From the NCBI GenBank assembly GCA_016748015.1, contig JAAOMT010000183.1, forward strand, positions 507,877-571,876: a DNA stretch of 64,000 nucleotides. Reading direction: 5' to 3'. The translations under genes and the position numbers were made by a program. Below the pieces are notes generated by a model, which saw only the letters and a program-made list of their open reading frames with translations, ran no database searches and had not been told where the DNA came from. Source of the DNA: Geosiphon pyriformis uo1 (taxonomy: Eukaryota > Fungi > Glomeromycota). Of the stretch, positions 1-64,000 are shown piece after piece. Each line of letters starts with the position of its first letter. Positions within the stretch are counted from its first letter, which is position 1.

Positions 1-876
1 TGCATCAGATCAAGCATTAGAAACTGTATTATCTTAGAAAAAACCAGATGGAAGAGAACACCCAGTAATATATGCTAGTTATAGCTTAAGTCCAATTAAA
101 AAGAACTATAGAATTCTAGCATTAGAACACTTAGCAATCTATTGGGCAGTTATGAAATAGAAAAAATACTTAAACCAGAAATTTAACATATACACTAACC
201 ATAAAAGATTGACTTCAATCCAGAAGTAAGAATTTGAAAATGATTACTATGCTAGATGAAAAATAGAACTTTCACTATTTAATTATACAGTATATTACAA
301 AAAAGGAAAAAAAAATGAAAATACTAATAGTTTGTTGCAGATAAGACAAATTTAAGAACATTCCAATCCAAAAATATAACAAAAAATGAATACACAAAAA
401 TATCAACAACTTTAACATTTTATAAATACTCAACAGTTTAAAGAAAAATTATCTCTAAAAAAACAAAACCATATCAAACAACAGTTCAAATATTTTATCA
501 CTTACCAAAATATACTTTATTAGAAAAACAGAAAGAATTCAGATCAACCAACCAGAGTAATTACAGAACCAGAGAAAGAAACAATATTATTCAACATGCA
601 CTCCAATCTAACAGCAAGACATTTTCACAAAGAAGCAACTATAGAAAGAATCAGAAAAAATACTATTGGCCATCAATATATCCAAACATCATCTAATATA
701 TCCAAAATTGTGATGCTTGTTAGAGAAGAGGAGGAACAAAACCAAGCAAATCATTAAGATTAATTAAAGTAGGACAATTATTTGATTGTATTGAAATTGA
801 CTTAGTTGAATCATTAACAATAATCAGCAAAAGAAACAGATATATTACAGTAGTTATAGATTATTTTACTAAATGG
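1..876 (+). mobile_element. Older (outer) Ty3/Gypsy element, RNase H-integrase part, interrupted by nested element A
   Basis: Degenerate pol ('ASDQALETVLS..DGREHPVIYAS', HHCC remnants, 'IDLVESL..YITVVIDYFTKW') co-linear with 7556-8432; resumes at 10909 with 'PEAKAIQ'. Confidence 0.9.
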
Positions 877-1722
877 TGTTACTCATAAAAAAAAAACAAA
901 TATAGGGAGAATAGTAGACCAATGAGTGAATAATATGTAGCATATGAGCATATTGCTCAGCAATATAGAGCAATGATAGAAATCACAGCACATTGCTCAG
1001 CAATATGGAGTGATATTAGAAAATTAGAGCACATTGTTCAGCAATGTGAACATTGCTCAAGAAATTATAGCACATCACTCAGGAATATGAGCGATCTCAT
1101 AGAACATTAATTATGTATATATAGCAGTAACGTTAGAAGTAGAAAAATAAGAAGAATTCTTTAGTTAGAAATCTTCTATTCACAAATATTAAATAAATAA
1201 ATCATTTACTATTCAAATCTACTCTCTACTATCAACACTTTATGTTGATAGCAATTGATACCTAATTATGCTGAAACAATAGCTCTTGATCATGGCTATT
1301 GATGAGATACTAATATGCATATTGCCTTGGCTCATTTCTTTATTTTTTTTATTTATTTCTTTTTTTAATTTTTACTGTTATATACTAACTGATTAAAGAT
1401 TAAAGCACTGAGTAATTGACATCATAGATAGTCTGATAAAAGACCCAGAAATAAGGGTAAAATTATATATATATTAATGGATAGCTTACCAGAAGGGCAC
1501 AACTGCCAGAATAAACTGGCCACCAAGCTGAAGACAGAAATTGGGAACACAACTTACCAACCAACTATATTAGCATTGAATCTCTGTTCATTATACAAAA
1601 GACTCAACTCTAAAACCTTCAGATACAACCAATATATTAGTATCATCAATATTGTCAAGATATTGAGCACCAAGTTACAAATTTGTTATTTGATTTGAGA
1701 TCTCAAATAATTATCTATAATA
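877..1722 (+). repeat. 5' LTR of element A
   Basis: Direct repeat of 10034-10904; starts TGTTACT, ends TATAATA (mutated TGTAACA); 4 copies of a ~40-bp unit at ~948-1100. Confidence 0.95.
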
Positions 1723-1724
1723 TT

Positions 1725-1740
1725 TGGTGCTCTTTGTGAA
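1725..1740 (+). promoter_or_regulatory. Primer-binding site TGGTGCTCTTTGTGAA
   Basis: TGG-starting motif 2 nt after the 5' LTR, complementary to a tRNA 3' end ...GAGCACCA; the same motif follows the 5' LTRs of elements B and C; tRNA identity not determined. Confidence 0.85.
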
Positions 1741-1784
1741 ATATAATCTTACAGAGAACAGCACCAACCATAATCATCCAAACA

Positions 1785-3900
1785 GTGGCAGAATCCAAAG
1801 AAATAGGAACAAACTATTTAGAATTTGCAAAATCTTTATTCCAATACTATCACACTCATCTCGGATTAACAAATAATAGTTGGCCAACCAAATCAGCTTT
1901 CAATTGCTATGTTAACAAAAGAATAGTATATCACTTGGGAGGCCAAAGAGATCCAGAATCCGCCTTCAACAACTTTTTCAATAAATTACTTCAAGCACCA
2001 CCCTTCCACAAAATTACCTATTTGCACTTCTAATTACAGAAATAAACAGGGAAATTGAAAAATACACCAAACAGAGATTTCCTATCACTTTTGCAGACAA
2101 AGACAAAAGAAGACTACAAACACCAACAAGAACACCAAAGCAAATCCAACTACTTACTTGGAAGAAACAAAAGTTTAATTCACCTGTTAATTTATCATAT
2201 TACCACACACTCGGAAGCACTATCAATATAATAAACATAGTTACAACAAGCATGAAAATGCCACTAAACAGAATCTCATTCCAAAGTAAACAAAAGAAGA
2301 CAGAGTTATTAAGAACATATGGCAATTATTTCGAGAGATTTAAATCACGATCAACAACGCCATCAGAAATTTGATCACCACCACCACAACCAGATTTCAG
2401 AGCCATTAGTTCTTGGGAAATAACCAACTCTAAGGAAGAAGAGAGTAGTGATCAGGAAGTTAATAAGCAAAACCCAATTCTAGAACATTCAGAAATTAAA
2501 ACTCTGGTTAATCAAACTCCAGAAAATCAGAATAATCAAAACTCTGACATAATTAATTAGCACTTATCTCCAGTAATCATGATCAATCTACCACCAGTTC
2601 CATTAAACACCCAACAGCAACAACAGCCACAATTGCTACCTCAACAACAAATTCAGCAGCAACCACAACCCAACTTAGATCTAATGGCATACACACCAAT
2701 AGCCAAACTCGAAAAATTCACTGGCAAAAAAAATAACACCCAAGTATGGCTAAATGATGTGGAGAAAGCCATTGCAGCTAATGGATGAAATGACACCAAA
2801 GCCATGCAAGCCATCCCATATTTTCTCCAGAATACTGCCAATTCATGATACTAAAGTCTGGTTAACAAACCCCAAGATTTCAATGCATTCAAAATTGAGT
2901 TCTTAAGATACTTCAGCAACAATAATAGCATTAACAGGCTAGCAAATACATTCATTACCATCAAACAAGGAGAAAATGAAGCAGTCACTACTTACTTAGG
3001 ATGCTTCCACAAGAATCTGCACCAGATCTAAGCCATTGACACCAATTATTTCACAATGGCCCAGATCCTAAATCAGTTTATTCACAGATTACACAGTAGC
3101 ATCCTGCAATGCATATGTTCATTGCATTCTATTAATCTGCAAGCAGCCATTACAAATGCCCAAGATTTTGAAGCCATTAAACTTGAAGCTAACCACGCCC
3201 AAGCCATTAATCTAGTAATAAATGGATCATCTGAATTGAATTCCAAATTGAAACAATTTAGTGATTCCATCAATCAGAAATTAGAGGGATACTTAGCTGA
3301 CAATTACACAATTTATCAACTACCATAACAATGCTATAATTCTGGAAATGTGAATTGTTTCCAGAATCAGTCACATTTATTATCATTGACCAATCAACAG
3401 TAGCAACAAGAAATGCATGTTTGCCACTATTGTAATAAACAAGGACACCTACAAATTAATTGCCACCATCACTTAAATAACCAACAATCAGAAAATCAAT
3501 ATCAAAACCTTGATTGCTGGTTTCAAATTCTGAATAACCTATCAAATTCAGAGCCATATTATCAGAATTACATACCTATGACACAGCAGCCACTTTATCA
3601 TCCACTAGTATATCAAGTACCAATTTATCAACTGACAACACCAACAATTTATCAGCCACAGTCACAACCCATTTATTAGCCACAGTTTTAGGTAATCTAT
3701 CAGCCTCAACAAATTCAAATATTGCCACAAAACTTATCTCAAAATGAAATCTAAAGACCGAAATTGACCCAACAAAGCTGGAGATTGTTGATAGTAGTTC
3801 ATCAACCAATCTCCAATTCTTTCACACAACCAGCAGAATCTTGACAATGGAATTCGGGCACTGAGTATGCCCAAAACCCAAATTCTCAGAACTATTTAAG
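1785..3900 (+). pseudogene. gag (capsid + CCHC zinc knuckle) of element A
   Basis: 'KLEKFTG...WLNDVEKAIAANG', 'QILNQFI', 'CHYCNKQGHLQINC' at ~3420-3463; interrupted by stops. Confidence 0.85.
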
Positions 3901-4089
3901 TCTCCTGGTTACCACAGAAGATACCCAACCCAATAATTTGGAGACCAACCAACAACCAATACTTACCAGCAACATTTTACCAGCTACTATTACTGAGAAC
4001 AAATCACTGGACACCATCTTCCCATTTAAACTCAAAGAACTGTTGACCATGCTATTATTTAGTGAAGCTGCTCTGGAAGAAAAATCTAT

Positions 4090-4450
4090 TATGGCCATGT
4101 ATACTGATGTCAAAGTTGATGGCCACTCTATCAAACTGATTCTAGACAGTGAATTAGCTGGCAGCATTATTACAAAACAACTCATGGATCAATTAAGTCG
4201 CCAAGTTGATTGTGCTGCCAGTGCCAGGATCATAACTGCTGATGGAGCAACAAAAACTCCCATTGGTGAGATCAATAACTTCTCCATTGAAGTCAATGAT
4301 ATCATGGTCCCAATCAAAGTACTGATTATGGAAGCCACCCAATACCAAGCACTTGTTGAGAATGATTGGCTATCCAAAACCAATGCATTGCTTGATTGGA
4401 ATATGCAGGAGCTTCAAATTAGCCAGAACAGTTAACACACACACATACCA
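4090..4450 (+). pseudogene. Aspartic protease of element A
   Basis: 'IKLILDSELAGSII' (decayed DSG), 'IITADG', 'ALVENDWL' (decayed LGNDWL). Confidence 0.85.
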
Positions 4451-4794
4451 ACCATGTGTGACTATTTTAAGATCACCAACTCAACAATCCCACTTATCAA
4501 ATTCGAGGAAGAGGAAAAGAAACCTACCTGAGAAGCCTATCAAGTTTTCTGGGCCAACACCGAACACAACAAGCTGCTGCCAGTACCTTTGTGAGATGAC
4601 AACAGTAAAGGAAAGCAGAGCAAAGAACTTACTTGGAAAGCTGACCAAGCCTGGGAAACTGACAATAACCAGAAAGAACAAATAAATTGGGAATGGAAAG
4701 AAGACAAAAAGGGAAAAGGAAAAAGAAAGAAAGAAGAACCAACAACTGACAGCAACACCACTTATAATTTTTATACTACACCCCACTGATTCAC

Positions 4795-5450
4795 CCAAAA
4801 CTGGTATGCATCAATTGTGGCAAAAAATTGTCGTCAATGAGTGCTTGTTGTGGCAACAATAAGAAGTACACTTCAGCAACAAAATTCTACTGCCATTCAT
4901 GCATCATTGAACACTTTGAAAGGCCAAAACAGGTTGGGAAATAGGACAATGAACCATCTTTGGCTTGTGGAGAAACTTTTCTGGACAAAAAAATATGGAA
5001 CAACATTCCTAGGTGAGGAGGAATGTGTGATGAATTGTGTTAATACAAGATTCTCATAAGCAACTGGATAAAGAAAAAAATGCTTATAGATGCTGCCTGG
5101 AGACAAGCCGTCAAACATTTGGATGGATGTCCACATGACAATGACAAAATCTGGCAAATGACACTCACCAAAATCGAAAAAGCAACACTAAAAGAGATAA
5201 AAACAATTAAAAATAACCCATCTAAACCTATAGAACTCGACTAGGACCCAGAACCAATCATAAATCTCTTAGATCCAAAACAATTCCACAAACATTATTA
5301 AGAGCTAGCACCTATGAGAGAAAAGCAGGAGCAATACTTGAAAGAAATCAACACTCGACTATGTGACTACTGTTTGATTCTATGTGATTTTCAATATTGT
5401 AATAAGTGTAACCTCATTTACAATCCACCACCATGCATAATTTACATGAT
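4795..5450 (+). pseudogene. Cysteine-rich domain of unknown function between protease and dUTPase
   Basis: 'CINCGKKL', 'FYCHSC', 'LACGE', 'MCDELC', 'LCDYCLILCDFQYCNKC'; homologous pattern in family B. Confidence 0.7.
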
Positions 5451-5685
5451 CCTAGAGGAAAAAAAACCAATTAGCAACTGTGCATCAGAATCAGAATCAA
5501 TTTTCAATCCTGATTCAAACTCTGACAATAACAATAATGAAAATAATAGTTCCAGCTCTGCTCAAAATGGCAACAAAAATATCAGCAATTCAGACTCCGA
5601 TTTAAACCCTGAAATATATATTGCACTTCCTGATCTATTTAAAGAGCAGGAACTCAAATAGTATAGTGACAATAATAAAGGTATC

Positions 5686-6080
5686 ATGTCAGAATGCATG
5701 TATAATACTGATGCAGAGTTTGATTTAAGATATCTGGAAAAAAAAGCCATCAAATTAGAACCAAATTCATGCACATGTATTGATCTCAAAATAGCTCTGG
5801 AAATTCCAGCAACAATTATGGTTCAATTAGCATCTAGAAGTAGCCTAGCAAAAAAAAGAATCAACATCAGAGGAGGAATAATTGACACAAGATATGTAAA
5901 AAATATCATTGTTATGCTACAAAATGACTTTGAAAAGGCCTATATCATAGAGCCAAATGAAAAGATAGCACAAGCAATATTTCTATCTCTGGTTAAAATA
6001 GCTCAATTAGTGTCAGTGGAAAACAGAGAAGAATTAGGAATTACTGCTAAAGGGATATAGAGATTCAGATCAATGAGTAG
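5686..6080 (+). pseudogene. Trimeric dUTPase domain in the Gypsy polyprotein
   Basis: All five motifs in decayed form: DA(E/G)FDL, ASRSSLA, GGIIDTRY, KIAQAI, AKGI*RFRS (from RGxxGFGS). Confidence 0.9.
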
Positions 6081-6649
6081 AATAGACATACTAATTAATA
6101 TGGTGAAAAAAGAGATTATTGACAAAAAAGAAATTATCTCAACCTGTCAATCAATTTCCATTTCACCATATGACCAGTAAATATTACCTATAAAAGGTAA
6201 AGTAAAGAATTAGGCTTAGTTGTTTAAAGCAGAAGCCACCATTTGCAAATCAGGAGAGATTGGACTCATTAATCTCTACATATTAGTCAAAAGCCCCAAA
6301 AATATTAAAATTCTCATTTACAACACAACTGAAAGTGTCATTGAAATACCAAAGGGAACTATTATTGGATATTTGACCACTGAAGTTGAGGATCAACCAC
6401 CAAATCACATTCCAGATTTTCCACAGCTTTGTGGATATGTGGATATTACATCACAAACTATCTATGGACAAAGTGAATGTTATCTGCTCCAACCAGAACA
6501 ATTGGAACAAATGAACATGAGAAATCTGATCCACTTCAATGGATGCAACTTAAGATGTTACTCAACAATTTCAATAATATCTTTGCTAGCAAAAATGAAT
6601 TTGGCCAAACCAACATCATCTGGCATCAAATCAAGACTGAAAATTCAAT

Positions 6650-9318
6650 GCCAATTAAACAAAGAGCATACAGAGTACCATCAGCTAGCCATGAAATCAT
6701 TTGTCAAGAAATCAACTGGATGCTTGACAATGGGCTAATTTAGTCATTAATGAGTCCATAGTTGTCACCAGTAGTACTAATTCATAAGAAGAATGGAAAA
6801 ATTTGTTTTTGTGTAGATTACTGAAAACTGAATGGAGTAACAAAAGGTGATAGCTATCCAACTCCAAAAATTCAAGAACTATTTAATGCTTTTGGAGGAA
6901 ATAAATGGTTCTCAATACTAGACTTAGATAGTGGTTACTGGCAAGTAGCCATGGATCCAGCCAACAAAGAAAAAACAGTATTCATCACAAGAAAAAAAAA
7001 TTTTGAGTTTGAAGTCATGCCATTTGGCTTGATGAATACTCCAGCAACATTCTAATGGCTCATGGAAATTGTCTATACTGGATTACTATGGAAATTAGTA
7101 GTTATATACTTGGATGACACCAATGTGTTCTCAAAAACATTTAATAATCATTTGCATTATCTCTAACAAGTATTCAAAAGGTTAAGAAGAGCTGGATTGA
7201 AACTAAATGCAATCAAATGTTTCTTTAGAAAAATTAAACTCAAGTTTTTGGGACATGTGGTAAGCAAAAACGGAATCAAAACAGATCCAAACAAGATCAA
7301 AGTAGTTAAGAACTTTCCAGTACCAGCCAACTTGTCAGAACTAAGGGCATTTTTGGGATTCACAGGCTACTATTGCTACTTCATTAAGGACTTTTTTAAA
7401 CTAGCTCAGCCACTTCACCATCTACAAACCAAGAATGTGAAGTATGAATGGACTGAAGCTCAACAAGAAGCATTCAACACATTGAGAAGAAAGCTTATCC
7501 AAGCTTTAGTATTGATGTATCCAGATCACAACAAACCATTCATCATTACTACTGATGCATCAGGTCAAGCATTGGGAGCAGTACTATCACAGAAAAGACC
7601 TGATGGAAGAGAGCATCCAGTAGCTTATGCCAGTAGAAGTTTAAGTCCAGCTAAAAAGAACTATAGAACTCCAGCACTGAAACACTTAGCAATCTATTAG
7701 GCTGTCATAAAATGGAGAGAATACTTAAGCCAAAAGTTTGAAATATATATGGATCACAAAGGATTGACTTCAATTCAGAAACAAAAATTTGCAGACAATT
7801 GTCATGTCAGATGGAAAATAGAACTTTCACCATTCAATTATACAGTACATTATAAAAAGGGAAAAAACAATAAAAATGCCAATGGATTGTCATGAATGAG
7901 ACAAATCTAAAAACATTTCAACCCAAAAATATAACAAAAAATGAACACACAAAAATATTAACAACTCCAGTATTATATAAATACTCAATTGTTTAAGGAG
8001 AAATTATCTTAAAAAGAACAAAACAACATAAAACAGCAATCAAAATATTTCATCAATTATCAAAATATACTTTACCAAAAAAACAGAAGAAATTCAGACC
8101 AACCAACCAGAGTAATTACAGAATCAGAAAAAGAAACAATATTGTTTAACATGCATTAAGATCCAACAGCAAGACATTTTTATAAAGAAGCAACCATAGA
8201 AAGAACCAGAAAAAAATACTATTGGCCATCAATGTATTCAAACATCATTTAATATGTTCAAAATTGTGATGCTTGTCAAAAAAGAGGTGAAACAAAACCC
8301 AGTGAACCATTAAAACCAATTAAAGTAGGACAATCATTTGATCACATTGGAATTGACTTAGTCAGACCATTAACAATTACCAGTAAAGGCAACAGATATA
8401 TTGCAGTAGCTATGGACTATTTCACAAAATGGCCAGAAGCAAAAGCCATTCAAAAAGCAGATACAGAATTCATTGCCGAATTTGTCCATCAAGATTTGAT
8501 ATGTCAACATGAATGTCCAAAAGAACTACTATCAGATCAAGGAACTCATTTTGTAAATAAAACATTAACAGAATTAAGTTAGAGATTTGAAATAAAAAGA
8601 CCATTATCATTACCATATCATTCACAAACCAATAGACTAGTTGAAAGATTCAATAAAACATTGTGTAAAACAATCGCCAAAATCAGTCAAGAAAACCAAG
8701 ATGAATGGAATTTGTTTATACCATTAGTATTATTTGCTTATCGAACAATGAAACAAGATACTACACAAGTAACACCATTTGAATTAGTATATAGTAGAAC
8801 AGCAACATTATCAGTTAAGATAAAAGTCAACACATATCCAACTAAACCAATAACAGAAACTAATTTTTAAAAAACATTGTTAAGAAAAACATATGATCTA
8901 ATAGAAACACTAAAAAACAGACAACAAAAAGCAGCTGATAACATTCAAAAGTCTCAAGAAAAGCAAAAAAAATGACATGATAACCAATTACCAAATAAAC
9001 CAGTTGAATTCAAGATTAGAGACAAAGTACTTCTACATCATACCAAAGTGGAAAAACAATGGAGTAGAAAATTCGACTCCAAATGGGATAGACCATTTTA
9101 CATAGAAAAAATTCTTGGAAATAGAGCTTATAAATTAAGATGGGACAACAAAATCTTAACCAAAGCAGCACATAGTGATTGACTGAAACCATATTACCAA
9201 ATAGCATTATCATTTACCAATAACATTTCACAATTGGAAGTACAACAAATACTAGTTCAACCAGAGGAGATTTCACAAGATTTGAAACCAATCATAATCA
9301 TTGAACCAAACATGTAAA
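6650..9318 (+). pseudogene. RT - RNase H - integrase of element A
   Basis: 'LDLDSGYWQV', 'VMPFGLMN', 'YLDDT', 'TTDASG', HHCC, 'GIDLV..DYFTKW', 'SDQGTHF', GPY/F-like tail; no chromodomain recognised. Confidence 0.95.
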
Positions 9319-9319
9319 A

Positions 9320-10019
9320 TCAAACAATGAAAAAGTATATAAAAACATGGTATACGCGACAAAGACAACTAAGAAAAAAAATGGAAATACTAGATTATAT
9401 TTACATTATAGCTCAACAATTATTCCAGGCCTTAAGTTAACAATCTTTAAACATGGAAATTATTATTATTAACAACCAAACAATTTGCTATCAAAACACC
9501 AAAAAAAAGACAAAGAATACACTATATCAGCGGTTACCAAAGAATAATAAAAACTGGTTAGATAAAATAATAGAAAAAGTAAAGAACACTTTTGGGAAAA
9601 TACCTATTATGGCACCAACAGAAAAACTTACAAAAGAGAATTGGAAGCAATAGACAGAACAACTTCTAATATCATATTGTTACTATCAGTTAGGTCGAAA
9701 GTTGAATATTCAAGAGTTGTATATTAACAAATCCAAGAGGATATTTAACCAAAACATAATACAGCAAATTAAAAAATTTATTGGAAAAAAGACAAACTCA
9801 ACACTACATGTGAGAACAATTTACTGACTACACAACATATTTCAAAACTATCTAGAAATACTGTTACACTCTGACATGAAAATCATAATCATTAACCAAT
9901 GGGAAAAAATGAACAATATACAAGTAAAAGATGTGAAAAATAAAGTCGAATAAACAATACTAGAAAAAGAAGTATTAGAGCTAATTCAGAATAAAGATTT
10001 TAACAGAGCTTAATATTAA
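9320..10019 (+). pseudogene. Extra ORF3 between integrase and PPT (unknown function)
   Basis: ~230-codon decayed frame with 'YCYYQLGRKLNIQELYINKSKRIFNQ..IY*LHNIF..INQWEKM'; co-linear copy at 59525-60230; homologues in family B and the outer element. Confidence 0.7.
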
Positions 10020-10033
10020 AAAGAAGGAGATAA
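10018..10033 (+). promoter_or_regulatory. Polypurine tract of element A
   Basis: AAAAAGAAGGAGATAA immediately before the 3' LTR. Confidence 0.8.
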
Positions 10034-10904
10034 TGTTACTTATAAAAAGAAAAACAGATATAAGGAGAATAGTAAACCAATGAGTGAATAGTATGTAGTA
10101 TGTGAGCACATTGTTCAGCAATGTAGAGCAATGATAAAAATCACAGCACATTGCTCAGCAATATAGAGCAATATCAGAAAACATGGCACATTACTCAGCA
10201 ATGTGGAGCAATGTTAAAAAATTAGAGCACATCACTTAGCAATGTAAGCATTGCTCAAAAAATCATAGCATATTGCTTGGAAATGTGAGTGATCTTGTAA
10301 AACATCAATTATGTATATATAGCAGTAGCATTAAAAGTAGAAAGATAAGAAGAATTCTTTAGTTAAAAATCTTCTATCCACAAATATTAAATAAATAAAT
10401 CATTCACTATCCAAATTCACTCTCTACTATTAACACTTTATATTGACTATGCTGAAACAATAGTTCTTGATTATAGCTATTAATGAGATACTAATGTGCA
10501 CATTGCCTTGGCTCATTTCTTTATTTTCTTTTATTTATTTCTTTCTTTAATTTTTACTGTTATATACTAACTGATTAAGGATTAAAGTGTTGAATAATTG
10601 ATGTCACGGATAGCCTAGTAAAAAACTCAGAAATAAGGATAAAATTATATATATATTAATGGATAGCTTACCAGAAAGACATGACTGCCAAAATAAACTG
10701 GCCATCAAGCTGAAGACAGAAATTGGGAACACAACTCACCAACCAATTACATCAGTATTAAATTTCTGTTCATTATACAAAGGACTCAACTCTAAAATCT
10801 TCAGATACAACCAACATACCAGTATTACCAGTATTGTCAAGATATTGAGCACCAAGTTACAAATTTGTTATTTGATTTGAAACTCTAAATAATCATATGT
10901 AACA
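10034..10904 (+). repeat. 3' LTR of element A
   Basis: Direct repeat of 877-1722; 5 copies of the 40-bp unit (10106-10300); ~19-bp deletion near 10446 relative to the 5' LTR. Confidence 0.95.
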
Positions 10905-12250
10905 ATGGCCAGAAGCAAAAGCCATTCAAAGAGCAAATGCAGAATTTGTTGTTGAATTTGTTCATCAAAATTTGATTTGTTGACACAAATGCCCAAAAAA
11001 ATTACTATTTAACCAAAAAACTCACTTTGCAAATAGAACATTAGCAGAATTAAGTTAAAGATTTGGAATTAAAAGACCATTATTATTACCATACTATTCA
11101 CAAACAAATAGTTTAGTAGAAAGATTTAATAGAACATTATGTGAAGCAATTGCCAAAATCAGCCAAGAAAACCAGAATGAATGGAATTTGTTAATACTAT
11201 CAGTATTATTTGCTTATCAAACAATGAAGCAAAACACCACACAAGCAACACTATTTAAATTAGTATATAATAGAACAGCAATATTACCAGTAGAAACAAA
11301 AGTCAGCACATATCTAACAGAACCAATAACAGAAGACAATTTTCAAGAAACATTATTAAAAAGAACATATGACTTAATAAAAACACTAGAAAACAAATGA
11401 GAAGGAGCAGCTGATAATATTCAAAAGTCACAAGAAAAACAAAAAAAAAGACACAATAACCAACTATCAGATAAACCAGTTGAATTTAAAATTGGAGACA
11501 AAATACTTTTACATCAAACCAAAGCAAAAAAACAATAGAGTGAGAAATTTGACTCCAAATAGGACAGACCATTTTACATAGAAGAAATTTTTGAAAATAG
11601 AGCTTATAAATTAAGATAGAACAACAAAATCTTAGCCAAAGCAGTACATAGTAATTGACTAAAACCATATTATTATATAGTATTGTTATTCACTAATAAT
11701 ATTCTATAACTAGAAGTACAATAAATATTAGTTCAACCAGAGGAAATTCTACAAGATTTGAAACCAATTATAATCATTAAATCAAACACATCAAATTAAA
11801 CAACCAAAAAAGTATATAAAGACATAGTATACATGACAAAAGATACCAAAAAAATAGAAATTACTAACAATATACACACACTGACACAGCAATTTTTCCA
11901 ATTGATTCAACAACAGAATATAAAAATTACCATTAACTAACAAACCATTCGATATAAAAATACAAAAAAGAGACCTCAACAAAAAAAACAGAAAAAACCA
12001 GAAACCATCATTGACAAAATAATAACAAAAGTAAAAGTGGCAATAGAAATACAAACAAAAGATGTATTATATCAAGAGATAATGATAGAAATGTGGAATT
12101 GGTGGATACAACAATTTCCAAGAAACTTTTGTTATTTCCACTTGAGACAACATTTGAATATTCAAAACTTATATACAGATAAAACAAAATAATTATTCAA
12201 CACAACAATATTACAACAACTTGAACAATTTGTGGAAAAAAACAATCTAA
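10905..12250 (+). mobile_element. Outer Gypsy element continued: integrase C-terminal part and truncated ORF3; no 3' LTR
   Basis: Sequence resumes exactly at W|PEAKAI after the TSD; similar to 8433-9320; ends abruptly against an inverted LINE ORF1 fragment (right end approximate). Confidence 0.85.
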
Positions 12251-14450
12251 TCACACAAAAGACAAATAAACCTAAAAAATCACATTTAAAAAATGAATGT
12301 TCAAAATGTCCACACTTTTTACAACAAACTAAATTCAATTTGGTCCAAAAGAATTTCATATCATTAAAAATTGGTTTTATATAAAAAGCAAATTCCAGTT
12401 TCTTATTTAATTCAAAATTAACTACAACACAGCAAATTTTATTGTTTGTTTTAAATAACTGATTTATAATGCAAATTTTTTCACTAATTTTTTCTAACAA
12501 AATATCCAGATCATGTGCAATTGTTTCTACAAAAAGTATAAACAAAAGAGCCTTATATTAATTTCTAGACATTTATATATTATAATTTTTTATAGTTTTA
12601 GTCACTATTATAGGTGATTATTTGGGTGTTAAAACAAATAACAAACCTGTAACTTGGTACTCAATAGTTAAAAATATTGGTAATTTCTAAAAATTTTAGT
12701 TGAGTTTTTTGTATAATAGATAGAAATTTAATTAATGGTTTTTTTTGTAAATTTTTTTTTTAATATAATAGCCAGTTTATTTTGGCAGTTGTGTCTTTTT
12801 GGTAAGCTATTCTTAAATTTTTATCTTTATTCCCAGATTTTTTACCAGGCTATTTTTAACATTAAATACTTAATGCTTAATTTTTTTAATCAATTAGCAA
12901 ACAACAAAAAAAATAAAACAAAATAAAATAAAACAAAATAAAAAAAATAAAAAAAAATAGAAAAAAAAAATAAAAAATTAGTACTCTGTCAATAGCTGTG
13001 ATTAAAAGCTATTGGTTTAGTGTAATTAAGTATTGAATTCTATTAACATAGAATACTAATAGTATGAAATTGATTAATATTTCTTAATTAAATAATAGTA
13101 ATATAAATTCAGGTAATAATTAATATTTTATTGATATGTAATTTGATTTTACTTTAAGTTATAGAAAATTACCTTTTGAAAAAAAAAATATTGGATAATT
13201 AATGAGTTGTAATTAATTCTTTTGGATCAATTCTGTCTTTTTTGTTTTTAATACTTTTGTTATATATACATAATTTTTATTATATAAGTTCTTGTATTTT
13301 TTTAAGCAATGTGTCCTATTTTTTCTTATTACTAAGCAGTATGCCATAATTTACTAACAATATATCTATTGCTAAGCAATATGTTATAATTTTTTAATAT
13401 TGTGCTTACTTATTAAATTCTATTCTCTTATTGGTCTATTTTTCTATCTGTTTTTCTTACTTTCTTTTTTGTACTTTTTTATAAGTAACATTATTTACAC
13501 TAAATTTTTTTTGATAAAAAATAACTACTTAGCTATTAACAACTCTGCTTGACTCAATTTGGCAAATTTTACTACAGTTTTTTGTTACAATTTAATTAAT
13601 TACAATTGGATTGAAACAATTTGACCAAACTTAGCTACTATGACAATGATTATTTTTTTTAATGTATTTATAAAAATTTTTTTAATTATTACAATCTAAT
13701 CTGAATGTATTTCTTGTTTTTTAAGATTGTTGTTTATCTTGATGTCTTTTTTTTTAACCAATAATACAGCTTTATTTATGTTTTTTTTTGATATAAATAT
13801 AAATCTAATAATCTTTTTAAATTTTAAAAAAATAGTGGTTTCTCCAAAACTATTAATTATTGAAAAAAAATTTCTAATTACCTAAGTTTTTGTTGTTGCT
13901 GACTTGTTTTTTATTGCTAAAAAATTAATATTCAAAGCAAAAAATTTTTTAATGAGTTTTTACTATTTTAGGATTAATCTATTTTTTGTCTAAAGATAGA
14001 TTAAAAAAAAGAAAAAAAAGTTTTTTATTTTTATTTATGTTAAAGTTAATTGTACTAATAGAAAAGTTTTATTCCAAATCAGTATGAATTTTTTTAGTCT
14101 TAAGGGTTATTACTATTAAACCAAAAAAACTATTATTATTAATAACTACTAAAACATTATTATTTTTACTATTATTAGATTTACTATCTATGTTTAAATA
14201 TACACTACTACTAGCATTAAGTTTGACCAAAAAAATATCTTTTTTATTATTAGAATACTTAATATTACTTATAAAAACTTTTTTTTTTGGAAAAAAAAAC
14301 CTCTAATTAGTCTATAAAAAACTTTTTTAAATGTTTTTTTTTAGACATATTACTATCAAAAGCAGTCACTAAGTTTACTATAAAAAGATTATTCACTTAT
14401 AAATATTGAAAAACAAAAACAAAAAACTTTTTTTTCAAAAAACTGCTCTT
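12250..14450 (-). mobile_element. Heavily decayed LINE ORF1 fragment, split by a solo LTR
   Basis: Minus-strand 'CKKCGHFEHSFFKC' knuckle, 'KALLFILFVETIAHDL', 'AKFGQIVSIQL*LIKL*QKTVVKF' matching ORF1 at ~30700-31170; ends approximate. Confidence 0.75.
12606..13490 (-). repeat. Solo LTR related to families A/C
   Basis: Reverse complement begins TGTTACTTAT (13490) and ends ...ATCACCTATAATA (12606); shares the LTR 3' part and CATTGCT(C/T)AGCAAT-type units; flanks TCAC/TTAT are a 4-bp TSD after two C>T changes. Confidence 0.8.
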
Positions 14451-15098
14451 TGGAAAATTTAAACATAAAAAAAAAACTTTTTTTTTTTATATACTTTATT
14501 AAAATATAATAAAATAAAATAAAATATAAAAAAAGTTTTTAGCAACTTTTAAAATTTATTTTTAATTAAAAAAAATGTTTAAAAAAAACCATTTTTATAA
14601 TGTTTAATTTAATTGTTTTTACAACTAAAAAAACTTTTTAAGTTATTGTTTTTCTTAATTATTATATAAAAAATAAAAGTTGTTTTTTATTTTTATTAAA
14701 TTATAATTAATAATTTTTTTAATATTAAAATTAATGCAAATAACAAATTGTTTTACCAATAAATTTCAAAGCTTAAAATAAATCTTGAAAATATTATAAA
14801 ATTACCATTTAATAATGTAAATTTGCTAATAACTTTTTGATATCAGATTTTTTACAACTTGCAAAAAATGACTCATAATAACGTGGGGTGTGACAACGAG
14901 AGAAATTTTCTCATCAACAAGATCAAACTCCAACCCCGCAAAAAAATTTTCACTGCTCATTAACACCTTGACTCTGCAACAGTAACGAAACCAAGTGTGG
15001 TGACTCTCAAACGAAAAAGTCTCTTTCATTATAAACGAGACTTTTTTGACGACCTTGAAGAATTTAAATTTTACCTTGATAAAATATAGAAATCCAAC

Positions 15099-15728
15099 AT
15101 GTTAAAACAATTTACGTCACAATCAAAGGGCAACCTCCTTCGCGCGATATTTCCACAACATAGCAGTTTCACTGCTGCTTTAACGGCTCCTAGCTACACA
15201 AGAAGCTTTTCGACCACCAGCCCGAGCTTATTGGCCACCGTTTATTTTGGTAATGTGAGTTGGAACGCAACTGAACAAGATTTTAGTGAACTTATCACAA
15301 AATATGGTGAGGTTACTGTTCGTCTGCCACGCGACGCAATGGGTCGTGTTCGTGGTTTTGCTTTCGCCGAGTTCAAAGAAGACGAAGCTGCTGAGAAAGC
15401 CATATCGGAACTGGATGGTGCAACTTTCTTGGGTAGAGATTTGAGAGTAAGTTTGGCTCAACCAAATACGGGAGGTAGTCGAGATAGATACAGTGGTGAT
15501 AGGTTCGGTGGTGGTGGTGGTGGTGGTGGTGGATACGGTTCTCCAAGAAGCTTTAGTGGCGATCGAGGTGGTGGTGGTTTTGGTGGTGGCAGACCTGGTG
15601 GCGGTGGTTTTGGTGGCAGACCTGGTGGTGATAGTTTCGGTGGTGGCAGACCTGGTGGCTTCGGTGGTGGTGGTGATCGAGGAGGTTATGGCGCACCACG
15701 TCGTGATCGATTTGATGAGGAAGAATAA
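15099..15728 (+). CDS. Single-RRM glycine-rich RNA-binding protein, probably mitochondrially targeted; intronless
   Basis: RNP2 'VYFGNV', RNP1 'RGFAFAEF', GGGFGGGRP/RGG tail; N-terminal ~45 aa rich in R/K/S/T with no acidic residue. Confidence 0.9.
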   Translation: MLKQFTSQSKGNLLRAIFPQHSSFTAALTAPSYTRSFSTTSPSLLATVYFGNVSWNATEQDFSELITKYGEVTVRLPRDAMGRVRGFAFAEFKEDEAAEKAISELDGATFLGRDLRVSLAQPNTGGSRDRYSGDRFGGGGGGGGGYGSPRSFSGDRGGGGFGGGRPGGGGFGGRPGGDSFGGGRPGGFGGGGDRGGYGAPRRDRFDEEE

Positions 15729-16281
15729 TCTTGACAAAGCCTTTTTTTCTTTCACTGATAGGTAAAATTTCACATTTTCTTGAATAATTAACTACAAGCA
15801 GACTGTACAATTCTTAAAAATCCTGTTATTTTCCCTGTGTTATCTAAGAAAATAAACTCAGCTTCTTCTTATGGGAGTAGAAAATTTTCTATAGCTCAGG
15901 AAAAAGTTTATCAAAAGCCGATTTAACCAAAGGTGCAAGGCTATTCAAAAGCATAATGGGAATATAATATTATAGAAGCGTAAACATAAAATAGGATATT
16001 TGCGTTTCTCTTTCAAATATTATAATATTCCAATTTGGTATCATTAATAATAATAATAATAATAACATCAAAAGCTAAATTGAATTTGGAATGGAAGTCT
16101 GAACCAAATCTTTTTGAATTTTCTAAACACTAAGGTTTTTGATGTCTAATAAAACCAATTTAATTTTTATAATTATTTCAACAGTGCGTACATGTGACAT
16201 TTTCCACTAAGTTAAATTTATATGATTTTTCAAGTTCAAAAATCAACAGAAAAGCCGCTCCTTATTTATTCACCCCTCAGG

Positions 16282-17544
16282 ATGTCTTACCTTAATTGTA
16301 CACCTGGCAGTAAGATACTGTTAGTTGGTTCTTCAAAAACTAATCCCTCTCAGATTGAAGAAACTAGGACACAATTCATTAAACAAGTCACCGAGACAGG
16401 GGTGGTTGATGCAAAAACCTTGGAACAATTGAATGAAGGTTTGAAAAATTATAGCTCTTTCGATCCTTTGGGAACTCGAATATTCCATTCGCTAAAAAAA
16501 TTCTTTTCAACAGATTCACTTCCTTCTTCTACATATAATGCTATCTACAGCAACAACTTTCCCCCGATCGCTTTTCAGCATTCCACCAAAGCTCTCACAC
16601 ACCTTGCTTCTGCTCTTCTGCCTAGTGGAGTTTTACATATCAAAGAACCAATTCTTTTAGCACCACACACTTTTCGAGAAGATTTACCTGTGATACGTAC
16701 CACTCAAAATCTCGTGAGTGAGCTTAAATTTGCTGGATTTGTGGACTTGGAGATCAAAGGCGCAGCTAGAGTTGAGGTCGAAGAAATATCCAGAATTGTC
16801 AAACAAGTTTGGGGATTTACTGATCAAGCAAAGCAAGAAGAATTGGTTGAAGCCTTGAATGGTCAATTGCATGTGGTTGCAATAGTTGCAAAGAAACCTT
16901 CTTACGAAATCGGTGCTTCATTTACACTACCATTTTCCAAGGCCACAGAAAGTATGTTGAACACCAAGAAAATTTGCTTTGTTGAAAAATTTCACAACAC
17001 TATTGAAAGACAAAAACGCTCCTTAATGAATTCCATTATATAAGCAACGAACTTGAATAAGGCAGCTATTTGGACCCTTTCTGCCGAAGAGGATAATGAA
17101 CATGCCGAGTTAGAAGATGAAGATGAATTGTTAGATGAAGAAGATTTGATAAAGCCTAAGCAGAGCTCTTTGGCTCGTAAGTTCTTCCATCATGGATTGA
17201 GCAGTATCTATCAAAGTCATTAAATTTCCGATTTTTATTAGGACCTGACTGTGAAACCGATGGGAAGCGGAAAGCCTGCAAGAATTGTTCTTGCGGTCTG
17301 GCAGAAGAATTAGAATTGAAGGCTAAAATTAACCAGCCCACAATCTCTTCATGTGGAAATGTTAAGTATAAGATATTGTAGAATTTACAAATTCGCATTC
17401 ACTCATAAGAAATTTCTTTTTCAGTGTTATCTTGGAGATGCATTTCGGTGTTCGACTTGCCCTTCCTTGGGAATGCCGGCCTTCAAGCCAGGAGAAAAGG
17501 TTGTACTTGCCGGAAATCTGATGAAAGATGATATTGAAGTATGA
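16282..17544 (+). CDS. DRE2: Fe-S cluster assembly protein Dre2 / anamorsin (CIAPIN1)
   Basis: Exons ~16282-16438, 16514-16951, 17045-17176, 17242-17360, 17425-17544; CX8CX2CXC ([15 protein letters not shown]) and CX2CX7CX2C ([15 protein letters not shown]), '[11 protein letters not shown]'. Confidence 0.95.
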
Positions 17545-17887
17545 GTATTTATGCCACGTGATCAAAAAATATTGTCACTGATTAAACAGGGAGAAAATAA
17601 TTCTAGTAAAAGATATATAGATATAATTGGTTCTAGGGTAGAAGATTTCAACGTGTTTCTAGAAACCAGAAGATTATGTTAACTAGAAAGAATCGGTAAT
17701 ACCTGACCAAATTTATAAAAATTTAATAGACGTCTAGTATCAAAGTATCAGGTATCTTGAATGAATATTAACAGAGGTGGAATTATAGGTCCAGTCGGAT
17801 TTTTATATTATGCGCCGATGATACTATAATCAAAGCCAAGTTCTATTTTTACACCAATTCTTCTCGGTTTTTTTAGTTGGTTTGCAC

Positions 17888-19234
17888 CTATCTTGCACTT
17901 TTGGGTTTTGGGCTTCGGCCCAGAAACCAACCAGCGCTCTTTGGAGCTGTGGTCTCGGGAATATTACTAAGAGATATGCGACGGAAGGGAATTATTCGCC
18001 ATCCAATAATTAGACAATTTCTGGATAATCGAAAGATTTAATTTCATTAACTCACCTCAATGTCAATCGCATATCCGTCGGGTGTCTTGGAATTACATGT
18101 TTGAGAATAAATTTTTGAGCAGAAGATGCCCCCTAAACGTCGAAAATGTTTTAAAAAAAATAGATGCCGTATTTTCATGTTGAGTAATAGTGAAGTGAAT
18201 CAAATTTAATTCATTTAAATCTTTCACCTTATCGTGATATATTGCTCCAACAAGTGCCAAAAGCGCCCTGCCAGTTGTTCGAGTCTCCCCTTTTGGAATT
18301 GCAACAAATCCTAAGGCTAAAGCATTCTGTAATTCTTGGAGATTTATCTGGTAATTTTTTGTTCAAATTAGCCATTTTAATGGTTCAAGTATACTATAAT
18401 TCATTAACTTACAGGCGTCCATCGCAATAGCTTATTCAATCCAAGTTGTTTTCCAATAAGCCCAAGAATTTTAGGATCGATATATGATTCCACACGTTCA
18501 AAAAGTTCATTTTCCTGAACTTCGTGGTCAAGTAAGAACTCAGTTGCATATAATTGAATCACACTCTCGCCTATATATACATAAGTCCATCAGGTGATCC
18601 AAAAAGGTTGATTGCAGAATTTACCTTTTATACAATTTACCGAGAAATTCCAGTCTTTCCATAGTTGGAACAGTTCCATGTTTATATGATCTGTGTGTGA
18701 CTGCTTGAGTGAGTACGGATGGATTAGTAAAATCTACGTCGATCTTTTTGGCAAATTTTGCGTACTCTTCTGTTTCATAATCTTCGCCTCTTTCATGGGA
18801 GGATGCGAGGGATGATATGGTAGCAGCTTGTTTTATCACTTATAATATTAATAGATTGAATCAGAAGAAAATGAATTGAGCTTTGGGATTCAAACATGAT
18901 AAAAACCAAATTGGAACACGTGAATTTATCTTCCGTGGGTATTGCTGTTAGAAACAAAAAATTTATTCAACAGCGACCAAAATTGAAAGACAGCTTTATA
19001 TTGGCCACAGATTGACTCTTTGGAATGTATGAAGTATTATTCGATAGAGCTTCGATGGGCCTTTTATTAATAATAATGAAATTTTTTACTGAACTTACCA
19101 TAAGGAAACGATAAAAGGGAGGGGGGTGTATGAAGTTTGCAATGAAAGGCAGGCTTCCTCGCAGTTGCCGATGCCGCTGTCCAAAGTGGTGACAATATTA
19201 ATTTTGCAGTGAGGAGGTAAGCTCGATGGGGCAT
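17888..19234 (-). CDS. RNase III-fold mitochondrial large-subunit ribosomal protein (mL57/MRPL15-like)
   Basis: Six GT-AG-joined exons; basic N-terminal presequence-like region; 'LTQAVTHRSY..ERLEFLG', 'ALVGAIYHDKGASSAQKFI'. Confidence 0.8.
18924..19062 (-). ncRNA. Intronic box H/ACA snoRNA, probable snR46/SNORA16-type guide for LSU rRNA
   Basis: In the ~260-nt first intron: hairpin 1 (GGCC..GGCC base, CTCT/AGAG upper stem), H box ATATAA (19001-18996) 14 nt from the pocket, hairpin 2, AUA-type 3' box (18929-18927); pocket strands CATCGAAG and TCAA match LSU rRNA UUGA-U-N-CUUCGAUG. Confidence 0.75.
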
Positions 19235-19806
19235 TTTTTATTAAAAAAAATTTATAGGTCTTTATAAGCAGTGTCCTGAAAAAATTTAATGGTCATCTGA
19301 CGTCTATACACCACCTGATTGGATCAGACAGCTCGACTGGCCTTTGTGGAATCACGCGTTGCCGAAGAAGCCAATTGGTTAAATCGATCAAAAATGCCAT
19401 CAACAAAGTGGTCAACAAAATAGACATTTCCTAATTATAAAAAAATTCCCCTGACATTTCTTCCTTAGTATTGGGTATACTTCTCTTTGGAAGTTAAAAC
19501 TCTAAAAATTTCTTTTGAGTGATTTTTCTTTTCAGTTGAACTCTAACGTGTTCAATCTTTTTAAGACGTTTTACGTTAAATACTTTTAGTAAGAAAACTA
19601 TCATCTATATACAAGTTTACTTTCTTTTATAAAATCGCAGCACTCCTCAATTTCGCAATCTACCACACCTTTGCATCTTTGTAACCTCAAACATTAATTG
19701 TAAAAAGTGTTTTAAAACTTCACACTTTATAGCGATTTGCACCTCCACACCAATACATTGCTTTCTTTAAATTAGGTTCCCATTTAGGTGAACGTTTCAA
19801 CTCAAA

Positions 19807-22800
19807 ATGTCTTCCGCAAGTGTAAGGCAATCAAAAGGAAGAAGACAAGAGTTCAACTCTTTTCAAAACTCCAACTCAAGGTAATTTCGATCCAAGCTCC
19901 TACTTTAAGAGGTTGATGAAACTTCTATTTTTGACCTCTCCAAAGCTTTAAACTCTATTAAATTCATACTTCATTTACCTGTAACAAGCCATACGAATCG
20001 TAATGCCAAGACTAATAAGTGGGCATCTAATAATTCCCAACATCCTGCCAACATACCACCGCGTAATAATCAGTCGATTCCTCCAATACCACCTTCAGGA
20101 ACTGCATCTTCTACCTCTAGTCATAATTTAAACACGTCTTCAATACCTACTGTTTCAAGTACACACAAATCCCTTGAAAATTCTATCCACGAAGAGGCCG
20201 CATCAAAGCATATGCATGATCGCATGTTGTGCTTGCTCGCAAATTTTGTGGTAAGTTGCTTTAAATATTCAAACTATTATTAATGATATCAGTGATCCCT
20301 CGAGTGACATTATAAAATATATATTCTTAGGGTATGACGGTCCAAGTCACTAGTAAGAATGGTAACAAATATGAAGGACTTTTTCACACTGCATCCACAG
20401 AAGGAGAACTTGGCGTGGTGTTGAAATTAGCCCGAAAAGTTTTGACAAAAGCAGAGGAAAAGACAAATAATATTAACAAAGTGATACCTACCTTCATTAT
20501 AATGGCAAAAGATTGTATGGCAATCGAGGCCTCTGGTATCGACTTTTCTGCTTCTGAAAAGAATTATTCATCAGAACGTGAAGGTCTCGTTTTTCTCTTT
20601 TGTTATCTCTTTGTAATATATCTCCATAACTTGAAATTAATATTATTTATTACGTTAATAACAGTATTTCGAACAGATACAGATATCAGTGGCCGTGCAG
20701 AAATACGTGAAAGAGAACTACTCAAATGGAGCCCAGATGAACACGGAGGGGGTGAAGCCATTGGTGGCTTGGAATATCCTTTCTTTATTATTGAAGAAAA
20801 GACTCCTCATTTTTTTGTTTGGTCACATAATGAAGATAATTTCCTTGACTGTTCCATACAGACGACCCGGCTCAAGAAACCGGAAATACAGTCGTTTGGG
20901 ATCAGTTTGTCGCAAATGAGAAACTGTTTGGCCTGAAAACAGATTTCGATGAAGAAATTTATACAACAAAATTGGATCGTTCAAAGGCTGATTTTAAAGA
21001 ACGAGAAAGACAAGCTATCCAATTAGCGAATGAAATTACACGTGTTAGTAAATTTTTAAAGGACTACATGATCTAGAAGAACTTTTTCCTCACTTTCTTG
21101 ATTTAATGAAAAATTGAAGATATTATTGGGATTCTTTTTAACCCATGCAAGACATTCATAGCTATAAAAATTTCGAGCTAGTAATTTCCGATTAAAATTT
21201 TATTTTTATTATAGACATCGACAAACAATGTCCACATGATGGAAGAACGTGGTATCATGGTCGAAGAAAGTCATATGGATGAAGAAGACAGGTTAATATT
21301 TTTTGAAATGTTAAATATATAAATATATTTTCAAATCTTTGGTAAGTTTACATCTATTTATGGCTCTAGATACGGCGCAGTAGTTCGTATCAGGGATACG
21401 AGCAAATATATGCCACCTGCTCTTCGTAAAATACAAGAGCAACAAAACGCAGTAAATGGGAAAAAGTCAGATCCTCCCAAAGAACCAGCCAAAGAGGTCA
21501 AATCGAAGCCTACAGCTCCAGAAGTTAAATCTCTACCTGCATCAGTCCTGGTACAACCCACTCCTCCCATTCAAAAAACCCCACCTTTTAATCTCGCACA
21601 ATATCGAATTTCTCAGGATATAACACAGTTACTCAATACTCATTCCCAAAGGGTAAGAGCATCTGATTTCGTTCTGTTTTCCCTCTGCTTTGCATTTTAA
21701 ATTATTTTCTTTTCCTTATGAAAGAAACATGGTATAGACGCGCGTGGTAAACCTATTGAAGGTAAAAATTTATTTATTTCATGACTGATTTTAAATAGCT
21801 AATAATAATCCTAACTGAATTTATTTCATTTAAACAAGCTCAAATAATGAACACTTTTAAACAATTTGCAAGTAATGAAAAGGAACGGCTTCAACCAAGA
21901 AAACAAGCTATCCTCAGGAAAGAGATGGACGGTAAAGTTGCTGAATTGGCTAAATGGGGTAAAAATTTCAAGGTACCTAGATCATTTTAAAATCTTTGAA
22001 TTTAAAATTAATTTGGCTAATCCCGATTATGTACATCATTATATTACAGTTGAATTCCCCTCTGCCATCAGATTTAATACCCATTCTGACGAAGGATGAA
22101 AGCAAGAGACAACAACTGGCTGCGAAATCCACAAAACCATCAACAGAAAAAGATAAGAACAAAGAAAAAGATAAATCACCAAAAGAAATAATCAAGGAAA
22201 AAGAAAAGGAAAAGGAAAAGGAAAAGGAAAAAGAAAAGGCTCCCACAAATACATTAGAGACGAGGTCAGAGAGTAAAAAGCATGAAATAAAAATCACAGA
22301 AGAAAAAACAAAATTGAACAGCGAGATTATTGAAGCCAAGCCAGTCTCAGATAAAGCCATTCATGAAAAACCTGGTTCTAATCAGACAGAAAAAGTTGCT
22401 ACAGTATTTCCGCCCGGTAAGGTTCCATCAACAACTCCAACTAACTCTCAATTCAAACTTAATGCCAAAGCGTCGGAATGGAGACCTAACCCGAATGCTG
22501 CGACCTTTACTCCGGTATACAATTTGTTTATTATTTATAAATCTGCATCCATCTTAACCAGCTCTGAGCTCATTCATAGCATCCTTTTGTAGACTACTCC
22601 AACCTCTAGTACTGGTGACAAGAGGTCTCCTGGGTCTGTAAGTATGTTCGAATTCTCTTGTGGCTGACGTCAGATTTCGGTAACTCAATATCGTAATCTA
22701 TTCACTTTAGTCACCTTTCTTCGGAAATCGGCAATTAAAAAAGAGTCCAGTCTCTTTAAAAGATAGTTTCAGCCCTTTCCAAAAAGGGAAACCATTACCT

Positions 22801-23870
22801 AATCCTAGTACCATTCGTAAGTTTTTGCTAGCGATAGAATGGGTACCACCAAATTTTATTATTAATGTGGTCTTCAATTTTACATCCAGCCCCCACTTGG
22901 CCATTTGGTCAAAGACCATTTCGACACCAATTTTCAGTTACAAATAGTTTTGAGGAGGATATATATACTCAAGCTGCCGTATCCCAAGGATTTGGATTTA
23001 CAGCATATCCTGTCGCACCACCATTCCGGTATCCTACTGCTACACAATATGTTAGTGTACCACAAATTACAATGCAACAAGGAGGTCCTCTGCCATATAT
23101 GCAACCTGGAGTAGGTTCTAAGCGGCTCATTCAATTGTTATAATAAATTTCTTCAATTTTGACACATTTTTGTATTTTCCTATCAACAGTTTGTACCCAG
23201 CATTCCATTCACCACTCCCCCATTACCAACAAATGGTGCACCTCGTAAGCATTTACTTCTTGATTTATCAGATCTTCATAATAATATGAACCACAATTTA
23301 ACATACTTTTTTGGCAATTTGGAATACATAGCCGCCATGTATAGTCCTCAAATACCCTCAGTGATCCCACCTCGTATGTAAACTTTCCGTAATTTTGTTG
23401 AGTCTTATGCTCTGACTAAAGCTCAAATTTTGATTTTTCATTGGGCAGAGCATTTCAGCACACAAGGATTTCCTTCCCCTGGCCGTTCACCAATGGTCCC
23501 TGCTGGCATTCATCCTCAGATGTATGCTTATCAAAATCCCCACGGTAATAGTCTATGTGATTCCTTTTGTACTATTATTAACTATTAGTAGAAATAACAA
23601 ATTAAATTGTATTTTTATTCTAGCAATGCCGCCCATGATGCGTTATCCACACGAGGGTATGCCTGTTCACGTTCCCCCAAATGGTGTAATGATAGGACAA
23701 CGACCGATAATGATGGAACCACATTATGTCCAACAACCTGAAGGCGCGCCAATGGGTAACAATTAAAATCCCAACCGTGTTTACCTATCCTAAAATTCAT
23801 TGAGGTTTTCTGATTTAAGTTCATTCTCTCAGAAGGCATGCCAGTCTCCGAACCGGCAGCAACACAGTAA
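19807..23870 (+). CDS. PBP1: Ataxin-2 / Pbp1 (LSm, LsmAD, PAM2, Pro-rich tail); multi-exon
   Basis: 'MHDRMLCLLANFVGMTVQVTSKNGNKYEGLF', 'FRTDTDIS', '[29 protein letters not shown]', 'DEEDRYGAVVR', PAM2 'KLNAKASEWRP'. Confidence 0.92.
20774..20859 (+). other. U12-type (minor spliceosome) AT-AC intron in PBP1
   Basis: 5' ATATCCTTT, branch site TTCCTTGAC (20841-20849), 3' AC; removal restores the frame GGLE-DDPAQE. Confidence 0.9.
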
Positions 23871-24640
23871 TCCAAAAATCTTTATGACGAACAATATCTT
23901 GGAAACTTTTCATGGGGTATTCATGAGGAGGTTAATTATTTACGAACATTATCCTATTTTTCCGTATAGTAAACCTTATGCTATTTTTTTTGCCCTAAAA
24001 CAAACTTTGCTAATTGGTACCTTGGGTTGCAAAAGCTCTTTAGGCTATTTAGTTAGTTGAAATTCATTCAATTTATAGCTCTTTCGTTAGAAGTAGTGAT
24101 TTCCAATACTTTTACTTGATCGTGGATAGCTTGAGTTATGAAAAACAATCATCGGGATAGGCTAGGGTCTCGGGCAGTTGATATTTGTGGCTCGAGACCC
24201 TAACGATTTTCTCATAGGAAATAGGGATTCGGTTTTTTTTTTGCGATATCTTTCGGACCTACCGGCAAAAGTTTGTAGTTAAACTTGTTTCGAAGGCGGA
24301 TTGGAGAATGATGAAAAATTTTGGAAGAATTCAGCTCATTTAAAGCAGTTGAGAAAATAAAAACCAAGTGCTACCATTTCACATCTCTGAATGTATTTTC
24401 TCGTATCATTAGGTACGTTAGAAAAGTCCATTTAATATTTGGAAAACTAGTGATTCAGGATGAATTCGAACAAATTTAGTTGATTGTTTTTCTGCGAATA
24501 CTGGCATTTTGGTTGTACTCTCTTGCTGTTTTAATCAAGTCTAATTTTTGGAATTTGATATTTTACAATTTGTTATGAAAGTTACTCAAGAACTGATGCA
24601 GAAAAAACAATTGTAATATAGGTAAAAATTAACTGGAAAG

Positions 24641-25631
24641 CTACTCGTCAGGAACTGTACAACAGAAGATTCAGGATGTTAATATAGGTATCAAACTTAG
24701 GGACTTTTGAATTTTTTGAAGTCCTACCTTCAATTTCCCCCGATTCAAGTTTATCCGAGATTTCTCGAGGACTTTCCCTTTGGTTTTCAATCAAATTAAT
24801 TAATACATCTTTACCATTGAAAATCAAGTGATTTTAAAATCAATTTCGACACTCACCCATCAACAGTACAACCAACGCTATTACATGTGCCCAAAATTTC
24901 TTTGACAGTCCCTTTTAATGTTTGGGCGAAAGACTTGAACCGCATGATACGTGCAATCTCGATCACTTCATCGAGTGTAATATTACCGCTGTGCTTGATA
25001 TTTTTCTCCTTCTTACGGTCACGCGGCGGCTCTTTCAAAGCCCGAATAACTAAGGAGGAAGCACTGGGTACCACAGAGACAGCGGCTTGACGGTTCTGGA
25101 TCGTTAGCTGCACGGTAACTCGGAGACCTTTCCAGTCGGCGGTAGCTTTAGCGATGTCTTCACCGACTTTTTTAGGTGCCTATTATTATGAGATTTCGTA
25201 ATTAGTAATGGTCATTGAGAATTACTGCATCTATGATGCAATTTGATTTCATCACGAATAAGAAGCAATTTTCAATGCACTTATTTAACTGCAAAAATAT
25301 AAGCAATCCAGAAACACCATTTATTCTGATTGGCCGTAAAAACTTACCAAACCAAGAGGGCCAATTTTAGGAGCAAGGGCAGAAGAAGCGCCAACTTCCC
25401 CACCAGTAGCCCTTAAGTAGATGATCTATAAAAAGAAAGGAAACAGCTTAAGAGCAAAGGCGGGTAGTGAAAGAATGCAAGTATAAAACCCTCTCGTTTC
25501 TCGGTATACCTTAATTTCACTGGGGTCTACCCAATTTCATAATGAAAAATAAGGAGAAAATCTTAAGCGATTAAATAATGTAGTTAGGAGCCAACTTCAA
25601 AAACCTCATACATACCGACCTTGACTGGCAT
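24641..25631 (-). CDS. RPL12: 60S ribosomal protein L12 (uL11)
   Basis: Six exons: [50 protein letters not shown]...[18 protein letters not shown]...GEIEVPDE*. Confidence 0.97.
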
Positions 25632-25914
25632 TGTCGAAAAGTTCTATCGCGAGTAAACGCAAAAATTTTTTTTATCAAATATTGTTTCTTCATGGTCTTA
25701 AATACACGTCACCACACTACACTAAAATAACGTGATATCACGCCTGTAAAAAGTTTTGGCCTAAAAAACCAAGCCATTTCTTTCTAACTTTATAGTTAAG
25801 TTTTAAAATATAAGTTGCAAATAACTTGTATTTAAATTTTGTAATATTGTAGTTCTTAAAAAAATAATTGTTAATTTAATTTTAATATATTTGTAAAATA
25901 TAATAATATTGTTA

Positions 25915-26064
25915 TTAATTAATGTGTTAATTTTTAGAAAAATACCAAATATTATTAAAATTTTCATTAACTTTTTAATATATTATAAAAATACTAGTTT
26001 TAATAATTATTACTTTGAATAAATCTTAATTAGTGTGTTAATTTTTAGAAAAACACCAAATATT
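25915..26064. repeat. ~39-bp direct repeat pair in an AT-rich block
   Basis: TTAATTA(A/G)TGTGTTAATTTTTAGAAAAA(T/C)ACCAAATATT at 25915 and 26026. Confidence 0.7.
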
Positions 26065-26502
26065 GCAATATACTATTGTTTATTTCAAGTCGTTTAATGT
26101 GATTATAACTGTTTTGTTTGCTAATTAGTTTAATAATAAATAATAAAATTAAAATTCTTTTTTTTATTAATTATTAAAAATTTATTGCTTTTTATAATAT
26201 GTTTAAAACCAAGTTGGTCAATTTTTTTTCTGGTTATATTGTTTTTAAAATCAACAAATTGGTTTTTAAATATGTGATTATATTTGTTTTATTTTTTAAT
26301 TATTTGACAATTAAAATATTTAATTAAAATATTTAATTATTAAATTTATAATTAACAAAATTAGTATATTAAAAAAAATTATACCTATTAAAAATCAATA
26401 TTTTTTTAAATGTTAAAGTTTTAATTGTTTGGTTTTTAATTATATTTTTTTTTTAAAATTTTTATTAACAATTTAATAAGAAAAAAATTAAAAATATAAA
26501 AT

Positions 26503-27920
26503 TTATTATTATTATTATTATTTTATTATAAGATTTATGAGTGAAGTCCAACTGCTATCTAGTACATAGATCCAAATTAAGTGGCTCAAACTAAATACAG
26601 CTCATACTTTTATTACATATGGCTGGTCACTTGAGCCAGACAAGACAACACTACACATTTATACTAACAAGTAGAATACTATTCAAACCAGAAAAGAAAT
26701 AACACATTCTACATCTACCAAAATTAACAGCAAAAAATTCCACAACACCAAGCATACAAATCACTTCATTTAACAACATAAATACTATACAGCAAAACAA
26801 GTCCAAAACCATATCATTATCTTTGATTAAACCAGTCTTCTTTATATTTATCTTATATTTAAACCTAATAAGCCACATCTTAATGTGATGCAATTTTACC
26901 ACAAATCTTATGTATTTGACAAGTGCCAAAGCAGTTTTTTTTTTTTCAAAAACCAAAACAGTTTTAGCAAACCAATTCTTTAACACAAAATCTTTGCAAA
27001 TTATAGTGTACAGACTCATATCTAAAGAACACATTGAAAGCAAATACAAAATAACAAAAGTAAACAAGCAAAAAAGATCTGTCAATGACATCTATCTCTT
27101 AATAGCTTTAGCCAAAATGTTTTTATGGAAACCAATATTATCAAAGCAAATAAAAATGTGGTTAAACAATTTTACTTCACCATACAGTAAGCATAACACT
27201 TCAGAATAACTTTTGTTATATAATCTCTTTCTAACTACTATTAGCAGTTGTCTATATATTGTTTTCATTATATATGTACACAAATTAGCTAATCTTCTAC
27301 TAGTAAATTCAGAAAACATGTACAAGTCAGGTTGCCAAATCTTTGTAGTGGTAGTTTAATTTATTTCTCTAATTATAAAACTCAAAATTACATTATAACC
27401 AGAACCAGCTTTCCAATAAACACAGCAAATTGACCAATACAAATCACAAATAAAATAACAAGTATTATTAAACACAACAGTATTTTCAACAATCAGAAAC
27501 CATTTCTGAATTCCAACTAGCAAAAAAAAGAAGTAAAAATGGCCTCACCAGCCAATATATTAGTCTTAACATTATCTGAAACCCCTAAATGTTCTTTAAC
27601 TTTTACTCACTTAACCAAAATGTCTTTATCCCTAATAAAATTGGCTATATGTAATCTCTTAATCCAATATTGACTGTAAAAGTTAAGCACTACAAACAAA
27701 GTCTCAGATACACAAGTGTTAATTACAAATTGGTTGTTTAAATACAAAATCACAGCACATAAAGATAGAACACATTCCAAAGCCAAAGCAACAGCTTATA
27801 ATTCAACCAAAGTAGAAAACAAAAGCCCAAATACTTTAATCTTAATACTCACATCTATAATTGAAAAATAAGCAGCCATCTTATTTATCATCTTAACAGA
27901 ACCAACATCTTTTAAGGACT
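26503..27920 (-). mobile_element. 5'-truncated LINE (RNase H + C-terminal zinc motif, 3' UTR, (TAA)n tail)
   Basis: (ATT)n at ~26503-26530; 3' UTR similar to 56618-56760; 'VKVKEHLGVSDN', 'RKRLYNKSYSEVLCLLYGE'. Confidence 0.85.
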
Positions 27921-29700
27921 TAATTATTATGTTTTAACTAATATACTAAATTATATAAAACAACTTTTATTAGAAAGTCAAATATCATATAATTTTATTA
28001 GAAAAAATCAATAAAAAATTCTTTTATTATTTGTTTTAATTATTATTTTATAATATTGTTTTATTGATTTTACTAAATTAATTAAGATAGATTTAGAAAT
28101 ATTTTATTACTTTTTTCTTATAAATCTTTCTAATTCATTATGATTTTGAAATCTTTTTTTTTATATTTTTTTTAACAATAGTTCAAAGATTTTTTATTGA
28201 GTTTAAATTAGAACTATTAAATAATTATTTTAATAAATTAGTTATATTCTTAACAATAAACTTTTTAACAAGTTTGCTAATATGTTTAAAATCATTATTT
28301 TGTTAAAATTACCAATTATTCTTTAATATTGTTCTAATTTCAGATAAGTGGTTACAAAAAATATTTATATAAAATTAAGTATTTATTATTTAAACAAAAC
28401 AATCTAAATTATTTTTTTTTTATAAAAACTTTTTTATGTAAAATTTTTTTTTGATTTTTAAGCATATAATAAATTAGTTAAGTATCTTTATGTTAATATT
28501 TTACTGTTTTAAAAAAATTAAAAAGATGTTTTATTAATAAAAACTGTTTTTTTTATTGTTATTTAAGTATTTTTTGGTTTATTTTATATATTTTTGCTTA
28601 TGTTTTTTAGTTAGCATTGAAATTATCTTAAAAATTTTTTTTTTATAATTAAATTAAATAAATAATTTTAAATAGTAATATAAAAAACATTTATTCTCTT
28701 TTTAGCCAACTTTATTGTTAAATATTTAAATAAAACTAAAAAATCTTTATAAATAATCTGCTTTAATACTTTTAAAGAATTTTTCATAATTTTTCTTGGC
28801 TAACTATTATTATTTGTATGCTTTATTGTTTATTTTTTTTGAGTTTTTTAAGAATATTATAAATTGTAAAAAAAATATATTTGTTTTATTCTATATTTCT
28901 TTTATCTTTTATATTTTTGTTTTTAAAAATATAATATAACTTGCTATTGTATTTTTTGCTTTAAAGTTAGTATTTTAAAAACAACTTTTAAAAAAACTAT
29001 TAATTAATATGTAAAAAAATGTTTTTAAAGTTTAATTACTTATCTAATATTTTGTTTTTATTGTTATTAATAAAAAAAACAAAAATTATAATAAATAAAA
29101 AATAGTCAATAGCAGAATAAAAGATTAATAAAAACATATAATATTAGAAATTTCAGAAATACCAGTAAAAATTTCAGAAATACTGGTAAAAATATTAAAA
29201 ATTTCAGAAATATCAAAAATTTTAACAATAACTTAAAAAAATTTTAAGAATCTTATATTATAAAAATTTATATATATATAATAAAAGTATTAAAAGTCAA
29301 AAAACAAACAATTTTACTTTAAAATCAGTTTAATTATTTTTACTTTAATAAATATAAATAATAAAAATATTAATAAATTTTATTTTATTTATTAATTAAT
29401 AAAATTATTTTATTAAAATTCACATTATAATTATATAAATATTATTAGTATTTATTATAGTTATATAATAATACTAAAATAATAGCTCTTAATTATAACT
29501 ATTAACAGAATATTGATTATTACTTTTTTATTTTATTATTATTATTATTATTTTGGTTAAGTTTACTAATTAATTTTAAAAAAATTATTAAGATTATAAT
29601 ATTAAAAATTATTTAATAAAAAATATTAGAAAAAAATATAATTATAATTAAAAAATTAAGATTAGTTATTAAAAAAATACAAATACTAAAATAAACTGAT
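27920..29700. other. Extremely AT-rich block (probably a terminally decayed repeat)
   Basis: Almost only A/T, no CpG seen, no ORF; short repeats AAATTTCAGAAATAC at ~29146-29215. Confidence 0.6.
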
Positions 29701-29709
29701 TACTATACT

Positions 29710-32700
29710 GAGAAAAATAAAAATTTTTTTCTCTTGTCAATCTCTTGGCCATAATAAAAGTGAAAGATTTTTTGAAAAATTAACTTTTTTTTTCTCTTTT
29801 TCTCTTTGTTTCCTTTGGTTATTTCTTTTAACACACCTTCTTTTGTTGTGATAGAACTAGTAAACATGTCTATTAGTAGTTCTAGTTCTGGTTTGATTGG
29901 TTTAGAAACCTGCTTAAACACCAAAAAAAAATGTGTAAAGAGCATATACTTTTACAATATATTTTATAAAAAGCTAAAAAAGCTTAAAGTTGATAATAAT
30001 ATAATTAACTTGTTTGCTGGCTCTCTATACTTGAAGGATATTGGTAGTTCTAGTACTAAATCTGTGGTATCATGGGGAAGTAATGTTAATAATATTGCAA
30101 ATAGTATTAGTGGTCTTTCAGATGTAAAAAATATAAGAAACATAATTGCAAAGAAAACAAGTTATGTAAATTTAGATGTTTTTGTGGACAATAAAAATAT
30201 AGATAAAGTCACACTAAAAAAAACTTGCACTTGGACATATATGTTGAGCCACTCACTAAAGGCATTTTTGTTTAATAATATAAGTAATGATAATGATGTT
30301 TTGGTGTTTTTGTCTCTTAAATTTATTGGCTCTAAACAGTTGTTATTAGTTAAATTATATGTTTTGGAAAAGCAAAACTTCAAGCCAGTTAAATTGTTTG
30401 CTTTGAATGTTAATCTGTCTGCTGTGCTTGGCAGAACTAATAGTAATAATTTAATTACTATAAAAAAGATTTTTTATTACATTGATGGTTTTGGAAAGGC
30501 TTTTACTTTTTTAAAATTTTCAGACATTATTAGATTTATCTTTACATCTGAATTGAGTTTAGGCAGAGCCAAGAAAATGACTATTAGTAAGAAAATCTTG
30601 GTGAATGAGGATGTTAGGAAACAAAACAATTATTCAGATTGGGAAATAATTGTCAAAAAAATCTCAGTAAATTTTTCCAAATCAGCAGTAGAATTGGTCT
30701 TTTCCAAATTTGATAATATTGTTTTAATTAAAATACAATTGATTGGTCTTTGGCAAAAGGCTTTGGTAAAGTTTGAATCATTAAATATTGTCAATTTGGT
30801 TGCTTCTAAATAGTCAGTTCTTATAGAAAAAAATTCTGTATATGTGGCTTTGGTGATTAATGATAAATAGTTGTGAGTATTCAAAGATTTACATTAAGCT
30901 TTGCTATATACTTTACCAGTTGGCACTATTACTTATAATTTTTTTGGTTTGTTAAAGTCATATGGTAAGAAAAGTTGTTTTATTGGCTGCAATTTTAGTT
31001 CATATGTATATGACAGATGTGCTATAATTTTGTTTTGCTAATAAGATGTTCAAAATTACTACTATTGGTTTTGTTTCAGTTTTCAAGAATGTGAATTTGT
31101 GCTGAACTGATTTCTTTTTGGCTTGTTGTATATAGTATAAACAATTTGGTCATGTTTTTGGTATGTGTTTAATGAATAAAAATTCAGATAATCATGGTAA
31201 ATATGTAGTCAGTTCTCAAAATTAGTTTTGTTTAGCAAATATATATAAAAAAAAACAAGTGCCAATAGCTCATCCAGTTTTATTTAAAGACAAAACTTGA
31301 GCTTAAATTGCTAGTAATCTCATTTTTTATGTGATATCCTTAATTTTTTCTGGTACTGGTTTATCTTTGAACACAAAACCTTTCCTGTTAAAATTTTTGA
31401 ATATAAGTAATAAGTTTGTTACTTTTAAGTAGAATCTTATCAACTTCATAAAACAAGTTGATAAACTAACTAAGAAGTTAAATATACTTGGGCCAATAGT
31501 TTCTCAGCCTAATCCTGAATGTCAATTATTGGTAACTTCTTCATTACAAAATTTAGGGGCAGATATAGTAATAAATAAAAATTTGGGTGTGGTTACTAGT
31601 AGTAAAACTGTTGTGAAAGCAGTAGTTCTTAATTAATTGTTTATTTCAAAGTTAAAGAAAAATATGAAAAATCTGTTAGCTATTATTATGAGCCTAATAA
31701 CCAAAGTAGAAAATTTTAGTTTGGGTGTAAAAAATCTTTCTTCTTAATAATAGATTTGGTATAAAAAATTGCTACTTGTAATATTAAAAGTTTTAATGTC
31801 TTTGTCAAATAAAAAGATATTATTCATTGGTATATGAATTTAGATAATATGATTTCTATTATTACTAAAACAAAATTGAGATCTAATATTAAGCTGTGGA
31901 TTATAAATAAGTTTGGTGGAGTTTGGATTTTTACTTTTGGTTTGAAGAAGAGTTTTTTAAGTGCTAGTGTTGCCATAATTATAAATAGCTTTCTAGCTTA
32001 ACATGTTTCAAAGGTAGATAAAATTTCAGATTGATTGATTTTAATATGCTTTTCATTTAAAAACAAGCTCTTAGTTATAATTCTGGATTTATATACTGGT
32101 GCATTTGTTGGTACACAGTTTGGCTAAGCTTTTAATATTAATTTTATAATCTCTAAAGCAGTCAATTCTAGCTTTTTTGTGGTTTTGGGTGGTAATTTTA
32201 ATAATAATAAATCCAAAAAGAGTGTAAATTTCAAGTTTTGTTTGAATTTGGATCTGGTTAATATATTTGTTGAGCATTTATTGGCTAAAGCTTCTACTTG
32301 AAACAATTTTAGGAAGACTGTAAAAGTGTTGGATTTTATTTTTGTGAATAAAAATCTAATATTTGCAGTTGTATATCATAAGATTAATTTTGTGTTAAAA
32401 TATTTTAATACAGATTATAAGGCAGTTTCAGTATCAATTGGTTTGAACAGTCTTCTGAATATTTATCTTAGTAGTATTTATAAACAAACTAATAAGAATT
32501 AGTAAAAGTTTAAGCTAAAAAATACAGATAATGTCAAGTAGATACGATTTAAAGAGCAATTTTTTAATAAGTTGCTGGCAAATTCAAATGTGTTTGAGAA
32601 GACAAAAAGCTGTGATAACTTGGATATAATGTAAAAGATGCTAAGAAAAACTATAGTACAAGTTGCTAATGTAATGTTTTCTAAACATTGATATAGTAAA

Positions 32701-35079
32701 TATAATTGTTTAAAAAACAAACAGTTTTTGAAGTTTTTTAAATTAAAACTGCTTATTGTAAAAATTGTGAAGAAATAAAATTTTGGAAATCAGTTGGAAT
32801 TTAATTGTCTTTTTGGTGTTTAATTAACTATTGATAATATAAAAACATCTATAATTACTGACATGATTCAAAATAGTATAAGTTCAATAGAATTGGTTAA
32901 GCATTTGTTAATAGTAAGAAAGAGGTATCAAAAATCTATATATTATGAAATAAAAGCTTCTAAAAATATAGCTATTAAAAAGACAATTAAACATTACATA
33001 GAAAATTTCTGTTTTAATAAAAAGTGAATAATAAAAAACATTTTGAAAAGACCATTTCACAAAGTTGTTTTGGATCACTTGGTAGTAGATAATAAATTGG
33101 TAGTAGAGCCTAATAAAATAAAGCTTAAGATTAACAAAATTATAGAAAAGTAGACAAAAAAGCAGTTAGTATTCTTAAAATTGCCTGACTTTTGGTTTTA
33201 TCAATATATGTTTCTGGATTATATAGATAATAATACTTTTTCTGATGTAATAAAAAAGATTAATATGAAGGAATTAACTTTGGTTGTTAATAATTTGCCA
33301 AATGGCAAGACTGTTGGATTGTCAAAAATACTTAATAAACTATGAAAACATTGTGGTGATAATGTGTTAAATTGTCTTTTGAGGTTGTTGAATTTGTGTT
33401 TGACTTTGGATACAGGTTTAATTTTTTGGACAAAGGTATAAGTCTTAATGATTCCAAAACCTTATAAATAGAATGACATCTTAACAAATACTTGGCCTAT
33501 TGTATTGATCAAAATGGCTTGAAAAATCTTATTTAAGATTTTTTTTGATTAAATTTTATTAGCATATAGTAAATTTAACATTTTTTACAATAATAATTTT
33601 TTAGTATTAAAAAGTATTTTGATTTAATCTCTTATTTTTGCCATTGAGTTAGTTGTTAAGAATGCTTTTAAAAAAAATAAAGAGTTTTAATTAATATTAC
33701 AAAATATGTGCAAAGCTTATAATTTAGTAAGCTGGTATTATCTAAGAACCAATTTGTGATATATTAAAATGTACAGTCAGTTTATTAAGTTTTTGGGCAG
33801 TATTTATAGAGATCAGATTAATAAAATAATGACAAATATTGGTCTTTCAAATAGTTATAAGATACATGATAGTTTGGATTAAGATAAAATCTTCTTTTCT
33901 TTCTTTTAGAGAATTTTTTATAACCTGCTTTTGTGTGAAATCAAGAGACAAAAACACTTATGTAAATACCAAATTAATACTAAATTTATGGCAAAGTCTA
34001 ACAAAGTTGAAATTATTGAAGGGAAAACTTCTTTTTTTGCTGCTAATACCTTTGTTAATAATACAATTTAGGTCAAGAATAATCAAGTTTTTATACAATA
34101 TATTTTAAACATTGCCAGTAAGTTTTTTAATATTAATAATATTTCAATTAATAATAATAAAACAGTGGTTATTTTTATCAATTAAAATGTCAAAACTGTT
34201 TTATTGTTAATTGCTAAAAAAAATAAATTGCACAGATACTTGGGTATTTTTTTGTCTATTGAAGGTCTTTCTAAGTTTAGTTTGGCTCAGATTTATGCAA
34301 ATATCAAGTTTTTTTTTAATGTAATATTGAAAAAAGTGATTACAAATAAACAGTTTTTTTATTTGGTCTTAGTTGTTCTATAGCCCATAGTTAGCTATTG
34401 AATGCAGTTTAGTTTTTTTTGTCAAGTATGTATTACAAATAGGATATAATGATTAAAAAAAGTCTTAAAGCCAAGATTGGTTTACCATAGAACTTTTTCA
34501 GTAAAGCTTTGCATTATCCATTTTTATATAATTTAAAAATCTTTGAGCAGATGCAATCTGAAAGCAAAATGGCTTTATTGGTTGTCTTTTCCAATACATG
34601 GAGCATTTTAAGCACTTATTTAAGCATAAATTTTTGGATTTACAGATTTTAGAATGGTTTTTTTAAATCTTTTACAGTTTTCTGTTAAGTTATATGTTAG
34701 TTCAATAAACAATTTTCTAGCTAGAATGGTAAAAATTTTTTTGGACAATAAATTATCTTTGGCAAACAATTTGTCTAATGCTTTTCACAATTCTAGTAGG
34801 TTTTTAATGTCTGACATCTTAGAGCAATTCTTATAGTATAGCTTTGTTCATTTTTTGAAGCAGTTTAATAACAAACTTCTAGACAAAAAAGAGAATATAA
34901 TGGACTGAAAAACGGTTTGACAATAGAAAAAGTTAGATCTAAAAGACTTTGTGCCTTATTGGTTTAAACTAACATCTAAGTTTTTGCATAATAAAAATTT
35001 TTTGATGGCTGGATTTGCTGTTATCTGTAGATCAATTAATATAAATGTTTTGGAATCTATGGAGTTTTCTGGTGTGCAG
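29710..35079 (+). mobile_element. LINE (non-LTR retrotransposon): ORF1 ~29866-31750, ORF2 with APE endonuclease and RT
   Basis: APE motifs 'IATCNIKSFN', 'VLGGNFN', 'LDFIFV', 'TDYKAV'; RT 'WPIVLIK', 'QNMCKAYN', 'FVNNTI' (from FVDD); 5' end approximate. Confidence 0.9.
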
Positions 35080-36052
35080 TGTTACTGGAGGTTTTTGGTC
35101 TCTTTTTTTAAATGTTATTAATGTTGATTTGTTGTGAATTCACATTCTCAGAAAGTAGTTAGATCTTTAGTAACTGAATTTATCTTCAAATTATCTTTTA
35201 TAATTTGAACTGCTAGGCTTATAAATGGAATGGCCAATTCCATGCCAGTTATTTTATGTAGTTATGTTGTAGTAAACATCAACTTTTTCCCAGGAATTGC
35301 TCATTTGGAAGCTAACTAAAAATGTGTAGTTACTTTGCTATGAAAGTCAACTCTTCTACAGAAATTTCGTCTGTAGGCTACCCTAATAATTATGATAAGA
35401 AAAGAAAAGAAAAATAAAAAAAATGTAAAAAAATAAGATTTTATCAAGGGAAACGTTTTCTATCCAGGCCTGGTGTTACTAACAGATTACTAAAATTGGT
35501 AGCTAATCAATTTCAAAACGTTAGTTGTGTTGGGAGAATTTCAAGTGTAATAATTTTAAGAATTTGGTTTTTGAATATTTAATTTTTATTTGATTTTGTA
35601 AAAAAAGTAATTTGTTATAATTAAGATATCTAAAGTAAGATACTATGATAAGATACTATGAAAAGATACATTTTTTTGAAGAGAGAAGCTCTTCTTTTAT
35701 ACAATTTGTTATAGTACTAGTCTTTAAACTTGCACTTTTCTCTCTGCTACAATTTGGGTGAACTAAAGATACATTTTAGCAAACTACAAGTTATTTCACT
35801 AAATTATTGATTATTTCAGCCAATTTTCATTAATTTCGGCGAATTTTGACTATGTTAAATAGTTCAGAGTATTGTGTAATTTGATCATCTTAATTTCTAT
35901 TGTACAAATCGGATTATTGATTAAATAATGATATTTGATAATTTGATTAAATAATAAGTGATAATCGAAATGATAATAATATATGCTAATTAATAATAAG
36001 AATTATGAAGGTAATTTTATGTTAATTAATAGTTAAAATTCTATTAGTAATA
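35080..36052 (-). repeat. 3' LTR of element B
   Basis: Co-linear repeat of 43989-44962; no evident similarity to family A LTRs beyond the termini. Confidence 0.95.
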
Positions 36053-36059
36053 TAATCTC

Positions 36060-36740
36060 TTCCTCAAGACTGAGCTCTGTCAAAGTCCAAGCACTGTCTG
36101 TAATGTTAAGATAGTAGTCCAATATAATTGAAGTAATTTGGTCTGAAAATTGTTGAAATTTCAGTTTTGTAAGCTTTCCAATATATTGAATCTTTATTAG
36201 CTAAAGTATTGGATTTTGTAGGACGTTTTTACAAGTGTTGAATAAATTATAGAGTTTAAATGCTGTTCTAAGTTTGTAGTGAGTGTTTGTTGGTCCAGCT
36301 GCTGTCTTGAATTCATTGTGAATTTGTTTTTGAATTATTTCAGGAGTGATGTGTGTTGCTTCAAGTTCCAGTTTTCGTTTATAAAATGTTTTTCCAATAT
36401 GAAAATATTTATTGATAAGGGTATATTCATTGTTCTGTTCATTAAGAAATAGTAGAAGTTTTTGTTAAATTGTGACAATTGGTGAAATGTCAATAGAAGC
36501 AAATAAAAGATTTTCTTTTAGTGCTTGCTTTAAAAGTTCTGGTAATTGAATTCCAAAATAACCTCTTGTTTTTATTCTATAGGAATAATAATTCTGAGAA
36601 TTATTTACTATTAGGACTGTGGTTTTTTTCTGAATGTAATTAATTTGACTTTTATTAATTGTTATGGATAGATCAGGAAGTGTTTTTAAGACTAACATTA
36701 ATTTTTGAAATATTTGTTGAATATTTCGAGAAATAATCAT
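36060..36740 (-). pseudogene. ORF3 of family B
   Basis: 'MIISRNIQQIFQKL..KYFHIGKTFYKRKLEL..TAFKLYNLF..QYIGKL'; same position and motif spacing as family A ORF3. Confidence 0.65.
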
Positions 36741-39700
36741 AATAAAATAACTAATTAATAAGTAATTTTTTTAAAAAGAATAAAGAAAATTATTTTTTGG
36801 GTATAGGGTTTTTATTTGTTTTTGGGTTTGAATGTTTCTTGTAATTATTTACTATTTTTGTTTTATGTTTTGTGTATTTAAAAGGGTTTTGTAACAATGT
36901 TAAATTAATTGTTCAAGTTTGATTGTTGTTCTATTATAACTATTGGTTCTAAATTTCGGGAAATATCTTCAGGATTAATTAAAAAAGAATGTGTACCAAT
37001 TTGTGGAATTAATGATTCAGAATTGTTTCTGGAATAATAGTGTTTCAATCTATCTCCATGTGCAACTTTTGTCAGTACTTTGTTATCAAGTTTTAACTTG
37101 TATAATCTATTGTCTAGAATTTCATAAATATAAAATGGTCTATTCCATTTATGTTCAAATTTTCCACTCCATTGTTTTTCAACCTTAGTTCTATGTAAGA
37201 AAACTTTATTTTCAATTTTAAATTCGTTAATAACTGATAGTAGTTTGTTGTCATGCCTTTTTTTTTGTTGAGCTTGGGAGTGTTCAATATAAGTTGCTGC
37301 TATCTATCTTTTTCCTTCCAGTGTACTAAGAAGAGTGTAGGCTCTTCTTTGAAGTGTTTTTTGAAAATTTTTTTTATTGATTGGTTGTACTGGATATGTT
37401 TCTACTGTAAAATTAATTGGTAGTATTGCTGTCCTTCTATAAGTAAGATCAAATGATGTGTGTTTCATAGTATCTTGTTTTAATGTTCTGTATGCTAGTA
37501 ACACTGATGAAATAAAAATATCCCATTTCTGCTCAAAATTTGTTGAGACTTTGGTTAAAGATTTACACAATGTTCTGTTAAAATGTTCTACAAGTCTATT
37601 TGTTTGAGAGTAATAAAGTGATAATAGAGGTTTTTTAGCATTGAATTGTTCACAAATTTTTTGTATTAAGTTGTTCACAAAATGTGTTTCTTGATCAGAT
37701 AAAAGTTCAATTGGGCATTCATGTCTATAAATAATGTTTTTATAAATGAAATTTGCTACTGATTTTGCATCTGTTCTTTAAATGGCTTTAGTTTTAGACC
37801 ATTTGGTATAATAATCTATTGCAATTGCAATATAACAATTTCTTTGGGTTGTAATAAGTAATGGTTTGACTAAATCAATTCCAACTCTGTCAAAAGATTG
37901 TCCAACTTTGATTGGATTTAAAATTCTGTGAGATGGGTTCTTTTTCTTCTTTGACAACTATCACAAGATTCTATATATTGTCGAATGTCTTTTTGCATAT
38001 AAGGCCAAAAATAATGTTCAAAATTTTTTTGAATTGTTTCATCTCTTCCCAAGTGTACTGAAGAAGGATCTGTGTACATGTTGTATAGAATTGTTTTTTT
38101 TCATTCTCTTGTACTAATCTGAGTGGTTGGTTTGGATTTCTACGATTTTTGTAATAAATTTTGTTGTAATGTATAAAATATTGTTTGAATTGGTGTTGTA
38201 ATTGATGTTTTTTACTTGGAAACCAATTTTCAAGTATGATAAGATTCTCTAAATAGTTTTTGATGTTGTTGTAATTTCTGAGATCTATTGTTGTTTTGTT
38301 ATTTTGTTGGTAGGTTGGTAAGTTGTAGTGGATTTGTTGGTGGTATTAATTTTGTCTCATTCTTGAGAGGCTATTAATATTGGTGTGTAGTTTTTCTGGT
38401 TTGTGATGTACAATATATTTGTAGTCTGCTAAAAAGTTATTCCATCAAGACTGTTTGGCACTTTGTTTAGTTTTCTTTTTATTGAGCTATTTAAGGCCAA
38501 TATTGTCAATTATAATGTCAAATTTTTTTCTATTTTTCAGGTATTGTTGAAAATGTTTAATAGCCCAAATGATTGTAGTAGCTTTTAATTCAGTTGAGCC
38601 ATATTTGAGTTTTGTTGGCTTGAGTGTTCTACTGGCATAGGCAATGACTTGCTTCTGGCCATTTTTATCTAATTGTGATAGGATGGCACCAAATACTATG
38701 TGTAAAGCATTAATGACTAGTTAAAACCATTTGTTAAAGTCTGAGTAAACAAGAATTGGGGCTGTTGTTAATTTTGTTTTGAGAGTTTCAAAAGCTTTTT
38801 GTTGTTCTTCAGTTCATTGGTATGGCACGTTTTTATTGGTAAAATAATTGAATGGTTTGGCAATTTCTGAGAATTCTTTTATGAATTTTTGATATTAAGA
38901 GGCTAATCCTACAAATTTTTATAGCTCTGTGGTATTTTGGAAGTTTGAAAGTTTTTGACAGCATTAATTGTTCTAAGATTTGGTTTAACTCCATCTTTGT
39001 TAACAATATGTCCAAGAAAGATTAAACATGTTTTTTTAAAGTGACATTTCTTAATGTTCAACTTTAATTCTGTTTTCCATAATTGTTAAAAAACTTTTTA
39101 CAGGTGAATAAGATAAGCTTCAAAACTTGGTAAGTACACATCAGTGTTATCAAGATAGACAACTACTGCTTGCCACAAAAGTTCTTTATATACAACATCT
39201 ATAAGTCACTAGAATATTGCTGATGCATTGCAGAGTCCAAACAGCATAATATTGAATTCATAGTTTCCTTTTTGAATGGTAAATGCTGTTTTGTGTTGGT
39301 TTTTTGGGTCCATTTCAACTTGTCAATATTCATTAAAGTTGAGAAAAACTTGGTTTTTTCTAAAGCATCTAGCATGTTATTAATTCTTGGAAAAGGATAG
39401 GCATCTCCAATTGTTACATTGTTGAGCTAACAATAATCTACACAGAATTTGATTTTTCCATTTTTTTTTAACAAGAACTACTAATAAAGTCCAAGGACTT
39501 TTTGATGATTGAATCAATCTGTTATTGAGCATTCTTTGGACTTCTTTCCTGATAAATTGGTGGCTGGCAGGTGGCACTCAATAAGCTTGTTGATGTTTTG
39601 ATAGAACATCTCTTGTGTAAATCTAATGTTGAACAATATCAGTTTTTCCAAGATCATTGTTGTCTTTTGCAAATATGTCAGCAAATTCAGCTATTAGCTG

Positions 39701-40169
39701 TTTCAATTGTCTTTGTTGTTGAGGTTCTAAGGGATTCATGTTGATTCAAGAAAGTTTTTCTTTTAAAAGGTGGTAGTTTTTAGTAGTAGAGATAATATTT
39801 GGATTTGGAAGTAGTATATGTCTTATAATTTCGATAAAATTAAAGACAATTTGAGAGTTTTCATCTTGGAAGATATTGCTGTATATGATTCTGATTTCTA
39901 ATTTATTTAATAAGACAATAGGGTAATTATTGGGGTTGTAGAATGTAACTCAAATTTTTTCATTTCTTGGAAATATAAACATTTGAAATTGAGATTTCAT
40001 GCTTTAAACAAATTTGTTTATTGGATTCAAAAATTTGTTGGGTAGTAGTGGGTTTTGAGCAAGTGTAAATTTTATGATGTTCTCCAAAAGATGAAATGGT
40101 AATTGGTTGGAAAAGTTGAAAAATCTGGTGAAATTTATTCTGTGCATTAAAAGCTATGTTTACTGACAC

Positions 40170-40620
40170 TGTAAATCGTCCAGTTAAACCAAAACCTTGA
40201 GTTCCTCTTTCATTTTTTCTCAATTGTTCTTTGTTTTTAACTAATTGTAAATCCAAAATGTTGATTAAGAGTAAGTAAATTGCTTGAGCAATTTTTTCAG
40301 CATGTTCTATTTTGAATGGTTTCTTAGTTTTATTTTGTAGCATGACAGTAATGTCTCCAATATATCTTGCATCTATAACTCCTTCTTCTCTGACGTTGAT
40401 TTTTTTGCTTGCCAATGATGATTGAAAAGCAATTTGTATTATTGCTTCTGGTGGTATTTCAAAAGCAATTCTAAGGTTGATTTTGGTTAAGATTTTTGGT
40501 TGAAAAACCAAAGTGTTTTTGCCAGGATATCTGAGGTCGTATTTTGCATCAATTTTATGGGCTTTTTCTGGTTTTATTTCTTGTCCATTGTTGTCAAAGT
40601 ATTTGAGTTGTATAGCAGAC
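40170..40620 (-). pseudogene. dUTPase domain of family B
   Basis: 'KPEKAHKIDAKYDLRY', 'QSSLA', 'GVIDARYIGDI', 'KIAQAI', 'ERGTQGFGLTG'. Confidence 0.9.
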
Positions 40621-43600
40621 TGGTTTTCAGTAAGATAGATTGGTGTTGTTGTAATTTTTTTTTTTTGTTTTAGGTTTCTCAAATTCAATTTCTTCCTGGT
40701 TATTTTTATTGGGCAGGGGAATGCTAAGAGCATAGCATTCTGAACACTATTTGTCATCACAAAACATAATGTATTCTTCACACAATTGAATGTTCATTTG
40801 CTCTAATTGTTAAATTTGAGCTTTTTGGATTGAATATATGTGGCTTGCAATTTGGTAATATGTCTTTATTTTATCTTCATAGTTGAATTCAGCTAATTCC
40901 ATTGTGTATTTAATGTACTCAGCTTTTTTCATTTGTCAGACATTTTTCTGTGTGGCTTCATTAATTAAAGCCATTACTAATCAAAAATTATTTCAGCATT
41001 ATGAGGATAGTGGTAAAGTTTGTTGAAAGCACTATTGTATGCTGCATCAAAAGGTGTTCCTCTTTTAACTTTTTCTGAAATTAATAGAACATATTGACAG
41101 GTTTAGTCAAATACTTCTTTTCTCATTGCAACATCAATCCAGTTGCATTTTTTTGGTAACATATCTCCACATGTCAGACAAGAAGTGTTGTCTCATTTTT
41201 CACTTCTTTTAGAATATTCAAATCGTTTTTTATGGTATGCTTTACAAAAGTAGCAGGTATGAGTTTTATATTTTTTTTCTGAAAAAATACATGTTCTTAT
41301 TGATAAAAGTTTCTTGTTGCAATCTTTGCATTTGAGTAAGATATAAGATGGTTGTTTTTATGGTTCTGGTGTGGAATATCTAACTACATTCCATCTTCTG
41401 GTTTCTTCAAAGATTTCTTGTTCTGTTTTTTTAGTCATTGAACAGTAATCTAAGAGCCATAAAAGTTTCAGTAACTGGCAATTTTTTCTTCTCTTCAAAT
41501 TCGAATATTGGGGCTTTTTCAGATTTTTTATTAAAGATATTACAAGTGGCAGGTACTCTAATGTATTGTCTCTGGTATAAAATCTTCAATTTCTGGGTTT
41601 TTCAATCTAAATTTACATTGACCTTGAGAAGCCAATCATTTTCGACAAGAGCTTAGTATTGGAGTGTATTTATGACTAAAACTTTGACTGAAATAATAAT
41701 TTCATCAATAATAAATGAAAAATTGTTAATTTCTCCTACTGGTGTCTTTTTTATATCATCTGTTGTAACAATTACAATTTGAACTGGTCTGTTAACAGTT
41801 TTTTGAAGCTGTTGTATTAACTGGTAGGTGATAATACTTTTAGCTGATTTACTGTCTAAGATTAGCTGAATTGGTTTTTTTTCTACTTCAGCTTTTGTAT
41901 ACATAGCTGTAATTGCTTTTTGTTCATTGACTGCTGCATTGCTAAGCAAGAATAATGATTCATTTGCTTTAAATTCGAATGGAAATATATCTGAAAAATT
42001 GGTATTTTGGACAATTTGGGCTGGTGAAATAGTATTGTTAAAAGGATTTGATCTTGGTGCTGCAATTTTATCTTTAGAAAGTGCAGTTTGTTGAAAATCT
42101 GATCCTTCAGACATTGTAAGATAACTGAGTTAAATGTAATAGTGATTGGGTCTTTGCTGACCAGAATTTTGGGGGACTAACTGGTTGTTTGGGTTGATTT
42201 TGCTGTTGTTATTCTGAAATTAATTTTGAGGTGTAAATTAGTTTTGTTGAACCAATTTTTGGACAGATACTTGGTATTGTTGTGTAGGTGGCTGTTAATA
42301 CTGTTGAATTGATAGAGGTTGTTGATATTGCTGCTGTGAAGCAGGTTAATAGTAATTGGTTTGCTGTTAGGATCTTAAGAAATAGTAAGCTGGTAGTAAC
42401 AGCTAATAATAAGATTGCTGTGTTAAAGAGTAATGTTGATTACTCCTGTTTTGTTGGTCTCTTTGTAGCTTTTTGCAATCTTATTTCCAATGTTCTGAAA
42501 TTCCACAATAATAACAACTTTGGTTTTGACTGTTTGATGATAGTGAGTAGTTGGTTTGGTTTTGTTATTGTGGTGGCTGATATTTTTGTGGTTGTTGCTG
42601 TTGTTGCTAATTAATAAAATAGTTCTCAACCTTCTTTGTAAGTTGGTTAATTTTTCTTCAGCTGTTAAGCTGGTTTTTCCAATAGCAAAATTTACAAATT
42701 TGATATGGTTTGCTTTTTCTATTGCTATTTTATAGTTCTTTGTATGTCTAATAGCTGTTGCTAAATTTTCTGGGACATGTGGGTGAACTTTCTTGATTAA
42801 CTTGTCTTTTAATTTTGCTATAAACTGATTCAAAATCTGGGCATTGGAATAGTATTCATTGGTTTTCAATTGTCAAATTTGTCAAAAAAGTTTGTTGAAT
42901 CTCCCAAAATAGGTTATGACAGTTTCAAATGTTTCTTGTTTAATATTGCAAAAGTGATTGCAGAAAGTAATAGAGGTATTATTGTCAGTAAATTGTTGTA
43001 AGAAAGCATTTTTGAATGCTTGCCAGTTTTCAAATAATTTTTTTAAGTTTTTAAACCATTCTCCTGCAGTTCTTTGGAGAAAGTATGGAATTGCTTTGAG
43101 CATTCTTGCTGCATTTCAACCATTTGCATCTTCTGCTTTTTGAACTTTGTTAAGTTATTCTTGAAAGCTGGTATTATTATCTTTACTAGTAAATTCTGGG
43201 ATTTTTGCAATGTAAGCAGTTGCCATTTTTTCTTTATTTTCTGTAAGTTCTTCTGATTTTGATTCAGTTTCTTCACTTTTTAGGTTTTCTGAATAATTAC
43301 TTTTGTTTTCCTGTAAGTAATCAAGAAGATTGGTACTGGTTAATATTGGTTTCTGCTATTGAGTAGGATTTCTAGATGACTAAAAATCTTCTGGTCTGAA
43401 GAAACAGTTAAGTAGTGAATTTGGTGTTTGTAGTTAAGCAAGTAAAATTGAAAATGGTATAATAAAAAGTAGTAATTTGGCACTGGTTCCTTGTTCAGGT
43501 GTTTGTAAGTGTTTGGTAGTTGTCTTTAATGTGTTTGGAGTATTTGAGATAGTACTTAAGTGTTTTTTCAGTTTTTGTTTGCTTTTGTTGCTTGTTTTTG

Positions 43601-43988
43601 TCTTTGATTCAAAATCAATAGAGTATTTAGACTGTACTAGATATGTTTTTTTACAATACTTGATAATGTTAAAATTAAGTTCTTGGAAGTAAGTGACAAG
43701 TGTTTTACTGTTAAGATTTTCAGTTTCCAATTGTGAATAGTGCACTAAATTATTGTAGAAGTTGCTTCTAACTTCTAAAATGTTGTAATTTCCAAGAAGA
43801 TAATTGTTGATGCAGTTTTCAATATACTGGTAAAGTGTTCTCTTAACAATTTCAATTCTGTCTGAAATGTTGAATTTTTGCTTTTAATGGGTGTAAATTA
43901 ACTGATAATACTTTAGAGTATATGTATCTGATGTGGTCACTATTTTGAATTTGTTGTTGCTGTGTTATTTCTATGAAAGAGCACCAAA

Positions 43989-44962
43989 TATTACCAAAGA
44001 TTTTTGGTCTCTTTTTTTGAATGTTGTTAATGTTGATTTGCTGTGAATTCACGTTTTCAGAAAGTAGTTGGACCTCCAGTAACTGAATTTATCTTCAAAT
44101 TATCTCCTATAATTTGAACTGCTGGGCTTATAAGTGAAATGGCCAATTCTATGCCAGTTACTTTATGTAGTTACATTGTAGTAAACATCAACTTTTTCTC
44201 AGGAATTGCTTGTCTGGAATCTCACTAAAAATGTGTAGTTACTTTGCTGTGAAAGTCAACTCTTTTACAGAAATCTTATCTGTAGGCTACCCTAATGATT
44301 ATGATAAGAAAAAAAAATAAAAAAATAAAAAAAATAAAAAAAATAGGATTTTATCAAAAGAAACGTTTTCTATTCAGGCCTGGAGTCATTAACAGATTAC
44401 TGAAATTGGTAGCTAATCAATTTCAAAACGTTAGTTGTGTTGGAGAAATTTTAAGTGTAATAATTTTAAGAATTTGGTTTTTGAATATTTAATTTTTATT
44501 TGATTTTGTAAAAAAAGTAATTTGTTATAATTAAGATATCTGAAGTAAGATACTATGGTAAAATACTATGAAAAAATACATTTTCTTGAAAAGAAAAGCT
44601 TTTTTTTTATACAACTTGTTGTAGTACTAGTCTTCAAACTTGCATTTTTTTCTTTGCTACAATTTGGGTGAACTAAAGATACATTTTAGCAAACTACAAG
44701 TTATTTCACTAAATTATTGATTATTTCAGCCAATTTTCATTAATTTCGGCGAATTTTGACTATGTTAAATGGTTCAGAGTATTGTGTAATTTGATTATTT
44801 TAATTTCTATTGTACAAATCGAATTATTGATTAAGTAATAATATTTGATAATTTGATTAAATAATAAGTGATAATCGAAATGATAATAATATATGCTAAT
44901 TAATAATAAGAATTATGAAAGTAATTTCATTCTAATTAATAGCTAAAATTCTACTGGTAACA
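43989..44962 (-). repeat. 5' LTR of element B
   Basis: Adjacent to PBS (rc TGGTGCTCTTTCATAG); outer terminus TGTTACC on the minus strand. Confidence 0.95.
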
Positions 44963-44966
44963 GCAG

Positions 44967-45249
44967 AAAAGTTTGTTTAAGATATGGTTCAATTCTTTCA
45001 AAATTTACACAGATAGGTCTTTGCAATATGCTGGTTCTGCTGAAGTTGTTAATAGAGTGGTTGTTTATTTTTTAGCTTTAGATATAAGTATTGATGTTAA
45101 AGTGTGTGGGCTTTTATCCTTTACTATAGCTAAATTATAAACTGTTGCCTTAGCTTTGGAATGTGTTCTATTTTCTTGTACCATAAAACTGTATTTAAAT
45201 AGCCAATTAATAATTAATACATGTATTTCTAAAACTTTGTTTAATATAC
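44967..45249 (+). mobile_element. Continuation of the LINE ORF2 (start of RNase H)
   Basis: 'IYTDRSLQYAGS', 'AKL*TVALALECV', 'LYLNSQ'; matches the minus-strand copy at ~57800-58030. Confidence 0.85.
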
Positions 45250-47510
45250 TGTTACTTATAGAAATTTAGGAATTCTTAATAAGTATATAATAGCCAATCA
45301 GAAATAGATATAGTAAAAGAGGAATTTTAGGATTTTTTTAACGAATTACAAAATTTTTGGCTAAAAAAATTAAAGAAATTCAAAAAATCTTGTATAATAT
45401 TAATTATGTATATATAGTGAGAGTATTAGAAACAGAAAAAGACAAAATTTAATTCAGAATTGATACCAACAATAAATTTATTTAATATTCTTCTCTTTAA
45501 AAAATAGTTTTTTACAACTTGAAGAAGAATCAATCACATATCAATAAAAATCCATTTTTTCCAAATTCATATTATTATTACTTGATTAAAACATATTGAA
45601 ATCACTTTCACTCTATTAACACTTTATGTTAATAAAATTTAATACTTAATTATACTGAACCAATAGCTTTTAATTACAGTTATTAATGAAATATTAATTT
45701 TATTGTCTTTTTTTATTTTTCTTTATTTGTCTGTTATTTTTTTTTATTTTGTTTTTTGTTGTTTACTAACTGATTAAAAGATTAACATACAGCATTATTA
45801 ACATTAAGAAGTACTGGTAAAAGACTCGAGAAACAAGGATAGAAACTTGAAAATTGAGAATAGCTTATTAAAAAAAACTAGTCATTAAGCTAAGAAAAAA
45901 ATTTATAAAATAAACTTCCAAGAAAGTACTAAAACAATCATTGAATCTCTGTTTATTATACAAAAGACTTAACTAAAATCTTCAGATTACAAAAATCTTC
46001 AGAATTACCAATATTATTAAGCTATTAAATACTAAGTTATGAGTTTGTTATTTGTATTAACACTCTAAATAATTATCTGTAACATTTGGTGTTTTTTGTA
46101 AGATATAATTCAACAAAAAATTAGCACCAACAAATCATTCAAAACAGTGACAGAGAAACAAATTACTTAAAATTCATAAAAGCTTTATTCCAATACTATT
46201 ATACTTATCTTAAACTAACAAACAACAATTGGTCAATAAAATTAGTGTTCAATTGTTATGTCAACAAAAGAATTATATATTATTTAGAAAAACAAAGAGA
46301 TTTAGAAACTGTTTTTAACAATTTCTATAGTAAATTACTCTAAAGCATTACATGTTTATCAAACTATCTGTTTACACTACTGATCACAGAAATAAACCAG
46401 AAAATTAAAAACTATACACAACAAAAATTTTTTATTACTTTTGCTAAAAAGGAAAAAAAAAGATTATAAACCCCAGCAGAAATACCAAAGAAAACACAAC
46501 CACTTACTTAGAAGAAACCAAAAGTTGTTTCATCTATTAACTTATTATATTACTATACTTTGAGAAGTATTATTTACATAACATCAGCAGTTATATTCAC
46601 ATCAACTATAAAAACATTATTGGCAAAAATACTATTTCAGAGTAAATAAAAAAAAGCTAAACTATTAAGAACCTATGGTAATTACTTTAAAAAATTTAAA
46701 TTGTGACCAATCACACTATTAGAACTTTAATTATTATCACCTTAACCAAATTTCAGATTAATCAATAACTAAACAGATACAAAATCAGAAAAAAAGAAAA
46801 ACAACAATCAAGAAATTAATAACCAGAACCTAATTATAGATAAATCAGAATTACAAACTCTGATTGTTTAAACTTAACCAAACCTAAACAATTCAAAACT
46901 CACTCAGATTTTTTAATAAATCTTATCTTTAGTGATTATAATCAATCCACCAGTTGCATTAATAGCTGTTTAGCAACAATAACTTTAGTAACAACTACTA
47001 TAACAGCAATTACAACAACAATTATTACTTGTATCAATAGCCTATATACCAATTGTAAAACTTGAAAAATTCACTGACAAAGAAAATAACACATAAACAT
47101 GGCTTAATAATGTGGCAAAAGCCATTACAGTCAATAAATAAGACAATATTTAAGCTCTTTAGACCATTTTATACTTCTTATAAAATATTATTAATTCATA
47201 GTATTAAAGTTTAATAAATAAACTTTTAACTTTTGATGCATTTAAAACTGAATTTTTAAGATATTTTAGTAATAATAACAATATTAATTGCTTAATCATT
47301 GTCTTCACTATTATCAAATAAGGAAATACTAAAACAGTTACTACTTATTTGAAATGCTTTTATAAAAATCTGCACCAAATATAAGCAATTGATACAAATT
47401 ATTTTATAGCTTTACAAATTCTAAACCAGTTTATTCATGGCCTGTACAGTAGTTTTCTATAATATATATGCTTATTACATTTACAAATACTTGAACACAC
47501 TATTATATAT
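45250..47510 (+). mobile_element. Partial Gypsy element C: 5' LTR (45250-46084), PBS and decayed gag
   Basis: TGTTACT...TGTAACA, PBS TGGTGTTTTTTGTAAG, gag similar to 1785-3150; truncated into AT-rich DNA. Confidence 0.85.
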
Positions 47511-49600
47511 CTCTAAAACCAGAAAAAATCAGCCAAAAATTAATGTATTAACCAAAAATTAATTTTAACCAAAATTAGCCAATGTGTTTTTTTTGTTATT
47601 ATATAGAACAAAAGAAAATTTGCACTTATAATCTTAATAAAACTGAATATTATAATTGGTTTAAATAATATAAAATTGACAAAAAAGCCAAAAAAACAAA
47701 AAAAAACTAAACTATTATTTTTTACAAAAAAAAAACTTTAAAACATTAAAATTATCAAAAATACCAGAAAAAAAATCTTTTAATATTTTAAAAAAATTGT
47801 TAAACAAAATATTAAGAATATAAAAAAATTGTTTTTTGAATATTTTAGCTTTTTTGGTTATTTGAACAACAATAAATAAAAAAATATAAGAAAAAAATAG
47901 CTTTGTTATTGGTTTTTTATTAAAAACTTTAAGATTTTTAAAAAAAACAAGAATTATATTAAAACTATTTCAAATAAGTTGTTTTAAAAAAACTTTTAAT
48001 TAAAGACAAAAAAATGTACTTAAAACAATAAAAGACTGTTTAACTACTATTTTATTTAAAAAAACTGCTTAACTATTATTTTATTTAAAAAAACTGTTTT
48101 TATAAAACATTAATAAATAGTTTTTACAATTATTAGAATTTTACTAATAAAAAAGTACTAGTTGTTTTAAGTAATAAAAAAATAAAAGTGATACAACTTT
48201 TTTATTTTTTGTTTAGGTCATAAAATTAAAAGAGAAAAAAGTTTTAAATTTTTTAAACTATATAATATATATATAATAATTAATAAAAATTATAATTTTG
48301 AATCTGTTAAAAAAAAAACAATTTTAATAAAATAATTAACATAATATTAAATTAAAATAAGATTATTTAATATAAAAAAAATAAACATTAAATTATTATT
48401 AATTATTTTTTTAACAAAATTAATTTTTTAACAATTATAATAATTTTAAAAAAATCTTTTAATTTGTTATTAATATTAAAAATAAAAATAAAAATACATT
48501 AAAACCAAATATTGTTTATTTATAATATACCAAAATTAAATTTACAATAATTCATAAAATTTATTTAATAAAAATAAATTTAATATATTTTAAAATTAAT
48601 ATTTAATATTTATATAAAACTTTTTTAATAATAATTATTAGTAATATTTATTCTAATATTAATAACAAAATTAATTAGTCTAAATACAAAAATTTTATAT
48701 TTAAAATTCAAATTAAAAACCAAATTCAAAATCTTAAAATATTAATTAAATATATTATAATATTATAATATTTATAACTTTAATTAAAACAATAATAATA
48801 AAATTTTAAAAATTATTTTTTTATTTAAATTTAAAACAAATAAATTTGGTTTAAATAAAAAAAAATTTATTATTATTATATATATAAAAGTAAAAACCAA
48901 TAAAAATTTTATAAAACTTATTTTAGACAATAAATTTATTAAAAACATTATTATTTTTTAATTAATAAATTAATTAAATTATTAAATTAATAAAATTGTC
49001 AATTTATTTGTTATTATAGCTAATAAAAAAAGATATTTATTAATAAAATCAATAAAATAGTTGTTAAAATTTTGGTAATAAATGCTGTTTAATATTAAGT
49101 TTTTATAAAAAATAATTGTTTTTCTAATTAATACTACTTTAGATTAAATTATTTAGAAATTACAATTAATTTATAAATACTTTAAAGCATTAGTTAATAT
49201 CAATTAACTTTAATTTAAAATTAAAAACTTTACTAATTAACCAATTATTAAAACTTACCAAATTTTATGAACTAAAAATTATAAAATTGATTTATTATTT
49301 ATTTTAAATTAAAGCACTAAAATTAAAACAGAAGATAAAAACAAAAAAAAACAATTTTAGATTACTATAATATCATAAGACTAAAATTAAAGATATTATT
49401 GCCCAAAGTTAGAGTGTTTAATTTGTTAGAAAATAATATTTTCAATAATTACTTGTATTATATCAGATAAAAATTATTAATAGTTTACTTATTACTATTG
49501 TAATTACTGCCATAAAAAAACTTATAATTATTCCAAATAACATGAAAAATAGAATAAAATTTTTGTATTGTCTTTAAAAAAATCTTAATAAATGTAATTA
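47510..49600. other. Extremely AT-rich block
   Basis: Almost only A/T, no ORF; ~30-bp tandem repeat at ~48031-48100. Confidence 0.6.
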
Positions 49601-50136
49601 AATTGATATGTAATTTAGAAGAATTATCTGTAATTTAACTTGCCAATATACTATTCTTATTACTGATTGAGTAAAAAAAAGAATCTTTTTCAAAGCTGCA
49701 TATAATCAGCCTTTTAACCAAATTCATTATTATTCCCATAATACCAATTAACTTTACAATATGATAAAAGCCAAAGTTCAAAGTAGAACTGCTGAAAAAA
49801 TCCATTACTTTTTGAAATAATTGATAAAGTTGTTACTCACAATTCTTGAACTCTTTCCATGAATTTCAAAAGCATTATTAACAACTTTGCTTTAGTCATA
49901 AGGAACAAGAAGAATATTTGGCCCAAATTAATACTTATTTTTGGTGTTAAAACTGTAAGTCCCAAAACAATTATCTAGAAAAACCAATTCAATCTGAAAA
50001 TGATCTAAACCCTGAATTTGGAAATCTTAATTGACAATCAAGAAAACTATCGTTTTTTTCAGGGATGTGCTCCATTTTTCTTCAATTTTGAATCGGTGTT
50101 GATTAAACTCTTTATAAAATTTTCATACCCAGATAA

Positions 50137-50502
50137 TTTGTATTCCTTTACGAACTCACAAGTTCCGGGCGCTTTTCTTTAATACCTTTCCCCACATCAC
50201 TGCCACATTATTCTGCTACACCCTTTCCCATATTGTCAACACTATTGTGCATTTTCGCATTGCTGTACTCGATCTGGATTCTACAATCCCCGAAAACTAC
50301 ACGCTTTCAGGTGGGTTTTGGAATAGCAATCGCTGTTTTACCTTTTTTGTTGGCGATTAATGTCGACCCATTGGAAAAGTTATGGTGGGCAATACCTTTG
50401 TGTATTCTTGTTGTCGAATCCGTAGCATTGTATTGGATTAGGAATTTCGAAGAGGTCTTTGTAAGTTTAGAGAACCTCAAATATAAGTTAAAGGGGGCTT
50501 GA
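50137..50502 (+). CDS. 3' part of a small multi-pass membrane protein; 5' end unresolved
   Basis: CpG-containing open frame with three hydrophobic segments, ending 'LENLKYKLKGA*'; upstream exon(s) could not be joined in frame. Confidence 0.55.
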   Translation, partial: FVFLYELTSSGRFSLIPFPTSLPHYSATPFPILSTLLCIFALLYSIWILQSPKTTRFQVGFGIAIAVLPFLLAINVDPLEKLWWAIPLCILVVESVALYWIRNFEEVFVSLENLKYKLKGA

Positions 50503-50747
50503 TCAGATTCATGAAAAGTCCGGGAAATATCTGGTTTGGTTTTGAATAGATGAAACCTGATTTTTCTTATTTGCTATTAATTCTTTCAAGAATATTTAAA
50601 TTGTAGATTATCTATTGTACATAAAATCGAAAGGCTTACTCAACGTTTACCAGTCATTGCATGATTTCTTTCGTGAGAATATAGAAGAACCCTTGAATAC
50701 ATGAAATCTATCCATTTAAATTTTCGAGTTCCTGATTATAAACCATT

Positions 50748-52072
50748 CTATATTGTGGTTTTGTCTTTATTCTCCCAATAACCAGGTCCGTAGTTCACGA
50801 AAATTTGTTCGTGAGCCTTGGATTTTAATCAGCGGAAAATATCATTATTTTAAAATTCACAAATAAATAAGAAAAATCTGCATAACGTCCTATACTCTCA
50901 CCTTAATGTTATCCCGGGCGATGTAAAGAATTAACCAGCGATTGTTGTAGATTATATAAATACCTTCACCGTTTTGATTGTCTGAGATTCGAGAAATAGG
51001 AAGAAAATAATGAGCAAACAAAATACGAAATCCAACTTTTCAACTTTCAAAGTTACCATCACGATGGTTGGCAAATCGCAAATAATTCCCTTTGTGCTTC
51101 GCATCGATAGCAACTCGAGTAACTTCCCCATCTGTGTCTGTGACATTAACAAGATAATTGTATTCCCAGGCTAAAAATGCAGTGGAAAATGAATTTTATA
51201 AATGTGAATTAGGCCTTTGCTGAAAAAAACTGTGTCCTTAAATACCAACCATAATCTAAATCAACCTGTTCCAGGGAATACACTCCTATTTAATAAACGT
51301 GTGAAAATGGCATATGTTCAAAATAATAATTCAAATATTTTTATATATTATTGATCAAATACCGCAGTATATACCGAGGAGCTCTCCTTCCTTTATATCG
51401 CGGCTGGCAAACATTCCATAACGCACTACATCATTTACCCAACGAGCGTATACGCGCTCATCATCCATGTATGTTCCATTCTTTATTTCCTCTTCTATTT
51501 TCGAAATCTGAGGTTTATATTTCTCTGTGTCTTTGTATATACCATACAGAACATTTTGACCGATTTTGGTGCCTTCGTTATGAAGCAGTGTTTCCAGGTC
51601 GTGATTTTCGAGTAATTTTTCCACCTCTGGGACAACTTCCTGATAAAAGGATTGAAAAAATTGTATCAGGAACATCCCCCACGATTGTGATCGAATAAAA
51701 TGATCAGCGTACCGGAAAATGTATTGGATCAACATTAAATTCTTTCTTGAAATCCTTCATGAAAATATGTTTTAGCACGAATGCTCCATTGTCGAGATAC
51801 GTTAATGAGTGATTTGATTTATCGACTAATTCAATCCATTGGATCCCATTAATATCATAGTCTTCTTGAATGATGCTGCATAATTTTTCTCTGCTATAAT
51901 TTTCCCAGGCAAATAAACCCGAGACAAAGAGGACGAAAAGTGAGAGAATAGTAATAGGTTGGAATGTCAATGTAATTGTATAATTTTGAAATATGCAATT
52001 TTGGATACATGAATCCTCGGATATAGATTTTTTTACAGCTATTGAAGAAATTTGAATATTTTCTTTGGACAT
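50748..52072 (-). CDS. SET-domain lysine methyltransferase-like protein with an N-terminal hydrophobic segment
   Basis: Six exons; 'YGMFASRDIKEGELLGIYCG', 'IDAKHKGNYLRFANH', 'YIARDNIKAHEQIFVNYGPGYW'; TM-like 'ITILSLFVLFVSGLFAW'; start codon tentative. Confidence 0.85.
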
Positions 52073-52699
52073 TTTGACAACTTATCAGGACATTTTTCAT
52101 GCCAATGTGACTAAATACTGCCCAAGACCCAGAATCCTACATCAATTTAACAAATTTTCTGATATTAAATTATTTTTCAATGTTAAATCATATGAAAATT
52201 TTCATCTTTCCGACCACATTGTTATTTGTGTTTGCTTAGTAAAATCCCCGATTAAAAATGGTCAAAAGATATTTAAATAAATCGTTAATTGGGAGAGAAA
52301 TTATCAGCCAAGTATCAATTCATTATAAATTTACTTTTTTCTTTGTTGTGAATTATTGAATTGATTTATCAGAGTCATGCAACATTGATTTTAATCGAGA
52401 ATCAGACTTTTGAAAAGTTTAGCCATGAAGAAATTATTTATTAAAATATTAATCTAAGTTCTAATCTAGCATTGTATTTTTTTTTATCATTGTTGTTAAA
52501 CTTGGTAGATTTTACGGAATAAAAAATAATTTTATTTAAATTTTATTTTTGACGAAATTTTTGTTTAATACTTTGTTTATTATAAAGGGTTCTTTCCATT
52601 GGCTTATATAACTACTGCACTAAATCACATGTAAGATAATAAACTTTATTAATCAAAGCTCCTGTTCTCCTGTTTAAAAACTTTCAATAAATAAAGGAT

Positions 52700-53050
52700 A
52701 TGTTTACCATTATTTTCAATATTAAGTTTTACATTACTCCTTCATCTACCTCACTAAGTTAATTATAAGGTTTTGAGGATATACAAATCCTAAAGATTTT
52801 TTTGACTGCCACTTCCCTTAAAAATGCTCTATAAGTCTTTTATAGGATTTAGTTCGGGACTGTTGATTATTGTCTTGAAGAAATTCGTTGGCTGTACAGC
52901 TGTTACCTCAGATTCTCATATAAGACACTTTTAAATTGTTTTTAAATAACTTTTCTAATAATGTTGGTAATAATATTGGAGAATTCCTTCTAAAATATTG
53001 TCCTGATTTTTTTGATTTTGAAATATGATAATGGATCTTTGACCCCTAAA
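52700..53050 (-). mobile_element. Short Tc1/IS630-like transposase remnant
   Basis: Minus strand 'EFLQDN' then (shifted frame) 'NSPELNPIKDL*SIFK'. Confidence 0.45.
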
Positions 53051-54268
53051 TGTTTGTTTGTCATTGTGAAAAAAAAAAGGGGGAAAAAGATGCACTGAAT
53101 TTATAATATTGTTAATTTGTTTTAATTGTAATAGGTTGCACTTGACTTTTTTTGAAGTTTTAATAAAGATAATCGTTAAGACATACATGGGTTTTAATTT
53201 AAAATATGGTTGTTAACATAATTAATCAATTACGTATTTGCTTTAAATTTTTAACAAACAGATTTTATTATTTTAACCTTTGTTGATTAAAATATTAAAT
53301 ATTGATAAAGAATGTGGCTGGTTACACGTAGAAAAACGCATGAATTGTTTCTACTATGTAATAATTCACTCTTATTTAGAGCATTCAAAAAAATATTGAT
53401 AAAGCATATCAATTACAAATATATGTGGTGCCCTGACAATTGGGATATGTAGTTTCGTGCCCCAAATCAAAATATCATTCTTTCTTTAAGCATTAATTCT
53501 AACTCTAATCCTAATTCTAGCCATATTTAGGCCAATTTTAATTTGAGGTAATTGTGATTTTAGCACAACATATATATATATATAATTTATTCTTTACTTA
53601 GAAAAAGTTTGTGATTGTTTGTAATTATTGCAATTACTACAATCTTCACAATTGTTAACAACTCCTGCAACTATTTTAATATTATAACAATTAATACTTT
53701 TTGTTGTTAATTAGTAAAATAATTTTTTATTTTCTTTGTAAATTAATCAATTTTCTTTTTAGTTATTAAGCTGGTTTTTCTTATTATTAAGTTAACAAGT
53801 TTTGTGTAATTTGCTTCTTTTATTGTTATTTTATAGATTTTAATGTTAAATAAAAGTAATTAAATTTTTTAATAAGTTTGTTTTTAATTTTGCAATAAAT
53901 TAATTCAAAATCTGGATATTAAATTAGTAATTATTGGTTTTTAATTATCTAATTTTTTATAAAAATTTATTGTATTTTTTAATATAAATTATAACAAATT
54001 TAGTTGGTTTTTGCTTAATATTTCAAAATTAATTTTTTAAAAATAATCAAGATATTATTATTAGTAAATTGCTCAAAAAAAAACAATTTTAAATGTTTGC
54101 TAATTAACAAACAAAATAACTTAATTTTCAAACTATTTATTAGTAGTTTTTTTAATATTTTTGTTGTATTTTTTTTATTTGTATTTACTATTTTGGTTAT
54201 TTTGTTAAATTAATTTTGTAAACTGGTTTTAATATTTTTTTTAAAAACTTTGAAATTTTTGTAATATA

Positions 54269-55537
54269 CAGTCTGAAACCAAAAAAATTGGACAAAAAAA
54301 TGCATCTTACAAGATTTAATCTAGTTTAACCAATTTTGGTTAGATTGTGGTGAGATTAGTTGGAAATGAATGTGAAAGTAAGTAACTATTGGCTTATATA
54401 TATTTTTTTAATTCTCATGCAAAAATGGCAACATCCAAGCAAAAAATACAACAACAAACAGTATTGTATTTTTGGAACCAAAGAATATAAATTGCAGCAG
54501 AAATACAGAAGTAAACAAATATATCATGTTCTATTATTTACAATATTCTTAAAAAACTCAAAAAAACCAGGGTGATAGAGCATGCAGATGGAAATGGTCG
54601 GCCAAAAAAGATTAAAATGGTTACTTTGCAAGTATTACAATTATACATCAAATGGGATTTCTCAATTTTAATAAAAACTTTGACAACTTTGTTGTCAAAA
54701 ATAAATGTAGAGGTATCCTATAGAACAATTGGGAGACATTTAGTATTTCTTGGTTACAAAAAAAACTTTCCTTGGGCCATCTCAATGCTTATTAATAAAC
54801 ATAAAAAGAGATGTTTGAAATAAACTTACCAACACTTGAATGACAATTGGGACCAAACTGTTTTTACAGATAAAATAGTCTTTTGTTTATTCCAGAACAC
54901 ACTAGAACATTGGTATAGAAGTTTATGGCCCATCCATGTCATTCCAAAAAATCGAACAAAAGTCTTTGCTTAAGGTAGTTTCTATAAAAAAGAAAAAACA
55001 AGTTTATTTTGTTTTACTGAAATAATAAATAGTCATTTTTACATAAAAATTCTTCATACTTATCTGTCTGAAATTAGAGGAATGTTTGAATGTAGGTGGC
55101 AGTTTTAGCAAAACAATGATCCAAAACACAAAAGCAAAGTTTCCCAAGCTTTTATAGTTGTTAATATTAATAATGTTTTTAACTGGTCTGTCAATTCACC
55201 CAATTTAAACCCTATTAAAAACTTGTAAGCTATTGTCAAGAATAAGATAGAAAAATGAATATCTAAAAATTGTAACCAGTTAATGCAGTTTATGAAAAAA
55301 AAATGGCAGATAATTTCCAAATCTATCTTTATTGAGTTAGTAGGATTAATAAAATAGCATTGTGAAATAGTGATTGTGAATAAGGGAAAAAAAATATTAT
55401 ATTAATTTTTTATTAATTTTTTTTAATAAAATAATGTGCTTTTTATCTTTCTAATAATATATTTTTTGTAAAATTTGATCCATTAATTAAAGCACAATAA
55501 TTAGTTTTTTGTGTCCAATTTTTTTTGTTTTATACTG
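54269..55537 (+). mobile_element. Tc1/mariner DNA transposon, structurally complete but decayed
   Basis: TA TSDs (54267-54268, 55538-55539); ~30-bp TIRs CAGT(C/A)T(G/A)AAAC(C/A)AAAAAAATTGGACA; transposase ~54425-55404 with 'GRPKKI', 'VFTDK', 'QNNDPKH', 'SPNLNPIKNL'. Confidence 0.92.
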
Positions 55538-55539
55538 TA

Positions 55540-56590
55540 TAAGATGGCTATATTTTTGTTTTTGTTTTTTTTTTGTTTTTTTTTTGTTTTTTTTCTTAAA
55601 ACAAATTTAAAAATATTTTTAGTGTTTTTTTTTGTTTGCTAATTTTTTTTAAATAATTACATAAATTAATACTAATGTAAATTTGTTTTGATTATTAAGT
55701 TAAACTTTTGATAATATAAAATTTTTTAAGTTAAAAAAATAATTAAGTAATAAGTTAAGTATTTAAACTTAAATAAATAAAACTAAAAATAATATAAATA
55801 TAACTTGTTTTTAGTTTTTTGTTTAGATATTTGCAAATATTTAACAGTAATTTTAATATATTATAAATTGTTTAATTAATTTAAAAAGTTTTTTTTGTTG
55901 TTGTTTTTTGGTTTTAATTTCAAATTAAGTAAAAATTATTAGGTAATAAAATGTTTTTTTATAAAATATTATAATATTATAATTAAGTTCTTAAAAATAA
56001 GTATTAAGTATTTTATAATTATATTTAAAATATCAAAATTTTTCTAATAATAAATATAAATTAACTAGTAAAATTTTAAAATTATTATATTAAAAATAAT
56101 AATTATTTTGAATAAAACTTTTTATTATGTTAAATTTTTAAAAAAAATTAAATATTACCAAAAATTTAGTTGATTTTTTTGATATAATTATTTTAATTTG
56201 TTGTTAATTTTATTGTTATTAAAAATTTAATAATTTTTAAAAGTTAAATTCTTTTTAAGTATTTTTTTATATTTTAGATTATTTATGTTATTAAATTTAT
56301 AATAAAATAACTAATTTATACTAATTATTTTATATAATTACTTTACAACAAAAGTTTTTACAAAACTTCTTAATTATTAACTTTTTAATAATATATATTT
56401 TTTTATAAAAAATTTTAATTATAAGCTATTTAATAAAAAAAACCAAATAAAAACAAATAAAACTAAAATATTTTTTATTTAAATTTAAAATTAATTAAAT
56501 TGTTATTAAAATTGGTAATTAATTAATTTTAATATATTAGTTAAAAATAATAAATTTTAAAACAAAGTTTAAATATATAAAAAGTTTTTA
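55540..56590. other. Extremely AT-rich block (also 53580-54266, on the other side of the Tc1 insertion)
   Basis: Almost only A/T, no ORF. Confidence 0.6.
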
Positions 56591-56593
56591 AAT

Positions 56594-58643
56594 TTATTAT
56601 TATTATTATTATTATTATGCATTTAATGAGTGAAATCCAATCATTATCTAGTATATAGAACCAAACTAAATGGTTCACATTAAATACAATTCATGTATTT
56701 ACTACATGTGACCAGCCATTTAGGCCAGATAAGGCAACACTACACACCTAATACGATTCACACATTACAATCAAGTTCAGAAAAAAAAACATGGTTTATG
56801 ATGGCCAAAACTAACAGCAAAAGACTCAATAATGTTAAGCAACCTAATCATATCATCTGACAGTAAAGAAGACACACCACGTGACAAATTCAATATCAGA
56901 CTACCATCCTTAACCAAACCAGCCCTCTTCATATCTGCCCTATATTTAGACTTTACCAGTTATGCCTTAGACTAATGCAATTTAACCAAATGCTTTATAA
57001 AATCAACAACCATACAGGAGGCCTTTTTTTTGTCAACAAAAATCTTAACAGCTTCCATGTATTATTCTTTCAGAACAAATCTTTTATATACAACAGAGTA
57101 TAGACCAACATCTGACAAACAATGGACAAGAGTTCTTAATACAGTAGAAGAATTCAAGTCACAAACACCTACTAAAGAAATCCAGCAAGTAGAAGCCTCT
57201 AACAAGATTTCATTTCGAACAAATATATCACAAGCATAGGTAAAAACATGATCTGGCAATTTAGTCTCATTACAAAATAAACACAAAACACCAGAGTAGC
57301 TTTTATCATATAATCTTTTTCTCACAGCTATTGGAAGTCTTCTATGCACAGCTTTTATCATGTATGTGTAAAGATTTGAAGTCTTTTGACTAGTGAACCC
57401 AGTAAGCATATGTGAGTCTGGATACCAAACCTTAGCAGTGGCATGCCAATCCAAATTTTTTAACATAGCACTTAGAATTACATCATAACCAGAGCCAGCC
57501 TCCCAACGAGCATAACAAATAAAACAAAAAATATTTCTAACAAAGTAACAGGCATTGCCAAATACAACAGAATTCTCAGCCATCAAAAAGTGTTTATGTA
57601 CTTCTGCTAATAACATGAAGAAGGAGCCAGTGACTTCACCTGTCAAAACATTAGCTCTCATATTGCTAGGAATTCCAGAATGACTTTTAACCTTAACCCA
57701 ATACACAAAAAGATCTTTATTTTTTATTAGATTAGAAATATGCCTCCTCTCAATCCAATACTGATTATGAAAATCTGGAAAATTACAAGAAACTTCAGAC
57801 ATACAAGCATTAATAGCAGTCTGGTTGTCAAGATACAGAACAACTGAACTGAAAGAAGGAACACATTCCAAAGAAAGAGCAACAGTCTGCAATTCAGTCA
57901 TTGTAAAAAAAAGAAGACCATAAACACCAATATCAATCCTCATATCCAAAACAGAGAAATACACAGCCACACTACTGACAACATTAGCAGAGCCAGCAAA
58001 TTTCAATGAATCATCCATGTAAACATCAAACAAGCCAGACCAAATCTCAAGCAAACTATTGTATATCTCAGCAAACCACTCAGAAACCAGAATGTTACTG
58101 CCAGAGAAGTGTCCAAGATTCATGGCATTAAATGGCAATAAATCCCTATTACGTAAAAACTTAGATGTAACATCAAACTACCATGGAACAGAACCTTTAG
58201 AACTAAGTCTCTTCTAATGATAGAATGTCCTCCACTTCATTATACCATCTTTTTTATCAAGAAGTCTATTACCAAAAACAATCCTAAAATGCTTTAAAGA
58301 ATGAACACAACCAAAAAATGAAGCATTTCCCAGAATTATTAACATAAGAAAATTACCAGGGCACTAAAAAGCACTGGGCAAATTGTTTGTTAAAGACAAT
58401 TCACAACTCAAAAAAATTTTAACCATGCCAGCTAGAAAATTATTTACAGAACTAACAAGCAACTTAACCAGAAACTGCAAAAAATTTAAGGGAGCCCACC
58501 CAAAGACTTGCAAATTCAAGAAATGATGAAGAAACAAACACCCAAAAATATTAGAAGCATTTGAAAAAGAGACTACTGTAGCTATCTTACTCTCAGATTG
58601 CACCTGATTAAAAGGTTTCAAACCATACAAAAAGAGATAATGT
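56594..58643 (-). mobile_element. LINE 3' portion (RNase H, C-terminal zinc motif, (TAA)n tail), interrupted by element D
   Basis: 358-aa ORF with 'VYMDDSL', 'TELQTVALSL', 'YLDNQ', 'WVKVKSHSGIPSN', 'CLFCNETKLPDHVFTYAC'; (ATT)n at ~56594-56618. Confidence 0.9.
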
Positions 58644-61600
58644 TGTTACAGATGATTATTTGGAATCTCAAATCAAATAACAAATTCATAACTTGGTGTT
58701 CAATATCTTGACAATGCTGGTGATACTAGTACGTTAGTTGTATCTGAAAGTTTTAGAGTTGAGTCCTTTGTATAATGAACAGAGATGTAGTTGGTTGGTG
58801 AGTTGGGTTCCCAATTTCTGTCTTCAGCTTGGTGGCTGGTTTATTCTGGCATTCGTGCCTTTTTAGTAAGCTATCTGTTAATATATATATAATTTTATCC
58901 TTATTTCTGGATCTTTTATCAGACTATCCGTGATGTCAATTACTTAGTGTTTTAATTCTTAATTAGTTAATATACAACAATAAAATTAAGAAAAGAAAAT
59001 AAAAGAAAAATAAAGAAATAAGCCAAGGCAATATGCAAGTTAATATCTGTCAATAGCCATGATCAAGAGCTATTGTTCCAGTGTGGTTAAGTATCAATTA
59101 CTATCAACACTTCATGTTGATAGTAAAGAGTAGATTTAAATGGTGAATGATTTATTTATTTAATATTTGTGAATGAAAAATTTCTAACTAAAGAATTTTG
59201 CTCTTTCTACTTCTAATGCTACCACTATATATACATAATTGATGTTCTATAAGATCGCTCACATTTCCAAGTGATGTGCTATGATTTCTTGAGCAATGCT
59301 CACATTGCTAAGCAATGTGCTCTCATTTTCTAACATTGTTCTACATTGCTGAGCAATGTGCTGTGTTTTCTGACATTGCTCTACATTGTTAAGCAATGTG
59401 CCATAATTTCTATTATTGCTTTACATTGCTAAGCAATGTGCTCATGTACTACATACTATTCACTTATTGGTTTACTATTTTCCTATATCTGTTTTTTTTT
59501 TATGAGTAACATTATTTTCTTCTTTTAATATTGAGCTCTATCGAAATCTTCATTTTGAATTAATTCTAATACTTCTTTTTCAAGTATTGTTTGTTTGACT
59601 CTGTTCTTCACGTCTTCTACTTGTGTATTGTTCATTCTTCCCCATTGGTTAATAGTTATGGTTTTCATGTCTGAGTGTAACAGTATTTCTGGATAGTTCT
59701 CAAATATGTTGTGTAGTTGATAAATTGTTCTCACATGTAGTGTTGAGTTCGTCTTTTTCCCAATAAATTCTTCAATTTGCTGTATTATATTTTGGTTAAA
59801 TATCTTTTTGGATTTGTTAATATACAACTCTTGAATATTCAACTTTTGACTTAACTGGTAGTAACAGTATAATATTGGAAGTTGTTCTGTCCATTGCTTC
59901 CAATTTTTTTTGTAAGTTCTTCTGTTAGTGCCATAATAGGTATTTTCCCAAAAGTGTTTTTTACTTTTTCTATTATGTTATTTGACCAGTTTTTATCATT
60001 CTATAATAACTGCTGATATGGTGTATTCTTTGTTTTTTTTTTGGTGTTTTAATAGTAGATTGTTTGGTTGTTAACAATAATTTCTATATCTAAAGATTGT
60101 TGACTTAAGGCCTGGAACAATTGTTAAGCTATAATGTGGATATAATCTGGTATTTTCATTTTTTCTTGGTTGCTTTTGTTATGTGTACTGTGTCTTTATA
60201 TATTCTTTTGGTTGTTCAATTTGCTGTGTTTGGTTCAATAACTATAATTGGTTCCAGATCTTGTGAAATCTCATCTGGTTGAACTAGTATTCTTTGTACT
60301 CCCAGTTGTGGAATGTTATTGGTAGATGATGATGCTATCTGGTAATATGATTTCAGTCAATCACCATGTGCTGTTTTGGCTAAAATTTTGTTGTTCTATC
60401 TTAATTTATAAGCTCCATTTCCAAGAATTTCTTTTATGTGAAATGATCCATCCCATTTGGAGTCAAATTTTCTATTCCATTGTTTTTCTGCTTTGGTACG
60501 ATATAGAAGTACTTTGTCTCCAATCTTGAATTCAACTGGTTTGTTTAGTAGTTGGTTATTGTGTCTTTTTTTTTGTTTTTCTTGTGACTTTTGAATGTTA
60601 TCAGCTGCTTTTTATTGCTTGTTTTTTAGAGTTTTCATTAAGTCATATGTTCTTCTTAGTAACGTTTCTTAAAAATTGTCTTCAGTTATTGGTTTTGTTG
60701 GATAAGTGTTGACTTCTATCTCAACTGGTAATGTTGCTGTTTTACCATATACTAATTCAAATGGTGTTGCTTGTGTAGTGTCTTGCTTCATTGTTCAATA
60801 AGCAAATAATACTGATGGTATAAACAAATTCTATTCATTCTGATTTTCTTGACTGATCTTGGTGATTGCTTTACACAATGTTCTGTTAAACCTCTCAACT
60901 AACTCATTTGTTTGTGAATAGTATGGTAATGATAGTGGTCTTTTTATCTCAAATCTCTGACTTAATTCTGTTAATGTTTTATTTACAAAATGAGTTCCTT
61001 AATCTGATAGTAGTTCTTTTGGACATCCATGTTGACATATCAAATCTTGATGGACAAATTTGGCAATGAATTCTGCATCTGCTCTTTGAATGGCTTTTGC
61101 TTCTGGCCATTTTGTGAAATAGTCCATAGCTACTGCAATATATCTGTTGTCTCTACTGGTAATTGTTAATGGTCTGACTAAGTCAATTCCAATGTGATCA
61201 AATGATTGTCCTACTTTAATTGGTTTTAATGGTTTACTGGGTTTTGTTTTACTTCTTCTTTGACAAGCATCACAATTTTGAACATATTGGATGATGTCCG
61301 GATACATTGATGGCCAATAATATCTTTTTCTGGTTCTTTCCATGGTTGCTTCTTTGTGAAAGTATTCTGCTGTTGGATCTGAGTGCATGTTGAATAATAT
61401 TGTTTCTTTCTCTGGTTTTGTAATTACTCTGGTTGGTTGATCTGAATTTTTTCTGTTTTTTTAGTAAAGTTTATTTTGATGATTGATAAAATATTTTGAT
61501 TGTTGTTTTATGTTGTTTTGTTCTTTTTGAGATAATTTCTCCTTGAACAATTGGGTATTTATATAATGTTGTAGTTGTTGGTATTTTTGTATATTCATCT

Positions 61601-64000
61601 TTTATTATATTTTTGGGTTGAAATGTTTTTAGATTTGTCTCATTTGTGATAGTCCATCAGCATTTCCATTGTCTTTTCCCTTTTTATAATGTACTGTATA
61701 ATTGAATAGTAAAAGTTCTATTTTCTATTTGGTGTGACAATTGTCTGCAAATTTTTGTTTCTGAATTGAAGTCAATTCTTTGTGATTAGTGTACACTTCA
61801 AACTTTTGGCCTAAGTATTCTTTCTATTTAATGACAGCCTAATAGATAGCTAAGTATTCTAGTGCTGGAGTTCCATAGTTCTTCTCAGCTGGACTTAAAC
61901 TTTTACTGGCATAAGCTACTAGATGTTCTCTTCCATTGGGTTTTTTCTGTGAGAGTACTGCTCCCAATGCTTGACCTGATGCATTAGTAGTAATGATAAA
62001 TGGTTTGTTGTAATCTGGATACATCAATACTAGAGCTTGGATAAGCTTTCTTTTCAATGTGTTGAAAGCTTTTTGTTGAGCTTCAGTCTATTCATACTTC
62101 ACATTCTTGGTTTGTAGATAGTGAAGTGGTTGAGCTAGTTTAGAAAAGTTCTTAATGAAACAATGATAGTAGCCTGCAAATCCCAAAAATGCTCTTAGTT
62201 CTGTCAAGTTGGTTGGTACTGGAAAGTTCTTAACTACTTCAATCTTGTCTGAATCCGTTTTGATTCCATCTTTGCTCACTACATGTCCCAAAAACTTGAA
62301 TTCAGTTTTTCCAAAGAAACATTTGGTTGCATTTAGTTTCAATCCAGCTTTTTTTAATCTTTTGAACACTTCTTGGAGATGATACAGATGATCATCAAAT
62401 GTTTTTGAGAACACATTGGTGTTATCCAAGTAAACAACTACTGATTTCCACAGTAATCCAGTATAGACAATTTCCATGAGCTGTTAGAGCATTCATCAGG
62501 CCAAATGGCATGACTTCAAATTCAAAATTTCCTTCTCTTGTAATAAATGTTGTTTTTTCTTTGTTAGCTGGATTCATGACTACTTGCCAGTAACTATTAT
62601 CTAGATCTAATGTTGATTTCCTCCGAAAGTGTCAAATAGTTCTTGGATTTTGGGGGTTAAATAACTATCTCTTTTGGTTACTCTATTCAGTTTCCGGTAA
62701 TTTACACAAGAGCAGATTTTCCCATTTTTCTTCTCGACTAGTACCACTGGTGACAACCATAGACTTATTGATAGCTGAATTAGCCTGTTATTAAGCATCT
62801 AATTGATTTCTTAACGAATGATCTCATGGCTAGCTGGTAGTACTCTGTATGCTTTTTGTTTAATTGACATTGTATTTTCAGTCTTGATCTGATGTTGAAT
62901 GATGTTAGTTTGGCCAAATTTATTTTTACTAGCAAAGATATTATTGAAATTGTTGAATAAAATCTTGAATTGCATCTGTTGAAGTGAATCTAGATTCCTC
63001 ATGTTCATCTATTCTAATTGTTCTGATTGGAGCAGATAACATTTACTTCTTTCATAGATGGTTTGTGATGTAATGTCGACATATCCACAAAGCTGTAGAA
63101 AATCTGGAATGTGGTTTGGTGGTTGATCCTCAACTTTGGTGGTTAAATATCCAATGATGATTCCCTTTGGTATTTCGATGACTTTTCCAGTTGCGTTATA
63201 GATGAGAATTTTGATGTTTTTGAGACTTTTGGCTGCTATGTAGAGATTGGTGAGTCTGATCTCCCCTGATTCACAAATGATGGCTTCTGCTTTAAACAAT
63301 TGGGCTTAATCCTTTACTTTTTTTTTATGGCTAATATATACTAGTCATATGGTGGAATGAAAATTGTTTGACAGGTCGAGATAATTTCTCCTTTGTCTAC
63401 AATTTCTTTCTCTGCCATATTAACTAGTATATCTATTCTATCTGTTGATTCAAATCCCTATATCTCTTTAGCTGTAATTTCTAATTCCTCTCTGTTTCTT
63501 ACTGACACTAACTGAGCTATTTTCACTAGAGGTAAAAATATTGCCTATGCTATTTTTTTATTTGGTTCTATAATATAGGTCTTTTTTGAGTCATTTTGTA
63601 GCATAGCAATAATATTTTCTACATATCCTGCATTAATTATTTCTCCTCTAATGTTGATTCCTTTTTTTGCTAAACTACTCCTAGATGCTAATTGAACCAT
63701 AATTGTTGCTAGAATTTCTAGTGCTATCTTAAAATCAATACATATATGCGAATGTGGTTCCAATTTAATGAGATTTTTTCTGGGATATCTTAGATCAAAC
63801 CCTGCATTGGTATTATGCATATGTTCTGACATGATACCTTTATTATTATCACTATACCATTTGAGTTCCTGCTCCTTAGAGAGATCAGGAAGTGCAATGT
63901 ATATTTCAGGGTTTGAATTGGAGTCTGAACTGTTGATATTTTTGTTGCCATCTTGTGCAAAGCTGGAACCAGTGTTTTTGTTGTCATTGTTGTTGAAGTT
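58644..64000 (-). mobile_element. Gypsy element D (family A): 3' LTR 58644-59511, ORF3, IN, RH, RT, dUTPase; runs off the window
   Basis: Reverse complement co-linear with ~5515-10904; 'HSDPTAEYF..CDACQRR', 'TTNASG', 'YLDNT', 'NAGFDLRY..SRSSLAKKG..NAGY'. Confidence 0.95.

Follow-up and report, generated by a model that had tools for sequence, protein, structure and literature searches.

A decayed non-chromoviral Ty3/Gypsy retrotransposon from Geosiphon pyriformis with integrase in a separate reading frame

Element A, at positions 877 to 10904 of the 64,000-nucleotide stretch of DNA analyzed here (the window), is a dead copy of a non-chromoviral Ty3/Gypsy retrotransposon in which integrase (IN) occupies an open reading frame (ORF) of its own. 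The element appears to have carried three genes: a single frame for Gag, protease (PR), a Cys-rich domain, dUTPase, reverse transcriptase (RT) and RNase H (RH), a separate integrase, and a small third gene. Judging from the sequences compared, integrase was probably made by ribosomes restarting past the stop that follows RNase H. The preliminary description of this DNA had presented the cargo of the element as uncommon. That cargo is less surprising than it seemed, because the PR-dUTPase-RT layout has already been published for PosPlaTy3-5 (PMC2864245) and for rotifer elements (PMC5408684); the unusual feature is the integrase. The family is very abundant in its likely host, G. pyriformis: many "hypothetical proteins" of that fungus are pieces of it, including all 120 of the Cys-domain matches listed, and LTR elements are reported to make up 41.2% of that genome (PMC11952901).

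Element A and its relatives in the window

A lies on the forward strand, as do all features below unless otherwise indicated. Its 5' LTR (877..1722) begins TGTTAC and has an end decayed from ...GTAACA, while the 3' LTR (10034..10904) reads TGTTAC...GTAACA. Two nucleotides past the 5' LTR is a tRNA-type priming signal, a primer-binding-site-like stretch (1725..1742) with a TGGTGC start that recurs in element B and in L002, an intact, stop-free metagenomic relative, and that is decayed in copy E; no tRNA gene was seen in a search of the 64-kb window. A TTT..GAGCT motif and then a polypurine tract (10018-10030; together 9998..10030) precede the 3' LTR, and the motif has the same place in B, D and L002. 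The ends, TG...CA LTRs, priming site, polypurine tract and target-site duplication (TSD) are those of the Ty3/Gypsy elements (Metaviridae), as is the PR-RT-RH-IN order with a Gypsy-type RT by Pfam; the best solved-structure match of the L002 RT is the Ty3 RT (E 4e-92). The element would have moved by ordinary LTR retrotransposition.

The first gene opens with a Gag N-terminal extension of about 300 codons (1740..2683), which has a frameshift near 1992 and is present in copy E too. It continues with the Gag capsid and CCHC zinc knuckle (2684..3463; Retrotrans_gag at 2813-3079, knuckle at 3422-3463 read from the sequence), an aspartic protease in the same frame as Gag (4088..4396), the Cys-rich domain (4792..5460), the dUTPase (5695..6054), a beta-rich pre-RT linker (6220..6440) resembling that of proteins P0171, P0200 and P0162, and RT (6780-7259) with RNase H (7449-7835; together 6780..7835). 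In the active ancestor this ORF1 would have been a single frame, as it is in L002. The region 7908..7940 contains the ORF1 stop (7908-7910) and a 30-nt spacer with a second in-frame stop (7932-7934). It is followed by the integrase ORF (7941..9317), with HHCC, DDE and a GPF/SH3-like module and no chromodomain, and by ORF3 (9381..10019, about 212 codons).

The order gag-PR-dUTPase-RT-RH-IN described earlier for A and B is supported by Pfam, with the B protease found by tblastn; for copy D only the part from dUTPase to IN was available. The Cys-rich domain is indeed common to both families, the B region matching the A-family profile at E 1e-18. The remainder of the described order, RT-RH-IN-ORF3, is also correct as an order, but RT-RH-IN is not one polyprotein, because a stop codon, missed in the preliminary description, separates RNase H from integrase. 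Integrase within the Pol polyprotein is typical of Ty3/Gypsy elements, although not strictly defining, and it is not found here.

The LTRs of A are identical at 732 of 828 aligned sites and differ by 95 transitions and 1 transversion. The decay of A consists almost entirely of C>T/G>A changes, and for that reason the divergence of the copy does not show age.

A is inserted in the integrase of a same-family copy, C, of which the end of RNase H and the beginning of integrase occupy 1..876 and which resumes at 10905-12254 with an ORF3 of a divergent type. The duplication, ATGG at 873..876 and at 10905..10908, is exact and of 4 bp, as first described; the YFTKWPEA frame of the interrupted integrase is restored solely by assuming a 4-bp duplication. 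The family B element (35080..44962, reverse strand), inserted in LINE-like sequence, likewise has a 4-bp duplication (CTGC/GCAG), with unequal fifth bases, and has the gene order of A. The LTRs of the two families are dissimilar, giving no alignment beyond background and negative global scores in an alignment that used B ends then a few bases off. The exact TCAC duplication claimed for an A-related solo LTR (12606..13490, reverse strand) does not stand: its plus-strand flanks are TCAC and TTAT, which match at two of four bases and would be explained by two C>T changes. The window also holds copy E (45250..47481), a truncated A-related 5' LTR and gag, and copy D of the A family (58644..64000, reverse strand), which runs from dUTPase to the 3' LTR and is cut by the window end. 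The TSD length thus rests on two exact cases and one imperfect case, all within the window; Ylt1, a fungal Gypsy element, has a 4-bp TSD too. The flanks ATGG, CTGC and TCAC/TTAT and the single flanks ACAT and ATAC have CA, TG or TA centers, as decayed CpG would give, for instance from targets of the CCGG/CCGT type that Ginger1 DNA transposons use. The TG of A's target was not CG, since it belongs to a Trp codon of the host integrase.

A stop codon between RNase H and integrase

The RT of A groups with those of elements from Rhizophagus irregularis, R. clarus, Cetraspora and metagenomes. In a careful tree of 41 rows, prepared without an out-of-frame B row, the long-branch P0126 and many near-duplicates, this clade had support of 98/93 and excluded two rows of chromovirus type and 18 others. 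The separation from the chromovirus-type rows, represented by the chromodomain-bearing P0142 and by P0136 only, had a branch support of 100/99. Support varied by run, from 0.84 in an earlier tree, from which the clade group was chosen, to a polytomy in a quick mixture-model tree that contained the out-of-frame B row and 93 in a later tree; no tree held a named GyDB or Repbase clade. As previously noted, there is no recognizable chromodomain in A, B or D (no match at E<=0.1), and the IN C-terminus of the intact L002 had no Pfam chromodomain match at E<=1; by neither chromodomain nor RT grouping is the element a chromovirus. Of the proposal that these elements form an old, distinct clade, the distinct non-chromoviral lineage is supported, and divergence gives no support to the age. 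L002 came from a metagenome dUTPase scan in which the best 4 of 80 loci (L002-L005) were examined, the other 76 being at about 33-42% identity. Viral-contig scans gave a single unrelated, env-bearing Gypsy element.

The stop after RNase H is present in all four window copies that reach it (A, B, C and D), as well as in L002 and in another locus, L122. Both stops of A (7908 and 7932) are common to A, C and D, and the first is also in B. Where A overlaps C, A has eight stops, and C and D both have a stop at these two positions alone. Run X1 listed no variant of at least 4% at either stop or at the integrase ATG, while positions 7907, 7911, 7919 and 7940 vary; the variant list is not exhaustive, as a known variant at 7893 is missing from it. 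In L002 a 2018-codon ORF1 ends past RNase H and integrase begins in another frame, with an AUG-5nt-UAA overlap at the junction and a second ATG, aligned with that of A, 34 nt past the stop. A has a 30-nt gap and no stop-start overlap. In L122 about 139 nt separate the two ORFs, with every frame closed by stops and an ATG upstream.

Beyond these loci, in-frame integrase was absent from 39 of 43 clade proteins as against 12 of 73 others. The four with joined integrase are three R. clarus gene models, which skip the end of RNase H and drop its C-terminal motif, and P0162, a natural fusion. About 20 intact relatives terminate at RNase H, and cluster mates stop at identical lengths on contigs of 3-7 kb. 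A blind check of 79 DNA loci found integrase fused in 58 and separate in 4, not seen in 14 and not covered in 3; the sole locus falling inside the clade, L122, has it separate. The split integrase is the trait that follows the clade; dUTPase and the Cys-rich domain are cargo that some sub-lineages carry and others do without. A literature search, with most subscription journals, supplements and Repbase outside its scope, gave no title or abstract describing this clade or a Gypsy integrase encoded apart from Pol.

That the stop is a mere decay product of a dead family, and the element an ordinary dUTPase-bearing Gypsy, is highly improbable. A does have 24 in-frame stops within 6477-10033, most of them explicable as C>T or G>A and 6 of them common to D. 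A, B, C and D all carry the stop in question, for which X1 lists no variant, and its presence in the stop-free L002, together with the intact relatives ending at RNase H, largely refutes the idea. We also think it quite unlikely that a fused Pol was still made by frameshifting, readthrough or splicing, as the R. clarus models linking RNase H to integrase and the fused P0162 might suggest. No single recoding rule fits, because the ATG is preceded by two in-frame stops in A, C and D and lies in another frame in L002 and L122, and the R. clarus models lack the RNase H C-terminal motif.

Two routes to a separate integrase are left, reinitiation at the RNase H stop or translation from spliced RNA. 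The AUG-n5-stop arrangement of L002 fits the published spacing for coupled termination-reinitiation, which SART1 and LINE-1 use (PMC5972666). The gaps of 30 nt in A and about 139 nt in L122 would fit tight coupling badly, and this range of spacers could instead indicate that the same three genes were kept and that integrase and ORF3 came from subgenomic RNAs made by splicing or internal initiation. D and most of the X1 depth (7940 A>G) have an AG directly before the integrase ATG, which would be in keeping with a splice acceptor, and the ORF3s of LTR elements are described as typically coming from spliced messages (PMC5408684). No AG precedes the ATG in A itself, and the AUG-n5-UAA overlap is kept in L002; we regard spliced or subgenomic RNAs as possible, though as the less probable source. 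RNA folding of the RH-IN junctions, as of the motif before the 3' LTR, was no better than that of shuffles.

A successful lineage whose integrase has a gene of its own has to make and deliver the enzyme by some route other than Gag-Pol fusion. Gypsy elements and retroviruses usually package integrase as such a fusion, and foamy-virus Pol reaches the particle by RNA binding. Because this integrase is without a Gag tether, it may have reached the particle or the cDNA in a way similar to foamy-virus Pol, by binding RNA or LTR ends.

The dUTPase, the Cys-rich domain and ORF3

The dUTPase of A and L002, which matches PF00692 at E 1e-15 and 1e-22, respectively, is of the trimeric type; the five motifs are readable in L002 and decayed in A. 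It would probably have kept uracil out of the DNA being reverse transcribed, as is assumed of the dUTPases of retroviruses. A candidate second dUTPase at 6220-6440 found no support, with an HHalign probability of 1% against 87% for a generic pre-RT linker. The accessory modules had been proposed to have a conserved place in the life cycle of the clade. This is not supported, since dUTPase occurs in only 5 of 43 clade proteins and at two different positions, and further members have NUDIX or another Cys/His domain; the cargo is labile. Between the A and B families, an excess of third-position transversions in the Cys-rich domain (p 7e-4) and dUTPase (p 2e-6) was found; these two domains and integrase show purifying selection.

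The Cys-rich domain, which matched no family, combines two clusters built on CxxC, a helical block and a cluster of the form C-x2-C-x3-C-x4-C-x2-C, and these clusters probably bind zinc. Its model, which is of low confidence (pTM 0.36), had no Foldseek match at E<=0.001. The best VIA Z, 6.0 to a Mu transposase end-binding region (rmsd 3.5 over 62 residues), is within background, and of the LIM, PHD and MYM/TRASH zinc fingers only LIM and PHD rows appeared, at E 6-8.

ORF3 is present in both families, as first described: the A-type and B proteins are homologous, with a score of 86 against 41 +/- 7 and none of 1000 shuffles as high. The L002 protein is only weakly homologous to those of the window, its score being equaled by 12 of 1000 shuffles. 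The selection signal is marginal (p 0.04), weakly suggesting purifying selection. The protein seems soluble and mainly helical and belongs to an unnamed family. A hydrophobic segment is lacking in all four members tested (highest 19-residue hydropathy 0.4-1.3), as is the signal peptide with transmembrane anchor of an env protein, and ORF3 would more likely be an intracellular accessory protein than an envelope. Its model (pLDDT 76, pTM 0.62) had no PDB or BFVD match (best Z 4.9), and sequence scans of Pfam and PDB gave no consistent family. The blanks in the fold searches for ORF3 and the Cys-rich domain do not show a new fold.

Comparison with known systems

Tmt1 of Tuber is reportedly a dUTPase-bearing Gypsy element. 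PosPlaTy3-5 of Postia placenta resembles A in its dUTPase between PR and RT and in having a fungal host, and dUTPase is also described in Phanerochaete and Tuber elements (PMC2864245). That source places these elements with chromodomain-bearing Gypsy elements and describes one or two ORFs, IN being part of Pol; its account of them mentions no Cys-rich insert or separate IN. The bdelloid rotifer elements Juno, Vesta and TelKA are described as having PR-dUTPase-RT, a GPY/F module without a chromodomain, and an ORF3 in many families; Juno has an extra zinc knuckle ahead of RT (PMC5408684). They differ in having IN within pol and in ORF3s of env, GDSL, DEDDy or transmembrane type according to the same source, whereas that of A is soluble and unnamed. 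Ylt1 and SN_1006 are, like A, fungal Gypsy elements from clades outside the chromoviruses, and the descriptions compared do not mention a split IN (PMC2864245; PMC3248453).

Non-primate lentiviruses and betaretroviruses similarly encode a trimeric dUTPase, and the dUTPase placement of A had been likened to that of lentiviruses. That likeness fails, as the lentiviral dUTPase is described as lying between RNase H and IN, that of betaretroviruses as fused to a Gag-derived N-terminus (PMC4531489); in addition, A has no env. The start of a downstream ORF at or shortly past an upstream stop is a feature of SART1, LINE-1, victoriviruses and hypoviruses, which are non-LTR elements and RNA viruses, and the coupled systems compared from PMC5972666 include no LTR-retrotransposon integrase.

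As described, Ginger1 resembles A in that its Gypsy-type integrase, which has H2C2, DDE and GPY/F, stands alone, and in its TGTNR ends and 4-bp TSD (PMC2836005). It differs, in a comparison by description only, in that Ginger1 elements are DNA transposons with terminal inverted repeats, CCGG/CCGT targets and no RT (PMC2836005). It is conceivable, though on these sequences unlikely, that in a Glomeromycotina-wide three-gene clade integrase left Pol and acts as a Ginger1-like transposase expressed on its own, the step between Gypsy and Ginger1, with the ends of ORF1 serving as slots for cargo that acts on the nucleotide pool or binds zinc (dUTPase, NUDIX, Cys domains) and a fast-changing ORF3 countering the silencing that leaves copies full of C>T. 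The split integrase bears on the kinship of Gypsy integrases and Ginger transposases.

Separation of the integrase from the upstream reading frame

A stop codon, overlooked in the preliminary description, lies after the RNase H domain in A, B, C and D, four Ty3/Gypsy copies of the window. In A, C and D, which belong to one family, a second in-frame stop follows, and then the ATG (7941) that opens the integrase. Element A has 24 in-frame stops between 6477 and 10033, six of them common to D; where C overlaps as well, these two are the only stops that all three copies have. Among the 91,303 contigs placed on element A, a count that reflects abundance and not copy number, no variant of at least 4% occurred at either stop or at the ATG; neighboring sites vary, although a variant known at 7893 is missing from the list. 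An intact relative, the circularly permuted metagenomic contig L002 (9250 bp), has a single frame of 2018 codons containing Gag, knuckle, protease, Cys-rich insert, dUTPase, RT, and RNase H. Its integrase begins in a different frame and is followed by a 198-residue ORF3 and one LTR. The indels of other copies near the frameshifts of A fit an ancestral ORF1 that may likewise have been a single frame.

Of 120 long RT relatives that we collected, 116 gave alignments longer than 370 residues; the window RT groups with 43 of these, including proteins from R. irregularis, R. clarus, and Cetraspora pellucida. An in-frame integrase is absent from 39 of the 43 clade proteins versus 12 of the other 73 (Fisher p 9e-16, which is overstated because the rows are kin). 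Twenty-one of the 39 stop at or near RNase H, two possibly as contig-end cuts, and 18 have other cargo there. Of the four exceptions with a joined integrase, three are R. clarus gene models in which the end of RNase H is left out, and the fourth is a natural fusion. Monophyly of the clade had support of 0.84 in one tree, 98/93 in a careful 41-row tree, and 93 in a 112-row tree, with no named reference clade among the rows; a quick tree containing one faulty row did not resolve it. A blind check covered 79 DNA loci: integrase was fused in 58, separate in four and not seen in 14, and three loci did not reach over the RNase H end. The sole clade member among them, L122, has a separate integrase. 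In the other three separate-integrase loci the stops fall 42-165 codons beyond RNase H and look like lesions. Gypsy RT in 79 loci of prokaryote genome records (L082-L160) is probably eukaryotic contamination of bins. An IMG/VR Gypsy contig outside the clade (L001, 948-8111) has one 2387-codon frame with an envelope-like region at its end.

No one readthrough rule or one frameshift rule for integrase fits A, L002, and L122 together. Expression from a subgenomic RNA, the main rival reading, is suggested by the long spacer of L122 and by an AG ahead of the integrase ATG in many copies. Given the split, we lean slightly towards reinitiation, in which ribosomes would resume translation after the RNase H stop. 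It is favored because the RNase H/integrase junction of L002 reads AUG-5nt-UAA, which is among the spacings that the accessible text of PMC5972666 gives for coupled termination-reinitiation, and because SART1 and LINE-1 (63-nt spacer) are precedents in the same text.

Structure, decay and setting of the elements

The LTRs of element A lie at 877-1722 and 10034-10904. Between them are a TGGTGC primer site, the Pfam domains gag, protease, dUTPase, RT, RNase H, and integrase in this order, and a polypurine tract; the element would have moved by standard, well-established LTR retrotransposition. Pfam found no chromodomain, in agreement with the preliminary description. The 4-bp target duplications claimed there stand for A (ATGG, exact, within the copy C integrase) and for the family B element (CTGC; 35080-44962, minus strand), whose LTRs are unrelated to those of A, but not for the solo LTR at 12606-13490, where the flanks TCAC and TTAT agree at only two of four positions. 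The center of the A duplication is a Trp codon of the host integrase, so the site was TG at insertion and departs from any strict rule of CpG-centered targets. About 25 nt 5' of the 3' LTR, families whose LTRs do not align share the motif TTT..GAGCT(C)A (9998-10017 in A, with counterparts ahead of the 3' LTR in B and in D, and at 1445-1465 of L002); it has no stable fold beyond shuffles. The L002 LTR starts with a 16-nt perfect inverted repeat (1481-1496), with no purine-rich tract ahead of it. Gag has an N-terminal extension of 200-300 codons, of a kind not recognized (1740-2683; L002 2537-3100), with a CxxCYP motif common to L002 and the R. clarus protein P0156.

Differences within LTR pairs are nearly all transitions (transition:transversion 95:1 in A, 74:5 in B) and are commonest at CpG (20 of 22 sites in A), but outside CpG, too, about 0.2-0.3 of the C sites show C>T (elements at 877-10904 and 35080-44962). 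The elements have a CpG observed/expected ratio of 0.12-0.16, versus 0.79-0.97 for genic DNA. The 12% LTR divergence thus represents deamination-type decay and is little guide to age. The decay resembles deamination that targets the elements whatever the sequence context, and so differs from RIP, which is CpA-biased.

The surrounding DNA is AT-rich and eukaryotic, with nested retroelements and fungal-type genes (anamorsin, ataxin-2 SM, RRM domains). Host genes with normal CpG content occupy 15090-25800 and 50137-52081: a glycine-rich RRM protein, anamorsin/Dre2, an ataxin-2/Pbp1-like gene, and a weak SET-domain match. B and D are inserted in LINE-like copies, themselves decayed, that carry an RNase H domain (25860-28961, 34512-35004, 44967-45242, 54437-58642), and a gag remnant of family B kinship, heavily decayed, lies at 53600-54300. 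The best 120 of 207 Cys-rich region matches were all Geosiphon pyriformis gene models, as were four of four ORF3 matches, which makes Geosiphon or a close relative the likely host.

Accessory domains

The first half of the Cys-rich domain is common to A and B (E 1e-18), and its last cluster to L002, another contig (L003), and the protein P0182. It had no family or fold match; its Cys clusters are putative zinc binders. Transversions between A and B at codon positions 1/2/3 number 25/24/48 in this domain, 19/17/50 in dUTPase, and 45/24/87 in integrase, a third-position excess that shows past purifying selection on all three.

Of the 43 clade proteins, five carry a dUTPase, placed before RT in three and after RNase H in two; these rows form no supported grouping inside the clade and thus give no support for a single origin. 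One clade member has a NUDIX domain, and in about 15 members RNase H is followed by a different Cys/His domain. Conserved Cys/His or dUTPase after RNase H, or NUDIX before protease, was seen in P0178, P0169, P0185 and relatives, in P0159, and in P0171 and P0200. The role of the dUTPase would follow that assumed for retroviral dUTPases in the accessible text of PMC4531489 and PMC2864245. It would give no protection from methyl-C deamination, since that yields T.

The ORF3 profile had 73 matches, five of which resemble repetitive false matches; of ten looked up, eight were Geosiphon models and two metagenomic. ORF3 has no membrane segment, and its predicted model is mostly helical with no fold match. 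Between copies A and C, identity is 84% for integrase versus 58% for ORF3 (copy C ORF3, 11854-12254), so ORF3 evolves faster than integrase. About five ORF3 types occur among the matches which, with the copy C divergence, suggests swapping or fast evolution. The window and L002 ORF3s match weakly pairwise (12 of 1000 shuffles as high); core motifs, L002 included, align in a deep alignment.

Relation to known elements

Our search of titles and abstracts, with subscription journals mostly beyond reach, found no description of the clade, and the accessible text of PMC6839031, PMC3248453, and PMC5014426 added nothing on it. The integrase states in the accessible text of PMC2774666 are altered order, truncation, or loss, with no separate downstream integrase ORF among them. 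The lentivirus-like dUTPase layout proposed earlier fails, because the lentiviral dUTPase lies between RNase H and integrase (PMC4531489, in part). From the accessible portions of the respective papers, a dUTPase between protease and RT, as in element A, is found in PosPlaTy3-5 (PMC2864245), in Burro (PMC6431247), and in rotifer elements, which have no chromodomain and often an ORF3 (PMC5408684); Ginger1 shares the 4-bp duplications and TGTNR ends (PMC2836005). Element A is a real element whose cargo layout is already known, and the stand-alone integrase is its interesting part.
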